From Chara braunii (Eukaryota > Plantae > Charophyceae), in assembly GCA_003427395.1 (NCBI GenBank), contig BFEA01000002.1, positions 3,161,292 to 3,225,291 on the forward strand: DNA of 64,000 nucleotides. Reading direction: 5' to 3'. The position numbers were made by a program, and so were the translations under genes. Numbering within the stretch: the stretch's first letter is position 1; every line of letters begins with the position of its first letter. The notes under the pieces are model-generated. The model was not told where the DNA came from and did not search any database. It saw nothing but the letters and a program-made list of their open reading frames with translations. Below are positions 1 through 64,000 of this stretch, in pieces.

Positions 1-239
1 ATTTTCATTCAAACTTTTCAATTTCAATTTGGCTTTAGGAATTAAGCGCGGCTTCACTGGCATTTCGTGTAACTCTTTGGTGCCTCTTTGTTCTACGCGC
101 ATCCATCCTTTTGCGCTGCGCTCCTGCAGACAATCTTTCCTCGCTTCCCCAACCTCCTCCTCCGCGCCATTAGCAGCAAGCTGTAACTGTCTTTTTCTCC
201 CCCTCTTCGCGCTCTTTCTTTCTTCTTGCTTCCGTTGAA

Positions 240-3200
240 TCTTGGTATTGCTCCACCCTGTCTTTAGTAACCTCCTTTCCCGTCTTCGTCTACACGTAGG
301 AAGGCCCCGCCGATTCCCCAGGGAATTGTAGAAGTTGGACGACAGCGTGTAAGGAGGCTCTAAACTCCTCGCACTGCGATCCGATTGGCTACAAAGTACT
401 CCGAGCGGATCGACATGGCCCTTCTGTGTGTTTCCCCTTTCTCATCTCCTCCCTCATCTACCCATTCTCCGTATTCTCTTTCCCTCTCCTTCGCAACTAT
501 AAATCTCGCAAATGCGTCGTTTTTGCTCTCTCGCAATACATCAGCTAACTCTGGTGGAGTAGTGGCTAGATGAGGTGGTGATCAGCGAGTCGGAAAGTCC
601 TGACGAGTAGGTTGCAACTTTGCAGGATTGCACACTGGATTACTGTGACAGACTGCAGCATTCGGGCAATCCACGTGGTAGTTGAGCGGCCGGGGTGACG
701 ATCGCTGGATTTAGTATTGGGTACGTGGCGGCTGGGATCGACAGTGCTCGAGCCCACAAAAGTGTGTTGACGGTTAATCGAGTGGCCTGGGGCCATAGTT
801 CGAGAGCGAAAGGTGTTGTGCCTTGTCTTTTTATTCTTGTTCTCGCAATTTTTGGAGTTGTGTTGCATCGTGGGATGCCAGTTTCTCCTTTCCAGATCGT
901 ACCAGTGCATATTCTTCTCTCTCTTCTTTCCCTCTATGGATGCATGAACGGATGAATGTTTGCATATGTTACTTTGTGATGATAGTTCATGTATGAGTGT
1001 GAGTTTCGGATCCCCCCCTCGTCTTTCTCTTTTGTTGTCAAGATCTCGTCGAGCGATGATCGTTGAAACGCAAGGGTGGTACGTTGGTGAAATGCACGCC
1101 TATTCTTTTTTTTTCTCTCTCTTGGATTGATGTATCGATGATGGATGTATGCGGTATTTTTTTATTTTTTCCCTATTAAAAAGATTTTTTGTCGGAGGTT
1201 CCCTCCACGTTTTTCAATCGGTCCAACCGCCTCGTTGCTCGGAACAATCTTTCAGTTGTAGGAAAGAGTGTAACGAGGAGCTTCGTTGCATTCGTGTCGA
1301 GTGTGAACGAGCAATCCTTCAGACTAGTAATCCCTATCCCATCCCCCCCCCCCCCTCCTACATTATCATCATGAATGAACGACTCTCCTTAATTATATCG
1401 AAGAGTTTTGAAATTGACACCCCTTAGAGCTGCTGCACTCGTAAGTAAGTCCATCATCATTAGTACCACCATCATCATCATATGAGGGACGCTGAGCCCG
1501 GTTCTCAGCATGTTCGGTTCGGTTACTCCGGGTAGACTGTGAGGACCCCGGCCTCAATCTTCATTTTGAGTAGAAATTTGTTCGTGAAGATCTTTGCTCT
1601 TCTTGTTGCGTCGTCGGGGACGCTTAACTTTAAGCATCGACCCATAATTTTTTGTTTACGTCACTCAGGTTCATATTTTTTGTTTTTGCTCTTTTCTTTT
1701 GAAAAAAACGTAATTGCTTGCTCCGGAAACTTCTTCCTGAACTCATCCATCAGCTTCCTGGGTCCCTCACTATGGTGGATTCGGTGGAACATCGGCGTGA
1801 AATATCGCATTGCCTGATTTCCAACATGGAGGCGATTCCCGAAGTCGATGGGATTTGATCGCTTTGTTTTGTGAACGGTGAATCCAAGTGTATCTGTCAT
1901 GTGGACTGAGCCAGCGGAGCCATCGAGATGTCAACTTCTCGAACCTCCCCGCCCACGGTCTTTCCCGCACAATGAGGATATGACACGCGTTTGCGAGTGG
2001 GACGTACGATAAGTTGTCACCAGGATCGGTGGCCCTTACCACTTCCCTTCCGAAGCACAGTGCTCAGGATTCGTCAATGTCGACTTTGTGATTGTTGATA
2101 CTCATATCCCTCCGTCTTGCTCCCCTTCAACGTGATTGTTGATACCCATTGGCCTTGCACCCTGCGCAACGATTGTTGCTGCCCGGAACGTTTTCAAGCC
2201 CAAGGGTTGAACTATCGAACACGTGGTGAGGAGTTCAAGGAAAAAGCAGCGAGACTGCGACCCTCTGACTCGAATTCTGAGCTTTGCGACAGACAATGTC
2301 GGTCCCTTGTTTGAAATCGATATCCGATGTGCGTTCCCCCTCCCTTTCCACCAGGCATAAGACGGTGCGTTGTGCATGACGAAGTTCAAAGATTTTTTTG
2401 AATCAGATAGTTGTAAAAACCCTTCCCTGCACCTTTCCCGCTTTTGTTTGTCGCTCCATACCTGGGACCACACGGCAGATTTTAATTTTGTCATCTCGTA
2501 GAAGAAAAACAGAACCTGGGCCTAACCCTCTATCTCCAACACGGCACAAGTTAACCTGCTCCATTTTATCCGATATACTTAGTTTTTTCAAATCTTTAAG
2601 ATTCTCCATTTTATCCGATATACTTAGTTTTTTCAAATCTTTAAGATTTGTCCGACCTTGTTTTTGCAATTGCACTTTTAGTTTCGGGTTGCACATAGGT
2701 GTAGGATTTAGGGACAAATCATGTTGAATCTTCCTTTTGCCTTTTGGGTGTTCACCTTAGCGAGCATGTACACATTTCTGAATGTGATTGAGAGTCATCA
2801 TGCTTCCACGCACTTGAGGAACTGAGGCACCCACATTCACACTTGAAGTGTCATATGACATGCTTTCTTGCATTGTCGGATCGCATTCTGCATGCATGTG
2901 CATGTTTTCCAACAACTTCCTTATCCTTCTTTGAACCCTCCTTTTTTTTTCTTTTTTTTTCTTTTTTTTTTAACAAATCTCATGGCGTCAGGTAGGAGTG
3001 ATGATACGAGCATGCACTCCTACCTGACGTATCGGAGCTCCATTCTATTGGTGGGGAGTTGCACCTGCTGGAAACCAGGTCCATCGTCCCATGAGAAACA
3101 ATGAAGAACCGAGGTACAACACAAACTGGGAACCAGACCCAGTGTCCCTTCTGATCAGTGCCAGTGGGAAATCTGCAACTGATGTTGAGTCTTGTGTCTC

Positions 3201-3890
3201 TTCACCCTGAGAGGGCGCCAGATATACGTATCTTCCTAGCACTTAATCACACACTTGTTAGAAAGGCTGACCACAACATTCACAGACAATGCAATGGATT
3301 TCCCAGATCATTGATACACATGCCACGACCTGGAAACTAAGCAAAGGTTCGAGAGAGGGAAAGGATCAGGGAAATCCGACAGAGGTCTTAAAGGTACAGT
3401 AGGATCAACGTTGCTCCAGTCATTGAAGGTCAGGCTATAGTTCCTTGGGAACTCCTCTTGGGCGTTCTCTTTTGTTCCTTCCCACTTCGCCCGTCCCAAT
3501 CTCCCTCCTTGGTCCCCTCCAAGCCAGTTCTGATTGAATGATTTGATATGATGCAATATTTCTTTTTCTAGTGACATAAATTGTAATTTTTCCTTAAGGG
3601 ACTCTCATTTGATAGTGATCTCTGTTTGGATCTGTTCGTATCAGTAAATTCAGGGTCATCTAGGCGAGCACCTTCCATTTCACGAGTACACCTTCGTAAC
3701 CAGATCGCCCACATGACCGCTCGCCTTCCGATTGTGAACAGGTTCAGAGTAAAAGCATCTTCCTAGTTCAGATTCCGGGATTCCAGGAGGAGGGTCTTCC
3801 AATTCTAAGGCCACGGGAGGAATGTTCCTAACTGGCTCCAAATCTGGTGTGTCCGAGGAATTCCCGTTCATTGGGCCCTTACTTCTGCAA
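240..3890 (-). mobile_element. Decayed TE-like coding remnants, unclassified
   Basis: Broken protein-like minus-strand ORFs (1661-1900, 1770-2042, 3308-3577). The 240-340 segment (WGIGGAFLRVDEDGK) resembles the C-terminus of the LINE at 24.5 kb (WGRNSELLLVVVDDRGK). No catalytic motif recognised. Confidence 0.3.
2559..2648. repeat. Perfect 45-bp tandem duplication
   Basis: ctccattttatccgatatacttagttttttcaaatctttaagatt occurs twice in a row. Confidence 0.95.
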
Positions 3891-4704
3891 TCAGTCCGAG
3901 TCCGAGTCCAAGTCCGAGTCCGAGTCCGAGGTTCGGACTTCTACAATCGTGTGTAACTGTGAAGCGAATACGACTCTATAACCGCCCGGACTTCCCATCT
4001 TCCGAGGTCCGGATGACATTACAATGGTGCATACCATGGACAGCGAAGCGAGATGGCGAGAGACTCTGACACCAGTGCACTGGAGTGGCTTTCCTGCCTG
4101 CAAGGCACACAGACAGCCAGCAACACTCTTGTCCCTTTTCTGCTATCCTCTCCTCTGCACCAAAAATGCTTTGACAAACCAAGCCTCAAGACAGGGGGGA
4201 GAGAGAGAGAGAGAGAGTCTGAAACGGGAGCACAAGAGCATCTGTCATGCCTGTGAAGCACACAGACAGCCAGATTGGAGAAGACCAATTGCAGGTGAAA
4301 AACACGAGTTATTTGTAGGCATAGGCTACAGGTCAAAAACATCATCCCAGCATTTGTTGGTTTTGGCCAATATGATGTGAAAACGAACATGAGCACAAGG
4401 CTGAATTAACTCCCACAACATACATCATATGTCTGATGCTCAGGATACCATTCCCAGCATTTGTAATGAAGCTTCAATGATTAGAGATGTAGGTGTCAAC
4501 AGAAGTTGCTACTATGAATACCTCATTATATCAACATATATGTGATATGAGAGTGAGCTTTTGTCTCTTTCGACAGCCACTTTATAAAATTAATGTCTTA
4601 CCAGAGGACTTCTCCCGTACGTCCTTCAAGAAAAAACACTTGTGATGAAGTGCGTGTCTGAAAACATAGCTCGGGCAGCACGGAAATTATCTTTTCGATG
4701 CAAC

Positions 4705-4840
4705 TCTGTTCAGTTCGTACACCCACAAACAGTTGAAAAAGTGCGTACACGACTTCGAATCCAGATGGAACCAGATGAACAAGATCCCTGAGTTACCTGG
4801 GGCCGGTCAGTGTCACGATGATTTCTCAAGGCTGTCAACC
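4705..4840 (+). mobile_element. tRNA-derived SINE family A, copy 1
   Basis: Head gttcagttcgtac...cttcgaatccagatgg and shared tail ctgagttacctggggccggtcag...atgatttctcaaggc. Confidence 0.7.
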
Positions 4841-4849
4841 GTTTGCGAG

Positions 4850-5800
4850 GAATGACCCTCACAGGGCCCTTATCAGACATTCAAGCGTTCTGGGCTTCGG
4901 CCACTAGCAAGCCCTTGCACGCCCTAAGCGAAGGCGAGCCTGAATATCCACGTGAGGCCTGGTTTCGACATTTTTCCATATGCGGGTACTCAGACAGCTG
5001 CAGCACGCCAGTTGGTTACAGAGCAACGTGAGCCTCCCGGGTCTTTCCAAAGCAACGAGCTGTGCTGCGTAGTTGAGCCCAGGGCTCAGGTGGTTGCGCC
5101 CTGGGCACACGCTGTGTGAGCCCTACACATCACAGACTGGCAGGCCAACGAGGAAGCACGATTGTCGTCACACGAGCCGTGAGCCAATGAGAATGCTGCT
5201 GCAAACACTTGGGAGGCTAGGTGGCTGCAGGGACGTGCTGAACTGCACGAGGCCCAGGCCAGTATCTGAAAGTGGGCCTGGGGCGCAGACACTTGGGGCC
5301 AGAGGCAAGCTACTGGGCCCCCCACACGCCTGGCCCGGCCAGCCAGCAGCAGGCACACTTTGAAGGAAAGTGTGTGCCCCAGGGCTAGGACATTCTGGCC
5401 TGAGCAGGCATTGCGACCACGCTGCCGCTTTGTATTGCAACACTGCGCTATGCCGGCAGGCTGGGGCGCACGCAGGCGCTAAGAGGTGAGAGGTGAGCTG
5501 CGGGTGGCAGCGGGCGCACGGCAGCCGGGCTGAGTGTGCGGGTAAACGGGTGATGGCGATCGTGTCCTTCCTTCGGGTAGGAGGCGCATGCAGAAGGGAG
5601 ACAGGGTAATGTGAGGGGAGGAGAGAGAACGTACCTGGTGTACGCTGGCGGTCGGCATTGGTGAAGACATCACATACATCGGTCTCCAACTTCGATGTGA
5701 TCCAGTCCCATGAATGTAAATGGCATAGATAGGCAGCATAGATAGGCTGAGTAGTGTAGGCTGGGCGCTGGGTGCCAGACAGTGGGAGCGACATTGGATA
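4850..5800 (-). pseudogene. GC-rich decayed coding remnant, possibly from a DNA transposon
   Basis: GC-rich block with motif YKAAAWSQCLLRPECPSPGAH followed by a Cys-rich stretch in another frame; apparent splice donor near 5632. Confidence 0.3.
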
Positions 5801-7000
5801 GAGCGTTGGTGTGACCAGAGAGCGTCGGCATTGGCACTCGAGTTCATTGTATTGCTCTTTTTTTATTGGTATCTCGGTGCATTGTGCACTCTACTTGGTA
5901 CACGACTATCTGGACTACTTCATGATTCTTGCAATTTGGACTTCTGTCTATCGCTCTCGCTCGTATTCCTTGCACTTTATTAAAAGAGGAAAATAAAGGA
6001 AAGGTAGGGAAATTAATAAATTATACTTGTAACTTGTAAGCTGTCAATCTTATTTGCTTTCAAGTTGAACATCATGCGAGCAGGTTCTTTTAGTTTCACA
6101 GAAAGCTGCGAGATGATGCTACGGAATCACAGTCCATCTATACACCAGAAAATCTCGACAACGGTTAAAGAGGAGAGGACACCAATGAAAGGAAGAAGAA
6201 GACAGGCACAAAGGCACGAGACGATGGCACAAGATGAGAGGTAGAGGACACCCAAAAGAAAGTGCAAAAAAAAAAAACACGAAGACAGAATGATAAGCCA
6301 ACGCCCAGAAAAGGAATGCCTGTAAACAGCATACAAGGCAAGAAGAGATGGATCAGGTTAACAAGTCAATTAGGCTCGACTATTGCCCGGTAGCAATCAC
6401 CTACTTGAACACCAAGACGTTCAGCACGCAAACAACCAACGATTATCTCATAATAAATGTGCAATGGGTAAGATCTGTAGGGCTCTCAGGCTTAATCCTG
6501 AACGCCATGCGGACATAAATCATCAGCAAACACAACCTTTTGAGTGCAATGGAAAGTAATACAATATCCATGATGCTCTCAACGACTCTCACGCTTCATC
6601 CTGAAAGCCCGATGAACATAGATCAACAGCAGGGCAAGCTTTTGAATATATCTCCCTTACAAGTAAATTGAAGTAGCAAGTGACCGGAAAAAATAAACGA
6701 CCTCTACCCATTGGCGCCACTTCGACAAAAATTGAGTGCGCCGTCCAACTGAAGTAGTACAAATGATTATAAAAAAAAGCTGAAGTGTTGCACGTGCCGT
6801 GGCAGAAAGTGCTGCACCGTCTTGCACGTGCCGTGCCATAACGTGTCACGAGTGCCCATGCACCATCCCTTCCCAAATTCTGCCCGTGCAGTTGCAAAAG
6901 TAGTGTCGGTTCTGTCAGTCTCTAACTTCATTTCTCACTGGGGAAAACCAACCAAAGGTGGATTTAAAACAGTCCACAGTAAAGTTCACCCATCAGCCTC

Positions 7001-7042
<42 letters not shown>

Positions 7043-7051
7043 CTCTCTATC

Positions 7052-7094
<43 letters not shown>
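7001..7094. repeat. (CT)n/(CTAT)n microsatellite
   Basis: Seen directly. Confidence 0.97.
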
Positions 7095-8275
7095 GATTCA
7101 CACCCAGTTTGCATAAACCATGCTATCTGCCTATCTACAGCAAGCATGCCATCAGAGCCAATCTACACAATTATGCTCGAGCAGCTCAACAAATACCAAG
7201 GACAGAAGAGTGGAACCATCATCATAAACCATCTGTTCTCCACAGCTTGATAACCTTCGCATTGGCTGGCACCTGCAGGGCGTGTCACAAGGTGTCGCCT
7301 CCTGTAAAACCACCTTTCCTACTAACTTCCGTAGTTTTAACATCAATTGCCACAGCCTGCAGCTATTGCATATCTTTCACCATCTTCAATCCCCTACCAT
7401 TTCAGTTCCCTCTGCATCCCCACTAAAAAAACAAACCGAAAGGAAACAACTTTCCACCCCTCAAAGACATCAGAGAAAGTGAGCTACCTACACATAGAAA
7501 CCGTAGAAAACCGCCATCCACCTACGCTAGAAACCAGAGAAAACCACAGCCCGCCTACACTAGAAACCAGAGAAAACCACCATCCACTTACACCCCGATC
7601 CTATCTGCATATATAAATCCTAAGTTCCTAACCTTATGCACATCTAGATGAAAATATAACTGCAACAAGCCAGACCCGACGACGTCCATCCAGCAGCAGG
7701 CTTGGCTTGTTGCGCACACAGTAGCCCCGACAGAAAAAAACAACGATCGCATGTAATCGTCAGGGTCAGGACACTCTTACCAAATCCGCTAATCAGCAGC
7801 CGCAGCACACAGCCTTTGCAGCTCGTCACACGTTCCAGAGTCGTAACCGTTAAAACGACGAGTTCACACAAGCCCAAGTTGACGAAGCTATACCTCAGAA
7901 GGCTCACGAGCCTGCAACTGCGCGCCGTCCAAAGTGGTCTGCCCCTTTCTATACCGACCCGGGTCCGAATCGAGAAGCTCTTACTTACTGCGAATACCGG
8001 CAAACGCAGTACTTTGCTTCGGGTGAACCGGCGGTCTATATTGCTGATCGCGAAGCCTTCCTTTGAACTGATTGACAGACTGATTTAATTTATTGTGTCT
8101 GAAACCTTCACCAGCTTCCGCAAAGGCACATGGTAAAGAAAAAAGAAAAAAGAAAAAAAAAAACAGAGAGCAGACTGCGTATGCCTCGTCGTCCCTGCTC
8201 GCCAACCAAGATTAAAGACAAACAAGGAACCAATAAATCCGTTCCATTTGCTTTTGTCCTTCTCAGCCCCCTTAA

Positions 8276-8417
8276 ACCACCACTATCATGCGGACAATTC
8301 TCACCTGTACAAATTTTCCCGATCAGAGTAACCGCCCGGAGGCAGATCGGTACGCAGAAAGCACCGTCTCCGTGTGTACAGGAGAGAACTTAGGGAAGCC
8401 TCGCCGGTACTGGTGGT
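8276..8417. mobile_element. TTAA-flanked MITE with ACCACCA termini, divergent interior
   Basis: ttaa-accaccact...gtactggtggt-ttaa; same termini as the copies at 14778 and 56236. Confidence 0.65.
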
Positions 8418-9774
8418 TTAAACTATCACATAAAAGAATAAAAAAAAACAAAAAAACAAACACCAAAGACAAACAAACAAACAAACAAGCAAACGCACAT
8501 GAAGCGCATTCCCTTAACCCTTCCTTTCCCATATCCATGCAGTCAATAGCCCCCCGCTCACACGCTGTACATTGATTTACACAGCGGACTAGACAGGACA
8601 GCCCACAAGACAAGCCTTTCTGATAAGAAGCGCTGCGTGTGGGTCACTTGCAGCCTGCCAAGCCGGTAAATCAGCCATCACCCTCTCACCTGTACAGACC
8701 CTCTTTTACAACACTGGAACTCCAAAAATTCGCGGACCCCAACACCTCATCCTCTTTTTCCGATTTACACCGTCATCATCATTACCGCGTTGTCTTGAGA
8801 ACAAGGATCATCAGATTCACCACCACCACCACCAGCCGCAGCCGCAGTAACTGCATACAATCTCGACGCCTTAGATTTTTAGAAGATACCCCTTCTCCGC
8901 ACGACGACTGCAATGCCACGTCTTCTCCCATCTAAGATATCCTCCACATACTTACACTCCCTCCCCTCCCCTCCCCTCGCATTCCTCCTTCCCTATCTCT
9001 TCTTTCCCCCCTAGTCTTCTCACCTAGTACCTACATCAGCCAGGAATTCTCCAGCTGCGTATGGAGAGAAGGGCCAAAGCACTTGGCACGAACGACGCTG
9101 AACCGTGTGCATGTGCCGCACTCACCCACGACCCTCGTGGTCCTTAGTATGTAACATGCGTGATGCTTACTCTCTCTTCCCTGGACAACCAAGCCCCAGA
9201 TATCCGTACTGCTGCTCCCAACGCCTGCCCCCTGATACCCTTCAGCCTGCATTCCTTCCCTCCTGGGCATCCGCGCACACAGTAACTCTCCCCCACTACT
9301 CTGCGAAGAGCAGGGCCTCCACTTCCTCCCTTCCTGGATCGGCATACCGGAGGAGTGTGGCTGATCGAGATCCGAAGAGTCACCCTGCACTTCATCATCT
9401 GGCGCCACTTCACTTCCCGTCTCTTCGGTCGACCGAAGAGGGCCATAAACGTTCGTAAGCGTCTCTTGCCGCAACTTATGCACCAGGATCATGCCGTCGG
9501 CACACCCGGACAGCTTCGCAACAGTATCGTCTGCACTAGCCCATTTGTCAGGGTCTTGGAAAAACTCGGTCGGCACCTGGTGTCTGACCGACCGTACCTC
9601 TTGTACTGGGGTGTCGCAACTCGAAGACGAATCAAACACAAATTGCAGGAACGGTGCGTCCCGCAGGTTCTTGACTATCTGATGGTCAAATCAAAAGTCA
9701 ACACATGAAACAAACCAGGTCCAAACAAACAAACAAACAAACAAACAAACAAACGACTGTGAGTCTAGCCAAGT

Positions 9775-9870
9775 CAACCAGAATCAAATCAAGTAAATCA
9801 AAAGTCAACCAGAATCAAATCAAGTAAATCAAAAGTCAACCAGAATCAAGTCAAGTAAATCAAAAGTCAA
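9775..9870. repeat. 31-bp tandem repeat (about 3 copies) next to (CAAA)n
   Basis: agtcaaccagaatcaaatcaagtaaatcaaa repeated. Confidence 0.9.
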
Positions 9871-10600
9871 CACACAAAACAAATCATGTCCAAAATCAAT
9901 GAAACAAACAAACACTGTGAAATACTCCACCAAGTCGAGCAGAATCAAATCCAGAATCAAATCGAGAATCAAATAGAGGATCAAATAAATCCGGGATCAC
10001 ATCCAGGATCAAATCCAGAAGCAGATCCTGAATGAAATCCAGAACCGAGTCCAGAATCAAGTCCACACCGATCCTCTGCAACCAGCAAAACCAATCCCAG
10101 CAGCGCACTGACTGTGCTCTCTTCATCCATTACTTTGGGCCTCGCCACACCACCGTCGGAACCCAAAAAAGAATGAATGTATCTTCCCCAGAAAGCGGTG
10201 AGATGTATCCGTTGCTATTCCATAGTAACGGGTGCATCTTGCCATTCTTTGCGGGAAGATGCACTTTCTTTTTTCGAATCGACAGTGGTGTTGTGGTGAG
10301 GCCCTTTCTCCTCCGCATCAAAGCAAATTATTGGGCAGTAGGCACACAAAGGATAGTGAATACCAGATCAATAGCCATGTTCTGACTCACCGAATGGATC
10401 TCACTGTTCTCACATCAAGATCCACCAACACTGCCACCAATAACACAGCAATAACACAGCAATAACACAGCAATAACACAGCAATAGCACAGCAATAACA
10501 AAACAATGACACAGCAATAACAAAATGAATGACAGTTTGACTTGTAGCAGCAGTAGATATGTGTGAAGAGGGCGAAACAGTAGTAGTATTAGAGGAACCA

Positions 10601-10717
10601 CCGTCTTCACCCAGATACAACACCAACGCCTTGTCATTCTCGCAGCATCTGGACTGAAAGTTGCCCCAAAAACAGCGATAATGACCTGGCAGGTGTTCCA
10701 TTCAGATGAAGATGGTA
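10601..10717. mobile_element. ~110-bp palindromic MITE, TA-CCGTCTTCACCCG family
   Basis: ccgtcttcaccc...gatgaagatggta; interior matches the copies at 54001 and 60548. Confidence 0.75.
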
Positions 10718-11075
10718 GTCCCAGCAGATACCGCATAGAGAACAACTCAAGGACAGGAAGGAATAGCAGCACCAGGTCAGGACCACTAGAACAGCAAGGA
10801 GAAAGTGTACAAACCACTTCCAGGGCAAGGGAGCAACAGCGGCGGCTGCGGTACGATCAATGATATTGCCAAATGACTGTCTAGGCTTAAGAGTAGTGGT
10901 AGGTAGATACACTGAAAGGTGAATTTGAGCAAAGAATATGGCTAACTTTTTCGAAAGGGGTTTAAGGGGGGCAAAAAAAAAAAAAAAACCAGGAGTGGCC
11001 ATGCTCAGGCAGTAACAGCGTCAATAAGAAGAGATTCCAGTAGCGACGGTGTGCAGGCACTACCAATCTATCCTT

Positions 11076-11185
11076 CCGTCTTCACCCAAATAGAACGCCC
11101 GGTCACCCAAATAGCTGTATACGGGGCAACATTCAGTCTGGATACAGCCATAATGACCGGGCACTCTATACGGGTGAAGACGGTA
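11076..11185. mobile_element. ~110-bp palindromic MITE, same family
   Basis: ccgtcttcacccaaatagaacg...cgggtgaagacggta. Confidence 0.8.
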
Positions 11186-11324
11186 GTGACTAAGTTCATT
11201 AACAAAATACCTGTACCTGGGCAGCAGTAGAATGAGTGCCAGCGGGTGCTGGTCGCAGTTGCAAGCGCTTTTCTTTGTTCTTTGTTCTTTGTTCTTTGTT
11301 CACCCTATATTTCCTTTTCTTTGA

Positions 11325-11460
11325 CAGGGCGACAGCGTTGAAAATCATTGCAGCACAGACCAGACCCCAGGGAATTCAGGAATTTGGAATTCCATTCATG
11401 TAATTTCCATCTGGGTTCGAACTGAGGTTCGTATTTCAACAGTCCGTGGCTGTGGGGCCG
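11325..11460 (-). mobile_element. SINE family A, copy 2 (degraded)
   Basis: catctgggttcgaactgaggttcgtatttcaacagtcc matches copy 3; T-rich tail on the left. Confidence 0.65.
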
Positions 11461-11866
11461 TTGTTTTTCGTTTCTTTTTTTTTCCTGTGTTCAGAAGCTG
11501 TGCTAGATACATTCTTTTTGTTCCCGGTTTCGGCTGAAAAAGCAGACCAGATACAGACCTCTGCAAGCGATTCTTCGAGCCATCCCTCCAGATTGATTGC
11601 CTTGGCCGATTGTCTTGTTCTCGTCTTCGGTGCAATCGCTGCTACGGATACACCTCCGCTCCGATTCCGATCACTGGCTGAGAAAACTGCAACCGCTGTT
11701 CCAGCGCCATCTATGTCTGCTGCTTCAGCCGCAGGAGAGTGAGCAGCACTGCACGGCGTTCCTCGCTTCCTCCCGTTGATTGGCAAGCCAGTCGAGGAAG
11801 TACGCTGACCTACTGTGCATCAAGGTCCACCACAGTCAAACCAACACGGGTCAGCGTCCAAGTCTC

Positions 11867-11897
<31 letters not shown>

Positions 11898-12044
11898 GAA
11901 AACGATATATTCTCATACAGTGAGCTGTTACCCTTCATGATTTTATCCTCTTCATCTCTAATAGTAGCTGGATTCGACACCATTCTTTCGATTATCCTTT
12001 TTGTCTTTTTTTTTTCTTCTTCCTCCCTTTTATTAATATACAAC

Positions 12045-12191
12045 GGCGACCGGCGTTGAGATATTGCCGTTCAGCTGAGCGGCCCCAAGGTACTTCAGAA
12101 ATTTTGGTTTCATTCGTCTAGTTCCATCATCTGGATTCGAACTCGGGTCTGTATTTCAACAGTCCATGGACGTACCAACTGAGCTAGGCTC
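12045..12191 (-). mobile_element. SINE family A, copy 3
   Basis: Reverse strand has A-box tagctcagttggta and B-box gagttcgaatcc, then the family tail and an A-rich tract. Confidence 0.8.
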
Positions 12192-12619
12192 GTTGTTAGA
12201 ACTTAAAACTCTTCTTTTAGCTCCCGCGTTAATGTCAATGCAGTTAATAATGTTCCTTGCTGTTGATTCGTGCTTTCCAGTCTTTTCTGTTTATCTACGG
12301 GGGACAGTAGGACTTTTTTCCACTACCCTCTGGATGTAATTGCAGTCAGATCCGTCCAGATCTGGCCGCAATCACGGTCATATACATTTCGACACGCGCT
12401 AGTGTGAATATGCCCGAAATCCCGTTTTCAAGTTGATCTGACATAAGGACTTTTTTCCACTACCCTCTGGATGTAATTGCAGTCAGATCCGTCCAGATCT
12501 GGCCGCAATTACGGTCATATACGTTTAGACACGCGCTAGTGTGAGTATGCCCGAAATCCCGTTTTCAAGTTGATCTAACATATGCGGCACGCCGGAGATA
12601 AGAGAAACTCTAGAAGAAA

Positions 12620-12945
12620 GGCAGTTGGTACAGTGTCACCCCCCCTGGACTGAACTGTTAAAATATAGTTCAGTTGGTACACCCCCCCTGGACTGAACTG
12701 TTGAAATATAAACCCGAGTTCGAACTCCAATGGAAGCAGATGAGTGAAATACTACAATTCTCGATTTATGCGTGTCATCCCTGCGCAGGGGCCATGTTAA
12801 TCTCCCTTCTCTGTATCGTCCCAATTTTAACGGATGTCCCCAAGGACAGATAATTACTACCTAGGGAAAAAAAAAATAATAAAAAAAATAATAATAATCT
12901 CTGAGTTACCTAACAAGGGCCGGTCAGTTCGATGATGACGGGCCT
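12620..12945 (+). mobile_element. SINE family A, copy 4 (duplicated head, interrupted by an antisense U6 copy)
   Basis: Head tagttcagttggtac...ccgagttcgaactc; tail ctgagttacc...gggccggtcagttcgatg at 12901-12935. Confidence 0.7.
12755..12847 (-). pseudogene. U6: U6 snRNA-derived copy, near full length
   Basis: Reverse strand gtccttggggacatccgttaaaattgggacgatacagagaag(gga)gattaacatggcccctgcgcagggatgacacgcataaatcgagaattg matches plant U6 including the ACAGAGA box; small insertion and no 3' U tract. Confidence 0.9.
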
Positions 12946-14617
12946 CACCACATTACTCCCCGCATGTGCAAAAAAAACCTATTGCATGTATCTTCAGGGA
13001 AAACATAGACAGATACACTCGCAATAGGTTTTGTCTTTTTCACATTCCGTGATTTGTGTTTGGAGTGGTGTTTGGCGATGCCCGATAACTCAAGACCGTC
13101 GGCCTTTTCTTAGAAAGAAAAAAGAAAAAACGAAAAAAAAAGAAAGGGGGAATGAAAGGGAAGAAAGGGAAAAAAAAAGAGAAATCGTTCAAGCTCCCGA
13201 GTGGGAAGCCCGTGCTGAACTGTCATGGAGAGCTGCTGCGGCTCGGCTTCTTCACGCAGCAAGCAGTTTCAAGGGCGTACTCACACGAGCTCTATCTAAA
13301 ATGTATCTGGCCGCATTTACGGCCGGATCTGGACGTATATGACCGCAATTACGTCCAGAAACAAAAAAAAAAAAAAAAAAGAGAGAAATAAGGTTGGAAA
13401 TTGGAACAATACCTCTAGAGGACGAAACCAACGCTCGTAATCCATGAGGACCTTTGCACACACAACGTTCCGCATGCCTGCATCAAGCACGAAGCAGAGG
13501 AGCGACAGCTGTTAGGAGAAGCATGTAGGAGGGAAGAGGAGCAACAAGCCGGAAGGGCCGACGACCGCCTGTGACCGACTGTAGTATAGTATATTATTGA
13601 TATATATATCGTCACAAGAGTATCAGAGCGCAAATGCGAACAAAAAGGAAAAAAGAAAGAAAACCAAGAAAAAATGAATTCAGTTTTTTATCTCTTCCTT
13701 ATAACTCCCCCTATTATAACTCCCCCTGTTCAGAAACTCTTGCGTACAAGGCCGCCCACGTGGATGTAGTAGGTTGAGCGGCGGCTGCCCCCATCCCCGT
13801 GTGTCATATCGACCCACTTGCACACAGCCAAAAGGCAAAGAGGCATATACAAAAAAGGATAGNNNNNNNNNNNNNNNNNNNNNNNNNNNNNNNNNNNNNN
13901 NNNNNNNNNNNNNNNNNNNNNNNNNNNNNNNNNNNNNNNNNNNNNNNNNNNNNNNNNNNNNNNNNNNNNNNNNNNNNNNNNNNNNNNNNNNNNNNNNNNN
14001 NNNNNNNNNNNNNNNNNNNNNNNNNNNNNNNNNNNNNNNNNNNNNNNNNNNNNNNNNNNNNNNNNNNNNNNNNNNNNNNNNNNNNNNNNNNNNNNNNNNN
14101 NNNNNNNNNNNNNNNNNNNNNNNNNNNNNNNNNNNNNGTGAATCTGGCTGCGATCACACTCAGATACGGGGAACGTCGAGTGAATATGCCTTGAGGGAGG
14201 GGGAGGACGGGAGGTTGTAGAAAGGAGAAAAAAGACGTGTGATGTGCTCAACATAATCAAAATATGAATGCCGGCGATTGAACAGAGAGAGAGCAGAAGG
14301 ATGGACGGGTAGTACTGCGACCTTTTAAAAATTAAAAAATTAAAATAAAAAAAACGACCTTTTTTCGGAACTCCTCTGTTTTGCAACGGTTTGTAAAAAA
14401 AAAGGATCTACTGAGTGACAAGAAGATAGGATAAGTCGAGAAATACTATCCGATAAGGACCGCCAGTTCAAGAGAGGGCGATTTCAAAACAACATAAAAG
14501 AGGGCGATTTCTTTTTTCTTTTTTTTTTTTTTTTTTTTTTTTTTAAGGCGATTCCCTGAAAGACGGAGATAGACAGTGCTCTCTCTCTGCACAGGCCCAA
14601 TCTGTTTTATTTGTCCT

Positions 14618-14733
14618 TACCGTCTTCCACCGAACACGACGCACCCCCTCATTTTGGCTGTACCAGGATGGAAATAAAACTCCTATATGTTCATTTTCAG
14701 GGTGCGTTGCGTTATGTTCGGGGGAAGACGGTA
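14618..14733. mobile_element. TA-flanked palindromic MITE with CCGTCTT termini and a different interior
   Basis: taccgtcttccaccgaaca...tgttcgggggaagacggta. Confidence 0.75.
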
Positions 14734-14777
14734 GACACATTCTCCTTGCAACGTATTTACCGTATTTTATGTGTTAA

Positions 14778-14927
14778 ACCACCAATACTTGGCCCAGCTA
14801 TCGGCCGCCGAAAAAAATAGAGTAGAAACGTTTCTAGTCGGATGAATTTGGTCGCTCCTGTAGTGGTCCGTACGTTTCCTAAAATCGTGGCTTGTTAACG
14901 GGCACGACTTCAGGAAATACTGGTGGT
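14778..14927. mobile_element. 150-bp TTAA-flanked MITE
   Basis: TIR accaccaRtac; closely similar to 56236-56385. Confidence 0.85.
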
Positions 14928-15719
14928 TTAAACCCACGACTAGGCGACCCCTTGTCGGAAATTTTGAGATGCGTTCGGTTTTTTTTTTTTAAAGGTCCGG
15001 CTTTTTTCTTTTAAGGTTCGGCTTTTTTTTAAATAAGGTTCGGCTTTTTTTTAAAATAAGGCTCGGCAATTTAAGGTCCACCAAAGTGGTGCTTTTAATT
15101 ATTCGGGTACAAAAATACAAACTCAAATAGGAATAATTAATAGCACCAGTTCGGTGCAAGCGCCCCATTTTTTTTTCCTGTTTGCGCAAGGACCCGTGGC
15201 AATGTAAAAACGTTACTAGTAATTAATTATGTGTTAATTACTAGTAACGTTTTCCCTATTGAATACACACTCAAATACACACTCAAAAGTGTGCAAGCGC
15301 CCCGAACTTATGCCTTCATTCATTCCTATTGCACAAGGGAACGCGCTAGGTAGAGAACCATACTTCAGCGCCCTCCCCCTTTTCTTTATAATAATCGGCG
15401 GGACGGGCTAGGTAGAGAAACATACTTTAGCGCCTTCCCCCTTTTTCTATAATGATCTGCGCCTATTTTACTTTCAAACTTGAAAACAAAAAAAAAACAT
15501 CTGGCATGTCAGATAGCCGACGTCAACCTGAAAAGAGGCTCTAGTTGAGGGGGACGTTGTTATCACGCCCACAATAGCTAACCCGACTGACGTTAAAAAA
15601 AAAACAAAAAAAAAACGCACAGAGGCTGATTGTTTTTTTTCCCGTCAGCACCACGGGGAACGAATAGCGCGCTATGTTCTAAAATATGACGTGCAAATTG
15701 GTAACACAACATGCGCTTG

Positions 15720-16015
15720 ACAGTTAACGCACTCGTAACGATAGTTATAGTTAACGCGCTCATAACGAAAGTTAACACACTCGTAACGAGAGTTAATGCA
15801 CTCCTAAAAACGCACTCGTAACCAGAGTTAACGCGAGTTAAAGCGAGTTAACGAGAGTTGACGAGAGTTAACGCGAATTAACGCGAGTTAACGAGAGTTA
15901 ACGCGAGTTAACGAGAGTTAACGAGAGTTAACGAGAGTTAACGGACTCGTAACGAGAGTTAACGAAAGTTAACGAGAGTTTTCATGCGAGTTCATGAGAG
16001 TTTCACGACAGTTAA
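15720..16015. repeat. 10-bp minisatellite (GTTAACGAGA)n
   Basis: Seen directly; related inverted units at 18148-18203. Confidence 0.9.
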
Positions 16016-16414
16016 CCTGCCGCTCATGGTCACGTAATAGCGACGAATAATTCATCACCTTGCACTCGAAAGTGAAACTAGAGTACACGCATTTGTCACC
16101 TTCTATTTTAAGAAAACTCACTCGGACAAGTTCTATACATCCAGAAATAGTTTCGCTCCGTACGGACGACCAATCTTAATTTCCTTTTCCTTTTTTTTAT
16201 TTTTCTTTTCTCAATTTCTTTTTCTTTTTTTTATTTCTCTTTTCTCAATTTCTTTTTCTTTTCTTCCCTTTTAGATAATAATAATAATAACGACCAATCT
16301 ACCTCTCCAAATCACATAAAATGAAGATTTAGATGGACAAAATCTGCGAGGCCCCACATCTCCGGGCGAACCCCCACGTTTAGTATTTCCCCTTCTTGGT
16401 TTTTATCTTTTTCT

Positions 16415-16575
16415 TAAGGGGCGACTGCCTTGAGATATGACCATTTTCAAACTGACTGGTCCCAGGTAATTCAGAATTACTCTACTGTGTTCATCTGGTT
16501 GCATCTGGATTCGAACTCGGGTCTGTATGTCAAACAGTTCATGGAGTCCTACCAGCTGAGAGCTAACGGGTAGGC
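16415..16575 (-). mobile_element. SINE family A, copy 5
   Basis: gggcgactgccttgagatat...cccaggtaattcag...catctggattcgaactcgggtctgtat. Confidence 0.8.
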
Positions 16576-16608
16576 CCGTTGGGTTTTCTTTTTTTCTTTT
16601 ATTTTTTT

Positions 16609-16717
16609 GTGACCCGATGGACCACGGACCCGATATTAAACTGAGGATCAGATATTAAACTGATCAGAACAGATACTACACTTGATCTATTTTTAGACAA
16701 AAGGCCGAGAAACGTAT
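16609..16717 (-). pseudogene. U2: U2 snRNA 5' fragment with A-rich tail
   Basis: Reverse strand atacgtttctcggccttttgtctaa(aaata)gatcaagtgtagtatctgttctgatcagtttaatatctgat...gtggtccatcgggtcac then A-rich; contains the branch-point pairing sequence GUAGUA. Confidence 0.9.
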
Positions 16718-16924
16718 TGGGTCCGTTGGTTCCACTTCCATTATTTTGCTAATTTGCTATTGTTATTTCGATTCCTTAGTTCTTAAAATCATGTTATGTT
16801 CTTTACTTCATTATTCCCATTACTTAATAAAGTTCACTTTCGTTCTTTTTTTCTATCGATTCCTCGATTTCTTATTTCGTACTCCAGTACTACATCGCTA
16901 TTGCTATTACTTTTATTTTTACAC

Positions 16925-17154
16925 TTCGGGCATTTCCACTTCGATATACGATCATTATCGCTGCATCTGGACTGCAAGTTGTCCCAAATGCAGCTACAAT
17001 GGCCAGCGTTCTATTCGAGTGCCGACGGTGGGACCTGACAATTTCGGTTCAGAAAACACTACACCAAATTCTGAATTACCTAGGGCCGGTCAGTTCAATG
17101 ATCAGATCTCAAGCCCTTCACCCTTTTTCAAAACAAAGAAACAAACAAACAAAC

Positions 17155-17196
<42 letters not shown>
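16925..17196 (+). mobile_element. Degraded CCGT-family MITE followed by a SINE A tail and poly(A)
   Basis: MITE interior catctggactgcaagttgtcccaaa; SINE tail ctgaattacctagggccggtcagttcaatgatc. Confidence 0.6.
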
Positions 17197-17197
<1 letters not shown>

Positions 17198-19960
17198 NNN
17201 NNNNNNNNNNNNNNNNNNNNNNNNNNNNNNNNNNNNNNNNNNNNNNNNNNNNNNNNNNNNNNNNNNNNNNNNNNNNNNNNNNNNNNNNNNNNNNNNNNNN
17301 NNNCCAAAAAAGTATTATTAAAATATTATGTAATTTATGTAAGAGGTTGACTCACCGTTCCCAATCCGAAGCCGACCACCCAAAACAACAGAGTCCACAA
17401 TTCTTCACCGGGTGCCACGTGGAAATTCCCTTCGGCACCGAGGTGGAGGGCATAGATGATGACGTCAAGGAGAAAGCCGCGGAGGAGAATCTGTCACCAG
17501 CGGCAGCTCCTCCATGGCAATCCCACTTGGACACTACTGCACGCGGAACCATTGTCGAGCCTCTCTTATCACAAAGGACGTCAGAGCACCCTGCACCTCC
17601 CGCCGCCAGCGTTGAAGAGACCGCTACCGCCGCAATGTCCATCGGCAAGCCAAGGCGCGAAACCATAACTCCTTCCATTTTGATTACCGGCATCTCCCTT
17701 CCCGATGATACCCTGTGCTTTTGCTCACCCACCTACTTCCGCCGCTACCAGGTATTAAACGGAAGAGTGCTAAGAGTTGGAGGTAGGAACGAGCACACTA
17801 TAACACGCGATGGGCAGGCAGTGTCGGTCAAATTGCGCAACGAATGCGCTCTCCTGCAATCCCACCAAACATCCGACCAATCATCCGACCAATCATTGAC
17901 CAATCATTGACCACATCAGAAGCTGCAGCGAAGTTAGTGAGGAGGAGATGGGTCGGCAGCAGCCCCTATCACTTAACTTCACTGCAATCCACGTCACCTC
18001 ATCTTCCTTCAAAAAGCTATCATGCGCGGCTGAGTCCGCAGCGCAGGCGATTACCGAACCGATCAAAGGGGGCCATTTCTCCCTTCACCTCCTTCCCTTC
18101 GGTACGGAAGAAGTGGATGGGAAAGGCATTCTCAAAGAGCAAACTGCGTTTTTACGAGTGCGTTAACTCTGGTTACGAGTGCGTTAACTCTGGTTACGAG
18201 TGCGATTACCGAACCGATCAAGGGGGGGCATTCCGATAGAGAGAACTGCTACTTCGTGACCATATTCACTACAGGGTGTCACGCGTACGAATTTAGGTAC
18301 GAGCCGTGTGAATGATGAGTGCAAGAACGACAAAAGAGTCAAGACACATCATTCACCATCGTCTCCTCTCCCTCTCCCTCTACCTACTTTGTGTCTCTCC
18401 CTCTCCTCTTTCTTCCTTCCTCTTCTTCCTCCTGCCAGCTTCTCCTCTTCAGGCTTTCGTTCACGTGCGTCCCTTCAGCTCCTCGCTCTCTCTCTCACCT
18501 GCTGGACGATGAACCGACTTACTGTGAGACTCTATTGGCGCGCTTGTGGAAATATAAGTAGGTAGGTACTGCGTACTCCACTCTCGCTCCACCGCACCAA
18601 CCCGCCCGCCGACAGCCTCCTTGGTCAATACCGAAGGGAGGACCGTTTCATCGACCACAAGAGAGGCTGCGGAAGGCGGCCGCGTTGCGCCAGCTCGCGG
18701 AGAGACTCGCAGAGAGCGAGAGACTCGCGGAGAGAGAGACTCAATAAGCAAAAAACACCTGGGGTAGATGTCGGACAGACGAGCGAAATGATGACACGCA
18801 CGCGCAGCACGCACGATGGCCTGCGCGACGAGATTTCTTCTCGAGAGCTTGACACGTGGATTGACTGGTACGGAAAGGGTAACACGTGTATAAGAACAGA
18901 CACACCGACAGACAGAGGCGTGCATGCCCGCCGAGGGCAGAGATGCACACAGGCGGCGAGAAAGCATCAGTCAGGAGGTTTGTGACAATGTACACACGCG
19001 TGTGAAAAAACAGAGCACAAGCAGCACTGATGATACAACTGCCCCCGGACTGTGCGCCCGCCCCGCGAAGGTTTGCGAGAGAGAAGACGAGAGGACGGCA
19101 ACGCGGCAATCCCGCCGGCGAGGACCGCCGCTTCGCGAGCGCCGTGTCACTCGCATGGCGGCATGTTTCGGCGCCGTGGCACCGGCCCGCTATGGCGTGC
19201 TCGGGCGAGTGTGGGCACATGCAGGCGTGTGCTCGAGTCGTGCTCGTCGCGTGCCGAGCGCACTTCGGCCCGCGGCGCTCGGCCGCACAAGCCCGCGCTC
19301 GTGCCACCGGCGGCGGAAGCAAAACCATTTTGTTTGAAAGGCTGGAAGGCGGAGCGAATTCAAACCCCGCTTTCCCTCAGAGGCATGTGAGGTAGAAGAG
19401 CGCCTATCATATGCCGCCACGTCGGCCACTGTACCTCGCCACTGCCAATTTCGGCCAGAATAACGGAAATGCGTGAGCGCCCAAATCCCACAAGCAGATC
19501 CCCGCCTCGCCACTCACGAAATGTAGAGCAAGGGTGACCGCATGTTCACAAACAAGAAAGATCGCAATATACATCGGGGGCTAGGTCCCACTTACACGAA
19601 TTAAGCGATTAAGCGATATTGACCGTAGATAGCAAAGATCAACGGCAAGATTCTCGTAATCCGTGCAAGTGGGACCTTGCCCCGGCAAGTTGGCAATTAC
19701 CATCGTTTGTCGTACTTGTGTGTTGTATTTGCGTGAGGGTGAGCTCGTGGATTGTAAGCCACCCGGCCCCGCGAAGGCGGGAAGTGACGCCTCTGCCGTC
19801 AGATTGATACGCCGAATGATCCTACGGGTAGGACCGAGGCACACGAGAACCAAGGCCATCTTTCTTGGCCTACGTTCGTGCGAACGACCGTATTCGCGTG
19901 GCTCTGGGGACCAGTTGTTTTTTTTTTGTTTTTTCTTTTTAATTTCAATTCTGTATATCA

Positions 19961-19976
19961 CTTTGGCTAAGAGCAA
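19961..19976 (+). pseudogene. U2: U2 fragment, left part of the split copy
   Basis: ctttggctaagagcaa versus U2 cttttggctaagatcaa; continues at 25645. Confidence 0.6.
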
Positions 19977-22900
19977 GGGCCTCTCTGCACTACTCGTGAA
20001 AAGAGCATTTACATGAGCGCCGCACCGCTGCACTTACTCGTGAACTCGGCGCCAGTTTCGTGAGTCAAGAGCTGTCAGATGTCACTCTTGCAAGCGACAA
20101 GAGTTGTCGTCGCTGCACAACTCTTGCCGCGTCACTCTTGAAAATGCACTTCACGAGCTGTCAGGTAGTCGTCAGGCGAAGGCGACTAGAGCGCTCTTGT
20201 TCGCCTGCCTGCAAACCCCGTTTTTGCAAGGGAGATCGGAAGGTTTCTTGAAAGGCCGTTTTTGCAATGCCTTTGCACATGCCTCTTAGAGGCAAGCTGA
20301 GATGTGCCTCATGGAATGTAAGGGGTCTCTGCGACACGAATTATAAACAGAAACGAAACCGTTTAAAATCCTGGATTCATGGAAAAAAATCCAGGTGGCC
20401 TGTTTACAGGAAACCAAATTAGATGAAAAGCGTTGTAGTGAAGTTGAGAACTGGTGAGCCGGCCAACAATTTTGGTCGTCGACTCAAGGCACAAAAGGTG
20501 GGACTGCAATACTCATTCACAGGGACTTAAATGCTGTGATTTTAGACTCAGCGGTTGACTTGTGGGGGCGTTGGGTGTGGGTGAAGTTTGAGGTGGGATC
20601 TAGGGAATGGTCAGTAATGTCGATCTACCGTGACGTTCCGACAGACTATACCGAAAGGTTGAAATTTTTATCTAAATTACCCGGAATTATTCCGGATTCT
20701 GACAACCTTATTATTGCCGCGGACTGGAACACTATATTGAACCCAGGTTTGGACAGCCCGAAAGTAGGCCCCATCGGACCTGATAGCAGGCTTTTACAGA
20801 GTTTCATGATTGCTAATAACCTGGTGGATGCTTATAGAGTACTGAACTCGAACGCTCAGGAATACACGTGGCTTGGGTCTAAGACAACGCCAGCTCAAAG
20901 AAGGTTGGACTTTATTTTGATGAAAGGTCATTCGTGGCAGGAATGTACTTCGGTAGAAATAGTCATGTCGGATATGTCGGATCATAGACCTGTAGTAGCA
21001 GTATTTCACATTTGTGAAGTTCCAAAAAGGGGCCCTTCCTACTACAAATTGAATGTTTCCTTATTAAAAGATCTGGGAGTAATACTATGGGCACAACGTC
21101 AGTTGGCTTTGTGGACGGAGGCCAGAGAACTATTTAGCGTAGAACAAGACTGTCTGGAAGAGGGCATTCACATCGTGCAACGGCCCTTCAATGTGTTCTC
21201 ACAAATTAAGGCGCAATCAATGAAAAATGAGGAAAAATCTATAATAAAAAGGATTAAACTTGCGGAAGATAATTTCGGGCAAGATGATGTATCAGATGTC
21301 TATTGGACAATAGTGAGAAGAAGAAGCTTGGTCAAACTGGAACAGATGCATATTCATGACCAAATGCAGTGGAAGGAATGGCTTGACCAGAGAAATATTA
21401 CTACTGGGGATAGACTTACAAAGGAAACATTCAGACGTTTAATCCTACAAAAAGCCCCACCCCCAATCAAAGAACTTTCACACCCCTTTTCAACCCAACT
21501 TTTAGTATCCAACGATTTACAGCAGATGTGCGAATATGCTAGATTATACTTCGAAGATATCTTTACTATGCATCGCCCATATGATGAGATGGACATGGAT
21601 TTAAAAATCACAAGTACTTTTGGGAATCGTTATCAAAAACTTCTACCCCACAGCGCGCGACTGGATCTAGACAAACCACTGACACTGGAAGAACCGCTAG
21701 TAGCTGCTAAAAGGATGGCGAAAGGGAAATGTCCAGGGGAGGACGGTCTACCAATTGAAGTTTATTTAGCCTTGTGGCCTCAATTGGGCCCCATGTTGCT
21801 CAGTATATTCAACCAAGTTTTAACAGGGGAAAAATTGACAAAAAACATGTCTAAGGGAATCATATCATTGTTATATAAGAAAGGCGATAAAAAAAAGATT
21901 CGTAATTGGCGACGAATTTCACTGTTAAACGCCTCGTATAAGTTGTTGGCTAAGGTCATTTCAATACGTTTAGCTAGGTACCTACCGGACCTTATTGGTA
22001 AGGAACAATGAGCCTTTGTAAAACACAGAAGTATTATGGATAACATAGCTTCAACTATTCAGGCGTTGGAAATCATCACTAAAGATAACCTTGACGTGGC
22101 AACTTTTCTATTGGATATGGAAAAGGCGTATGACCGTGTGGGTTGGGCCTTTGTGATGACTACTTTGAAGCACATGGGTTTTGGGCTCCCTTTCTGCCAA
22201 TGGGTAAAAACGATGTATTCGGGGTCTATAGCCACAGTAATGGTGAATGGTAAACAGTCAAATGAATTCATCCTCACTCGTTCCTTAAGACAAGGCTGCC
22301 CTTTAGCCCCGCTGTTATTCGTAGTTTATTTAGAAATACTGCTGGATAACATCCCCTGGAACTCAGAAATACAAGGATTGAAACTTAAACGGGACTCCAA
22401 TGGAAAGGTGGGGCTCTGACCGATGACTTAACCATTGCATGTCAAAACAAGAAAGAGCAATTAAGAACTTTAATGAGAGTATTAAACGAGTATTGCGACC
22501 TATTTGAGGCCTCTATTAATTGGAATAAGTCAACGTATTTTTTACCACCTTCCTATAATTTTGGAGTGAATTGGGGGTTGAAAGTTGTTCCCGCGGATGC
22601 TTCAGAACGTTTCTTGGGTGTCCAAGTCTCACAATCGGATAACTCAGAGTACCAAGATGCAATTTTGGTAGAGAAATACTGCAGCAGGATTCTGACTTGG
22701 AAGCATACAAGACACTTATCCTTGTTGGGGCGAGCTTTGGTTTTAACTTCAGCAGCACGTTCGATTCTTTGGTTCACGCTGGCGGTTCACTATTTGGGGG
22801 ATCAAACGTATCAGAAGAAAAGCAGCAGGACGCTTCATTTGAAAACCGGAGGCACAAGTGCATGAAGGTCATATGTCGAAGGTAGTCTTGGAGACTATAA

Positions 22901-25644
22901 CCTTCCCAAGACACCAGGGGGGGGGTTGGGATCCTTGACCCTAGACAACAGAACCAAGCTCTGCTGGCAAAATGGCCAATCAAGGCCTTAACTTCCTTAC
23001 ACAATGAACCTTGGTTGGCGCTGGGTCTGCAGATATAGGCAGGAAGACGCTCTGACTTGCTTAATGATACCGTCATATGTGAACAAGCAACTAAAGTCAA
23101 AGTTATGGGGTGATATCTTGAAAGCATGGAAAAAACTCATTCCAACGGAGAGGGAACATCCAACCTCAAGGGACGTCGTGCTGCTTGAAATTCTGTTTGA
23201 AAATCCTCACATTAAAGAAGAAGGGACTAATACTTTTCTAGCGAATGGTTTTGTGGGTCATTTTGGTAAAAGTTGGATAGAAAAGGGAGTAGTTAGGGTG
23301 AGGGACATTTGGGATGAGAATAAGCTGGATTGGATAGAGGTCGTTGAGTTGAAACAGACATTGCCAAGAGTGAGAGGCATTCAACATAAACTGCAAAAAT
23401 TGACAGATGCTATTTCAGATAGTTGGAAGCGAATTCTGCATGCTAATCGACAAAAAAGTTGAAGGCGTTCCCGAATTTTCTTGGTAGAGGCAACTTCGTT
23501 ACACTTAGGATCGCCTCCTATACTTGATGAGGGGCTATGGGTAAGGAAGTGGGATGAAGAAGGGGAGTATGACATATGGCACGTTGTAGGCCCTGCTTTG
23601 GATGGAGGCTTTGAAGGATGCAGGTGACACAAGTCTGAGGATTTTTCCTATACAAACGAAATATACCAAGGTAACAAGGAAAAATTGGATTCTATGGCAG
23701 AACTGCAGGAAGTACTGGTCACGCCGCCTATAGCCAGCAATAGGACTCCTTTGATCCCAATAAGGAGGAAACTGTTAGTGCAAGGACAACCACTCACTTC
23801 TCTTGGTATAAATCCAGAAACAGTGGGTTGGTTTAGTGCGGAGAAGCGCAGAATGGTAGCCATGGTGGAATATAAGTCAAAAGTGGGCACCGACTTTCTT
23901 AGACAAAGGGTTAAGAAATACCCGTTTGCCACAATAGTCAAAAGATGAGCGGAACAGGGTCTTATAGGCACGTCATATGAAGAAATGCAAGACTTGCGGG
24001 TGGAACTTAAGAGTCTCCCATCTCAGAAGTTAGCCAGTATGTTGTAGCTGCAAGCAATTCTAGCCACAACATCAGCAGTGTGGTTAGCAGCGAAAGGCAT
24101 GGAGATAGCTACCACTTGTCCGAAGTGCAGATGGGGGTGGGAGACTACACGACACCTATGACTGACTTGTCCAGCATCGAGACGCGTTTGGGACTGGTGG
24201 ATCTAGTATTGGATAAAATTCACAAAGAACAGTTTTGATTGGTCAGACAAATAGATTCTGACAGGTTGTAGAAAAGGTAGGAACGAATGAAAATATGTGG
24301 CTCAGGTGACCAGAGCGATTATCATGAAGGTAATCTGGGATGACAGGAACAATCCATTGTTTCGGCGACAATGTATATCGGATGTTCAAATCAAGAAGCG
24401 AATTACTGCAAACCTATGAAGGAATATGATTTGTGACTTGAACAGACGTACATCCCGTGGAATTGGTCCAAATCAAAGGAAATGGTTCAATGAGACCTGG
24501 GGGAGGAATTCAGAGTTGCTACTAGTAGTGGTGGATGACAGGGGAAAGCTTTCCTTTTGCTCTTGGTTATTGACCATGATAGGTCATGGGGAACACATTA
24601 GTACCCCACCTTAAGCAGAATGGTTCTCCTTTCCTGTGTTGTCAGTTTTGTGAGGTTGACACTCCTCCACGTCTCATTTCACGTCTACCTGTTGGGTCCT
24701 GTATTATAGTGTTGGTGACATTAAGGGGGGCAGGTAGTTGTGATAGGGAGGTTAGGTGCAGACCTGTGTGTATCTAAACTCTCATCCTTTTTCATGAGTT
24801 TAAATGCTATTTTTTGGAGAAGTCCTTAGTTGAGGGACAAGCGTGGAGACGCTGGACCCAGTTTCCAGTATTGAGCCGATTCTGGATAATGGCCCCAGCA
24901 TTCCGGGTAGAATTGTGAGGTCCCCGGCCTCAACTTGTTCTTTGATAATAAAGCTTCAACACTTTCTTCCCCCCCCCCCCCAAAAAAAAAGGCCGCCAGA
25001 TTTCAAGAGCGAGCTGGGTCTGGACGGGCAACACACGCGCTGGCTGTCGTTTAGTGCTTCAAGAGCACTCGTGAAGGGCTCATATTCACACTACCGTGCG
25101 TGGTCCCACCGTGGTGGAACCGTGATTTCTTAAATGGCATGTACTATTCCTTGTTTTCGGTTCAGGTGGGGGAAGGGGCGGCGGACAGTGGATGCGGAGT
25201 GTGCCCAATGGCGGAGGGGCGGAAAGCGGCTGAGGATCGGGCGTGTACAACTCCCGGTTTTCAAACCAAGGGGGGGGGGGCTGACAGTGGCTGCGGAGTG
25301 TGGCCAGTGGCGGGGCAGAAAGCGGCTGAGTATCGGGCCTGTACAACTCGCAGTTTTCGGACCAGGGGAGGGGGGAGTGGGGTGCGGGGAAGCACAGTCC
25401 TCCACAGTGCGTGCTGTTTCGTGGTGGTGGGGAATCCCGGTACTACCGAGTCCCAGAACTGCCTAGAGTTCTACCGTAGCTGCACTACTCGTGAAGTCGG
25501 TGTCAGCCTCTCAAGAGCAACTCATGAGGAAAACTGCCTAGAGTAAGTGCAGCGAGGACCGAACTCTAGGCCGTTTCGGGACTCTGATAACTCTAGGCGC
25601 ACTCGTGATTTTTTTCATGAGTCATGAGTAGTGCAGCGAGACCC
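19977..25644. mobile_element. Non-autonomous PIF/Harbinger-type DNA transposon carrying a nested LINE
   Basis: 23-bp TIRs (gggcctctctgcactactcgtga and reverse complement gggtctcgctgcactactcatga, 20/23), CAA on both sides, CTCGTGA/CAAGAG subterminal motifs in both arms. Confidence 0.8.
20305..24990 (+). mobile_element. L1/Tx1-clade LINE ORF2 (APE endonuclease and reverse transcriptase), 5'-truncated and pseudogenised
   Basis: WNVRGL, CLQETK, ADWN, RRLDF, SDHRPV (APE); KCPGEDG, NWRRISLLNASYK, LDMEKAYDRV, LRQGCPLAPLLF (RT); C-terminal CPKC; stops and frameshifts; A tail at 24982-24990. Confidence 0.95.
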
Positions 25645-25710
25645 CAAGTGTAGTATCTGTTTTGATCCGTGGTCCATCGGACCACGTTTAAAAAAAAAAA
25701 AAAAAAAAAA
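25645..25710 (+). pseudogene. U2: U2 fragment, right part of the split copy, with poly(A)
   Basis: caagtgtagtatctgttttgatc-cgtggtccatcggaccac followed by about 21 A. Confidence 0.8.
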
Positions 25711-28700
25711 GGACCAGAGGGCTAAGTCCATGCTCACGGGAGCGCGCCGGCCGGCGCCCGGAACGCCCAAGTTGCGCTTGCAGTTTAACGCTGCTATGGT
25801 CCCTCGCGTAGCGCACAGCCATGATGCGCTAGCGAGAGTGTAGCCTCCTCGGTCGGCAATAACCGAGCAACCAACCCGCGTGGGAAGGGAGGTAGGGGCC
25901 ATATAGACCGGCCACATAGCCAGTCAGTGTTATCATCATGAGAAGTTGATATACTCGTACACGTATTGTAAGAGAAGGGTGTCTGCGAGCGCCACACACA
26001 GAGGCGCCTGCCTTTGACGTGAACATAGCGAGTAGAAGGAAGGAGAGGGACAAAAATAGCAACATTAGAGGCTCAACACGAGTCAGCTGAGCGAGGTATC
26101 AAGGATGGACCAGGGAAACCGTCAGGCTCGTCCGGAGGCAAACGAGGTGCCGCTATCTGCAGAAGACCAGATCACGGTATACAACTGCTAATAGCGAAAT
26201 GTTATGAGGATGGGGTTTTCCCAGAGAATTTACGCCATAGAGAGTTTGTCATGGAGAACGGTATTCACATTTTTTCAAGGTTAATCCACAAATCAACACA
26301 CTAACCACGGTGTGTCTCAAGGAGAGGACAGTGACGGTGATTTTCCAGGGAGAAGCGAGAGACCTACCGATGAGGACCAAAGAAGACCTGATTCGGGCAT
26401 ACGAGAATGGCTGGCTAAGGAAGAAGACGTTTGCAAGAGGGTTCAAGAGAGGGAGGGTCCATGAAGAAGGGCCCAATGTGATGTCATACGTTGCTAAATC
26501 GAGGCAGGTGGCTCAATGGCTAGTGGCGAAGGCAGACGATGTGGTGGTGATTAGAGGAGTGGAGTATAAGATGCTATTTGAAGCATGGATGGCAAGGACA
26601 GAGTTAGAGGAGCAAAGAAGACGAGATGGTGAAACTAAGTTTTAGGTCATAGCTTTGAGAGTACCACTGCGTGCTATGTTCCATGTGGGCGATTTGATTA
26701 CCCAAGTGTTGGGCCTTATCATTACATGTCACCCCCCAGAGCCAAATGCCACACGCCCGAAGCTTATGAATTTGAAATTCGAACTTGCACGGGAAGCGGA
26801 AGAAAAGTTTGAGGCGATCCTCCCAATGAAGCTCAACCATGGTGAGTTATACAACGTACAACTTGTCAATAAGAACACGCCATGGTGCACTCGGTGCAAA
26901 TGGTGGTTCCATACGGAATCGGACGGTTGTCCAAAAACCGATGTAGTCAGAGGTCGCAACCATGGCCCTCAACAAGGCGAAGTGGTATTCGACAAAGGGA
27001 TCAGATCGGTGGCCAGAGATCAACACATTGTTCCCTCAAGTGGAGGAGAGTTCAGCAAGGCAGCGACAAGAAGACAAGGGGGGTTCGACCACCTAGGAAG
27101 CAGACCAGGAGATCAGGCGGCTGCTCCGATGGGACATCTCCCAAGTATACAGCAACTCGGGCAACATTGACTGAGAGAGCTATATCAGCCGGCGTCGGGG
27201 GAGCACTCGAGGCAAGCAGATATCCGATTAGGATCATGGACACTGATCCCAGGTGCCAGTGATCCGTACCTAGCGGCCATGAATGCTCTTTGTCCGTGGC
27301 CATAACCACAAAACGAGGCAGCCAGATACGGCCACTCGACGAATCATGCAATCAACGGTCTACAAGGAGGAAGTCAATACCTCTTGCCAGGGCACCACCC
27401 TGGCAAGGGGCAGGGCCAATCGGCATTTTCGAGACCAGGACAGGAGATGATGGGCCCTTTACCAGGGGTGGTAGAGAGAGTGGTGGGAATTGACGGATAC
27501 GGAGATGGAAGAAACCAGAACACCATTAGGGCCAGTCGTCAATTCCCCAACAAGAGCACAGTGAAACTTCCCAGAGGGAAGGAGGGGATGTAGGTGGCTC
27601 ATGAAATCCGATTCCGAATGGGGTAATTACTCGTGATGTGGGGGAGTAGCAGCCAGAGGAGAAGCTGCTATTGCCTCTAATCTGTACTCTCCTCGGATAG
27701 GAACCTTACATTCTCGGATTGGTAAATAGGCTAGGAGAGACGGTCTTTCCATCTACGTCCTTATGCGGGGTTCCCACTCCATACCTGATTGAGTCTAGAG
27801 TAAGACAAACTTATGCTAATTACTTTTGCTTTAGAATTTTCCCAGAGGATCCTCTCACGGTGGACACACCGGCAGGTAAATGCCTGAAGTTCTTTATTCC
27901 ATTGATAGATGCAAGAATTTCGATGCAACACTGGGCGGGCTTGCCATCGATAGGGTTAACGCGTATGCCCCTCCACCTACTACTAGGAGTTCCGAGAAAC
28001 GAACTTGATAGTGTGTTAGTAAAACCAGGGATCTCCACTTCCTTTCTCAGAACTCTAGCCTGTCGCAGGAGAGGGAAGGTACCGTCTAGTCAGATCACGT
28101 CCGGATCCAAGTGGAAAACGAGACGCCAGGCACTGGGGATGGGGAAAATTAAAGTAGGTACATGGAATGTGAAAGGACTGCGCGATACCGAGGGAAAGCA
28201 AAAGGGAAAGCGGTTGAAGAGGTGGATTCAAGAGAGAAGAGTAAACATCATGTTCGTGCGAGAGACGAAGTTGTCAGAAGCTAAATTAGCACAACTCACA
28301 GATTGGTGTGATGACCCTCAACTCTGGTCCCCGACATGGGGCACTAGAGGAGGGATGACCATCTTAGTCCGAAAAATCTTAAGCACAGAGCTCATTGATT
28401 TTGAGTCGGACTTATGGGGTAGATGGGTGTAGCTAAAACTCATGATTGATGATGTTGAGACAGTAGTAGCTACAGTTTATGCACATAACAAACTGAAAGA
28501 TAAACTTTTATTTATTAAATTTCTCCCTTACTGCTTACCGAGGACAAAAAATATGATAATAGGGGGAGATTGGAACTTGGTGTGCACTCCTGGCCTGGAT
28601 TCAGAAGTCGAAGAGGGCCTAAAAAAAGATAGAGAAGCTTTTCTTCTATGAACGGAAGCGTGGGGCCTGACGAACATCTTCAGGGAGCTATACCCCTTAA

Positions 28701-29770
28701 CCAAAGATTTCACGTGGTTCTTAAGCTCCAGGGTTGTGGCAGGAGCAAACCGAAGGCTAGATTTCTTTCTGACCTTCGGGTATTTTACTCAGTCCGCCGT
28801 TGTTGTCCAATCATACCGTGGGGGCATGTCAGGCCATAAACCAGTAACTATGGAGGCCAGAATAGCGAGACAGGCGAAGCCTAAGGGCCCTGGATACTTC
28901 CGACTAAACTCTGCAAATCTGGAGGACGAGGGCTGGTGGAACTGGATCAACCAACAGTGGATTTCCTGGAAACAGGCGAGAGTGGTTTTTGACTCATATG
29001 AACAATGGTGGGATGAAGGAATCCGCATCATCTCGTCGAAGTTTGAAGTGTTCTTATCGATCGCAGCTTACATGAGGAACACACAGGAAAGGAGGTTATA
29101 AGAGTGGATGAGGCGGAGAAAAAAACGAGGGGACACCAAATTTCGGAACTCACATGGGCAGAGGAGAGGGCAACCTGAATCAACGAATGGGAGTAGTACC
29201 AAGTGGAAAAAACAGTCCAGATGGGAGGCAATCCTACAAGAGAAAGGTGTAATTACTAGATACAGAATGACGAAGGAGTGTTTCCGCAGACTGCTGCCAA
29301 GCTGCAAGAGGGTCCAAATGCATGAACTCCAACATCCACACCTGATGGGGGTGTCGATAGCACACACAAACAAACAAGGATCTATGTGAATACGCAGCGG
29401 ACTACTTCAGGGATATCTTGACGACCCGTAAGACCTTTTGGAACAAGGAAACATACCTTATAAAATAAAGTAGCTTTTGGGACACGATCATTGTCAGGGT
29501 TACAGAATGGGGAAGGAGAGAGATGGACAGACCGATAACAATAGAAGAACTCAGAGAAATCATCAAAACCATAGCGAAGGGTAAAGTGCCAGGCGATGAT
29601 GGCTTACCAGTGGAGTTCTTCCTGACCTGTTGGGAGGTGCTGGAACAAGACGTGGTACAACCGTATAACGCTATCTTGACAGGGGGGCAACTAGGGGAGT
29701 CGATGACCAGATGAGTAATTACCTTAATGTATACGAAAGGAGATCGGTCAGAGGTGAGAAATTGGAGACG
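25711..29770 (+). mobile_element. Second L1/Tx1-clade LINE: 5' UTR, decayed ORF1, ORF2 truncated at the start of RT
   Basis: ORF1 zinc knuckle CTRCKWWFHTESDGC; ORF2 from ~28139 with GTWNVKGL, GGDWN, RRLDFF, KVPGDDGLP, ending at VRNWR where a satellite begins. Confidence 0.9.
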
Positions 29771-30840
29771 AGCCCGGGGGAGGACAACGGACGACAACAC
29801 GCACAGGGGGAGGACGACGCAGAAGAACACGCAGGAGGACGCACACAGGCACAACATCCTGAGTACGGATCAGGACCAGAACGGGGGGTGCGTCCAGGTG
29901 CACACGCGCGCAGCACCCGCGAGCATAGATCAAGATCGGGACGGGGGGGGCGCGTCCAGGTGCACACGCGCGCAGTATTAAGATTGGAACAGGTGGCGCG
30001 GACTAGGGTCGGATCGGGATAGCGCACACAGGCGCACAACCGGGGTCATGCGCGAGCACTCGCGCAGCCCCTGCACACGGGCGCACAACCGGAATCACAC
30101 GCACTCGCGCATCCCCTGCGCACAGACGCACGGTCGGAAAGCGTGCGCACACTCGAGCAACCCCTGCGTACAGGCGCACAGTCGGAGTTGTGCGCGAGCA
30201 CTCGCGCAGCCCCTGCGCACGGGCGCACAGTCGGAATCGCGCCCACTCGCGCATCCCCTGCGCAGAGACGCACGGTCGAAAAGCGCGCGCGCACTCACGC
30301 AACCCCTGCGCACAGTCGCAGTCGTGCGAGAGCACTCTTGCAACCCCTGCGCACGGGCACACAGTCGGAATCACTCGCACTCACGCATCCCCTGCGCACA
30401 GACGCACGATCGGAAAGCGCGCGCGCACTCGCGCAACCCCTGCACACAGGCGCACAGTCAGAGTCGTGCGCGAGCACTTGCACAACCCCTGCGCACGGGC
30501 GCACAGTCGGAATCGCGCGCGAGCACGCACGCAGTCCCTATGCTCAGGCACATGGTCGGGATCGCACACACACGCGCGCAGTCCCTATGCTCAGGCACAC
30601 GGTCGGGATTGCACACACACGCGCGCAGTCCCTATGCTCAGGCACACCCGCGCAGTTCCTGCACACACGCACGCAGCTCCCGCTCACACACGCGCGGCAC
30701 CTGTCCACACGTGCGCGACCCCTGCGCACAGGCGCGCGGTCGGGATAGCATGCGTGCACTCGCGCAGCCCTTGCGCACAGGCGCAAGGTCGGGATAGGGC
30801 GCACTCACGCGCACAACCCTTGTGCACAGGCGCACGGTGG
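29771..30840. repeat. GC-rich GCGCAC-based degenerate satellite
   Basis: Recurrent cccctgcgcac...gcgcacagtcgga units. Confidence 0.9.
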
Positions 30841-30849
30841 GGCGGGGCC

Positions 30850-32130
30850 CGAACGCTGGGTGAAGCGGGCCCTTTGAGTATGATCGAAATACCGGGCTGG
30901 GCGGACAGATCGTTGGAGGGCGGTTTTAGACACCGGGTGAAGCGGGCCCTTTGAGTGTGAGCGAAACTCCGGACTGGACGGACGGATCGTTGGAGAGTGG
31001 TTTGGACATCGGGTGAGGCGAGAGCGATCGAAAAATCGGACGGACGAACCTTTAGGGGGCGGTATAAACACCGGGTGAAGCGGGCGTTTCGGGTATGATC
31101 AGGACACTGGACGGACGGATCACCAGGGCACAGTCAAGACATCAGTGGAGCAGGCCTTTTAGGGCGCACACCGGCGAAAAGGGGTTTTGGGGTGCGGCTA
31201 GGGCACGCAGGGATACCCCGTTGGGGCGCAGTCGAGACGCCAGCGGAACGGACCTATTACGATAAAAGGCCCTTTTTGGGGCACAGTCAGGACACGGCGA
31301 AGCGGGCCTTTCGGAGGCACAGTTTGGACGTCGGTGAAAAGGGCCTTTTCGGGGCACAATCAGGACACTGCGAAACGGGCCTTTCGGAGGCANNNNNNNN
31401 NNNNNNNNNNNNNNNNNNNNNNNNNNNNNNNNNNNNNNNNNNNNNNNNNNNNNNNNNNNNNNNNNNNNNNNNNNNNNNNNNNNNNNNNNNNNNNNNNNNN
31501 NNNNNNNNNNNNNNNNNNNNNNNNNNNNNNNNNNNNNNNNNNNNNNNNNNNNNNNNNNNNNNNNNNNACAACGGTAAAAAGGGCCTTCTTGGGGCACAGT
31601 CAGGACACCACGAAGCGGGCCTTTCGGAGGCACAGTTTGGACGTCGGTGAAAAGGGCCTTTTTGGGGCACAATCGGGACACTGCGAAGCGGGCCTTTTGG
31701 AGGCACAGTTTGGACATCGGTAAAAAGGGCCTTTTTGAGGCACAGTCAGGACACTGCGAAGCGGGCCTTTCGGAGGCACAGTTTGGACAACGGTAAAAAG
31801 GGCCTTTTTGGGGCACAACCAGGACACCGCGAAGCAGGCCTTTCGGAGGCACAGTTTGGACGTTGATGAAAAGGGCCTTTTTGGGGCATAGTCAAGGCAC
31901 TGCGAAGCGGGCCTTTCGGAGGCACAGTTTGGACATCGGTAAAAAGGGCCTTTTGGAGCACCGTCGGGACACTGCGAGCCGGGCCTTTCGAAAGGGGACA
32001 TTCCGAACCGGGCCTTTCGAAAGGGTACATTCCGAACCGGGCCTTTCGAAAGGGGACATTCCGAACCCGGCTTTTCGAACGGGTACGTTCCGAACAGGGC
32101 CCTCCGAAAGGATACACGCTGAGACGGGTC
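30850..32130. repeat. ~72-73-bp satellite (dimer of ~36-bp units), spans an N gap
   Basis: ggcacagtcaggacactgcgaagcgggcctttcggaggcacagtttggac...aaaagggccttttt repeated. Confidence 0.92.
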
Positions 32131-32969
32131 ACTGAGCCAAACTCGGGGCTTGAAAGGGTGGCGAGCCTAATAACGATGGCGGATCCTACATTAGGCAATA
32201 AAAATCGGAGAGATTAGCGGTATGAGTTGAGGAGGTAATGGCTTGGCTCGATACGTAGAGAGAAGCGAATGTACTTGACCATATTTCGGCGGAAGATTTA
32301 TTTTGATTTTTACTCACCAAATCATTGAGAATAACCCCCCCTCTAGCTGTTTATATATACGACTGAAGACGATAGTCTATCCGCCCGGATTTTGGCGGAA
32401 GACTCACTGGCTTTGCGCGTCCCGTTGGTGATAGAAGCGTGGAGCCAACTGCAGAGTCGGATACTTACGCATTGGTCATTGAACCGCATGCACTACCGGT
32501 TGGAGCAGTTAGAAGGGAACCGCGAAGCTAAAAACTTACCTGGCCAGAGGGTTGCTGAGCAATGCAACTGCAAACAAGCATAACGTTACAGTTTACCTGC
32601 TGGCAGGATACAATCGCAGGGGTTGAAAGCTTACTAGCTGGCCGAGATACGGCTTATCCCGTTGAAGTACGGTAGCGGAGGGGGAATGGGACAAGCCACA
32701 GGGCGTGCGTGCTTGCCTGATTGTAGAGCACTGTTTTTTTTACTGTTTGAAGCGACAAGGGGGGCCAGTCATGTTGCAGGGGCAGACCAATGAGCAGCTC
32801 ATCCTACTGGATGAAGCAGTGTGAATCCCTTCGGGAAGAGGGTGCGAATCACAAGTTAGTGAGGGCTACACAACAAGTGACTGTGTGCAATTCGCCTGTT
32901 GCATGACCAGCAAGACCATGTTACTGTTTTGCCACAATGTGACAGGGGGCTAAGCTTGTTAAAGGGGGA

Positions 32970-34330
32970 GTATTGCTGCGATTTTGAGGAACATCGGGAG
33001 GCCAGCACTCAGCGGTTTGGCCTTGGTATGTTCATTGGCTGAGCGTTTTGGCCATCATTGCGGGACCCTTAGGTGACTGAAGATTGGAAGACCCTCTCCC
33101 GCGAGTCTGAGTGCAACCCCTTTGGATTTGAGAGACTTAATGAATTTATTTCTTCCCTTCTCACTCTAAGTCTGGTCTATTGGTTATGTGATGAAGGCGG
33201 CAGGCAGGATTGCAACCCGGATTCCGTGCCAAGGCCTCTGTGGGAGGTTCGCCCCACCGATTAAGGGAGCTCTGTCGGGACTTAGGAGGAGTTCTGGAGG
33301 CAGGGAACCGAGTGCTAACTTTCTGATTCCCTCTATAAACCCAATTACAACCCCTATCTGTACTTCTCTCTATGCATTGACTGAGTATGTTGCATGCACC
33401 TTATATTTGAAATTGGGTTTGACTTCAGGACATAACCCAGACTAATGAAAGGAGTGAGTGCACAACCTCAAGTTTCAGTTTTGTTGATTGTCTGAAAACA
33501 GATCGTTAAGGGGGGGGTGCATCAGGGGGAAGGTTGGGAGGAAGGCAATTTGCTTATGCTTGAACGGGTCTTATAGGGTCAGGCATTGTTTCTAAGACGA
33601 ATGGCCTGACTGCTGTGTTTTGTTCTGTTTTCTGAAGGGCCAAGCATTGTTTCTAAGACGAATGGCTTGGTCGTCATGTTTGTTTAATTTAACCGGGCAT
33701 TGTTTCTAAGACGAATGACCTGATTATTGTTTTTATGGGGTATTGACTGTGCAAATTTGGAGGACAAGATATTGTTCCTAAGATGAATGGTCTAGTCGCT
33801 GTTTATTTTGAGTAGTTTCTTAACAGTCTCTGGGTCTTGACTCAGGGTACTCTGTTTTTTTTAGTGCTGAGAAAAGAGGGTTGAACATTGTTTCTAAGAC
33901 GAATGACCCAACTCTCTTGGTTGTTTTATTCTGAGGGAGGTTCAGGTCACAAATTGGATATTGTTTCTAAGACGAATGGTCTAAGTCCGAGGCCACAAGA
34001 TTATAATATGAATAAAGGAATAAGAATTTCTATATTTCTATATCTATATGTTTATGAGAACAAGGCTAGCCAGATGTTGTTTCTAAGACGAATGGTCTTA
34101 CTATAGCCTTATCACAAATTAAGAGAGTATAACTAAGAGTTGTAATTGAAGGTAACTTGAGTTAGTTGAGTATTGTTTCTAAGACGAATGACTTAGTGAT
34201 ATGCCCAACGAAGAAAGAAGTAGTTGCGCAACCTGTTCATCTATAACCAAGGCAAAGAGTTGACATTGTTTCTAAGACGAATTACCTAACTCGATGCCCT
34301 ATGTAAACTGGGTATAAAGGGATAAATCAC
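32970..34330 (+). mobile_element. LTR-like long repeat, copy A (contains hairpin array 1)
   Basis: Collinear with 44990-46460; preceded by PPT-like aaagggggag (~32961); TATA-like ctataaa near 33333; right boundary not determined. Confidence 0.55.
33577..34300 (+). repeat. Array of 9 stem-loops with TAAGAY loop
   Basis: Loops at 33593, 33654, 33707, 33779, 33895, 33968, 34084, 34180 and 34273; core attgtttc-TAAGAC-gaatg. Confidence 0.9.
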
Positions 34331-34584
34331 TAAAAGATTGTGAAATATTATTTATCAAAGATGATTTGGGTTGGTGAGAGTACTTACCTTTGTAGTTTGA
34401 CCTACATGTGACTGAGTGCGACGACTACTTACTAGGAGTTTCAGTTTTATAGGTATTTTCTTTAGTTGCTCGCCACGTGCTAGAGCCATAGGAGTTAGTT
34501 TCAATTTCTGCATTTGTTGGGCTAAGTTTATTTTTGTTACTTAGGTCGACTTCTACGTTTTCTGGGATCATTTATTATACTTAA

Positions 34585-35030
34585 GCTTGTATAAATCTTG
34601 GTAAGCCACTTTCTCTGCTGAAAGCGCTGCTGAATTTTCTACAAATCCAAGGAGTTAGACGAAATTGAACTTTGAAGAGTCGAAGTTATTTTCAAATTCT
34701 AAACTTAGCTTTGTATAAATTTTTGAATCGCACTTTTCTAAAGGGAGTACTGCCGAAATTTCTGCAAAAGTAAGGAGTTGGTTGAATTTTGTCTTAGTTG
34801 AACTTAAGTTTATCTTTTGAGTTCGAATCTTAATTAGTATAAACCTAGGAAGTCTCCCTTTCTAAAGGGAGTGATGCCCAAATTTTTGCAAATTCGGGGA
34901 GATAAACAAAATTTTGACCTTCTTAAGTTAGAGATTATTTCTGTTTTCATATTTGAGTTTATATAAACTCTAGAAAAACATTTTTTCTATGGGAAACGCT
35001 GTCGAAATTTTCTTAGAGGAGTTAGGTTAT
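34585..35030. repeat. Four degenerate ~124-bp tandem units
   Basis: Each unit has tataaa...tttct...ctgc.gaa.ttt...ggag. Confidence 0.75.
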
Positions 35031-36740
35031 ATTTTGGCAGGTGACAACTCTGGCAATCCACCCTGAATAGGGGAGATCTTACCAAAGGTCTACCTTTTCT
35101 TTAAGGTACTTGCTTAGCGGTAGGTTCAAGTTTAGATAGTTAGAACGATTTTTGAGTACGAGCGCGACATGGAGATTGTTTTCCATAAACTTATAGATCT
35201 AGCTTGGGGTATTGACCTGTCTGTGTTACATGTCTTCTTGATCGTTTGATTCAAGATCAGGACTAGACTCAGCTTGATCCTACAAGGATCATCGTCTGTT
35301 ATCACTGATAACAGGTCGGTTGCCGATTCGTCGGTTTACGATTCAACTTCAATTCACTCTTGTCACTCAACCTAAAGGCTTAGCCCTGTGGTTTGAAATG
35401 TTTCATTGTGTTTTTACCCAAACTTTATTGAATGACCATTTAATAAAGGTACTGAATATTTTATTGTTGGAGCTAAGGTTGAGGTTTGTGTGGCTAAAGC
35501 AAGGGGTGTGAGCGCAGAGAATGGTTGAAGTTGACCCCGTGTAGTGCGTGGACTTTTGTTGAATCTTTGATGTAATTGCAAGTACGTTTGGTGTTTCAGA
35601 CTTTGAATTTGACTGTCTGCGATCATACAAATATCTATGACTGAGAGGAGTCCCACTGTGACTGTAAGAAGTGATCGTTCTATATTAATAACCCTCTATA
35701 TATCTGTGAATATATATGTCTTGAGTATTGTGTGCGGCCTACAGTGACCGTTGTCGGACCAAATACCCTTACAAGGGTATCTGACCATTCTTTCGCATTC
35801 GACACGGTGACGGCATCGACTACCATGACGGAGTCAGTCTGGAAATGGAAAGGGTGTGCACGCTTGGGCGTGACACTCGAAACGAATTCCTCGGCCATTG
35901 AGGTCGGGGCAAAATTTTGTTAAGTATGCGAGCGCGTTGTTATGACACACGTTGTGAAGGTCAGGATCTACAGTAATACCCTTCGACCGAAGAGGTTGAA
36001 GGGTCCATAGGGTTGATGTTATGACAAGTAGACCTACGATGTATGCTGAGACTTTATCGTAAGTTAGTCGGAATAAATTAATACGCGCCCCGGTCGTACG
36101 ACCGGAGCGATTATTGGTGTATGATTATCGGGGTTGAGGTAGCGCCCGATTGTTGAAGTTTGCTGGAGCGGTACCTGTATCCTTACTAGTGCACCGTAAG
36201 CGAGGTTGAGGCTCTAGCTCAGCCTCCCGTAGGTAGAAAAGAGAGTCGTCCATTGGGAGGTGACTTCCTGACCACATGACTACCCTAGCGACCGGTGCCT
36301 TCGTCCTTCTGCAGAAGGAGACACCGTTGCAAGTTCTGATATCGTTCGCACGGGGTTTGGACTGAGACTACTTGACCTAGTACCCGCCTACTTAACGGTA
36401 CTGGGCCTCTAAAAATGCCAACTTTTGTTTTCTTCTGCTCAACCTCGAGTACCCGGTGCATCTACCCCTCCTTAGTGTAGGTATGGGCTTGCCCGTCACT
36501 TATGTGTTTTCCCCCGGCAACCTTCAATGTCTCAGCCGCAGGTAAGTACCCCCCCTTCAGGCCTTTCGGTTAACTAGGTGCCCTTGTGGGACACACACAT
36601 ACACTCTGGCTGACAAGGCACTCAGACAGGTGTGCGGACCGGCAAGCATACACACACACGAACTTCGAAATAGGCTCATGCCGCTAGTTGGGCTGAGCCA
36701 AAGCTCTATAGATACTAGAGTTGCTCCCTTACTTTTTGAA

Positions 36741-36816
36741 GTGGGAGCTAGCTCAGTAGGTATTGGTGCAAGGCTATCATGCGACAGACCTGGGGATCGA
36801 ATCTGCCCAACCACCA
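36741..36816 (+). pseudogene. tRNA-derived sequence ending in CCA
   Basis: 76 nt, A-box tagctcagtagg, B-box-like ggatcgaatc, 3' accacca; stems degenerate. Confidence 0.55.
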
Positions 36817-36861
36817 AAGCGAACTTTCTTTTACGAGGAGTTTTATTTTAGTCTTCACCCG

Positions 36862-36942
36862 GTTTAGGATGGCCGGGGCTTGAACCCGCGACCTCAGGGT
36901 TAGCATTAGTTGTAGGTAGTTGGCCTGCATGCCACTTGGCAC
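36862..36942 (-). pseudogene. tRNA-derived sequence, convergent with the previous one
   Basis: Reverse strand gtgccaagtgg...aggtcgcgggttcaagcccc (T arm / B box). Confidence 0.5.
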
Positions 36943-38209
36943 GTTATGGTAGTTATCAGTTAGATTCTCTTATTTTCTTTTATTTTCTATTATTTATTTA
37001 TTTATTATTTATCTTTCTTTTATTATTTTATTTTCTTCTTTTCTTTTTGCCCGTGCTCGTTTCAGGTAATTTTGTTCTGATGTATATGTCGCGAGATCCG
37101 CAACAGATACATCAGAAAGGGGCACCCGATACCAACGACTACCGGCCTCAGAGTCGAAAAGGCCGCTTGATACTAGCTTACAACTCGGGAAAAGGGATGC
37201 GAGGCAACAGAGCGAGGGAGGGGCGCCAAGAAGTATGACGGCTCTTACCTCCTTCATCCCCCTCCGCTTTCCTATGCCTAAACCCCACATAAGCACATAA
37301 CCGTCTTCAAGCAACATGAGTGGAAATAATATGACGGCTTCCTATGACTTACTGAGATCAGGACTCATGCGCAAAGGACTTTCATTCCATATTTGATCCA
37401 TGTAACAGGGCGATTGCGGGAGCTCTGCCGGAGTTCAGGCGGAACTCTGGAGGCAGGGAACGACGAGGTACGTTACTTCGGCCCAGATGTTGTCTCATAT
37501 AGGCTATCATCGTAACAATTATTATAAGGGTAAGGGATCCATAAACAATAACTTTTCATGTCTTGGATTGCAGGTAGAGAAAAAGTTGGCTGAGTGGAAA
37601 CTGATTGCTTCTGGGTACAACAATCTTGTTGTGGGCATTGATTAGAAGTATGGATACAAGGTATCAACCTTTCATGATCATTCTCTTTATACTCCATCTA
37701 AACGATGATGGGTACCTTGATTTGAGCTTGTTATAATCAACTGTCATAGATCACACCGATCATTGCTCATTATGCATCTGATCCAGCATAAGTTCTCGAA
37801 CTAACAACGATTCAGGGCTTGAATGTCATTGAAAGCGATGACTTGATCCATAGATAAGACTTGTGTGGAGGTAAGAATAACAGGGAAAGCCTGCCTTAAC
37901 TCCGATGAGCCTTACGCTTGGTCAGTGATAAGTGCAAGGATCCTTGGACACCCGCCATATGCCCACCTAAGGGATGGTGATAACTCCCGCAGGTGGAGGT
38001 AATGTTGTACCTCGCGGGATCCCTAACCTGTCGTAGGGAGTCGCGAGAGGTATAGCACGCGCGCACCGTTGGAGTTGGTATTGCGTAAAGTGACAAAAAA
38101 AACTCCTGCGTGACACGACCGTGAGGTCCGACAAAAAACTACTTTGTATCTAGGGTGTGGGACCGCCGCACGTGACAACGTGATCCTGAACAAAGAAAAC
38201 ACAGACCCA

Positions 38210-39085
38210 AAATGAGGGTGACCAGCACGGGTCGATGATAAGCACATGATCACACCAAAGGAAGCATTGATCTAGCACGGGTCGATTATAAGCACGTGAA
38301 CATGCACCTAAAGGGAGTACGGGTTCATGATTGGGCGTGAGAAAGACGGATCGATGATGGTCACGTGAGGCATGCGCTAGAGAAAGGCATGGATCGACGA
38401 AGGGCGCATGAGTATGGCTCAATGATAAGTACGTGAAAGTGCAACAGGGGGAACACGAATTTGCAGTGAGCCTGGAAAACATAAATCGATGATGAGCACA
38501 CGATCAAGCTTGAACGAAAAGCATGAGTCCACGATGAGTACGGAAATGGAATTGACACGGAGCACATGATCCTATACCAAATACTGATCAATGATGAGTA
38601 CATGATTAAGCACCGAGGAAGCACAGATCCCCGATGAGAATAACAACACACATCTAAGTTGAACCCTGATAAAAGAAAGCACTGATCCAGTACAGATTGA
38701 TGATAAGCACGTGATCGCGGGCTTAAGCTGAGCACATGATTAAGCTTCAACGAAAACATGAATGTACGATGAACACGAAAACTGAATCGATGTAGAGCAC
38801 GTGAATCTGCCCCAGAAAAGATCGGATCATGAATGCGTACAAAGTACGGATCAAAGGTAAGCACGTACTCCTACCAAAGAAAAAACGGAAACGCTCTGAG
38901 TACGAAAAAGTAGGTGACCATGCACCAAAGACGAGTGCAGATCCATGATGAGCACCGAGCACGGATCGATGATAAAACGTAACATTCCGTGAGAGCAGCA
39001 CGGATCTAAGTTGATTACGAAAAAAATTCTTAATCGCTAATGAGCACGTGATAGTGCATGAAAGAAGGTAGACATCCACAAAGTA
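38210..39085. repeat. Degenerate short-period repeat region
   Basis: Recurrent gatcgatgatRagcac(g/a)tga motif. Confidence 0.75.
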
Positions 39086-39299
39086 CGGGCAAAATCTTAG
39101 TTTGCCTGCATCCTTTCCTTTTTTTCCTGCTTTTTTTTTTTTTTTTTTTTTTTTTAAATCTTGCAGGAAAGTCTGGCTTAAGAGAACGTAAGAGAGTATC
39201 CTGCCTGAACTGAGTTTGCGCCTTACTCAAGTAGGTACAAAGAACGAATCCTTGTTTCTTTCTCATTATTTCCCTTTTCACTTCGCATTCCCTTAATAA

Positions 39300-41588
39300 T
39301 GGTTTTGCTATTCTGCAAAAACGCCAAATTGGCTCGATGAGCAGTCGTCGTAAAGGTGGTATGAGAATAGAGAGATTACTTCTAATTAAGAAAAACTTGG
39401 CTCAGTACAGCAGGAGACCAGACTTAACAGACGTGTTGAAATCCATAAGCCGGATCAATAAAATTAAGTAGAGGGATGTGCTATTCAAAGTGGAAGGGTG
39501 CGTAGCTGAAAGTGATGACTAAACATTCGTGATGCTGATTTAGAAGTGGAAAAGCGAATAGCTTCAGGTCTTGATCCATGATTTATGAGGTAAGTCGGAC
39601 CTTGCGTGCTCTAAAGTCTTGATGGGTGATGAAGGTACTAGTTCCTTCAGCCAGCCCGATATCAGATAATCCTCAAGATAAGTGGTTAAAACTGTCTATT
39701 CACATGACCTTCAGAGTGAGCGAAACCAGTTAGAGATACTGAATTTTAGGAGCGATAGTTGGCTTTGAAAGTCGCTTTGTCTTTCAGTAGAAGTTGAGAA
39801 GGTAGGGCTGGCAAGATATCATTCCTTAGCGAAAACTACGAAACAGTGATTAATCGAAAAAGCTATGTAATACTTGCAGAAGCCTTAAGTCATGTTGGTG
39901 GTTCGTCGTGAGGGTAGCGATAAAAGTGACAGTATGGTCGAAAGAAAAAGGCCCGAATCATCTCAGAGGTACTGCTTTCAAGGGAGGGAAGCTGGGATTG
40001 TAAAGGTGATCTAAGTGAATATAAAGAGGTGCTCGGAACTGCTCCCATTCCGCCTGGTGAGAAGTTAGGCGTCAGGCAATACTGATCAGTTCTACAACTT
40101 ATACTGCGAGACGAGGCTTCGCTATACAGGGAAAGAACCAAACAGAAATGAAAAAGCATTTATATCAAGGTATTAAACAACCTTCCTATTTGAGATAACT
40201 AAAGCAATCAGAATTACAACATAAGTAATTAGTGATAAACGAGAAACTGAGTGCCTGCAAATTATAGAGGAGCTTTAAGCTTAGGCTAGCAGTTCAAGGA
40301 GGAGTCAAAAGGTAATCCCGTTGATGAAGTCGAAGCTCTCGTTCCAGGAGATAAGCATGCTGTATCCTAGTAAAGGTACTGTAGTTCAGTAAAGGTGATG
40401 GGATTCTTACGGTGACCTATCCAAGAGAAAAAGAGAGAGTTTTGAACACTCTGACGTTCACTCATTCATTCGGGTGAGATAGTTAGGTTGCCAGTAACCA
40501 ATAAATGGCCTACGACTTTCGTTATAACTTAAGGTCCGGTCTTGAGAAACCTGATGCAACCTCCTTCTCAGAGAGGAGGAAGGGCTCCGAAAGCGTTCAT
40601 CCATAGGAAATAACTAGCAGAAAACTAGTTAGTGATCTAAGGAGGTTAACTAGAGTGCCTACTATTGCAGAAAGGCACTTAAGTTGTGCTAGTGATTCGT
40701 AAGAGTGATAGGATAATAGTGTTTATAGTAGCGGGGGATCACCTACCTGAGCTATGGTTGAGCTAGATCTTTAGTTGAGATACTGCGTCTTGAGAAATGA
40801 TTACGAGATTCTTAAGGTGATTGGTCGAAAAGAACGGGGTTGGAAAGTTCCGAACTTCCTTGTGAAGCTTCATTCGGCTGGGTGAAATGCTTAGATTTAA
40901 CGGATAAGCTCCAGAAGTTATTGATCAACGTAGAAGTTCTTATTAATACTTATATTGTGTACTTTAAATACGTCGTAGCCTCTATAATCCTAGAAAAGGT
41001 GCTGAAGAGATTACTAGTAATTCCTACCAAGGAGTTGGAACCTTCCTACATCTAAGATGATAAAAGCGACGGATTAGCGAGGAAGATACAGAAATCAGAT
41101 AGAAACTCGGTTCTACTGGAGTTACGTTCAGTGGCGAGTACGACTAAATAACTTAAGGCGCTGAAGGCTTCCGAGCATTCTTAAGAGGTCGGCCTGAAAG
41201 CTTGCGAACGTGGAAAGTTCGAACCTGGAGATGAGAAAGGTGGAGGTCGTGGTTCAGTTATACCATTTGATTACTTAGCCCAAGAAAGTTGAGGTTTACA
41301 TTATAAGGCAATTGAGTATAGTAGGTTCGAGTCGTACCGGTGCGAGGTAGCTTAAAGGTAGGATAAGTATACCTGCGTTGCTTCAATAGCTATTCTTGCT
41401 CGAAAGGTCTTCTTAAAAGGTTTACGAGGTTTGCAACGATTTGCTGCCTGAGCTTCTTCCTCAGTCATCAGGGACAGAGATTGATCGGACTGTTCGAAAA
41501 GGTTTTCATGTTGGGTGGCTAAGGCATAGCCCGTTACAATGGAAGACAGCGCTGACCAAGAATGCATAGATTCCAGCGAGGAGTTCAT
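39300..41588 (-). pseudogene. Heavily decayed antisense ORF region within the LTR-like complex
   Basis: Starts MNSSLESMH at 41588 and continues as stop-riddled, coding-like sequence; no domain recognised. Confidence 0.3.
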
Positions 41589-42705
41589 GGCAACGGTGTG
41601 AAGGGGTGAAGATGGCGGGTGGGAGGTGGGAGGTAAAATGGAGCTCCTCTTTTCCGACTCGACAGCTAAAGGTGGTTGTTACGAAGAGTTTCAGAGTAAG
41701 GCGGGACGTTTACACTAGGGCTCAGGGTAGGCCGGTGCGGCCATCTAGGTGAGCGTTGTCGGCGCGAATACCCTTACAAGGGTATCCGCCCTGGTTTTTG
41801 CAGATGACAGGAAAATGGGTTTGATTGAAATAAGTCGTGCGAGGCACGACCGCGTCCGGGACCCGCCCTGGTTAAGCTAGTGGGTGTGTGGGCGCACAGT
41901 ATTAAGGCGCGCGTGTGATTTTTCTGATTGAGTGGGCGACCGGTCTAACCGACCTGCCCGGACCGTGTTACAGGCTCGATTAAGGGGTAAATGTCCGGTT
42001 CCTGGGCGGCACGTGCGACCTACGGTAGGGCTGGCACGCCGATAGGCGCGTGGGATGGCAACGGCGCGGTCCAAGCAGGTTGGCGCGGGTGCCTAGTGTT
42101 GGCATGCCGGTTGTAGGAAGGAAAGAGAGGGCCCAGGTTGTTTTTCCCGGGCCTAGGCACTGCGCTGCATCACCTTCTATTGGTCTTCGCGCAGGCTAAC
42201 TCCAGGCTTGGACTTGGCCCTATAGGTTATGGCATTGGAGTTTCATGACAGAGGTACGGGAATCGAGGCTTGTGGGCGACAACGCGAGCGCGAGTGGAGG
42301 AGAAACTGAGGGATTGAGGGTCCCGCAGGACTATCTTCCGTAGGTTTTGTAGGGGGAGTCCGATTGCAGGCCCGTTTCGCAAGGCAAAAGGGGCGCTGGT
42401 AGGTTCCGTGCCCCACCCCGTCAGTTCTCTTAGTTTTTTTTATGTTAATTTTTATCCGGGTCCTTTAATGCCTTTTCCTTTATTCGGGTTTCCTCCGGGT
42501 CTGGCAGCAGACCCAAGAGTTTAGCTTAGTGGGCACACCCTCGAACTGCTAGGTTACAGCCGTGTCGGGTCCAGGTGGGGGAGTCGTGACGGGGCAAAAG
42601 CCAGGTCCCTAGGCCCGCAAAACGGCGGTCCTTACATTCCAGTGGTAGGCCCTGTGCAGGGGCCGAGTGACCTTTGGAACGGCCGCGGGGCATTGCCCTG
42701 ATTTA

Positions 42706-42785
42706 GTCCTTCGGGACATCTGTTAAAATTGGAACGATACGTAAAAGATTAGCGTGGCCCTGCGCAGGGGTGACGTGCGAAGATT
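42706..42785 (+). pseudogene. U6: U6 snRNA-derived copy with mutated ACAGAGA box
   Basis: gtccttcgggacatctgttaaaattggaacgatacgtaaaagattagcgtggccctgcgcaggggtgac. Confidence 0.88.
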
Positions 42786-44989
42786 AAGGAGGGGCAAGGG
42801 GTATTTGAGCTCCTTACCTGTCGTCTGCGGGTTGCATCCGCCGTCCAACCGCCCCGCGGGTAGCCGGACCACTATCCGCTGCCGGGCCGCGAGTAGTCGG
42901 TCGTGGAAAGGAAGAAACTTGTGAGCCAAGTCCGAATCTGGGCGGAAAGTCGCACCGGGGGGGGGGGGGGACGGTCGGCGAGTAGCGGGGAGCCAGGCGG
43001 AGGGGCAGCGGGCACTGCGTAGAGGTACAGTCGGCAGCGGAGGCGACAGCGCAGTGGGGTCGAGCGCTTGGGCAGTGGCGAACAGGCGGTCAAGGGAGTA
43101 AGAAGGGAAAGGCGGTAAGGAGAGACAACAACCACTGTAGCGCCAGTATCAAGCCGAGGTAAGTAAGGGAAGAGGGAGAGAGTCAGGGCGTACCTTTGTA
43201 CTCGGTCCGTTCGAAGGAAGGCGGAGCCGGTGAAGAGGAGGAGACGAACGAAGTAGGGAGAGAAAGTAAAGTGAACCTGGGCGACGAATCACGCCAGGTG
43301 CATGCACAAAGAAGGGGGAGATGGCGGGGAGGAAATGGTGGGATCCGCCCGTTTCTTGACGAAATCGGAAGGGGAAGGAGCCTTTTCGGGGGTTTTTTAG
43401 TAAGGCGAGCACGGATATGAGGTTAGTTTGGTTGATTAGACAGTAGGATAAGAGGTTAGTAGGAAGAAGCCTGCGAGGAGCCCATGGTGGGAAAAGAGCG
43501 GGGGAGAATAAGGAAATGTTATCTCCCTCGTTTCTGACTTGATTCATATGGGGGAGGGCACGATTTAGACATTTTTTGACAGGGCGAGTTCGGGTATGGT
43601 GTTAGTTTTGGCGTTAGATTAGTGGAGAGGAGGTTAGTAACGAAATGGGGTGCGTCGAGCTATGGCCGACGTGAGAGAAAACGGAAGAAAACACATCCCG
43701 CTCGTTACTTAATGGAATCGAGCGGGGGAGGACTCAGAATGGGGGTTTTTGGCTATAGCGACCCCATTTATGCAATCAGAATTAGTAGTGGGTTAGTAAA
43801 TAAGAAGTTAATAGGAGAATAGTGTGCGCGGTGATGTCGGGAGTGGGAGAGAAGGAGAGGTTGTCAGTCAGTCGAGGAACTTGGGTGAAGAGGGGATTCG
43901 GGAGGGAAGACTTGAATTCTGAGTGAGTAGATTTAAGCTGCGAAGTGGGCCGGGCTGCGTGGCTGCAGGCTATGTGAGAGAGGGGAAGGGACAAAATCTG
44001 AACGAATCTTTTCGCGTTTTAGCGAAAGATTCATTTTGATAAAGGTGGTCAGTTCCTAGCATGCTGAATGTGCGACTAGGCGGCATACGTCTGGCGGGGA
44101 ATTTGATCGGATGCCCGCCGTACTCGGGGGAGAGCAGCTTGAGGGGAGCCGTACGAGTTGGGGACTTACCAATTGGCCGGTGCGTGGTTCCGATTACCGA
44201 AAGAAGTAGCCTTGCTCCGTATTTCCCCGGAGGTGGATGAGCGGCAATGCATCGCCCCTCGTGTTGGCGGAAGATCCATTCCGAGGTGCTGCCCGCTCCG
44301 GTTGTAGTGATCCTCCTGTGCCTTAGTCACCACTGGCTTTCAGACGAGCGTGGCCGTGGAAACGCTGCGCACGCAGAGAAAACCAGAAGAAGAGGGGAAG
44401 TGGTTGCTATGGGATTGAAGACCGCCAGCTAACCTGTGTGCAAAGCCGCGAGGGAGCTAGTCGTGTTGTTGAAGAGTCTGCCCGCTGGTCGGGCGTCACG
44501 GCTGTAGAGCCCAGATCTATGTGCCTGCTGCTTTCCTACTAAGCTACTGCTACATGTGCACCCAGGCGTCTTTGGTTCTGGCCAGCTGTTAAAGTATTGT
44601 GTTGAGTGTTGCGGTCTGACGTCACGAGCTGGTACACCGAAGAAGGTGGCTGCTGCAGGCAGTTCCGGGCTTGTTGCTGTGTGTTCCGCTGCCTATCTCA
44701 GCAACACTTTCAGCGACAGCCAATATTGAGCTTACTGTGTACTGGGCTGTTGGGCTGATCTGAGTACGGTCGTTTGGGGACCGTACGACTGCAGGTCCAC
44801 TTTNNNNNNNNNNNNNNNNNNNNNNNNNNNNNNNNNNNNNNNNNNNNNNNNNNNNNNNNNNNNNNNNNNNNNNNNNNNNNNNNNNNNNNNNNNNNNNNAA
44901 ACGAAGGTGTAGCGTGAAAGGAAGGGGGATGAGTGGAACTACAATGGGGTTGTTGCCGCAACCTGGAGGAGTGGTTGCAAAGGAGATTA

Positions 44990-46460
44990 TTGTTGTGACT
45001 TAGGGAGTCGTCAGAGGACCAACACTTGACAGTTTGACTTCTGAAGACTTATCAAGCTGTTAATCTTGGCCACCGTTGCGGGGCCCTCAGGCGAATCAAG
45101 ATATCAAGGCCCTCTCCTGCGAGTCTGAGCGCACCACTCTTGGATCTGAGAGTCTCAAATTTATCTCCTCCTACCTTTCTTACTCTAAGTCTCGTCTATT
45201 GGTGCTGAGAGGAAGGCGGCAGGCGGGATTGCAACCCGTAATCTGCGCCAAGGCCTCTGTGGGAGGTCGCCCCACCGATTGCGGGAGCTCTGCCGGAGCC
45301 TAGGCGAGGCTCTGGAGGCAGGGAATTGAAAGGTAACCTTTTGCGTTCCCTTTATATACCCTGGTATAACCCCCACTTGTACGACTTGCTATGTTTGACT
45401 GAGTGTACTGCATGCACCCCTATTTTGACGTTGGTCTGGTTGACAGGACACAACTCAGATTAAGTAAAGGAATGTTTGTGCAATCTCAGTTTCAGTTTTT
45501 GTTGATTGCCTGAAGGCAGATTGTGAACATAAGGGGTTGCATCTGGGGGAAGGGTGGGTGAAAAGTGGTTTTGCTTGAGCTTGGAAGGGTCTTATGGGGT
45601 CAGACCAGTTCCATAAGATTGGACGGCCTGACCGCTGTGTTTTATTTTTTGAATTGCATGGAGAGTCAGACCAGTTCCATAAGATTTGACGGTCTGATGA
45701 CTCTGAATTGTGAGGGCTTGACTGTGGCTGATTTTTCANGAGAGTCAGACCAGTTCCATAAGATTTGACGGTCTGATGACTCTGAATTGTGAGGGCTTGA
45801 CTGTGGCTGATTTTTCAGGGGCCAAACCTGTACCGTAAGATTGGAGGGTTTGGTTGCCATGTTTGATTGGGGTTTGTTTTGTTTCTTTTGTTTCTGATCG
45901 AGGAGGTCTGAGCAAGTCCATAAGATTGGACGGTTCAGCCCCCCTCTTGTTTTATTATGAGGGGATAATCCTTGCTGAGGGCAGGGTATGTCAATAAGAT
46001 TGGACGGCCTTGGACTCATGCCATACACAGTAGATCAGAGAGAAACGAACCTGGCAAAGGACCAGATGTGTTCCATAAGATTGGACGGTCTGGCCCAATG
46101 CCTCGCATATGTTGGAACCCAAAAGGTTAAATTTTGGCTATATTTTATATTATCCTATTTATGAACAGGCTAGTCAGGCATGGGTTCCATAAGATTGGAC
46201 GGTCTGGCTATAGCTTATCATGAAATGAAGAGAGTATAACTAAGAGTATAATTTAAGGTAACCCAGGGCAAGCTGGGCCTTGTTCTAAGATGAACCGCTC
46301 AGTCTTATGCCCAACTTTTGAATACTAAGCTCAGAGAAGTATATATAATTTGGATATTAAACAGTTCTGGCGACTAAGCCTTGTTCTAAGATGAACGGCC
46401 TAGTCATATGCCCAAAAGGAAGAGAGAAGTAGTTGTGCAACCTGTTCGTGTATACTCATT
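44990..46460 (+). mobile_element. LTR-like long repeat, copy B (contains hairpin array 2)
   Basis: Shares blocks with copy A: ccaaggcctctgtgggaggt, ctctggaggcagggaa, gtttcagtttttgttgattg, gagagtataactaagagt, gcaacctgttc. Confidence 0.55.
45598..46412 (+). repeat. Array of 10 stem-loops with TAAGAT loop
   Basis: Loops at 45614, 45680, 45759, 45836, 45921, 45995, 46076, 46190, 46286 and 46387. Confidence 0.9.
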
Positions 46461-48675
46461 GGCTGAGTCAGGCAAGAGAGAAGGAGTTATGGGTCAGGCG
46501 GCGAGATCACGAGCGCGACACGGCCAGTAAACTTGGGGTCTTGGTAACGTGAAGCGGCACGTGGGCAGAGGACTAGCCCCGGTTAGCCTTCGGGAATCCG
46601 TGTACGGGCCTCATTATCCCGGACGTCGGGTAGCCTATGGGTAGGATACTGGACCTCCTCCGCGCGCGCGTCGTTTGGGCTTATCCACCCCCGTTCCATT
46701 TTTGAAGGCCACCAGCTAATGGGGGTTGGGGTGAGTCCCCTTTTTGCGTTTTCATAGTTGGACGTTATAGTCCGTGGCGGCCGTCAAAGTCAAACCCCTT
46801 GATGTTCGACCGTCACGACAACTTAAAGCTGTCTACTCAACCCCTCTGCACAGGGTGCAGAAGAGGGTGTGGTCTCCAACCGCGCACGACGGTTGTCCAG
46901 CGTCGAGAGATTAACCCTCAAGGCGTGTGTCAGCCGACACCTGAGTGTCGAATGCGACCCTCGAAATTAACGAGGGCCGCACGATTATGGGCACGACATA
47001 ATACGTCATCATTGCGACTGCTTGCGTAGGTTTGCATTGCGAGTCGATAGGAGTTAGCCCTGCGTCCGCGCGGTTTTTTATACTAAGTCTCGCGCGCGGC
47101 GCCCATCCAATTTCCGCATCGGAAAGTTATGGGTTGGTTACCGAGGGACTAGGAGCGTTGTCGCGTTGTTCGTGTTGTGTCGTTTGTGCAATGTGTGCGC
47201 ACGTATGTATTGTTTTTGTGTTCGTAGAGTGGTGTGCGTGTGGTGTGTGGGATGCGTCCTAGTTGACCGACGTTGAGCCACGCTTGGGACTTCAGCCCCC
47301 CAAGATGTCGGCCCGCGTGCGGGTCCGATAGGCGTATTACCGCGCGTACGCCCTATGCTACAGTGAACGAGAAACGCCCTTGGCTGGTCCACCTCTACGA
47401 TTGCAACCGAGTAGCTTTCGTACTGTGGACTGGTGGCTAGACGGGGATACGCCCACCGAAGGGAGGTGACAACTCCCGTAAGGTGGAGGTAAGTCGTGCC
47501 TCGCGTAGGCCCTATCCTGTCGTAGGGGCTTGCGAGAGGTATGGCTGGCGCACTCAGCCGGAGCGGCCTAAGGAAGCTCCATTTGTGTGTCCGTGACGAG
47601 GTTGGTCCAACTCCTGCATGACGCGGCCGAGAGGGTCCCGCGTTGCCACGTGCGGTGCCGGACCGATGCGCTCGACAGCGTAGCGATTAGGTTCGCAACA
47701 GACCGTTGTTCGGCAAGAAAGATCAACTAGCGATGGGTGGGGCAGCAGTCGCCCAAAATCAAGTCATCCTAAGTTACGAAACACCTTCTAGCCGTAACTT
47801 ACTTTCACCGAAAGAAGAAAAGACAAAATAGAAAGCGTCAAGGTAAAATTTTCGCAACTTACCTGGAAAGGAAAGCTATGGAAGTGAAAAGGATTATCCT
47901 GATTACGGATCTTGCCACTTTCGAGCTGGTGAACGAGTTTTACCATACTGTGAGGTGACTGACTGAAGCCGACTGTAATGTTGCAGGTACGGAGAACGGA
48001 GCGGCGCCGCAGTCGCAGACGGGGAGCAAGCCAAGGACAAAAGAGCAGGTCCGACCAATGAAACCTTGCTAGAAATAGCAAGTCCTCGGTTATTTTTGGA
48101 CGGGCCCTCCCAAGGTGTGAATTTCTGCCTTGCGCCTTCCTTGCCTGATTCGGCCCAATACTGGCCACCCCTATACGGGGTTCAGTCCGATGGGACTGCT
48201 GCGGTAGTTCAGGCCCCAATGAGCCTTGTTGAAATAAGGGAGCCCAGGGGTGCCTCGGACCCCAATATTCAGCTGCCGTGTTATTCAAGCCTCCAAGAAG
48301 AAGAACCTGGTCCTCAGGAGTACCCTGGTGCGGATGATATGTCAGCAAGGACTGCCAATTTAGTAGCTTCTCCAGGGTAATTCGTAATCTTCCCTATTTT
48401 CCGAGACCACTGCAATTCTGCCAGTATCAGCCCCAAGTACGGCGACCATCCGACTGCCAAGTCGCCTAGTCCAATAGGAGAGAAGGGTCTATGCCTTCTA
48501 TGGTGGGATCCGAAAACCACACTGTAACTGGGCTGTAGTGTAGTGGTGGGATTAGACCCTAAAGGCCGAAACCACCAGCACCTCCACGTTTTTAGGCCGT
48601 TAACGGGGTGGCTGAATCGGTGCGCTGTGCGGGTTCATGTGCGTTTGGATCAGAGCCTCCCCAGAGGGGGCCTAA

Positions 48676-49171
48676 GGGTCTGATCCCACCACTACACTAC
48701 AGCCCAGTTACACTGTAGTTTTGGGATCCCACAACGTGTTACACTGTAGTTTCGGGATCCCACCACTACACTACGGTTGTGGAGTTCGCCGAAATATTTT
48801 GCACGCATTTCGTAGCACGCCCGCGAAGGGCTCGAGCAAAGTTACTACATTTTTTGTGTAGACGGTTTGGGCACAACGGCCGCGAAAAAGATGGAACAAT
48901 TTTTTTTTTTTTTTTTTTTTTTTCAGTTGTCCGTCCAGCCCGTTAGGAACGTCCGAGGTCCACATGCGCGTGTGACATGTCGTCTGGCGGTACAACGGAA
49001 ATGTCTGCCCTAAAAATGCAGCCCACGGAAAGTCGCCGCGGGTCCAGGAAAACCACCGAGAAAGTCGGTGTCGTCGGATCCGCTTTCTGTAGCCGGGCCC
49101 GTAGCTGACGCTGGCACTATTGTAGTGCTTTTTCGTCACTACTTGCGTAGTGTAGTGGTGGGATCAGACCC
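48676..49171. mobile_element. PIF/Harbinger (Tourist-like) MITE
   Basis: Perfect 25-bp TIR gggtctgatcccaccactacactac with TAA on both sides. Confidence 0.9.
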
Positions 49172-49582
49172 TAAGAGGGGTAGCCGTTGGCAAGAACTCT
49201 ACCGGAGGATGCTCCGTAGAGGGGCCTTGACGAAATTCCTGAAGTTCTGGGCGTTTTCAATTTTGGGAGGCAGCGCGGGAAAGAACCGCCCCTCAACACC
49301 CGACCTCGACTTTTGTTTTCCTCCCCCACCACTTGCCTTCTCTGCTCTCGGACTACACTATTCTCGACTTTGACGTCGCTACTCTCCTCTACGCTTCTAC
49401 GCTGTAGACTTCGACTTTTTTTTTTTTTTTCCTCTCAATTTTTTCCTCACACTACCTACCTACCACTACTCCTACCTATAGGCATACGGGGAAACCCGTA
49501 GCATACCAGAGCCGTGTTTTTACGGCCCCTCGAGCCTGCAGGATACCGGCCATGTAGACTTCGACTTTGCTATGCTACTACG

Positions 49583-49613
<31 letters not shown>

Positions 49614-49985
49614 AATACTTCGTTGGTACGGTCTACTTCGACTTTGCTCTACGGTGGACGCACTTTAACACGTACACACAAACACACGCTCCTTTTTTTC
49701 GTGGAGTTGTGCTTAGCGAACATGACAACACAAACACATGCACAAACATACCCACAGAGAACACCCCTCCCCCCACACACGCACGCATAACACGCCCCCT
49801 AGAGTTGTTACTAAGCTCATTTACTTGCTTGAGGTTGGACACTCGATCTGCAGGTTGGACGCTGAGGCTTGGACTATGCATTGCGTCGAGGCTTTCGCGC
49901 CACGGTGACTGAAGGTGAGTTGACCCTGCTTTATCATTCATGTCTGTTGACTTCGTTTCTTTGTGGGCTTTGAACTATGAGTTTC

Positions 49986-50005
49986 TGTGCGTGTAACTGC
50001 GTGCG

Positions 50006-50074
<69 letters not shown>
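49986..50074. repeat. (GT)n microsatellite
   Basis: Seen directly. Confidence 0.97.
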
Positions 50075-50075
<1 letters not shown>

Positions 50076-50118
50076 GTCATATTCGCTATGCACTCAAAAA
50101 AAGCATGACTGTGCCGAA

Positions 50119-50179
50119 CAGACTGTTTCGTCGGACTTTCACCGACTCATCAGGAGGTTGAACCTGGACAGACAGTCTG
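50119..50179 (-). ncRNA. Type III hammerhead ribozyme motif, stem I slightly damaged
   Basis: Reverse strand cagactgtctgtc-caggttcaacctc-CTGATGA-gtcgg-tgaaagt-ccgac-GAAA-cagtctg. Confidence 0.75.
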
Positions 50180-50275
50180 CCCAGGATTCATTTCACTGAT
50201 GGATAACGAGTCACCACATCGCCCAGAGTTGGCGACACCGCGGCGAAAAGTGGTCGACTTTACTCACACCAGCCT

Positions 50276-50279
<4 letters not shown>

Positions 50280-50371
<92 letters not shown>

Positions 50372-50375
50372 NTGT

Positions 50376-50464
<89 letters not shown>
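50280..50464. repeat. (GT)n(GA)n compound microsatellite
   Basis: Seen directly; the doubling around an N may be an assembly artefact. Confidence 0.95.
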
Positions 50465-50466
<2 letters not shown>

Positions 50467-50611
50467 GCTGACGAGGTAATTCATGTGAAGGTACATCGGA
50501 CACAACAGGGCAGTTGCTAACCAACTGCACTCAGGCCAGCACACCCATCATGTTTTGTTTTTGGTTTTGCAAAATTTTTGCATGCTTTTCGCGGGGCGGA
50601 GCCGCAACAGA

Positions 50612-50692
50612 AACTCCGACGAAACAGTCTGTCACAGCCTCTTCTTTGTTGTCCTCTTCTCCCTCTACGGTTTACCGGGCAGTTATGCTATA
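50612..50692 (+). repeat. Hammerhead-repeat family fragment (3' half of the ribozyme plus tail)
   Basis: aactccgacgaaacagtctgtcacagcc...tgttgtcctcttctccctctacggtttaccgggcag. Confidence 0.8.
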
Positions 50693-50767
50693 CCAGGAAA
50701 GGAGGTAATGAGCGATTCCCGTGTTTTTTTTTTTTTTTTTTTTTTTTGTTCCCTTTTTTTTTCCTGA

Positions 50768-51043
50768 AAGGGCGACGGCCTTGAGATATCATAGTTGAGC
50801 TGACCGGCCCCAGGCAATTCGTAAATACTTGGTTTTATTCATCAAGTTCCATCATTTGGGTTCGAGCACTGGTCTGTATGAGCATCGCCACACCACTCTC
50901 GAAATGCGCAAAATGAGAATGAACTTGCCGCTAGAACATGGCCAGATGCACCCGCCACATTTTTGTCGTTTTCACATTTCGAGAGTGGTATGGCGAGGCA
51001 CTATATTTTAACGTTTGATGGGTGTACCCACTGAACTAGGCTC
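50768..51043 (-). mobile_element. SINE family A copy interrupted by a MITE
   Basis: Family tail and head flank the insertion. Confidence 0.75.
50879..51001. mobile_element. ~123-bp MITE with TA duplication inside the SINE
   Basis: TIR gcatcgccacaccactctcgaaatg / catttcgagagtggtatggcgaggc. Confidence 0.8.
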
Positions 51044-51264
51044 ATGCTTTTTCTTTTTCCCTTTTTTTTTTTAGTTGCAACTTGCAACTGTATTGGACGA
51101 CTTGGTCTTTTTATTATTATGATTTTTTTAAACGATTTCGGTGATTTGTGGCAGCAGCAGCATCAGCAGCAGCTCGGGATTTTTTTTTTTTTTTTAACGT
51201 TCTCGGTGATTTGTGGCAGCAGCAGCATCAGCAGCAGCTCTGCTGAGTTCGTTGAGTGCTGCCG

Positions 51265-52884
51265 ATGGCGTCAACGGCTAAGTGTGGAGCGCCGCAGGCC
51301 AAGATCTCGGCGGCGGCGTATGTCCACGTGTTGGACGGAAATGCAGACAGTGTGGAATTCTGTCCTATTGAAAGTTACGAGCACGTGCTGGCAGCTGGCA
51401 CGTACACTCTAATTACAGAAACACATAAAGAAGGAGAAGATGGTGATGAATCTGATGATGATGGTGGTGATGGTGGTGATGCCGGCAAGTCAAGGCGAGA
51501 GGGCAATCTGTATCTGTATGGTGTGAGCGAGAAGAAGAAGCATCTAGACGACGGCTATGGCCATGGGAGAGAAGAAGAGGAAGATGGTGGTCAATCAGCG
51601 GACATAAACACTACATCTCACAAGATTTTGGTGAAGAAGCAATATGTTCAATCGACCTCTGGAATATTCGATCTGAAATGGGCGCCGACTAAAATCGCCG
51701 GGCGGCCGTGCTTGGCCCAAGCGAGCGCCGATGGCTCTGTCTCGTTTTACCGACTAATTAGTGATGACGTGGATAGCTTCAGACTCTCTGAAACCGCCAA
51801 AGTCATCTGCTCCTCTTCTGGTGCCATGTGTCTGTCGCTTGATTGGAATCATCTCCGTGGATATGGGGTTGATAGGTCAGACGTGTGCGGCGATGGCGGC
51901 GGCGGAAGCGGCGCGGAGGGGGAGGAGGAGGAGGAGGAGGAGGAGGAGGAGGAGGAGCTGGGATCGGGAGCGGGATCCCGCCGACACCACCGCCTGCCTA
52001 TCCCACGGAATGATCCTACTGCTGCTGCTGTCTGTGATCGGGATCGGGATGACCTGGATATTGCCGTTAGCCTATCCAACGGATCGATCTCGATCGTCCA
52101 CGTGGGTCCGTCTGATGCCCGCGTTGATCTGACCTGGTCTGCCCATCTGCTTGAGGTCTGGACTGTGGCCTTCGACACGTGGCGGCCTTGGACGCTGTAC
52201 TCGGGGGCCGACGATTGCGCCTTCAAAGGATGGGATCTCAGGTGCCGCACCGGTCCCGACCGTCCGATCTTTAAGGATGTGAAATCGCACATGATGGGCG
52301 TGTGCTCCATCCAGAGCAGCCCATTTCGCGAGCACGTGATTTGCACGGGGAGTTATGACGAAAAGGTGAGGTTGTGGGACCTGAGAATGGTCGGGAGACC
52401 GACGCTGGTTCACTCGGTCCCGACAGGAGGCGGCGTGTGGAGGGTGAAATGGCACCCTTGGGACCCCGATCGCATCCTCTGCGCGCTGATGCACAATGGA
52501 TTTGCCATTCTCGATGTGAAAGGGAAGGGGGAGGGGGAGACGGAGGGGGAGGGGGAGGGGGAACTGAAGAACTGCCACGTGGAAATTGCCGAGACCTACA
52601 TGGCACATGAGTCTCTCGGCTATGGTGCAGATTGGAGCCGCAGTCGATGTGTAAATCTTGCTGGCATTGGCTCGAGAGCTTCTTCCAAGAAGAAGGGTGC
52701 TGGTGATGTCCACGTCAGCAAGGAGATGATGCGAAGCGATAGTGACCTGCGTAATGATGACCTGGAGATTGAAGAGGATGGAGAGAGATCATCATCGACG
52801 TCTTCGTTGATTGCCACGTGTTCGTTCTACGATCGACAATTGCACGTATGGAAGTCGGCTGCTGGTGAAGGCAGTGGCAATTGA
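51265..52884 (+). CDS. DPH7: Diphthine methyl ester hydrolase DPH7/WDR85-like WD40 protein (diphthamide biosynthesis), single exon
   Basis: Motifs LDGNADSVEFCP, LAAGTY, GIFDLKW, CLSLDWN, YSGADDC, TGSYDE, GGGVWRVKWHP, MHNGF, HESLGYGADW, ATCSFYDR; ATG at 51265 preferred over GTG at 51256. Confidence 0.92.
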   Translation: MASTAKCGAPQAKISAAAYVHVLDGNADSVEFCPIESYEHVLAAGTYTLITETHKEGEDGDESDDDGGDGGDAGKSRREGNLYLYGVSEKKKHLDDGYGHGREEEEDGGQSADINTTSHKILVKKQYVQSTSGIFDLKWAPTKIAGRPCLAQASADGSVSFYRLISDDVDSFRLSETAKVICSSSGAMCLSLDWNHLRGYGVDRSDVCGDGGGGSGAEGEEEEEEEEEEEELGSGAGSRRHHRLPIPRNDPTAAAVCDRDRDDLDIAVSLSNGSISIVHVGPSDARVDLTWSAHLLEVWTVAFDTWRPWTLYSGADDCAFKGWDLRCRTGPDRPIFKDVKSHMMGVCSIQSSPFREHVICTGSYDEKVRLWDLRMVGRPTLVHSVPTGGGVWRVKWHPWDPDRILCALMHNGFAILDVKGKGEGETEGEGEGELKNCHVEIAETYMAHESLGYGADWSRSRCVNLAGIGSRASSKKKGAGDVHVSKEMMRSDSDLRNDDLEIEEDGERSSSTSSLIATCSFYDRQLHVWKSAAGEGSGN

Positions 52885-52989
52885 TCATCCGATTCGTTCG
52901 TTGAAGGTAATAATGGGGATTGCGATGATGATGATGATGATGATGAGGAGGAGGAGGAGGACGACGAGGATCGTGGTGGTGATTATGAT

Positions 52990-53020
<31 letters not shown>

Positions 53021-53276
53021 GGTATCACAATTGCCTACCTTTCCTCGCGTTCGTCTGCCTTCTCTCTTCTGTGTCTTCGTTGTTTTCGTTGTGTCCTTCC
53101 TTTATTTCATTTTTTAATCAGCCAGCGATGGCTGAATCCTCGCCACGTGGCTCTTTCGCGACAGCTGTGGATGCCGGCCACAGTTTTCGGCAACGGAGGT
53201 TAATATTCGTCTTTCCTGGAAAATGTAATACATCTGATCTGGAAAATAAAATATAATCTGATCTGAAATTTCATAA

Positions 53277-53340
53277 GTCCCTTCGGGACATCAGTTAAAA
53301 TTGGAACGATACACAAAAGATTAGCATGGTCCAAATTTGT
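53277..53340 (+). pseudogene. U6: U6 snRNA-derived copy with internal deletion, followed by an A-rich tract
   Basis: gtcccttcgggacatcagttaaaattggaacgatacacaaaagattagcatgg joined directly to the U6 3' end tccaaattt. Confidence 0.88.
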
Positions 53341-53343
53341 TGG

Positions 53344-53825
53344 AAAAAAAAGAAAAAAAAAGAAAAAAAAAGAAAAAAAAAGAAGGAAATTTCACAAGGG
53401 GCGCTGGGCCCGTTCCCAGCACGTGCTGCTCCACACGAATAGGTTGGAGCCAAAAAAAAATGGAAAAAAGTTCAAAAAGGTTCAAAAAACGAGAAAAAAA
53501 GGGGGAAACAACGGGAAAAAAACGGAATAAAAGATTCGAAAGTGAAAAAAACGAAAAAAAAAAAAAACCAAAAAAACCTAAAAACAAGAAACGAAACAAA
53601 AAATCAAAAAAACGAAAAAAAGGAAAAGAAAGGAAAACCAAAACATGTAAAAGGGGAAAAAAACGAAAAAAAGGAAGGTAAGGGAAAACGAAAACATGTA
53701 AAAGGGAAAAAAACGAAAAAAAAGTGCAAAAAAAAACCGGAAAGAAACGAAAAAAACGAAAAAAACGAAACGAAATAAAAAAACTAAAAAAAGGAAAAAA
53801 AGGAAAAGAAGGGAAAACGAAAAGA
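53344..53825. repeat. A-rich low-complexity tract
   Basis: Seen directly. Confidence 0.9.
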
Positions 53826-54000
53826 TGTAAACATAAGAGGACTATCTGATTTTGTCAGGCTCCTTGTCAGAGATCTTAGTATCTCATCTTGTCAGACGAA
53901 AGTGGATAGAGGCCAGGAAAGGTCATCATGTGTGTAGGAAACCTACATGATGAGTACCCGATCTGGTCAGACATTTTGCTATGATCACATCTTGTCAGAC

Positions 54001-54109
54001 TACCGTCTTCACCCGAATAGAACGGCCGGTCATTATAGCCGTATTTGGCACAACTTGCAGCCCAGATACGGCGATAATTACAGGGCGTTCTATTCGGGTG
54101 AAGACGGTA
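54001..54109. mobile_element. 109-bp palindromic MITE with TA ends (Tc1/mariner-type)
   Basis: taccgtcttcacccgaatagaacg...cgttctattcgggtgaagacggta. Confidence 0.9.
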
Positions 54110-54317
54110 GTTGTCAGACTACTTGTCAGATTCTGTTACGCCCCAACCTCCTGCCTCTGTTTCCCACCTACATTATCAGACTCTGCAGCACGCTGAACAG
54201 AGACGAACAACGTCCGGCAGATTAGCGATTAGCTTTCTTATGTCAGTTTTCGTCGGCGACTAAAGGAGGTATAGTGCATGCCCCATACAATGTCATGCGT
54301 CTGGCAATTCTATACAC

Positions 54318-54720
54318 ACTGAAGTTCCATACGACGGTGTGGTATATAAACCGAAGTCCCATTCTATGAACTGAAGTCCCATACAAAATCTCACTCTCCA
54401 GACCGAAGTTCCATACTAAGGTATAGTCTATAAACTGAAGTCCCATTCTGAGAACTGAAAGTCCCATATGAACTTCGATTCTATAGACTGGGGTCCCATT
54501 CTATACCGAAATCTCATACGAAGTCCTATTCTATGGACTGAAGTCCCATACGAAGCTCTATCCTATAGACTGAAGTCCCATTCCGACTGAAGTCCCATTC
54601 TATGGATTGAAGTCCCACTCTATAGAGGGGGAAGTCCCGTACGATGTCCCATAGCAAGTCTCATTCTATACACTGAAGTGCCACCGAGCTATTTTAGTAA
54701 ACGACTGATGTCCCATACCA
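54318..54720. repeat. Degenerate minisatellite (ctgaagtcccat)
   Basis: Seen directly. Confidence 0.85.
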
Positions 54721-55867
54721 AGGAAATGAGAGATCATCATTGATGACAAATGCAATTGGAAAGAGATTTCAGAGAGTTAATTCCACTGAGTACGCACACT
54801 TGGGGGCAGAAGCTGGCTACTGTAGATGGCAACTGTGACCACATACAATGGTCCGCGGGGATGTTTATCATGTCTACTCTACTCTCAGTTAATCGGTTAG
54901 CAAATCAACAGCGAGCTGTAGGCATGCGAGGTGCTCATTCACGCATTTTCAGTGTAGAGATTGTCTGCCTGCCTGCAGTCAGGCAGCAATTCCAAGGTGA
55001 GGGGACCTCTTAGGATCCCTTTTTGTAAGAGGGTAGCCCCGATAACATTATTTGTATCCCTCTGATTTGGTGAGGATTCGAACTCGTTATCTGTAATACC
55101 AACAGTTTGCATATGTGTACCTTTCAAATCAGAGGGATACAATAATTGATCTTAACAGTTGGAGGGTTTTAACAACAATGCATATTAGAAAATGGAACTA
55201 TTTCATGGAAAAAGAAGAAAAAGAAAGAAGTAAAAAAAAAACAAAAAACAATAATGCATATTGGCTGGGTGACACGTAAGGATCGATCCCAAGTCTGCCA
55301 ACGGTTGATAATCGGGGGATCAGCCGACAGTGCGAAGATTGGGCCATAGTACTGATGACGGACATCACAAAAAGTCCTCTTATGGAGAGCACAACTGGAG
55401 GGTTTTGTGTTTTGTATCCCCAATTGTTTTCACAGGGGGATATTATCCAGGTCGTTGCTGCCCGTGCGTGGAAGCCTCTGGCAGGCAGGGAAGATTTAAG
55501 TGTACCGTCGCTCACTCACCAGGACCTCTCTGAGACCTGTATGTGAGGATACTCAAATATCCTCACATACAGCAGTACCTTTCCCGGCTTGAGAATCAAT
55601 TCCGTGCCGGGTTACACGGAAGTCGAGCGGGATCTGGCCGCCGTTTATAAATTTGTTAGGCGGCCCGTTTTTTCCGTTTGGGGACTTTTTTTTTTCTGCC
55701 CGCAGCCGGTATATGGAGGAAAGGTACGCTGGTGGTTTTACCCTTGGAAGCTGAAACGAACACGAGCGAATAGGCCTTCTGTGGATTTGTGTCCTCCTAC
55801 CCTGTTCGCCCATCCTCCTTTTTTTTTTTTTTTTTTTTTTTTCGGGGGCCATGCCCATCAAACCTTT

Positions 55868-55998
55868 ATATTTTTCGGTTTTTTGGCTAAAAATAGATCA
55901 TTGACAAGTGTAGTATCTGTTCTGAACTACTGATCAGTTTTAATATCTGATCCGCTGTACATGGGACCCAATGATATTGGGGGAAAAAAAAGAAAAAA
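55868..55998 (+). pseudogene. U2: U2 snRNA 5' fragment with small insertions and A-rich tail
   Basis: ttttggctaa(aaata)gat(cattga)caagtgtagtatctgttctga...tcagttttaatatctgat. Confidence 0.85.
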
Positions 55999-56235
55999 GG
56001 AAACGTACATCTGAAACTTGCAGGCTTACACATTTGCAGAAACCAGCTGGGGAAATGATGACACCTTGGTACCTCCCATCCCATGGATGGTTCCTATTAA
56101 TTTTTGAATCAGTTTTTCAATTTACGGCCTGTATGTTCTTTCAAACTCCCCCATTGCATACCTGCCGTGTGGCAAATGGACCGTGCCTTCAAATCCTGAT
56201 GGATACGATAGTAATCTTTGGGGTCACACCTTTAA

Positions 56236-56385
56236 ACCACCAGTACTTGGCCCAGCTATCGGCGGCGGAAAAAAATAGAGTAGAAACGTTTCTAGTTGGA
56301 TGAATTTGGGCGCTCCTGTAGTGGCCCGTACGTTTCCTAAAGTCGCATAGCGTTAACGGGCACGACTTTAGGAAGTACTGGTGGT
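56236..56385. mobile_element. 150-bp TTAA-flanked MITE
   Basis: ttaa-accaccagtactt...aagtactggtggt-ttaa. Confidence 0.88.
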
Positions 56386-56478
56386 TTAACGAAAAATTAA
56401 AATAGAATCCCCCATCGTTGACAAGCCCAATCAAATCAGAAGGGATGTTCCAAGGTCTCACTCTTAATTATTGAGCTG

Positions 56479-56745
56479 TCAAGACCAATTACAAGTCGAG
56501 TCTTAGCTTCTATCCACACTTTCCAATCTGTCCTTTTTGGGTGAGAGCATTTGCTCACAAGACCAATTACAAGCCAAGTCTCAGCTTCTCTACCCACACT
56601 TTTTTCGTCTCCAACTTCTCAAATCTGTGCGTTTGGCTGGGGGCATTTGCTGACAAGGCCAATTACAAGTCGAGTCTCACAGCTTCTGTCCACATTTGCT
56701 GACAAGGCCAATTACAAGTTGAGTCTCTCAGCTTCTGTCCACATT
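56479..56745. repeat. Four ~40-bp repeats with uneven spacing
   Basis: caagRccaattacaagtcgagtctcagcttct at about 56479, 56558, 56654 and 56703. Confidence 0.85.
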
Positions 56746-57869
56746 CTTTTCATCTCCGACTTCCCGAATCTGTGCTTTTTGGCTGGGTTTGTTCTGCTGG
56801 CAAAGGACAGTGTCGCTTTGTGTTTGTGTGTTTGGTTTTGTCAGAGCGCAATTTCAATTTCGTTCGTCAACTCACTTTGTGATGTACTTATGGAGCTGGC
56901 AGCTTGAATTCATTTTCTGAATCTTTCTTTTCTCATATCCAGATTTTCTGAATCTTTTTTTTTTTTTTTTTTTTTTTAAGATCTCATATCCAGATTTTCT
57001 GAATCTTTTTTTTCTCATATCCAGCTGGCCAAGTGTAATTGAGTGGGTGCAAGTGCTGCAATGCTTTGGCAGTGGACAACCAGCTTGTTGTGTGATTGGT
57101 CCTTTGAAGTTTTGCATTATTGAATTTGATTCATCATTTTTCACTTTCTGATGTTGTTCTGATCAGTGGGTCTTGATTGCTTGCTTCTTTTCCATGTTCC
57201 AGCATGCCATGGAATTGGAGGATGGAACGGAATTGCAAACAGCGGCGTCTAGTGTCTTGTGGTCGATTGACGACGTTGAGCCAAAAAAGACTTGGGCGTT
57301 GTGAGAAATGTCAAGAGGAAAATGGAATCCATGAGGTACGATACGATAGATAACCCCCTCTGCTTCCGGATGAACATAACACGGAAGTTTATCATCATTT
57401 TCAAAACCTGCCTCCAATGACTCTCGCATCTGCACAACCCTCTGAATTGGCCAGTGTAGACCTCAAAGGTTGATTTTCCAGCTTCACTCATAAGTGCGCG
57501 CAAGTTCCTCGGTGATTCTTGCATGGATGGTACCTGTCTGGGTAATGTCAAAACAGGAAAACCAAAAAGAACGAGCGAAATGCGACAAGCCCAAGTCCTC
57601 CCCTCAGTTCTATCAGCTGGTCGCAAGCTCCGCCCAGGCAAGCGGGGTAAACCGAGCAACAATAAAGAAGTACTCAGGCAGCCTCTGTTCTGCAAACAGT
57701 AGATAATAATGAGGGTGGCCTCTCGTGGTCACTGACTTCTGACGGTCACAGATGGCTATCATTTGGGTAGAGAAGGGAGTCTGGAGGGTACATCGCATGC
57801 GATCCAATGATATGAAGGACTGGGCACCAGAACAGATTATGCGAACCCCCTAAACAGGATGCCATCTCC

Positions 57870-58760
57870 TATCTGAGAAACTTGCGGCCATGCAGCAAAG
57901 CATCCCTCAGTCCTGGACTGAACCGTGGAAAGAAGACTAGACACGGCAATTGTAGGGAGGGGGGGGGGGAAGGGGGGAGTAACTGGGGGATTATGATTTC
58001 GCAGCCCGACCCGCTCGGAGTCGACAACCGGAGAAAAGGGTTTAGGGCTGCGAAGTTCATCTCCTTACCCACCTCCACTTAGAATAGACCTGATCTGGAT
58101 ATTTGTAACCCGAACCTGCAAATAGAGGTCCTCGACTCTTTCTTACTCAGGAATGTGCATGTGTCCACTCTCAGACCCTGGATGGTCTTCAACCCTAATA
58201 GAAGCATCGCTGAACTCGGATTTGACCCAAAATAATGGCTATGGTCTTAGAAGTCTCTCAAGAAGACCCTACCCCTATCCAATTCCAATGTCAAATCCGG
58301 GTACGATTTAGCACTTATGACTATTGACCCCAACACCAACGTCAACAAGAGTGGAAAATAATTTTGAGTCTGGCTCCTACCTCTGATTTTACTATTCCAT
58401 GGGCAAGAAACATACCAGACGATCAGGTTGAGGGTTCAAATCCCTTTTTCCGCTCGTCAGCGTCCTTTGAACAAAACAAAATTGGATGGTTAGACAGGAC
58501 CTCAGTTTCCGGGGAAAAACTTCTAGAATCAATTGAAAACCTACTAAAATCCGAATCCTGCAATGGCTGATCACCTATGCTGCTCCACCGGTCAATCAAT
58601 CAATCCATGAGAAAATGAGACCCTCAGACCCCAACAGCACTGATATCTGCACGATGTGCACAACTGACACCTCTGAGGACGTACGCCCACTGCTTGCTGA
58701 GGTCAAGGATTTATGGGTTATCCTCTTTTTCTCCCCCCATCCCACCTCCTCCTTGATGAC
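57870..58760 (+). mobile_element. Probable LINE ORF1 remnant
   Basis: Broken frames with LRPW...W and a CTMC knuckle-like motif. Confidence 0.35.
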
Positions 58761-59002
58761 TGTCCTCTTTTCTGTAAGATTCCCTAGTTCCTTGAACGGG
58801 TGTAAGAAGAATTGGTTCCTAGCCCTGAACACCCTGGTTGGATGGGGCCCGAACTTCGGCCTGAACCCCTGAACGTTCGTGGGGGGGAGTCCAACCCCCC
58901 CCTGAACGTTTGGCTGGGTAACACTTTATATATCGTCAAACAGAGCTGCCCGGTAAACCGTAGGCAGAGAGGGAGAAGAGGACAACAAACGAGGGGCTGT
59001 GA

Positions 59003-59060
59003 CAAACTGTTTCGTCGGAGTTTCACCGACTCGTCAGGAGGCTGAACCCTCAACAGTCTG
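59003..59060 (-). ncRNA. Type III hammerhead ribozyme motif
   Basis: Reverse strand cagactGTT-gagg(gttcag)cctc-CTGACGA-gtcgg(tgaaact)ccgac-GAAA-cagtttg; all three stems and the core are present; family tail extends to ~58945. Confidence 0.85.
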
Positions 59061-60449
59061 CAGAATCCCCTAACCGATTACATTGTAAGTGATAATCCAA
59101 CCTCGGCTATGGTTAAGCATCAACAACTGCGCGACAACTGATACCCTGAGGCGGGCACCAACCACTGCCCTCAAGGTACCTGTGACGAAAATCAAAGCAG
59201 AGTCAGCAGACTATATATTTATGTTTTTATGCAGGACTGCCCGGTAAACTGTAGGCAGAGAGGGAGAGTGCAATAACTCAGCTCAAATATGCATCAGCCG
59301 TGGGCTGTAGGTCGTCACTTTGGTCAAAGGCCCGAAAAGGTGGGTCAAAGGTTCCGCCCAAAGTCGTGAAAAGGCCTGAACAAAGGCCTACCGCTAAGGG
59401 GAACCCCAGGCCAGGCCAAGCAGGCCTTCAGAGGCCCAGCGCGAGACAGTTGACCTTGCGGAAAGTCAACGATCAACCTCAGCTCGGGATTCAGGCCCAC
59501 GAGTCAAAGTTAACCTGATCCCAGCCTCGGCCACAGATCAGATACGCCTCTTGTTGATTGTAGGTATCCGGAAGAGACCAATCCCAAGTGGGTTACATCG
59601 GTTGCCGCAACTGCACGGGATCCAGGCCATTGGCTGATGGGCGATCTGGGCCATCGTATACGAGAGACCGGAGGCTGGTCAACGCACGTCAACGCTATAA
59701 GTTGACCCAGCCCCTGATGGACAATATTCAGTCTTGCACATGCGGCTTGACGCTGGCTAGACACTGGCTTGATGCTGGCTTGATGCTGCCTCGACGCTGG
59801 TGTGATGATGCAGGACTGCCAGAGCTTTATGCTGGCGCTATTCTCTGTCTACGGCACCAGCTGTGCACTTGACTATTGCTGACATGGCTGCGGTGCCATA
59901 CTGATTCTGACATTGATGGAATAGGCGAGGAGGAGGAGTGATCATGGCTGTGAGATTGGTTCGATAGAGGAGGGGAAGCTTACCTGTTGATTGTGTCAAC
60001 ATTGTTCTTTATTGTTAGTCTTCGGAGGAAGAGTCTGCACCATCCTCGGTGACCACTGCTGACGTGGCTGGAGGATAGGCGCCATGCCGTAACCTGCTTA
60101 TTGCCAAAGATTGCCAGGGAGGAACTGTTGCTAACATGGCGAGTTGGGAGATACGCCCGAGGAGGAAGTGGGCAGCGAGTGTTATCTGCTCAACGGATGA
60201 TGGTGGAAACTCTCTCTCTTAAAGTGGGCAGCGAGTGTTATCTGCTCAACGATGATGGTGGAAACTCTCTCTCGTACCCTCTTTAAATCTCATCTCCCTC
60301 TCTCCTCTCCTTCTTTCTGAGCACTTGACAGTGGGATGCCACGTGGACAATGAGTGTGGGTCTCACAAACGATTTTGGAGACATTGATTCTGCGCCAAGA
60401 CCTTTTGTAGTTCGACGAGCTTCTCATTTGACTGGGTTCATTGCAGAGA

Positions 60450-60504
60450 GCAGGACAACAAACGAGGGGCTGTGACAGACTGTTTTGTCGGAGTTTCACC
60501 GACT
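60450..60504 (-). repeat. Hammerhead-repeat family fragment, core lost
   Basis: aggacaacaaacgaggggctgtgacagactgttttgtcggagtttcaccgact. Confidence 0.8.
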
Positions 60505-60547
60505 AAGGTTCTGAATCAGATCCCGTATATAAAGAACAGAAGGTTCC

Positions 60548-60656
60548 TACCGTTTTTACCCGAATACAACGTACGGTCATTATTGCTGAATCTAGACTCG
60601 AAGTTGCCCCAAATACAGCTATAATGACCGTACGTTGTATTCGGGTGAAGACGGTA
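60548..60656. mobile_element. 109-bp palindromic MITE with TA ends
   Basis: taccgtttttacccgaatacaacgtacggtcattat...ataatgaccgtacgttgtattcgggtgaagacggta. Confidence 0.9.
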
Positions 60657-60659
60657 CTA

Positions 60660-60980
60660 CTTGGGAAGTTGACCCTATAAACTATCTGGAAGAGAAGATG
60701 TGCTCAGACTATCGATAAAGAGGTGACGGCAGTGGAGGAAGCATGGTCTTCTCTTATGTTATTCAAAATGCCAGAAGCACAAATCTGGTGCAGGTGGGAC
60801 TCCATCAAGCTCACAGCAGAGCTTGAATTAGAAAATTTCAAGACCAAGAAGAGGGCTTTCTTGACGAGGACCTGGCTGTTGAGGGGCGGGATTGCACATA
60901 TTGCTAAGGACACCCTGAGATGGAGGAATTGATTGGTTGCAGGGCGGCTGCCCCCCAGTGGCGACTCTGGGAGACAAGAT
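60660..60980 (+). mobile_element. LINE ORF2 C-terminal remnant
   Basis: IWKRRC...FLTRTWL resembles L1-clade ORF2 ends. Confidence 0.4.
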
Positions 60981-62579
60981 CACACATCCTGACAATTCTG
61001 TAGGCAAAGGTCCAGCGAGGGTTCGGCACTCACGACACTTTGACAGTCTCAGCACATGCTGCGATTGGGATAGAACTTAAAATAAGCATAGGCCATCTTA
61101 CAGTTAATCCTCGTTTAAAGAACAATCAATGCCAGTCGGGGGCTCTTTGCCGTAGACGGAAGGAAGCATCGCGTGGGCCATTTCATGTACGTTTCGCCAT
61201 TTTCTCATCTTGCTGGTGGACTGACACCGAACTGACACTCCCCAACATGTACAAGGAGCCAGGACCCTAATGACCTCTTCTTCTTTTTCTTTTTTCAATC
61301 ATCTCAGGGAGGGACGGATTCCTTTTCCTTTCTTGCAGAGGGGAGTTGTTGGGAGGCTTTTAAACACCAAGTATCCATAGGTCTTTTGCAATTACCTCAG
61401 AGAATGATCCTGTGCTATAGGCTTCAGGCCCAGTGCCCAAGGGGGGGGAAAAAAACGACAAAAACCAGGTTTCTCACCTTCTTGGAAAATTATCACCCAC
61501 CCATCCAATCCTGTCACTCCATTCGTTCCTATTATGTCACTAGAGTCTCCCTACCCTGTGGGCGAAGATGGGAGCTGGTCGGCAACAGTTTGCCAATGTG
61601 CTGATCATGGACACGATCACGCTGCACAGACGCCCATATATGCTTTTTGCATGAATGTGCTTTTGTGCATGATAGACTGTCTTTGCAGAAGCTGTCTTTG
61701 AGAGAGGATGAGATTTTAGAGATTACGAGAATCTGGCGATTGGGAAAATCCTAAATAGGAATCAGATAAGATAATATGGTGAAAGTGTTGCATTTTTTTG
61801 TCTGGTTGCTTGGGAACTGAGCTCATTTCCATTTTCCGATTGCAGTTTTCGCAGACACTACTTGTACCTAAAGGTCCTGAACGTACTGGGACTCCTTTTT
61901 GCGGAACATTCAGGGCTGGGGTTTGCAGAGAGTAATTGCAGTCTGGAAAGTACTGGTGTGTATGTACGTGTCAAGGACCGGACCGCTGCGAGCGACATCG
62001 GAAATCATTTCCTGGACAGAGAAATGGCATTGCATGCCTGTCCTTTGCCGGCGATTGCACTGGACAGCCTATGCCAGCGTTACTGGCAGGCCTCTGCTAT
62101 GGCAGAGGCTTCCAGGTCAGCATGAGGTCTGTGAGTTGTGGCAGACAACCCAGAGCCCCTTTGTTTGCCGGGAGTTGCAGGATGGTAATGCTGGTAAGTC
62201 GTTCGTTCTGCTCGATGGGCAGTTATTGCAGTTATTTGTTTTTCTCTTTCTGTCAGATTTTGAGAGTCTCTTTTTTTTCATGCAGTCTTTTCAGTCAACT
62301 GATCGATCGAAGGTGAAGCTCAATAGCCTTGCGATTGGGAGTTATATTTTTTGAACACCTCCTAATAATCAGTTCTGTCAACCTCTTTGGCGTAATGATG
62401 CTGTTTTCTTGCCACACCAAACTGTCCGGAATCTTTTTTATGCCGAAGATCATTCCTCTGGCCCTGTGCTGCACCAGGCCAATGTACCAACACTCTGCGA
62501 CCTTCTCCTTTGCACAGCTACAGGCACTGTTACACTTGGCTGTACCCGCCATCGTCTCTGTCACAATCACTAGAATGAC

Positions 62580-62900
62580 ATGGTTTCTGCATCAATGTGC
62601 GTAGAGAACTGTCCCTCCGTTCCAGATTGCAGGCACCCTCCGCATCCGGACAGTATATGTCTATTTTGCGGCCGTGGGTGCTATACCGAATGCATGGTCT
62701 TTTGTGGTGAGCGTTCTTCCTTCATTTTCGCCTGCAATCGACATGCCATTTGTTGGGAGTGTATGGTGGGCATGATGCTCAATGCCGGCCGTTGCGGCAA
62801 TTGTCGTGCTGAGAATGCTCAGCTGGGTCTTCCGTGTGCCCATCCACCTCATCCTTGTAATGTGTGGCCTCTCTGTTGTCAAGGGCAGACTCATTCTTGA
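62580..62900 (+). CDS. RING-finger-like exon or remnant
   Basis: CMVFC-x9-CNRH-x2-CWEC-x10-CGNC; gene structure not resolved. Confidence 0.4.
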   Translation: MVSASMCVENCPSVPDCRHPPHPDSICLFCGRGCYTECMVFCGERSSFIFACNRHAICWECMVGMMLNAGRCGNCRAENAQLGLPCAHPPHPCNVWPLCCQGQTHS

Positions 62901-64000
62901 GCCTTTCTTATCCTCTCCTTTGCCTACATCTTCATTCCACATTCCGTACTTTCCCTTACTACCCCTATTTCGTTCTTTGTTCATCTTCTCTTCATCTCTC
63001 TTCCCTGTGTTTATCACCTCCCCCTTCAACTCTGCCTCTTTCTCACAGCGTACAAGTGGGCCGGTATGGCACACGGGGATGAGGGCAGCTCGCACTCAAC
63101 GTCATCAATGTGGTGAGCCTTGTACGTGAGAGGCATGGTGAAGGGGGAGTTAAAAGAAGAATGCGAAAAATATATGGTTTCAGTGTGCCCTCATGCTGGT
63201 TTTGTCTTTCCCCCCCTTCTTTTCACCGTTTGTTTTGCAGATATGTGACAATATATAGAGGGAAGTACGTCCATATCACATCAGAGTTTCATAGGGGGCC
63301 AAACGTTGGCAAAGAAACCGGGCGCGAGTTTGAAAAGGGCAATGAGAGTACCACGGCCATGTTGTCAGGCCGGGTGTCATATTTTACAGGGGTCGGACGT
63401 GGTGTCAGATGGAAAAAAAAAGCCCAACAGATGCTTTTCGACTGAAATTGCCGTTTCAAAGTCGGCGCCTGACTTCTTTGCCGGCGCATGTTTTTTTTGC
63501 CTTTACGAACTCAAAACCTGCCACATCCGCTGTTGTTTCCAATATATATATATGATAAGACTGTTGCATGGTGTTTCCCTGTTATACGATACCCTAGTGC
63601 AACGTCAAACATTCCATCTCATCAGCCTGCAGGTGTGTTCACTGGCCAGCTTACGAGGTTTGAGCAGATTTGTGACAATTGGCATGATTTTAAAACGGCA
63701 GCAGCTTTGCTTGCCCGCCGTTTGCTTTCCCATGGCCATGTTCCATCAACACTGGCTCGAGGATGGACTTGTTATATTTGTGCTCGCCAGCGTCGACAGC
63801 CTACACATGTGACGAGACTTACACAATGGTTTCGTCGCATGCTTCGTTGGTCCATGCATCATCCTCTTCCACCCTCTCCTCCCCTTGCTACCCCTTCTCC
63901 CCCTCCCCCTCCTCCCCCTTCCTCTGTTCCATCTGCTCGTCCTTCTCCTCCCTCTCCCCCTTCCCCTCCTCCTTCCTCTCCCCCTTCCCCTCCTCCTTCC

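What the first reader, a model, noticed from the sequence alone, without database searches (positions are those of the whole stretch)
16609..16717. U2-derived SINE-like family: copies share a derived insertion and a common truncation region
Seen: this copy and the one at 55868 both read ctaa-aaata-gatca where canonical U2 has ctaagatca. All three U2 copies stop around stem IIb and run into A-rich tails. Inference: they were amplified from a mutated master rather than each from the U2 gene. Established: snRNA-derived SINEs (SINEU) are known from crocodilians; I know of none from green algae.
Basis: partly seen in the sequence, partly recalled or inferred. Interest (0 to 1): 0.7.

Follow-up and report, generated by a model that had tools for sequence, protein, structure and literature searches.

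The report
U2 RNA retrocopies sharing one insertion
Two scattered, A-tailed DNA copies of the splicing RNA U2 in a plant-lineage genome carry the same five extra bases, likely because both were reverse-transcribed from one mutated U2 gene; whether they belong to a true jumping-element family is untested.

Summary
The observation mostly holds. The copy at 16717→16609 (minus strand) is a 3'-truncated U2 snRNA copy (Rfam 60.8 bits). It has an A-rich tail and a 12-bp target-site duplication, and it landed inside the head of a tRNA-type SINE. It and the copy at 55868 carry the same 5-nt insertion in the U2/U6 helix I bulge. Their flanks are unrelated, so segmental duplication is not supported and a shared source is likely. 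The 'common truncation' is looser than claimed: the two insertion-bearing copies end 9 U2 bases apart, and the third copy lacks the insertion site. Both insertion-bearing copies start at about U2 base 1 with no shared leader. That fits a promoter-driven variant U2 gene whose trimmed, A-tailed RNAs were likely pasted in by a LINE (0.45) better than a self-propagating SINEU-like element (0.25). Three U6 copies at the same density show that this window is rich in snRNA copies without any shared master. No genome or read evidence was obtained, so copy number and the expressed U2 sequence stay open, including the bold case that working U2 itself has the insertion.

The parts
16609..16717 (-). U2a: U2 snRNA-derived copy from base 1 to the end of stem IIb; no Sm site or 3' stem-loops
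   Evidence: Rfam RF00004 60.8 bits; sequence
16689..16693 (-). 5-nt insertion AAAAT in the bulge between U2/U6 helix Ib and helix Ia segments, shared with U2b
   Evidence: the helix assignment is established knowledge, recalled
16626..16644 (-). private 19-nt tandem duplication of part of stem IIa (2 of 19 letters differ from the first copy)
   Evidence: read from the sequence
16584..16608 (-). A-rich tail of U2a (22 of 25 A)
16718..16729 (-). left target-site duplication, CCAACGGACCCA
   Evidence: position-restricted control 2 of 5000
16571..16582 (-). right target-site duplication, CCAACGGGCCTA (10 of 12 identical); also the first bases of the host SINE
16395..16582 (-). host tRNA-headed SINE-like repeat (A-box-like and B-box-like motifs, A-rich end) into whose head U2a inserted; 7 related pieces aligned in the window
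   Evidence: box identity recalled
55868..55978 (+). U2b: decayed U2 copy from about base 1 to about base 93. Shared insertion at 55890-55894; private 6-nt (55901-55906), 8-nt (55926-55933) and 1-nt insertions
55979..56003 (+). GGGGG plus A-rich tail of U2b (17 of 20 A); no convincing target-site duplication (control 246 of 5000)
25645..25710 (+). U2c: 5'-truncated (starts at model position 28), stem IIa deleted, intact stem IIb, then GTTT and 21 A; insertion status unknown; directly upstream of a decayed LINE

Best explanation
The 16.6k and 55.9k copies are A-tailed, Sm-site-less U2 copies with unrelated flanks and one shared 5-nt insertion, likely reverse-transcribed separately by an L1-type LINE from the RNA of one promoter-driven variant U2 gene. 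SHOWN: U2 identity, the insertion in 2 of 2 informative copies, tails on 3 of 3, a 12-bp target-site duplication on the 16.6k copy, unrelated flanks, differing 3' ends, and decayed APE/RT LINEs in the window. INFERRED: a U2 gene duplicate kept its upstream promoter and gained the insertion; its transcripts began at U2 base 1, were cut short before the Sm site at variable points and A-tailed; a LINE enzyme pasted them in; the copies lost the promoter, cannot copy themselves, and have since gathered private substitutions and small insertions.
For: Target-site duplication 10/12, control 2 of 5000. U2a-U2b flank scores 18 and 20 against a random median of 19 and 95th percentile of 24 (273 pairs). 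U2a starts at model position 1 directly after its duplication; U2b starts at about position 1 with different upstream DNA. U1/U2 promoters lie outside the RNA, and some SINEU-2 copies carry 5' extensions from flanking DNA (PMC4494074). U2b holds 9 more U2 bases than U2a. By eye, substitutions at conserved positions in the first ~70 nt are private to one copy, and the shared stem IIa change is compensatory, so the source was otherwise intact U2. 3'-truncated, A-tailed snRNA copies with duplications are described and ascribed to A-tailed surveillance intermediates (PMC4476161 section 7). Sm-less snRNAs are tailed, with U, in human cells (PMC7293007 passages). Three differently built U6 copies lie at the same density, one with tail and 12-bp duplication (control 0 of 5000). 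L1-type APE and RT matches, both below Pfam cut-offs.
Against: The variant gene itself was not seen. A minor variant should rarely supply 2 of 2 copies unless it is heavily over-represented among tailed RNAs. In human, 0 of 58 characterised U2 copies are A-tailed, so 3 of 3 tailed copies here need a lineage-specific reason or a tailed master. U2a could have lost its last 14 nt by a later deletion, which would erase the differing-ends argument; such internal deletions occur in U2c and U6c. U2b and U2c have no convincing target-site duplication (controls 246 and 797 of 5000). Kojima used a shared internal change to argue that SINEU-3 is a family and not a sum of retrocopies; the same logic applies here.
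Confidence: 0.45

Rival explanations
1. A SINEU-3-like family: a truncated, tailed U2 retrocopy with the insertion became a master, is transcribed from neighbouring DNA and is spread by a LINE.
For: Insertion in 2 of 2 informative copies; tails on 3 of 3, against 0 of 58 for human U2 copies. 3 U2 copies in 63.3 kb = 47 per Mb (Poisson 95% 10-138), against 1,708 hits at 90% identity or more in the human genome (thresholds differ). All ends fall within 9 nt, before the Sm site. U2a sits in another repeat's head, reminiscent of SINEU target preference.
Against: No shared non-U2 3' body; ends differ between the two marked copies; no shared 5' extension; no B-box-like hit inside any U2 copy. U6 copies reach the same density with no shared structure. 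One window may not represent the genome.
Confidence: 0.25
2. The organism's working U2 snRNA carries, or once carried, the enlarged bulge, and these are ordinary retrocopies of it.
For: Explains 2 of 2 without over-representation, the start at base 1, variable ends and the otherwise intact source sequence. In yeast, U2 changes in helix Ib are tolerated better than U6 changes (PMC6294511 passages).
Against: The Rfam U2 model treats the five bases as an insertion in a highly conserved stretch. The U2/U6 core fits tightly in a protein pocket. The window's U6 copies show no matching shared change: the 4-nt insertion is in 1 of 3.
Confidence: 0.15
3. Local DNA-level transfer (gene conversion or templated repair between two existing copies 39 kb apart), or two independent insertions at a hotspot.
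For: Small insertions are common in these copies: 3 private ones of 6 nt or more in U2a and U2b, and a 4-nt one in U6a. The site is at a hairpin and the insert is A-rich.
Against: Parallel origin estimated at 8e-5 to 9e-3 under assumed rates. The copies differ at several positions close to the insertion, and their flanks are unrelated.
Confidence: 0.12

Closest known systems
Polyadenylated snRNA processed pseudogenes (Group II / Poly(A) class; Doucet et al. 2015, PMC4476161; sections 5, 7, 8 and passages read)
   Same: snRNA sequence, A-rich tail, target-site duplication, lost promoter; 3'-truncated tailed examples exist (2 U1, 1 U5, 2 U6).
   Different: Human U2 copies are almost all tailless (57 of 58 3'-truncated, 0 tailed); here 3 of 3 are tailed, and two share a derived insertion, which points to a variant source.
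SINEU-3 of crocodilians (Kojima 2015, PMC4494074; parts 1-4 of 5 of the text read, no supplements)
   Same: Short, U2-derived, A-tailed, no internal promoter; a structural change shared among copies; LINE-dependent.
   Different: SINEU-3 has about 1,600 copies, a shared ~50-bp deletion, a ~40-nt non-U2 3' end and 90% targeting of one Mariner family. Here two marked copies are known, with no shared 3' body and different ends.
Expressed variant snRNA genes (Mabin et al. 2021, PMC8457000; passages read)
   Same: Variant and truncated U2 genes, some with changes in U6-pairing regions, are transcribed in human cells; such a gene is the proposed source.
   Different: No such gene was located here, and the passages seen do not describe variants as masters of retrocopy families.
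Master-gene SINEs such as rodent BC1/ID (recalled, not from a call)
   Same: One small-RNA gene that needs upstream sequence seeds many dead copies bearing its diagnostic changes.
   Different: BC1 is tRNA-derived and made by Pol III; U2 is made by Pol II from a wholly external promoter.

Membership tests
SINEU (Kojima 2015) | 5' head derived from U1 or U2 snRNA | tested here: met
   Rfam U2 matches
SINEU (Kojima 2015) | 3' poly(A) tail | tested here: met
   3 of 3 copies
SINEU (Kojima 2015) | Derived structure shared across copies | tested here: inconclusive
   Insertion in 2 of 2 informative copies; too few
SINEU (Kojima 2015) | Shared 3' region or common 3' end beyond the snRNA part | tested here: not met
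   U2a has no 3' body; U2b runs 9 nt further and adds GGGGG; U2c adds GTTT
SINEU (Kojima 2015) | Hundreds to thousands of dispersed copies | not testable with these tools
   No genome held; no read evidence on the copies
SINEU (Kojima 2015) | Target preference shared with a partner LINE | tested here: inconclusive
   U2a in a tRNA-SINE head, U2c next to a LINE 5' end, U2b neither
Classical SINE (Pol III) | Internal A/B-box promoter | tested here: not met
   0 of 17 B-box-like hits in the window fall inside a U2 copy (pattern recalled)
Polyadenylated snRNA processed pseudogene (Doucet 2015) | snRNA sequence followed by an A-rich tract | tested here: met
Polyadenylated snRNA processed pseudogene (Doucet 2015) | Target-site duplication | tested here: met
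   U2a 10/12, control 2 of 5000; not found for U2b or U2c
Polyadenylated snRNA processed pseudogene (Doucet 2015) | L1 endonuclease-like cleavage site | tested here: inconclusive
   U2a duplication is preceded by only two A's and has decayed
Working U2 snRNA gene | Sm site and 3' stem-loops present | tested here: not met
   All three copies end at or before about model position 93 of 192
Working U2 snRNA gene | Upstream snRNA promoter elements | tested here: not met
   No TATA-like or USE-like motif in 100 nt upstream of U2a or U2b (land-plant motifs recalled, so a weak test)

The most novel reading that the evidence does not exclude
This streptophyte's working U2 snRNA has a five-base-longer bulge inside the spliceosome's catalytic U2/U6 helix I, and the genome is strewn with thousands of A-tailed retrocopies that record it. 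Failing that, the copies mark the first U2-derived SINEU-like family in the plant lineage (about 0.25, interest about 0.6).
Probability: 0.13. Interest if true: 0.78.

Novelty: new variant of a known kind. Interest (0 to 1): 0.42.

Why it matters
On the best reading it shows how an snRNA with an external promoter can seed a marked set of retrocopies through a variant master gene, a plausible first step toward SINEU-type elements. How such elements are transcribed is left open in PMC4494074. It also suggests unusually heavy LINE capture of tailed snRNA fragments in this lineage (six snRNA copies in 63 kb). If the copies are a large family, snRNA-derived SINEs would extend to the plant lineage; four searches listed no such report. 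If working U2 has the insertion, a conserved part of the splicing catalytic core tolerates a large change. All three outcomes are separable by one genome-wide search and one small-RNA dataset.

Tried and rejected
No whole genome is held, so no genome-wide count was made. The run search listed 24 runs of organism A and no RNA holder on record; this is no evidence on expression. No reads or contigs were laid on any U2 copy, so the expressed sequence and allele state are unknown.

A metagenome scan with the window's LINE protein, meant to fetch related loci, confirmed 1 of 174 candidates, a 1.1-kb contig matching over 41 residues; it was not used. Earlier-findings look-ups gave nothing for this genome and one irrelevant hit.

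Rejected: (1) segmental duplication, because the flanks are unrelated. (2) U2a plus the tRNA-SINE as one composite element, because the SINE's first 12 bases are duplicated on both sides of U2a. A possible 9-bp duplication around the SINE was seen by eye but failed my positional test (1764 of 5000). (3) U2c as the flank of a Keno/Utopia-type insertion, because it starts at position 28 with no LINE 3' end attached; the usual site near base 38 is recalled and also appears in a scan note. (4) A Tc1/mariner excision footprint for the insertion, because one base does not fit (by eye).

In U2b the insertion pairs perfectly over 7 bp with the altered 5' arm, which may reflect later hairpin-templated change; not tested. 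PMC5798949 (truncated U2 forms) is not held; only its title was seen. The one paper matching the bulge search had no passage on bulge insertions. Supplements of PMC4494074 were not read and hold the SINEU alignments.

Full report
Setting. The window is repeat-rich eukaryotic DNA with 653 N. Its one clear gene is an intronless WD40 ORF at 51256-52884. The best named matches are DPH7 proteins of liverworts and other land plants at about 40% identity (173 hits among 7,995 candidates scored, 120 listed). That indicates a deep streptophyte. A charophyte such as Chara is my guess from recalled traits and is not shown by any search. Two decayed LINEs with endonuclease and RT remnants lie at about 20250-24990 and 25711-29800 (both Pfam matches are below the curated cut-offs). 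No whole genome is held.

The observation. Rfam finds U2 at 16717→16578 with 60.8 bits and shows five extra bases, AAAAT, between the segments that pair with U6 in helix Ib and helix Ia (helix names recalled). The U2-derived part ends at 16609, followed by a 25-nt tail with 22 A. The copy at 55868 has the same five bases at the same site, plus private insertions of 6, 8 and 1 nt; it scores only 18.7 bits in a local scan. The third copy, 25645-25685, begins at model position 28, so it cannot show the insertion; it lacks stem IIa and ends in GTTT and 21 A. The insertion is thus in 2 of 2 informative copies. With assumed rates, parallel origin has a chance of 8e-5 to 9e-3. All three copies are tailed, where a random point has about a 0.003 chance (42 tracts).

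The ends. U2a and U2c stop at the end of stem IIb. U2b goes on for nine bases that match Rfam consensus 85-93 at 8 of 9, in exact register; the background is 19 of about 128,000 positions. All three stop before the Sm site.

How U2a got there. A 12-bp duplication (10 of 12 identical) abuts its 5' end and its tail. In a position-restricted control, 2 of 5000 random flanks scored as well (30 of 1000 without the restriction). The duplicated bases are the start of a tRNA-headed repeat, seven pieces of which I aligned, so U2a inserted into that repeat's head as its own event. U2b and U2c have no convincing duplication (246 and 797 of 5000). The 400-nt flanks of the three U2 copies score 18-21 against each other, like random pairs (median 19, 95th percentile 24, n = 273). 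Segmental duplication is therefore not supported.

The source. By eye, apart from the insertion the two copies share no change at conserved positions in the first ~70 nt, and their shared stem IIa change is compensatory. The source was an otherwise intact U2 of this lineage. U2a begins at base 1 right after its duplication, and U2b at about base 1 (55868, or 55860 on another alignment) with unrelated upstream DNA. U2's promoter is external, and Kojima found no promoter in SINEU and saw 5' extensions on some SINEU-2 copies (PMC4494074). A promoterless master would be expected to leave a shared leader; none is seen in 2 of 2. I therefore favour a promoter-bearing variant U2 gene as master (inferred, 0.45). 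Truncated, tailed snRNA retrocopies are described and ascribed to surveillance tailing (PMC4476161 section 7), and variant and truncated U2 genes are expressed in human cells (PMC8457000 passages).

Against this reading. The variant gene was not seen. A minor variant should seldom give 2 of 2. Human U2 copies are tailed in 0 of 58 cases. U2a's shorter end could be a later deletion, as U2c and U6c show internal deletions. Kojima's argument that a shared internal change makes SINEU-3 a family applies here too, and the density is high: 47 U2 copies per Mb in this window (95% 10-138). Hence 0.25 for a SINEU-3-like family. Density alone does not decide, because three U6 copies lie in the same window, each built differently, one with a tail and a 12-bp duplication (0 of 5000). 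Two of the three U6 copies share a G-to-A change in the ACAGAGA box, which is unexplained and may be parallel decay. The working U2 itself could carry the insertion (0.15), since no expressed U2 was seen; conservation and the tight protein pocket (PMC6294511 passages) argue against it. Local conversion or a hotspot gets 0.12.

Membership. U2a meets the tests for a polyadenylated snRNA processed pseudogene. It works like SINEU-3 in origin and LINE dependence, but it is not filed as SINEU: the shared 3' region was tested and not met, and copy number could not be tested. It is neither a classical SINE (0 of 17 B-box-like hits inside the U2 copies) nor a working U2 gene.

Prior description. Searches: SINEU + snRNA + SINE (45 papers, 20 listed), Chara braunii + snRNA (14 papers, 13 listed), Chara braunii + SINE + retrotranspos (8 papers, 7 listed), snRNA-derived + SINE + alga (0 papers). 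No listed title or abstract start concerned U2-derived repeats in algae; passages of PMC11347168 did not either. Most subscription papers are outside the library. The scan's own unchecked notes hold SINEU-like candidates in sharks and none for this genome.

Verdict. A real feature: LINE-type U2 retrocopies with a shared derived insertion, likely from one variant source. A new variant of a known kind; interest 0.42. Copy number and the expressed U2 sequence remain open and decide between the readings.

Noticed in passing
window 12743-12847 (-), 42706-42806 (+), 53277-53384 (+): Three U6 snRNA copies. One has a 4-nt insertion next to the ACAGAGA box and abuts a truncated SINE; one diverges after ~75 nt; one has an internal deletion, an A-rich tail and a 12-bp duplication. 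Two share a G-to-A change in the ACAGAGA box.
   Followed up: partly
window 16395-16582, ~12000-12190, ~50720-50880, ~4710-4840, ~17067-17172, ~12660-12757, ~11365-11450: A tRNA-headed, A-tailed SINE-like family with at least seven diverged pieces in 64 kb; not matched to a named family.
   Followed up: partly
window 50120-50174 (-), 59004-59059 (-), partial at 60446-60504: Type III hammerhead ribozyme motifs, 43-44 bits, below the Rfam gathering score of 48.5, inside short repeats. Possibly Penelope-like or retrozyme elements; papers seen as listings only.
   Followed up: no
window 51256-52884 (+): Intronless DPH7 (diphthine methylhydrolase) orthologue with long acidic and glycine-rich inserts; possibly a retrogene.
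   Followed up: partly
window ~20250-24990 and ~25711-29800 (+): Two decayed L1/Tx1-type LINEs, about 30-38% identical in protein; the second begins right after the A-tail of U2c and has a zinc-knuckle-like ORF1.
   Followed up: partly
window 10596-10720, 11073-11187, 16952-17041, 53999-54111, 60547-60656: A ~110-bp palindromic MITE-like repeat family with five pieces.
   Followed up: no
window 30024-30841 and 31264-31990: Two tandem-repeat arrays; the second has a ~73-bp unit.
   Followed up: no
window 55869-55895 (+): In U2b the shared insertion pairs over 7 bp with the altered 5' arm, extending stem I; perhaps hairpin-templated change after insertion.
   Followed up: partly

What the first reader, a model, noticed from the sequence alone, without database searches (positions are those of the whole stretch)
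19961..25690. A U2 copy split by a Harbinger-type transposon that carries a LINE
Seen: removing 19977-25644 and one CAA rejoins ctttggctaagagcaa with gtgtagtatctg, restoring U2 just upstream of the branch-point pairing sequence. The element has 23-bp TIRs and holds a 4.7 kb LINE. Established: snRNA targeting is known for Dada DNA transposons and Keno/Utopia retrotransposons. A U2 preference in a Harbinger-type family would be new to me.
Basis: partly seen in the sequence, partly recalled or inferred. Interest (0 to 1): 0.7.

Follow-up and report, generated by a model that had tools for sequence, protein, structure and literature searches.

The report
Nested transposons in dead U2 copy
A short multicopy DNA transposon, itself holding a broken LINE, sits inside a truncated, poly(A)-tailed copy of the U2 spliceosomal RNA; other copies of the transposon have unrelated neighbours, so it likely landed there by chance and is ordinary nested junk DNA.

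Summary
The anatomy is real; the U2-targeting idea is not supported. 19977-25644 has 23-bp inverted ends and a duplicated CAA, and splits a U2-derived sequence at U2 nt 28-30. A 4,729-bp 5'-truncated, broken L1-like LINE lies inside with an 8-bp duplication; without it the element is 931 bp and shows no transposase. The U2 is no gene: it lacks nt 1-14, 16 nt of stem IIa and everything after nt 84, and ends in A21. It is one of three U2 and three U6 relics in this window. At the window's U2-relic density, chance gives 0.2-1.4 such hits for 50-400 copies. 'Harbinger' holds only loosely: 3-bp duplication and GG ends, but no TWA and no transposase. A weak U2 hotspot is not excluded (about 6%).

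The parts
19908..19914 (+). Left copy of a 7-bp direct repeat (GGACCAG), likely target-site duplication of the U2 retrocopy
   Evidence: 7-mer shared by chance in 0.5% of random window pairs; search windows chosen after seeing it
19915..19960 (.). T-rich stretch inside the outer duplication; origin unexplained (5' inversion or a separate poly(T) insertion)
   Evidence: inference
19961..19976 (+). Left part of the U2 fragment (U2 nt about 15-30), ending in the first CAA (19974-19976)
19977..25644 (.). Non-autonomous TIR DNA element, 931 bp without the LINE, multicopy, with many short subterminal repeats
19977..19999 (+). Left terminal inverted repeat
   Evidence: 7-8 contigs per run break at 19977
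20251..20258 (+). Left copy of the LINE's 8-bp target duplication
   Evidence: LINE-less copies run on from 20258 into sequence like 24996 onward
20259..24987 (+). 5'-truncated L1-like LINE: ORF2 remnant from about 20309 (endonuclease, RT, C-terminal Cys/His knuckle near 24119), broken by stops and frameshifts; C/A-rich tail
24988..24995 (+). Right copy of the LINE's 8-bp target duplication
25175..25375 (.). 96-bp tandem repeat (2.1 copies) inside the DNA element
25622..25644 (-). Right terminal inverted repeat
   Evidence: 20 and 15 contigs break at 25644
25645..25685 (+). Second CAA and right part of the U2 fragment (model nt 28-84; branch-point pairing sequence and stem IIb kept, 16 nt of stem IIa missing)
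25690..25710 (+). A21 tail of the U2 retrocopy
25711..25717 (+). Right copy of the 7-bp direct repeat

Best explanation
A truncated, poly(A)-tailed U2 copy is split by a 0.93-kb multicopy TIR element with a CAA duplication, and that element holds a broken 4.7-kb LINE; the three likely came together by successive, untargeted insertions. Step 1 (inferred): a LINE reverse transcriptase copied a 3'-shortened, A-tailed U2 RNA into the genome, as for the other snRNA relics here. Step 2 (structure shown, mobiliser inferred): a non-autonomous cut-and-paste element, probably of the PHIS/Harbinger-like superfamily, was moved in trans by a transposase encoded elsewhere and inserted with a 3-bp duplication. 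Its family appears to favour a short C-NNN-G context rather than U2; this site fits the right half of it. Step 3 (structure shown): a LINE inserted into this one copy with an 8-bp duplication and decayed; whether before or after step 2 is not known.
For: Other copies have mixed flanks: left ends 7, 8, 8 contigs (agreement 0.50, 0.47, 0.50), right ends 20 and 15 contigs (0.40, 0.42); random flanks give 0.445 (n=8), 0.376 (n=20), 0.392 (n=15). Depth over 19952-19968 equals the locus's own contig in X1 (15.2) and X3 (7.32) and is 0 in X4, so no second laid copy has the upstream U2 flank in those runs. Reverse-orientation U2 insertions: majority rows match 7-10 of 30 (left) and 6-7 of 16 (right); 2 of 8 left or 4 of 20 right U2 flanks would give about 21 of 30 and 13 of 16. 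U2-like contigs that start at 25645 continue upstream in other sequence, U2-like in the X2 majority, not in the element (5 and 9 contigs). Two further U2 and three U6 relics lie in the window, two with 12-14 bp flanking duplications; 8 and 7 contigs end at the same U2 position with poly(A). Chance expectation 0.17-1.4 for 50-400 copies. The element/LINE junction contig has single-copy depth and depth falls from 530-1090 to 25-37 at 20258.
Against: Only majority rows were seen, not single flanks; 100 and 76 loose-end rows were not shown; the four runs are two samples of one study and probably the data behind this window, so the ends are counted again in each run. Agreement is slightly above random in all five rows and the right rows match reversed U2 a little more than random (6-7 of 16 against 4.1 +/- 1.7), so 1-2 U2 flanks among 15-20 cannot be excluded. 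A same-orientation U2 flank at the right end would not appear as a loose end. The chance estimate uses the density of this window (2 other copies; range 0.02-5); summed contig depth over the U2 part suggests only about 100 near copies, which would make chance far smaller if it were complete. The U2 copy at 55870 has a 6-nt insertion at the same CAA.
Confidence: 0.88

Rival explanations
1. The family has a real but minority preference (hotspot) for U2 nt 28-30, on top of general insertion.
For: The hit lies in the conserved U2 core, 3 nt before the branch-point pairing sequence and about 10 nt from the Keno/Utopia site (downstream U2 starts at nt 39; PMC4640811, passages). The U2 copy at 55870 carries a 6-nt insertion at the same CAA that reads as a short inverted copy of the flank, like an excision footprint. 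Right-end majority rows match reversed U2 at 6-7 of 16 (random 4.1 +/- 1.7).
Against: No second U2 junction seen among 7-8 left ends and 15-20 right ends per run; 95% upper bound on the targeted share about 10-31% (assumes 0 of n). The 55870 copy has other small insertions as well and the 16717 copy a duplication, and PIF/Harbinger elements generally excise without footprints (PMC4561436, abstract). The host here is a dead fragment, not a gene.
Confidence: 0.06
2. Strict U2 targeting, as Dada does for U6/U1 or Keno/Utopia for U2.
For: One insertion in U2-derived sequence.
Against: All other ends seen lie in non-U2 sequence. Dada has 6-7 bp duplications and no TIRs (PMC3706591, passages); this element has 3 bp and TIRs.
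Confidence: 0.01
3. (Compatible with the best explanation.) The host is not a one-off pseudogene but a member of a U2-derived, SINE-like repeat family: U2 5' domain to about nt 84 plus poly(A).
For: This copy and the copy at 16717 end at the same U2 position before an A-tail; 8 and 7 contigs do likewise. The copies at 16717 and 55870 share the same 5-nt insertion in stem I, which suggests a common source.
Against: The copy studied lacks that 5-nt insertion; a shared 3' end can also come from a recurring U2 decay intermediate; snRNA copies with poly(A) and duplications are known in mammals (PMC4494074, passages). No genome was available to count subfamilies.
Confidence: 0.2
4. (Classification only.) The element is not PIF/Harbinger proper but another 3-bp-duplication group (Pangu- or Nuwa-like PHIS, or a CMC-like element).
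For: Duplication here is CAA, not TWA. Majority letters of other copies: C at -4 (3 of 3 rows), G at +4 (2 of 2 rows), a T-rich triplet ending in T. Pangu: ANT and TIRs starting AG or GG; NuwaII: C|TNA|G (PMC4482050, passages). Many subterminal repeats.
Against: The rows leave out ends whose flank matches this locus by chance (left flanks ending in A, right flanks starting with C), which hides TWA on the left; one X1 contig does extend over AA at 19975-19976, with T before it, giving TAA. No transposase to place on a tree.
Confidence: 0.4

Closest known systems
Non-autonomous PIF/Harbinger (Tourist-like) and other PHIS elements
   Same: Short TIRs starting with G, 3-bp duplication, small non-coding element, many copies, short sequence preference at the target (PMC4482050, PMC5738225; passages).
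   Different: Duplication CAA, not TWA; majority of other copies looks T-rich within C...G; no transposase seen; 931 bp.
snRNA retro-pseudogenes (U1/U2/U6 copies with poly(A) and target duplications)
   Same: 3'-truncated, A-tailed, flanked by a short direct repeat (PMC4494074, passages).
   Different: Here in what is likely a charophyte alga, dense (six relics in 63 kb), with a recurring U2 end near nt 84 and an unexplained T-rich 5' part.
Dada DNA transposons
   Same: DNA transposon found inside an snRNA sequence.
   Different: Dada targets U6, U1 and tRNA genes strictly, makes 6-7 bp duplications and has no TIRs (PMC3706591); none of this holds here.
Keno and Utopia retrotransposons
   Same: Insert in the conserved 5' part of U2.
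   Different: They are non-LTR retrotransposons with downstream U2 starting at nt 39 (PMC4640811); here a DNA element at nt 28-30. The LINE here sits in the DNA element, not in U2.
L1/Tx1-like LINEs; Tx1 in Tx1D, SINEU-3 in Mariner-N4
   Same: APE-type endonuclease plus RT, short target duplication, inserted in a non-autonomous DNA transposon (PMC4494074).
   Different: No evidence that this LINE family prefers the DNA element (its 3' junctions were not examined); clade not tested by a tree.

Membership tests
PIF/Harbinger (strict) | 3-bp target-site duplication | tested here: met
   CAA on both sides; U2 has a single CAA at this place. Only one copy has both flanks.
PIF/Harbinger (strict) | Duplication is TWA | tested here: not met
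   CAA here; majority rows of other copies end in T, with a selection bias; one contig has TAA.
PIF/Harbinger (strict) | Short TIRs starting with A or G | tested here: met
   23-bp arms starting GGG; termini confirmed by contig breaks.
PIF/Harbinger (strict) | DDE transposase plus Myb/SANT ORF (in the element or its autonomous partner) | not testable with these tools
   Longest stop-free frame of the 931-bp part is 163 codons with no Pfam match; no genome held to seek a partner.
Pangu / NuwaII (PHIS) | ANT duplication, or C|TNA|G target | tested here: inconclusive
   Majority letters give C at -4, G at +4 and a triplet ending in T; this copy has CAA with G at -4 and G at +4.
snRNA-targeting transposon (Dada-, Keno-, Utopia-like behaviour) | Most copies flanked by the snRNA at one fixed site | tested here: not met
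   7-8 left and 15-20 right ends per run have mixed non-U2 flanks.
Dada | 6-7 bp duplication, no TIRs | tested here: not met
   3 bp and 23-bp TIRs.
Functional U2 gene | Full 5' stem, stem IIa, Sm site, 3' domain | tested here: not met
   Only model nt about 15-84, 16 nt missing, then A21.
snRNA retro-pseudogene | Truncation, poly(A), flanking direct repeat | tested here: met
   A21 and a 7-bp repeat; the repeat encloses a T-rich stretch, so its assignment is probable, not certain.
L1-group LINE | APE endonuclease followed by RT, A-rich tail, target duplication | tested here: met
   PF03372 E 5.7e-5, PF00078 E 9.8e-14; 8-bp duplication.
L1-group LINE | Clade by RT phylogeny (L1 versus Tx1) | not tested
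   No tree built.

The most novel reading that the evidence does not exclude
A PHIS/Harbinger-like TIR family in a charophyte alga uses U2 nt 28-30 as a recurring hotspot (a minority of its copies, plus excision footprints such as the 6-nt insertion in the U2 copy at 55870), which would be the first U2 preference in a TIR-bearing DNA transposon that my searches could find.
Probability: 0.06. Interest if true: 0.6.

Novelty: new member of a known kind. Interest (0 to 1): 0.15.

Why it matters
As found, little: it is a clean example of nested insertion in a repeat-rich genome, and a warning that a transposon inside snRNA sequence means nothing where snRNA retrocopies are dense. [quoted passage not shown] The side observation, abundant U2 5'-domain copies with a common 3' end and a shared 5-nt insertion, may deserve a genome-wide look of its own.

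Tried and rejected
No whole genome is held, so single flanks could not be collected and no logo was built. The window holds no second copy of the TIR family: of 6 matches to the TIR core at up to 3 mismatches, 4 lie in the element's own non-LINE part, 1 in the LINE and 1 at 55922, the last two with 3 mismatches (2.2 expected by chance). Metagenome scans: 0 hits for the degenerate TIR; 2 hits for the exact right TIR 19-mer, both with no similarity beyond 20 nt and judged chance. Earlier findings of the scan: nothing by place, sequence or words. Paper searches: 'harbinger + snrna + target specificity + dna transposon' gave 4 papers (listing; one, PMC4494074, read in passages), 'dada + u2 snrna + ...' 2, 'chara braunii + harbinger + transposon' 1 (listing), 'chara braunii + snrna + transposable elements' 5 (listing); none of what I saw reports a U2-preferring Harbinger or these relics, but subscription papers and Repbase Reports are not searched. 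A search for a recalled longer PIF target motif found 0 papers, so that comparison was dropped. Considered and rejected: true termini at the internal CACTA motif (contigs break at the GGG/CCC ends); a Helitron 3' end for the hairpin at 25667-25686 (it is U2 stem IIb, also present in the copy at 16717); an amplified element-plus-LINE composite (junction contig at single-copy depth). Summed contig depth was used only as a rough guide; the tool states it is no copy number.
Full report
Question.

The anatomy holds. The arms at 19977-19999 and 25622-25644 are 23 nt and 87% complementary. Of flank lengths 1 to 11, only 3 gives a direct repeat, CAA. Rfam places 25645-25685 on U2 model positions 28-84, weakly (24.8 bits, E 0.66) because 16 positions of stem IIa are missing. 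The 13 nt left of the first CAA agree with the Rfam consensus line at 11 of 13 positions in register (counted by eye; binomial P 1e-5). The cut is thus at U2 nt 28-30, 3 nt before the branch-point pairing sequence. Inside the element, 20259-24987 lies between two copies of AAAGGCCG and codes for pieces of an endonuclease (PF03372, E 5.7e-5) and a reverse transcriptase (PF00078, E 9.8e-14), broken by stops and frameshifts. Its 8 best of 16 protein matches are named Chara braunii proteins at 36-42% identity, so the organism is likely a charophyte alga (inference). Without the LINE the element is 931 bp; its longest stop-free frame (163 codons) has no Pfam match.

The U2 is a relic. It lacks nt 1-14, part of stem IIa, the Sm site and the 3' domain, ends in A21, and a 7-bp repeat (19908-19914, 25711-25717) encloses it together with a T-rich stretch (chance 0.5%, windows chosen afterwards). 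The window holds two more U2 relics (16578-16717 minus, Rfam 60.8 bits; about 55870-55970 plus, found by self-BLAST and pattern, not by Rfam) and three U6 relics. Of three other relics tested, two have 12-14 bp flanking duplications with 2 mismatches and one (55870) none. snRNA copies with poly(A) and duplications are a known product of LINE machinery (PMC4494074, passages).

The test of targeting. No genome is held, but four public runs hold the stretch (X1-X4; two samples, one study). Left end (19850-20330, all 4 runs, 80% likeness): 116-127 contigs laid per run. Summed depth over the element is about 35-150 times that of the locus's own contig (a rough guide only). In X2, X3 and X4, 7, 8 and 8 contigs stop at exactly 19977 with loose flanks whose majority agreement is 0.50, 0.47 and 0.50. 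A copy inserted in U2 in the same direction would have aligned on into 19961-19976; depth in 19952-19968 equals the own contig in X1 (15.2) and X3 (7.32), is 0 in X4, and 13.5 in X2 (own contig not listed). Right end (25555-25689, runs X1 and X2 only): 20 and 15 contigs stop at exactly 25644, agreement 0.40 and 0.42. Simulation with random window sequence gives 0.445 (n=8), 0.376 (n=20) and 0.392 (n=15). For insertions in the opposite direction, the majority rows match the expected reversed U2 at 7, 9, 10 of 30 (left) and 7, 6 of 16 (right); random gives 7.7 and 4.1, two U2 flanks among 8 would give 20.7, four among 20 would give 12.7. So at most one or two, perhaps three, of the 15-20 right flanks and at most one of the 8 left flanks could be U2; none needs to be. 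The only listed contig that bridges element and U2 is the locus's own (records 8 and 16). Limits: only majority rows are shown, 100 and 76 loose-end rows and 458 and 286 pieces were not shown, the runs re-count the same loci, and a same-direction U2 junction at the right end would not show as a loose end.

Is chance enough? The two other U2 relics cover 0.34% of the window's 63,347 known bases; for 50, 150 or 400 element copies, 0.17, 0.51 or 1.4 hits in some U2 relic are expected (range 0.02-5.0), and 0.008-0.06 within a given 5-nt site. No site was named in advance, so the first figure is the fair one. It depends on this window being typical; summed depth over the U2 part (about 1,000-1,400 in X1 against 7-15 for one copy) would mean only about 100 near copies, but the 41-nt query carries a deletion and probably misses most relics (inference). 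The majority letters of the other copies are C at -4 and A at -5 on the left (3 of 3 rows), G at +4 and T at +5 on the right (2 of 2 rows): a short palindromic context around a 3-bp centre. The U2 site has the G and T of the right half, which would raise its odds modestly without any U2 recognition (inference from majority rows only).

What kind of element? Ends and duplication length fit the PHIS superfamily. PIF/Harbinger proper has TWA, Pangu ANT with TIRs starting AG or GG, NuwaII C|TNA|G (PMC4482050, passages; barley Harbingers prefer TAA, PMC5738225, passages). This copy's CAA fits none; the majority triplets end in T, with a bias because flanks that match this locus by chance are shifted to rows not shown. 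Without a transposase the group cannot be fixed.

The LINE is a passenger of this copy. Contigs leave the window at 20258 and continue in sequence like that after 24995 (2-3 contigs in X2, X3), depth drops from 530-1090 to 25-37, the junction contig has single-copy depth, and other LINE copies extend upstream of 20278, so this one is 5'-truncated at the start of ORF2.

The relic at 55870 has a 6-nt insertion at the same CAA that can be read as an inverted copy of the flank, like a footprint. But it carries other small insertions, the 16717 copy has a duplication, and PIF/Harbinger elements generally excise precisely (PMC4561436, abstract). Agreement values and right-row matches are a little above random. 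These leave a small chance of a minority hotspot.

Comparison. Dada targets U6, U1 and tRNA genes with 6-7 bp duplications and no TIRs (PMC3706591, passages). Keno and Utopia are retrotransposons whose downstream U2 starts at nt 39 (PMC4640811, passages). My searches showed no U2-preferring Harbinger, so the claim would be new if true; the data say it is probably not true. Supplements of these papers were not read.

Verdict. Real nested insertion of three known kinds of element; U2 targeting not supported. Interest 0.15.

Noticed in passing
window 16578-16717 (-) and about 55870-55970 (+): Two U2 relics share the same 5-nt insertion in stem I just before nt 25; a common source (U2 variant gene or U2-derived SINE-like master) is likely. 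In run X2 the majority of 9 U2-like contigs has the ordinary form.
   Followed up: partly
window 25685 and 16609; contigs: U2 copies repeatedly end at the 3' side of stem IIb (about nt 84, before the Sm site) and go on in poly(A): 2 window copies, 8 and 7 contigs. May record a recurring U2 decay intermediate.
   Followed up: partly
window 55897-55907: 6-nt insertion at the same CAA of another U2 relic, readable as an inverted copy of the flank (footprint-like); the same relic has an 8-nt insertion further on.
   Followed up: partly
window 12743-12847 (-), 42706-42806 (+), 53277-53332 (+): Three U6 relics; the last has an A-rich tail and a 14-bp flanking duplication with 2 mismatches.
   Followed up: partly
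window 50120-50174 (-), 59004-59059 (-), fragment 60446-60504: Two type III hammerhead ribozyme matches (43-44 bits, just under the gathering score of 48.5) in a dispersed repeat; possibly retrozyme- or Penelope-like (label from recall).
   Followed up: no
window 11998-12200, 16393-16560, 17067-17197, 50715-50880, 4710-4836: A dispersed repeat with a tRNA-like T-loop motif at one end and long A-tails, probably a tRNA-derived SINE family (by eye; ARAGORN finds no tRNA gene).
   Followed up: no
window 14508-14544, 39131-39155, 48900-48923, 49583-49610, 55819-55842, 56955-56977: Many pure 23-28 nt poly(T) runs, at least one (56955) inside a 31-bp direct repeat: likely tail-only retro-insertions.
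   Followed up: no
window 10596-10720, 11073-11187, 53999-54111, 60547-60656: A family of about 110-bp palindromic elements (MITE-like).
   Followed up: no
window 51256-52884 (+): 542-codon open frame with WD40 repeats (PF00400 E 1.6e-8), probably part of a host gene.
   Followed up: no
window 9031-9690 (-): Open frame with a weak DUF7804 match (E 1.7e-5, below cutoff).
   Followed up: no
window 20259-20277: 19 nt between the LINE's left duplication and the point where other LINE copies join (20278); begins with 9 nt also found at 20221-20229, possibly templated from the target.
   Followed up: no

What the first reader, a model, noticed from the sequence alone, without database searches (positions are those of the whole stretch)
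33577..34300. Array of nine RNA hairpins with an invariant UAAGAY loop and covarying stems
Seen: nine copies of ttc-TAAGAC-gaa (one variant) spaced 53-116 bp apart by unique sequence. The outer stems differ per unit but stay complementary (gtcagg/cctgac, ccaag/cttgg, ggcta/tagcc, gagtt/aactc), with a 5'-side U-rich bulge or internal loop. The array lies ~250 bp downstream of a TATA-like box in an LTR-like repeat. Inference: selection acts on structure, so this is not a satellite. It looks like a multivalent RNA scaffold of protein-binding hairpins (TAR/IRE/MS2-like geometry) for packaging, export, translation or a decoy role. This is my best candidate for an undescribed system.
Basis: partly seen in the sequence, partly recalled or inferred. 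Interest (0 to 1): 0.9.

Follow-up and report, generated by a model that had tools for sequence, protein, structure and literature searches.

The report
Nine-hairpin docking array in algal retrotransposon
A very abundant repeat in a stonewort alga, likely a retrotransposon, carries nine predicted hairpins whose stems differ but still pair and whose cores were rewritten together in a sister copy, so they likely form a repeated docking site that marks the element's own RNA, although no partner protein has been shown.

Summary
The array is real. Nine units lie at 33574-34294. A diverged copy at 45595-46408 has nine more distinct units (one is duplicated across an assembly N). Outer stems covary: 72 of 108 cells are Watson-Crick against 49 with swapped arms (0 of 100,000 permutations). 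Majority letters in relatives improve pairing at 11 of 14 stem sites. New here: spacers are orthologous unit by unit between the copies, yet the cores changed in concert (identity 0.90 within A, 0.81 within B, 0.57 between). The genome is Chara braunii-like and the repeat has hundreds of relatives. The array sits about 530 nt behind a primer-binding-site-like edge and about 260 nt behind a splice-donor-like site, so it is probably in a retrotransposon leader, not the LTR. The TATA-like box may not be its promoter. Poly(A) RNA covers the leader (+ strand) but barely the array. No Rfam match. Best reading (0.5): a multivalent, Psi/RRE-like protein-docking array on unspliced element RNA. Not shown: partner, functional strand, gag-pol, or that the UAAGAY hexaloop forms in copy A, where folding prefers another register.

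The parts
33574..34294 (+). Array A: nine hairpin units (33574-33614, 33635-33675, 33688-33728, 33760-33800, 33876-33916, 33949-33989, 34065-34105, 34161-34201, 34254-34294). Each has a unit-specific lower helix, a U-rich 5' internal loop, TTC/GAA and TAAGAY.
45595..46408 (+). Array B in a diverged sister copy: ten hits, nine distinct. B1-B8 have a (T)CCA/TGG(A)-type top; B9 and B10 have a GTTC/GAAC top like A.
   Evidence: the duplicate B2/B3 spans the N at 45739
33048..33065 (+). PBS-like site (begins TGG) at the sharp edge of family conservation; copy B at 45066-45083
   Evidence: Loose ends pile up before 45066; depth jumps there. The tRNA match was not tested.
33048..33313 (+). Highly conserved, transcribed leader segment (copy B 45066-45332), likely a first exon
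   Evidence: 76% identity A/B; first-mate-minus depth 25-143 against first-mate-plus 0-2.4 in X6 and X8
33314..33319 (+). Position of a splice-donor-like site: GT in copy B at 45333 (AAG/GTAAC) and in copy C near 37470; copy A reads GC
   Evidence: loose-end consensus behind this point shows AG-GTA in X5, X7 and X8; RNA depth falls here; no spliced joint was seen
33334..33339 (+).
   Evidence: no pile-up of read starts was listed there
32193..33047 (+). Fast-diverging upstream block, weakly colinear with 43903-45065; candidate 3' part of the 5' LTR
   Evidence: score 59 against shuffles 34.7 +/- 4.8, and 164.5 against 120 +/- 14; single-copy depth at 80% likeness
34373..34388 (+). Small hairpin that would bury a second donor-like site (G/GTGAG), in one of the most conserved bins of the family
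   Evidence: prediction only
34565..35040 (+). Second, unrelated tandem array: four degenerate 124-bp units, weakly structured
33048..36478 (+). Extent of the high-copy, non-coding repeat that holds array A
   Evidence: summed contig depth 1,900-230,000 against 14-17 upstream; no convincing Pfam domain in stop-to-stop frames of 70 aa or more

Best explanation
The nine units are predicted RNA hairpins in what is likely the long 5' leader of a Gypsy-type LTR retrotransposon family of a Chara alga, and they likely serve as a repeated docking site for an element-encoded RNA-binding protein (Gag, or a Rev-like export factor) that would pick out the element's unspliced genomic RNA. Shown: the repeat is high-copy; lower helices differ per unit and covary; the loop letters are fixed; spacers are orthologous between two copies while the cores changed together; RNA covers the leader up to a donor-like site and then drops. 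Inferred: transcription starts in the upstream LTR and runs through the PBS-like site and a 265-nt leader to a major donor. Most poly(A) RNA is spliced there and loses the array, so only unspliced RNA displays nine sites. The lower helix would only position the core, so it is free to drift. The core (internal loop, short stem, UAAGAY) would be read by the protein and rewritten across units, likely by short conversion or template switching plus selection, when the partner's preference shifts. The two copies in the window are dead and decaying.
For: Swap test: 72 of 108 Watson-Crick cells against 49.4, 0 of 100,000 permutations; array A alone 37 of 54 against 23.9, 17 of 100,000. All 8 of 8 lower-helix pairs show two-sided changes; 0 of 500 shuffles reach 77% paired; RNAalifold finds the same helix. 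Of 35 listed differences in the arrays, 14 fall in modelled stems: 11 improve pairing, 1 weakens it, 2 are neutral (16% improving expected); none of the 35 is in a loop. Spacer orthology: six colinear A-B matches at z 6.6-20.5, A-A at most 2.5; core identity 0.90 (A-A), 0.81 (B-B), 0.57 (A-B). Conservation edge at a TGG-starting site with a fast-diverging but homologous block upstream. Leader-to-array RNA depth ratio 53 and 156 in X6 and X8 against 10 in the both-strand run X7. Non-chromovirus Gypsy elements have expanded non-coding regions with repeat arrays (PMC6317226, passages). Retroelements must export unspliced RNA through structured elements (PMC10309623, passages). Packaged BARE RNA is not polyadenylated (PMC3735527, abstract), so oligo-dT runs could miss it.
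Against: No gag, pol, second LTR or target-site duplication was found for either copy, so the class rests on non-coding anatomy. The candidate LTR has no relative at 80% likeness although the array has hundreds. No tRNA match for the PBS-like site was tested. No spliced joint was listed. The array is almost absent from X6 and X8, and X7 shows 3-6 times more reads of the opposite orientation over units A1-A5. Library strandedness is assumed (dUTP), not checked on a control gene. G-U and A-C mismatches are about as common as composition predicts (18 against 13). The hexaloop is not the predicted fold in array A. Array B alone is weaker (35 of 54 against 24.8, 814 of 100,000), with B8 off register in that test. 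Seven of the 11 improving differences lie in the shared core; in unit-specific stem positions the tally is 4 up, 1 down, 2 neutral. Only the best-supported rows were shown (40 of 888 and 40 of 167). Units are related, so permutation counts are not probabilities.
Confidence: 0.5

Rival explanations
1. The hairpins dock a host protein (export, splicing or localisation factor) that reads UAAGAY; the core differences between subfamilies are tolerated drift spread by conversion.
For: The loop's first five letters are invariant in 18 of 18 units across both subfamilies while the top stem changed. CTE-type elements bind host NXF1 directly (PMC10309623, passage). The array lies between two donor-like sites.
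Against: A fixed host partner does not explain why cores are uniform within an element but differ between elements.
Confidence: 0.18
2. The signal works as DNA (single-stranded hairpins during reverse transcription, cruciforms, or motif arrays for an element protein as with VANDAL/VANC) or on the antisense RNA.
For: No G-U over A-C bias. Array reads in X7 lean to the opposite orientation. Canonical-looking donor and acceptor sites also exist on the - strand (about 34390 and 33495, read). VANC targets form tandem repeats that differ between related elements (PMC5735166, abstract).
Against: A duplex-DNA motif needs no covarying stems. The PBS-like site, donor-like site and strong leader RNA all point to +. 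Plus-strand folds are more stable in 14 of 19 windows, though G/T richness favours that anyway.
Confidence: 0.17
3. Neutral relic: a palindromic unit was amplified, hairpin-templated repair keeps arms complementary, and gene conversion homogenises the 20-bp cores; no function.
For: Slipped-unit joints in genomic contigs show that array length varies. Both window copies decay by C>T and G>A changes. Little RNA covers the array.
Against: Compensated, unit-specific helices beside unpaired cores; loop untouched in 35 of 35 listed differences; orthologous spacers kept while cores switched with their pairing preserved.
Confidence: 0.08
4. The host repeat is not an LTR element (for example DIRS-like or Penelope-like) and the TGG edge is a terminus or a promoter exon; the hairpins bind that element's RT or recombinase.
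For: No LTR pair or coding domain found. Chlamys PLEs are abundant in C. braunii (PMC8557442, section 9). Flanks before the edge are diverse (agreement 0.40 in X7).
Against: The upstream flanks of A and B, and of expressed relatives in X6, are homologous, so the edge is not an insertion end. No hammerhead, terminal inverted repeat or split repeat was found in the element.
Confidence: 0.07

Closest known systems
Retroviral packaging signals (Psi): stem-loops around the PBS and major splice donor, e.g. MMTV (PMC11449360, passages); the paired GACG-loop hairpins of MLV (recalled)
   Same: Position behind a PBS-like site and a donor-like site; several stem-loops; repeated loop sequence; likely confined to unspliced RNA.
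   Different: Nine homologous units over 720 nt with unique spacers, a hexaloop and a U-rich internal loop; concerted core change between subfamilies; binding untested.
Export elements of retroelements: HIV RRE/Rev, MPMV CTE/NXF1, Cer1 CERV (PMC10309623, passages and start of abstract)
   Same: A structured, multivalent site that would sit only on intron-containing RNA.
   Different: Separate small hairpins, not one branched element; no Rfam match; no Rev-like gene found.
HIV TAR (features recalled)
   Same: B9 and B10 have a UU bulge, a 4-bp top stem and a 6-nt loop.
   Different: Different loop; not at the RNA 5' end; nine copies; most units have a larger internal loop.
Tandem arrays in non-coding regions of Ogre/Tat/Athila elements (PMC6317226, passages) and VANDAL/VANC target arrays (PMC5735166, abstract)
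   Same: Repeat array in a long non-coding region of a plant transposon; element-specific repeat versions.
   Different: Those are head-to-tail sequence repeats or DNA motifs; here only a 20-nt core repeats and the flanking arms covary.

Membership tests
LTR retrotransposon (Ty3/gypsy, OTA-like) leader | Two LTRs (TG...CA) with target-site duplication | tested here: inconclusive
A fast-diverging homologous block ends just before the TGG edge.
LTR retrotransposon (Ty3/gypsy, OTA-like) leader | PBS next to the 5' LTR, complementary to a tRNA 3' end | tested here: inconclusive
   Starts with TGG at the conservation edge. No Chara tRNA set was available (none in the window). Likeness to Asp/Glu-type sites is recalled only.
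LTR retrotransposon (Ty3/gypsy, OTA-like) leader | gag-pol downstream on the same strand | tested here: inconclusive
   No convincing Pfam hit in 32-50 kb or in six read-through frames of 39.2-41.8 kb. The copies end before any coding part, so this neither meets nor fails the feature.
LTR retrotransposon (Ty3/gypsy, OTA-like) leader | Dispersed high-copy repeat with a long non-coding region holding arrays | tested here: met
Retroviral-type Psi or export element | Located behind the PBS and the major donor, lacking from spliced RNA | tested here: inconclusive
   Position fits and RNA depth drops 53-156 fold against 10 fold in the both-strand run; no spliced joint seen.
Retroviral-type Psi or export element | Specific binding by Gag or an export factor; needed for packaging or export | not testable with these tools
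   needs binding and deletion assays
HIV TAR | Single hairpin at the RNA 5' end with a CUGGGA loop (recalled) | tested here: not met
   Loop UAAGAY; RNA extends upstream of the array; no Rfam hit.
Iron-responsive element | CAGUGN loop, 5-bp top stem, bulged C (recalled) | tested here: not met
MS2 operator | Four-base loop and one bulged A (recalled) | tested here: not met
Satellite or tandem repeat | Head-to-tail similarity along the whole unit | tested here: not met
   TRF finds no array A; inter-core segments unrelated.
Penelope-like (Chlamys) or retrozyme repeat | Hammerhead in the repeat, pseudo-LTR tandem structure | tested here: not met
   Hammerheads occur only at 50120 and 59004, outside the element; most Chlamys lack one, so this test is weak.
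Any Rfam 15 family | Covariance-model match | tested here: not met
   Best E-values 1.2 (upstream of A) and 5.2 (near B), none on a unit.

The most novel reading that the evidence does not exclude
The array is a self-recognition barcode. Each retrotransposon subfamily rewrites the cores of all its hairpins together, keeping the loop, the helices and the spacers, so as to match its own RNA-binding protein and to exclude sister and parasitic elements from its particles or export route: an RNA-level counterpart of the VANC/VANDAL arms race.
Probability: 0.25. Interest if true: 0.8.

Novelty: new variant of a known kind. Interest (0 to 1): 0.6.

Why it matters
How plant and algal LTR retrotransposons pick their own RNA among thousands of relatives is largely open, and their packaging or export signals are rarely defined. 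Here one short, repeated, covariation-supported motif comes in two natural versions, which gives a direct cross-binding test (A and B cores against A and B proteins). If a tight partner exists, the pair would also be a natural multivalent RNA tag like engineered MS2 arrays.

Tried and rejected
Viral contigs: 0 hits for either core 18-mer. No RNA holder was listed by word index; this is not evidence. Decayed coding sequence at 39.2-41.8 kb: no Pfam hit, no homologues, stop density like random; a profile-library search never ran because the queue was full, so the protein class of neighbour C stays open. A first loose duplex swap test was weaker (2,514 and 1,051 of 200,000) than the register-fixed one. 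Strand from G-U versus A-C: uninformative. A terminal inverted repeat or TSD at the TGG edge: none. HDV-like or hammerhead ribozyme in the leader: no Rfam support. miRNA-type precursors: helices are about 12 bp or less; no small-RNA data. Paper searches (listings only) showed no description of this motif. The C. braunii genome paper is not held; it, its supplements or repeat databases may already list the repeat family.

Full report
Setting. The window is a transposon graveyard: decayed LINE endonuclease and RT frames at 20.4-23.4 kb, U6 and U2 fragments and two type III hammerheads, and a WD40 gene at 51.3-52.9 kb resembling diphthine methyltransferase. Eight of the ten homologues of the LINE frame are Chara braunii proteins, so the genome is C. 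braunii or a close charophyte.

Observation. Nine TAAGAY units lie on + at 33574-34294, 53-116 bp apart. The 17-mer core pattern hits 9 times against 0.43 expected. A second array at 45595-46408 follows a 580-bp stretch 76% identical to the one before array A. A covariance model built from 18 units finds exactly these 19 places at E below 1e-7 and nothing else below 0.4 in the window; its own training units match by construction. B2 and B3 are a 79-bp duplicate on either side of one N, probably an assembly overlap, so B3 was left out of the covariation and identity counts. Rfam has no match on any unit.

Structure. Each unit has a lower helix that differs between units, an internal loop richer on the 5' side, a 3-4 bp top stem and UAAGAY. 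With the register fixed, cognate arms give 72 of 108 Watson-Crick cells against 49.4 for swapped arms (0 of 100,000 permutations); A alone gives 37 of 54 against 23.9 (17 of 100,000) and B alone 35 of 54 against 24.8 (814 of 100,000), with B8 two bases off register. All 8 of 8 helix pairs have two-sided changes, 77% of 144 cells pair (0 of 500 shuffles), and slid controls reach at most 44%. RNAalifold predicts the same helix unprompted. Units are related, so these counts are not probabilities. An independent check comes from relatives laid on the window: of the 35 listed differences inside the arrays (from the 40 best rows of 888 and of 167), 14 fall in modelled stems, and 11 improve pairing, 1 weakens it and 2 are neutral, against 16% improving by chance; none is in a loop. 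Seven of the 11 are in the shared core; in unit-specific positions the tally is 4 up, 1 down, 2 neutral. So the family keeps the structure and the window copies are decaying. One caveat concerns the loop. In array A the hexaloop closed by TTC/GAA has probability at most 0.18 in all nine units, because the loop can pair with the U-rich 5' side; in B it is at least 0.99 in 7 of 9. The hexaloop in A rests on the compensated top stem seen between A and B, not on energy. G-U (18) and A-C (13) cells do not reveal the strand.

The new point. The stretches between cores in A are unrelated to each other (z at most 2.5), but six of them match one stretch of B each, in order (z 14.3, 6.6, 7.1, 7.5, 17.5, 20.5). 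The cores behave the other way: 0.90 identical within A, 0.81 within B1-B8, 0.57 between them; B9 and B10 keep an A-like core (0.75) (alignment). The array with its unique spacers is therefore older than the A/B split, and the cores were then rewritten across most units of at least one lineage while loop and pairing were kept. Point mutation alone would have to repeat the same several changes in seven units; short conversion or template switching is more likely, and selection for a partner that changed its preference explains the uniformity best (inference).

Where it sits. Laying genomic contigs on 32100-36600 gives depth 14-17 up to 32854 and 1,900-230,000 from 33006 to 36478; the array bins have 4,400-18,500. 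The tool warns that this is no copy number; read roughly, it means hundreds of relatives. Conservation starts sharply at 45066 in B (33048 in A), at a site beginning TGG. Upstream of it A and B are still weakly colinear, and loose ends of expressed relatives in X6 resemble B's upstream flank. That is the pattern of a fast-evolving LTR end followed by a primer binding site (feature as described in PMC6317226, passages), not of an insertion end. About 265 nt further a donor-like site closes the conserved block (GT at 45333; GC in A). The TATA-like box lies behind it. Against this reading: no second LTR, TSD, tRNA match or gag-pol was found, and A's candidate LTR has no relative at 80% likeness. 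I put the LTR-leader assignment at about 0.65.

RNA. In two oligo-dT runs (X6, X8; 6% and 13% of each read) the leader has first-mate-minus depth 25-143 against 0-2.4 for the other orientation, which is + strand RNA if the libraries are of the usual dUTP type (not checked on a control gene). Depth falls to 0-5 right after the donor-like site and to 0-3 on array B; array A is at about 0-1. The leader-to-array ratio is 53 and 156, against 10 in X7, which has reads on both strands throughout. Nearly all reads come from relatives, not these copies. No spliced joint was listed. X7 shows an excess of the opposite orientation over A1-A5 (23, 30, 20 against 4.5, 5, 7.5). So + strand transcription is shown for the leader and not for the array. 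That fits an array confined to rare unspliced or non-polyadenylated RNA (packaged BARE RNA lacks poly(A): PMC3735527, abstract), but it also fits an array that is seldom transcribed.

Mechanism. Best reading (0.5): a multivalent docking array on unspliced element RNA for an element protein, working like retroviral Psi (PBS, stem-loops and major donor in the MMTV leader: PMC11449360, passages) or like an export element (Rev, CTE, CERV: PMC10309623, passages). Rivals: a host protein reading the invariant loop (0.18); a DNA-level or antisense role, including a VANC-like motif array (PMC5735166, abstract) (0.17); a neutral relic (0.08); another element class (0.07; Chlamys PLEs in C. braunii: PMC8557442, passages and section 9).

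Comparison and novelty. It is not TAR, IRE, MS2 or a satellite by the features tested (TAR, IRE and MS2 features recalled). Seven paper searches (listings only) showed no description, but the genome paper and its supplements were not available. The motif was not found outside this organism. Earlier AI notes describe same-loop hairpin arrays in other LTR elements; they are unchecked leads, and they suggest a recurring design, which lowers uniqueness and raises generality. Verdict: a real, covariation-supported, apparently undescribed cis-element; a new variant of a known kind; interest 0.6, mainly for the concerted core switch and the cross-binding test it offers.

Noticed in passing
window 34565-35040: Four degenerate units with an exact 124-bp period right behind the array; weak consensus structure.
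   Followed up: partly
window 34373-34388: A donor-like G/GTGAG is predicted to pair with an adjacent U1-like ACTTACC; ACTTACC-type words recur at about 32536, 34382, 42814, 44165 and 47860.
   Followed up: partly
window 33568-33573, 34095-34100, 45589-45594, 46302-46307: GTCTTA, the complement of the loop, stands just before unit 1 in both copies and behind A7 and B9; a loop-pairing switch is possible.
   Followed up: no
window 36399-36478: An 80-nt conserved module with strong RNA of the opposite orientation in X6 and X8, from one main relative with other flanks.
   Followed up: no
window 35744-35781 and 41749-41786; 37957-38062 and 47447-47551; 37411-37461: Short conserved hairpin modules shared among neighbouring elements; 37957 and 47447 are each followed by a + strand donor-like site; a fragment of the leader's donor end recurs at 37411.
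   Followed up: partly
window 50120-50174 (-) and 59004-59059 (-): Two related type III hammerhead ribozyme matches just under the Rfam gathering score, with unrelated flanks.
   Followed up: partly
window 12743-12847, 42706-42806, 53277-53332; 16578-16717, 25645-25685: Three U6 and two U2 snRNA-like fragments among the repeats; the one at 25645 is followed by poly(A).
   Followed up: no
window 29770-32111: A block of GC-rich tandem repeats (periods 47-49, 142, 77, 73, 29) interrupts a LINE RT and directly precedes the candidate LTR part of copy A.
   Followed up: no
window 36740-36900: Two tRNA-like, SINE-head-like stretches in opposite orientation (read by eye; ARAGORN finds no tRNA).
   Followed up: no
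window 51256-52884: Uninterrupted WD40 frame whose nearest Atlas clusters are named diphthine methyltransferase.
   Followed up: partly
window 46700-47060 and 35960-36200: Further strongly folding non-coding stretches (z down to -4.9 and -3.4).
   Followed up: no
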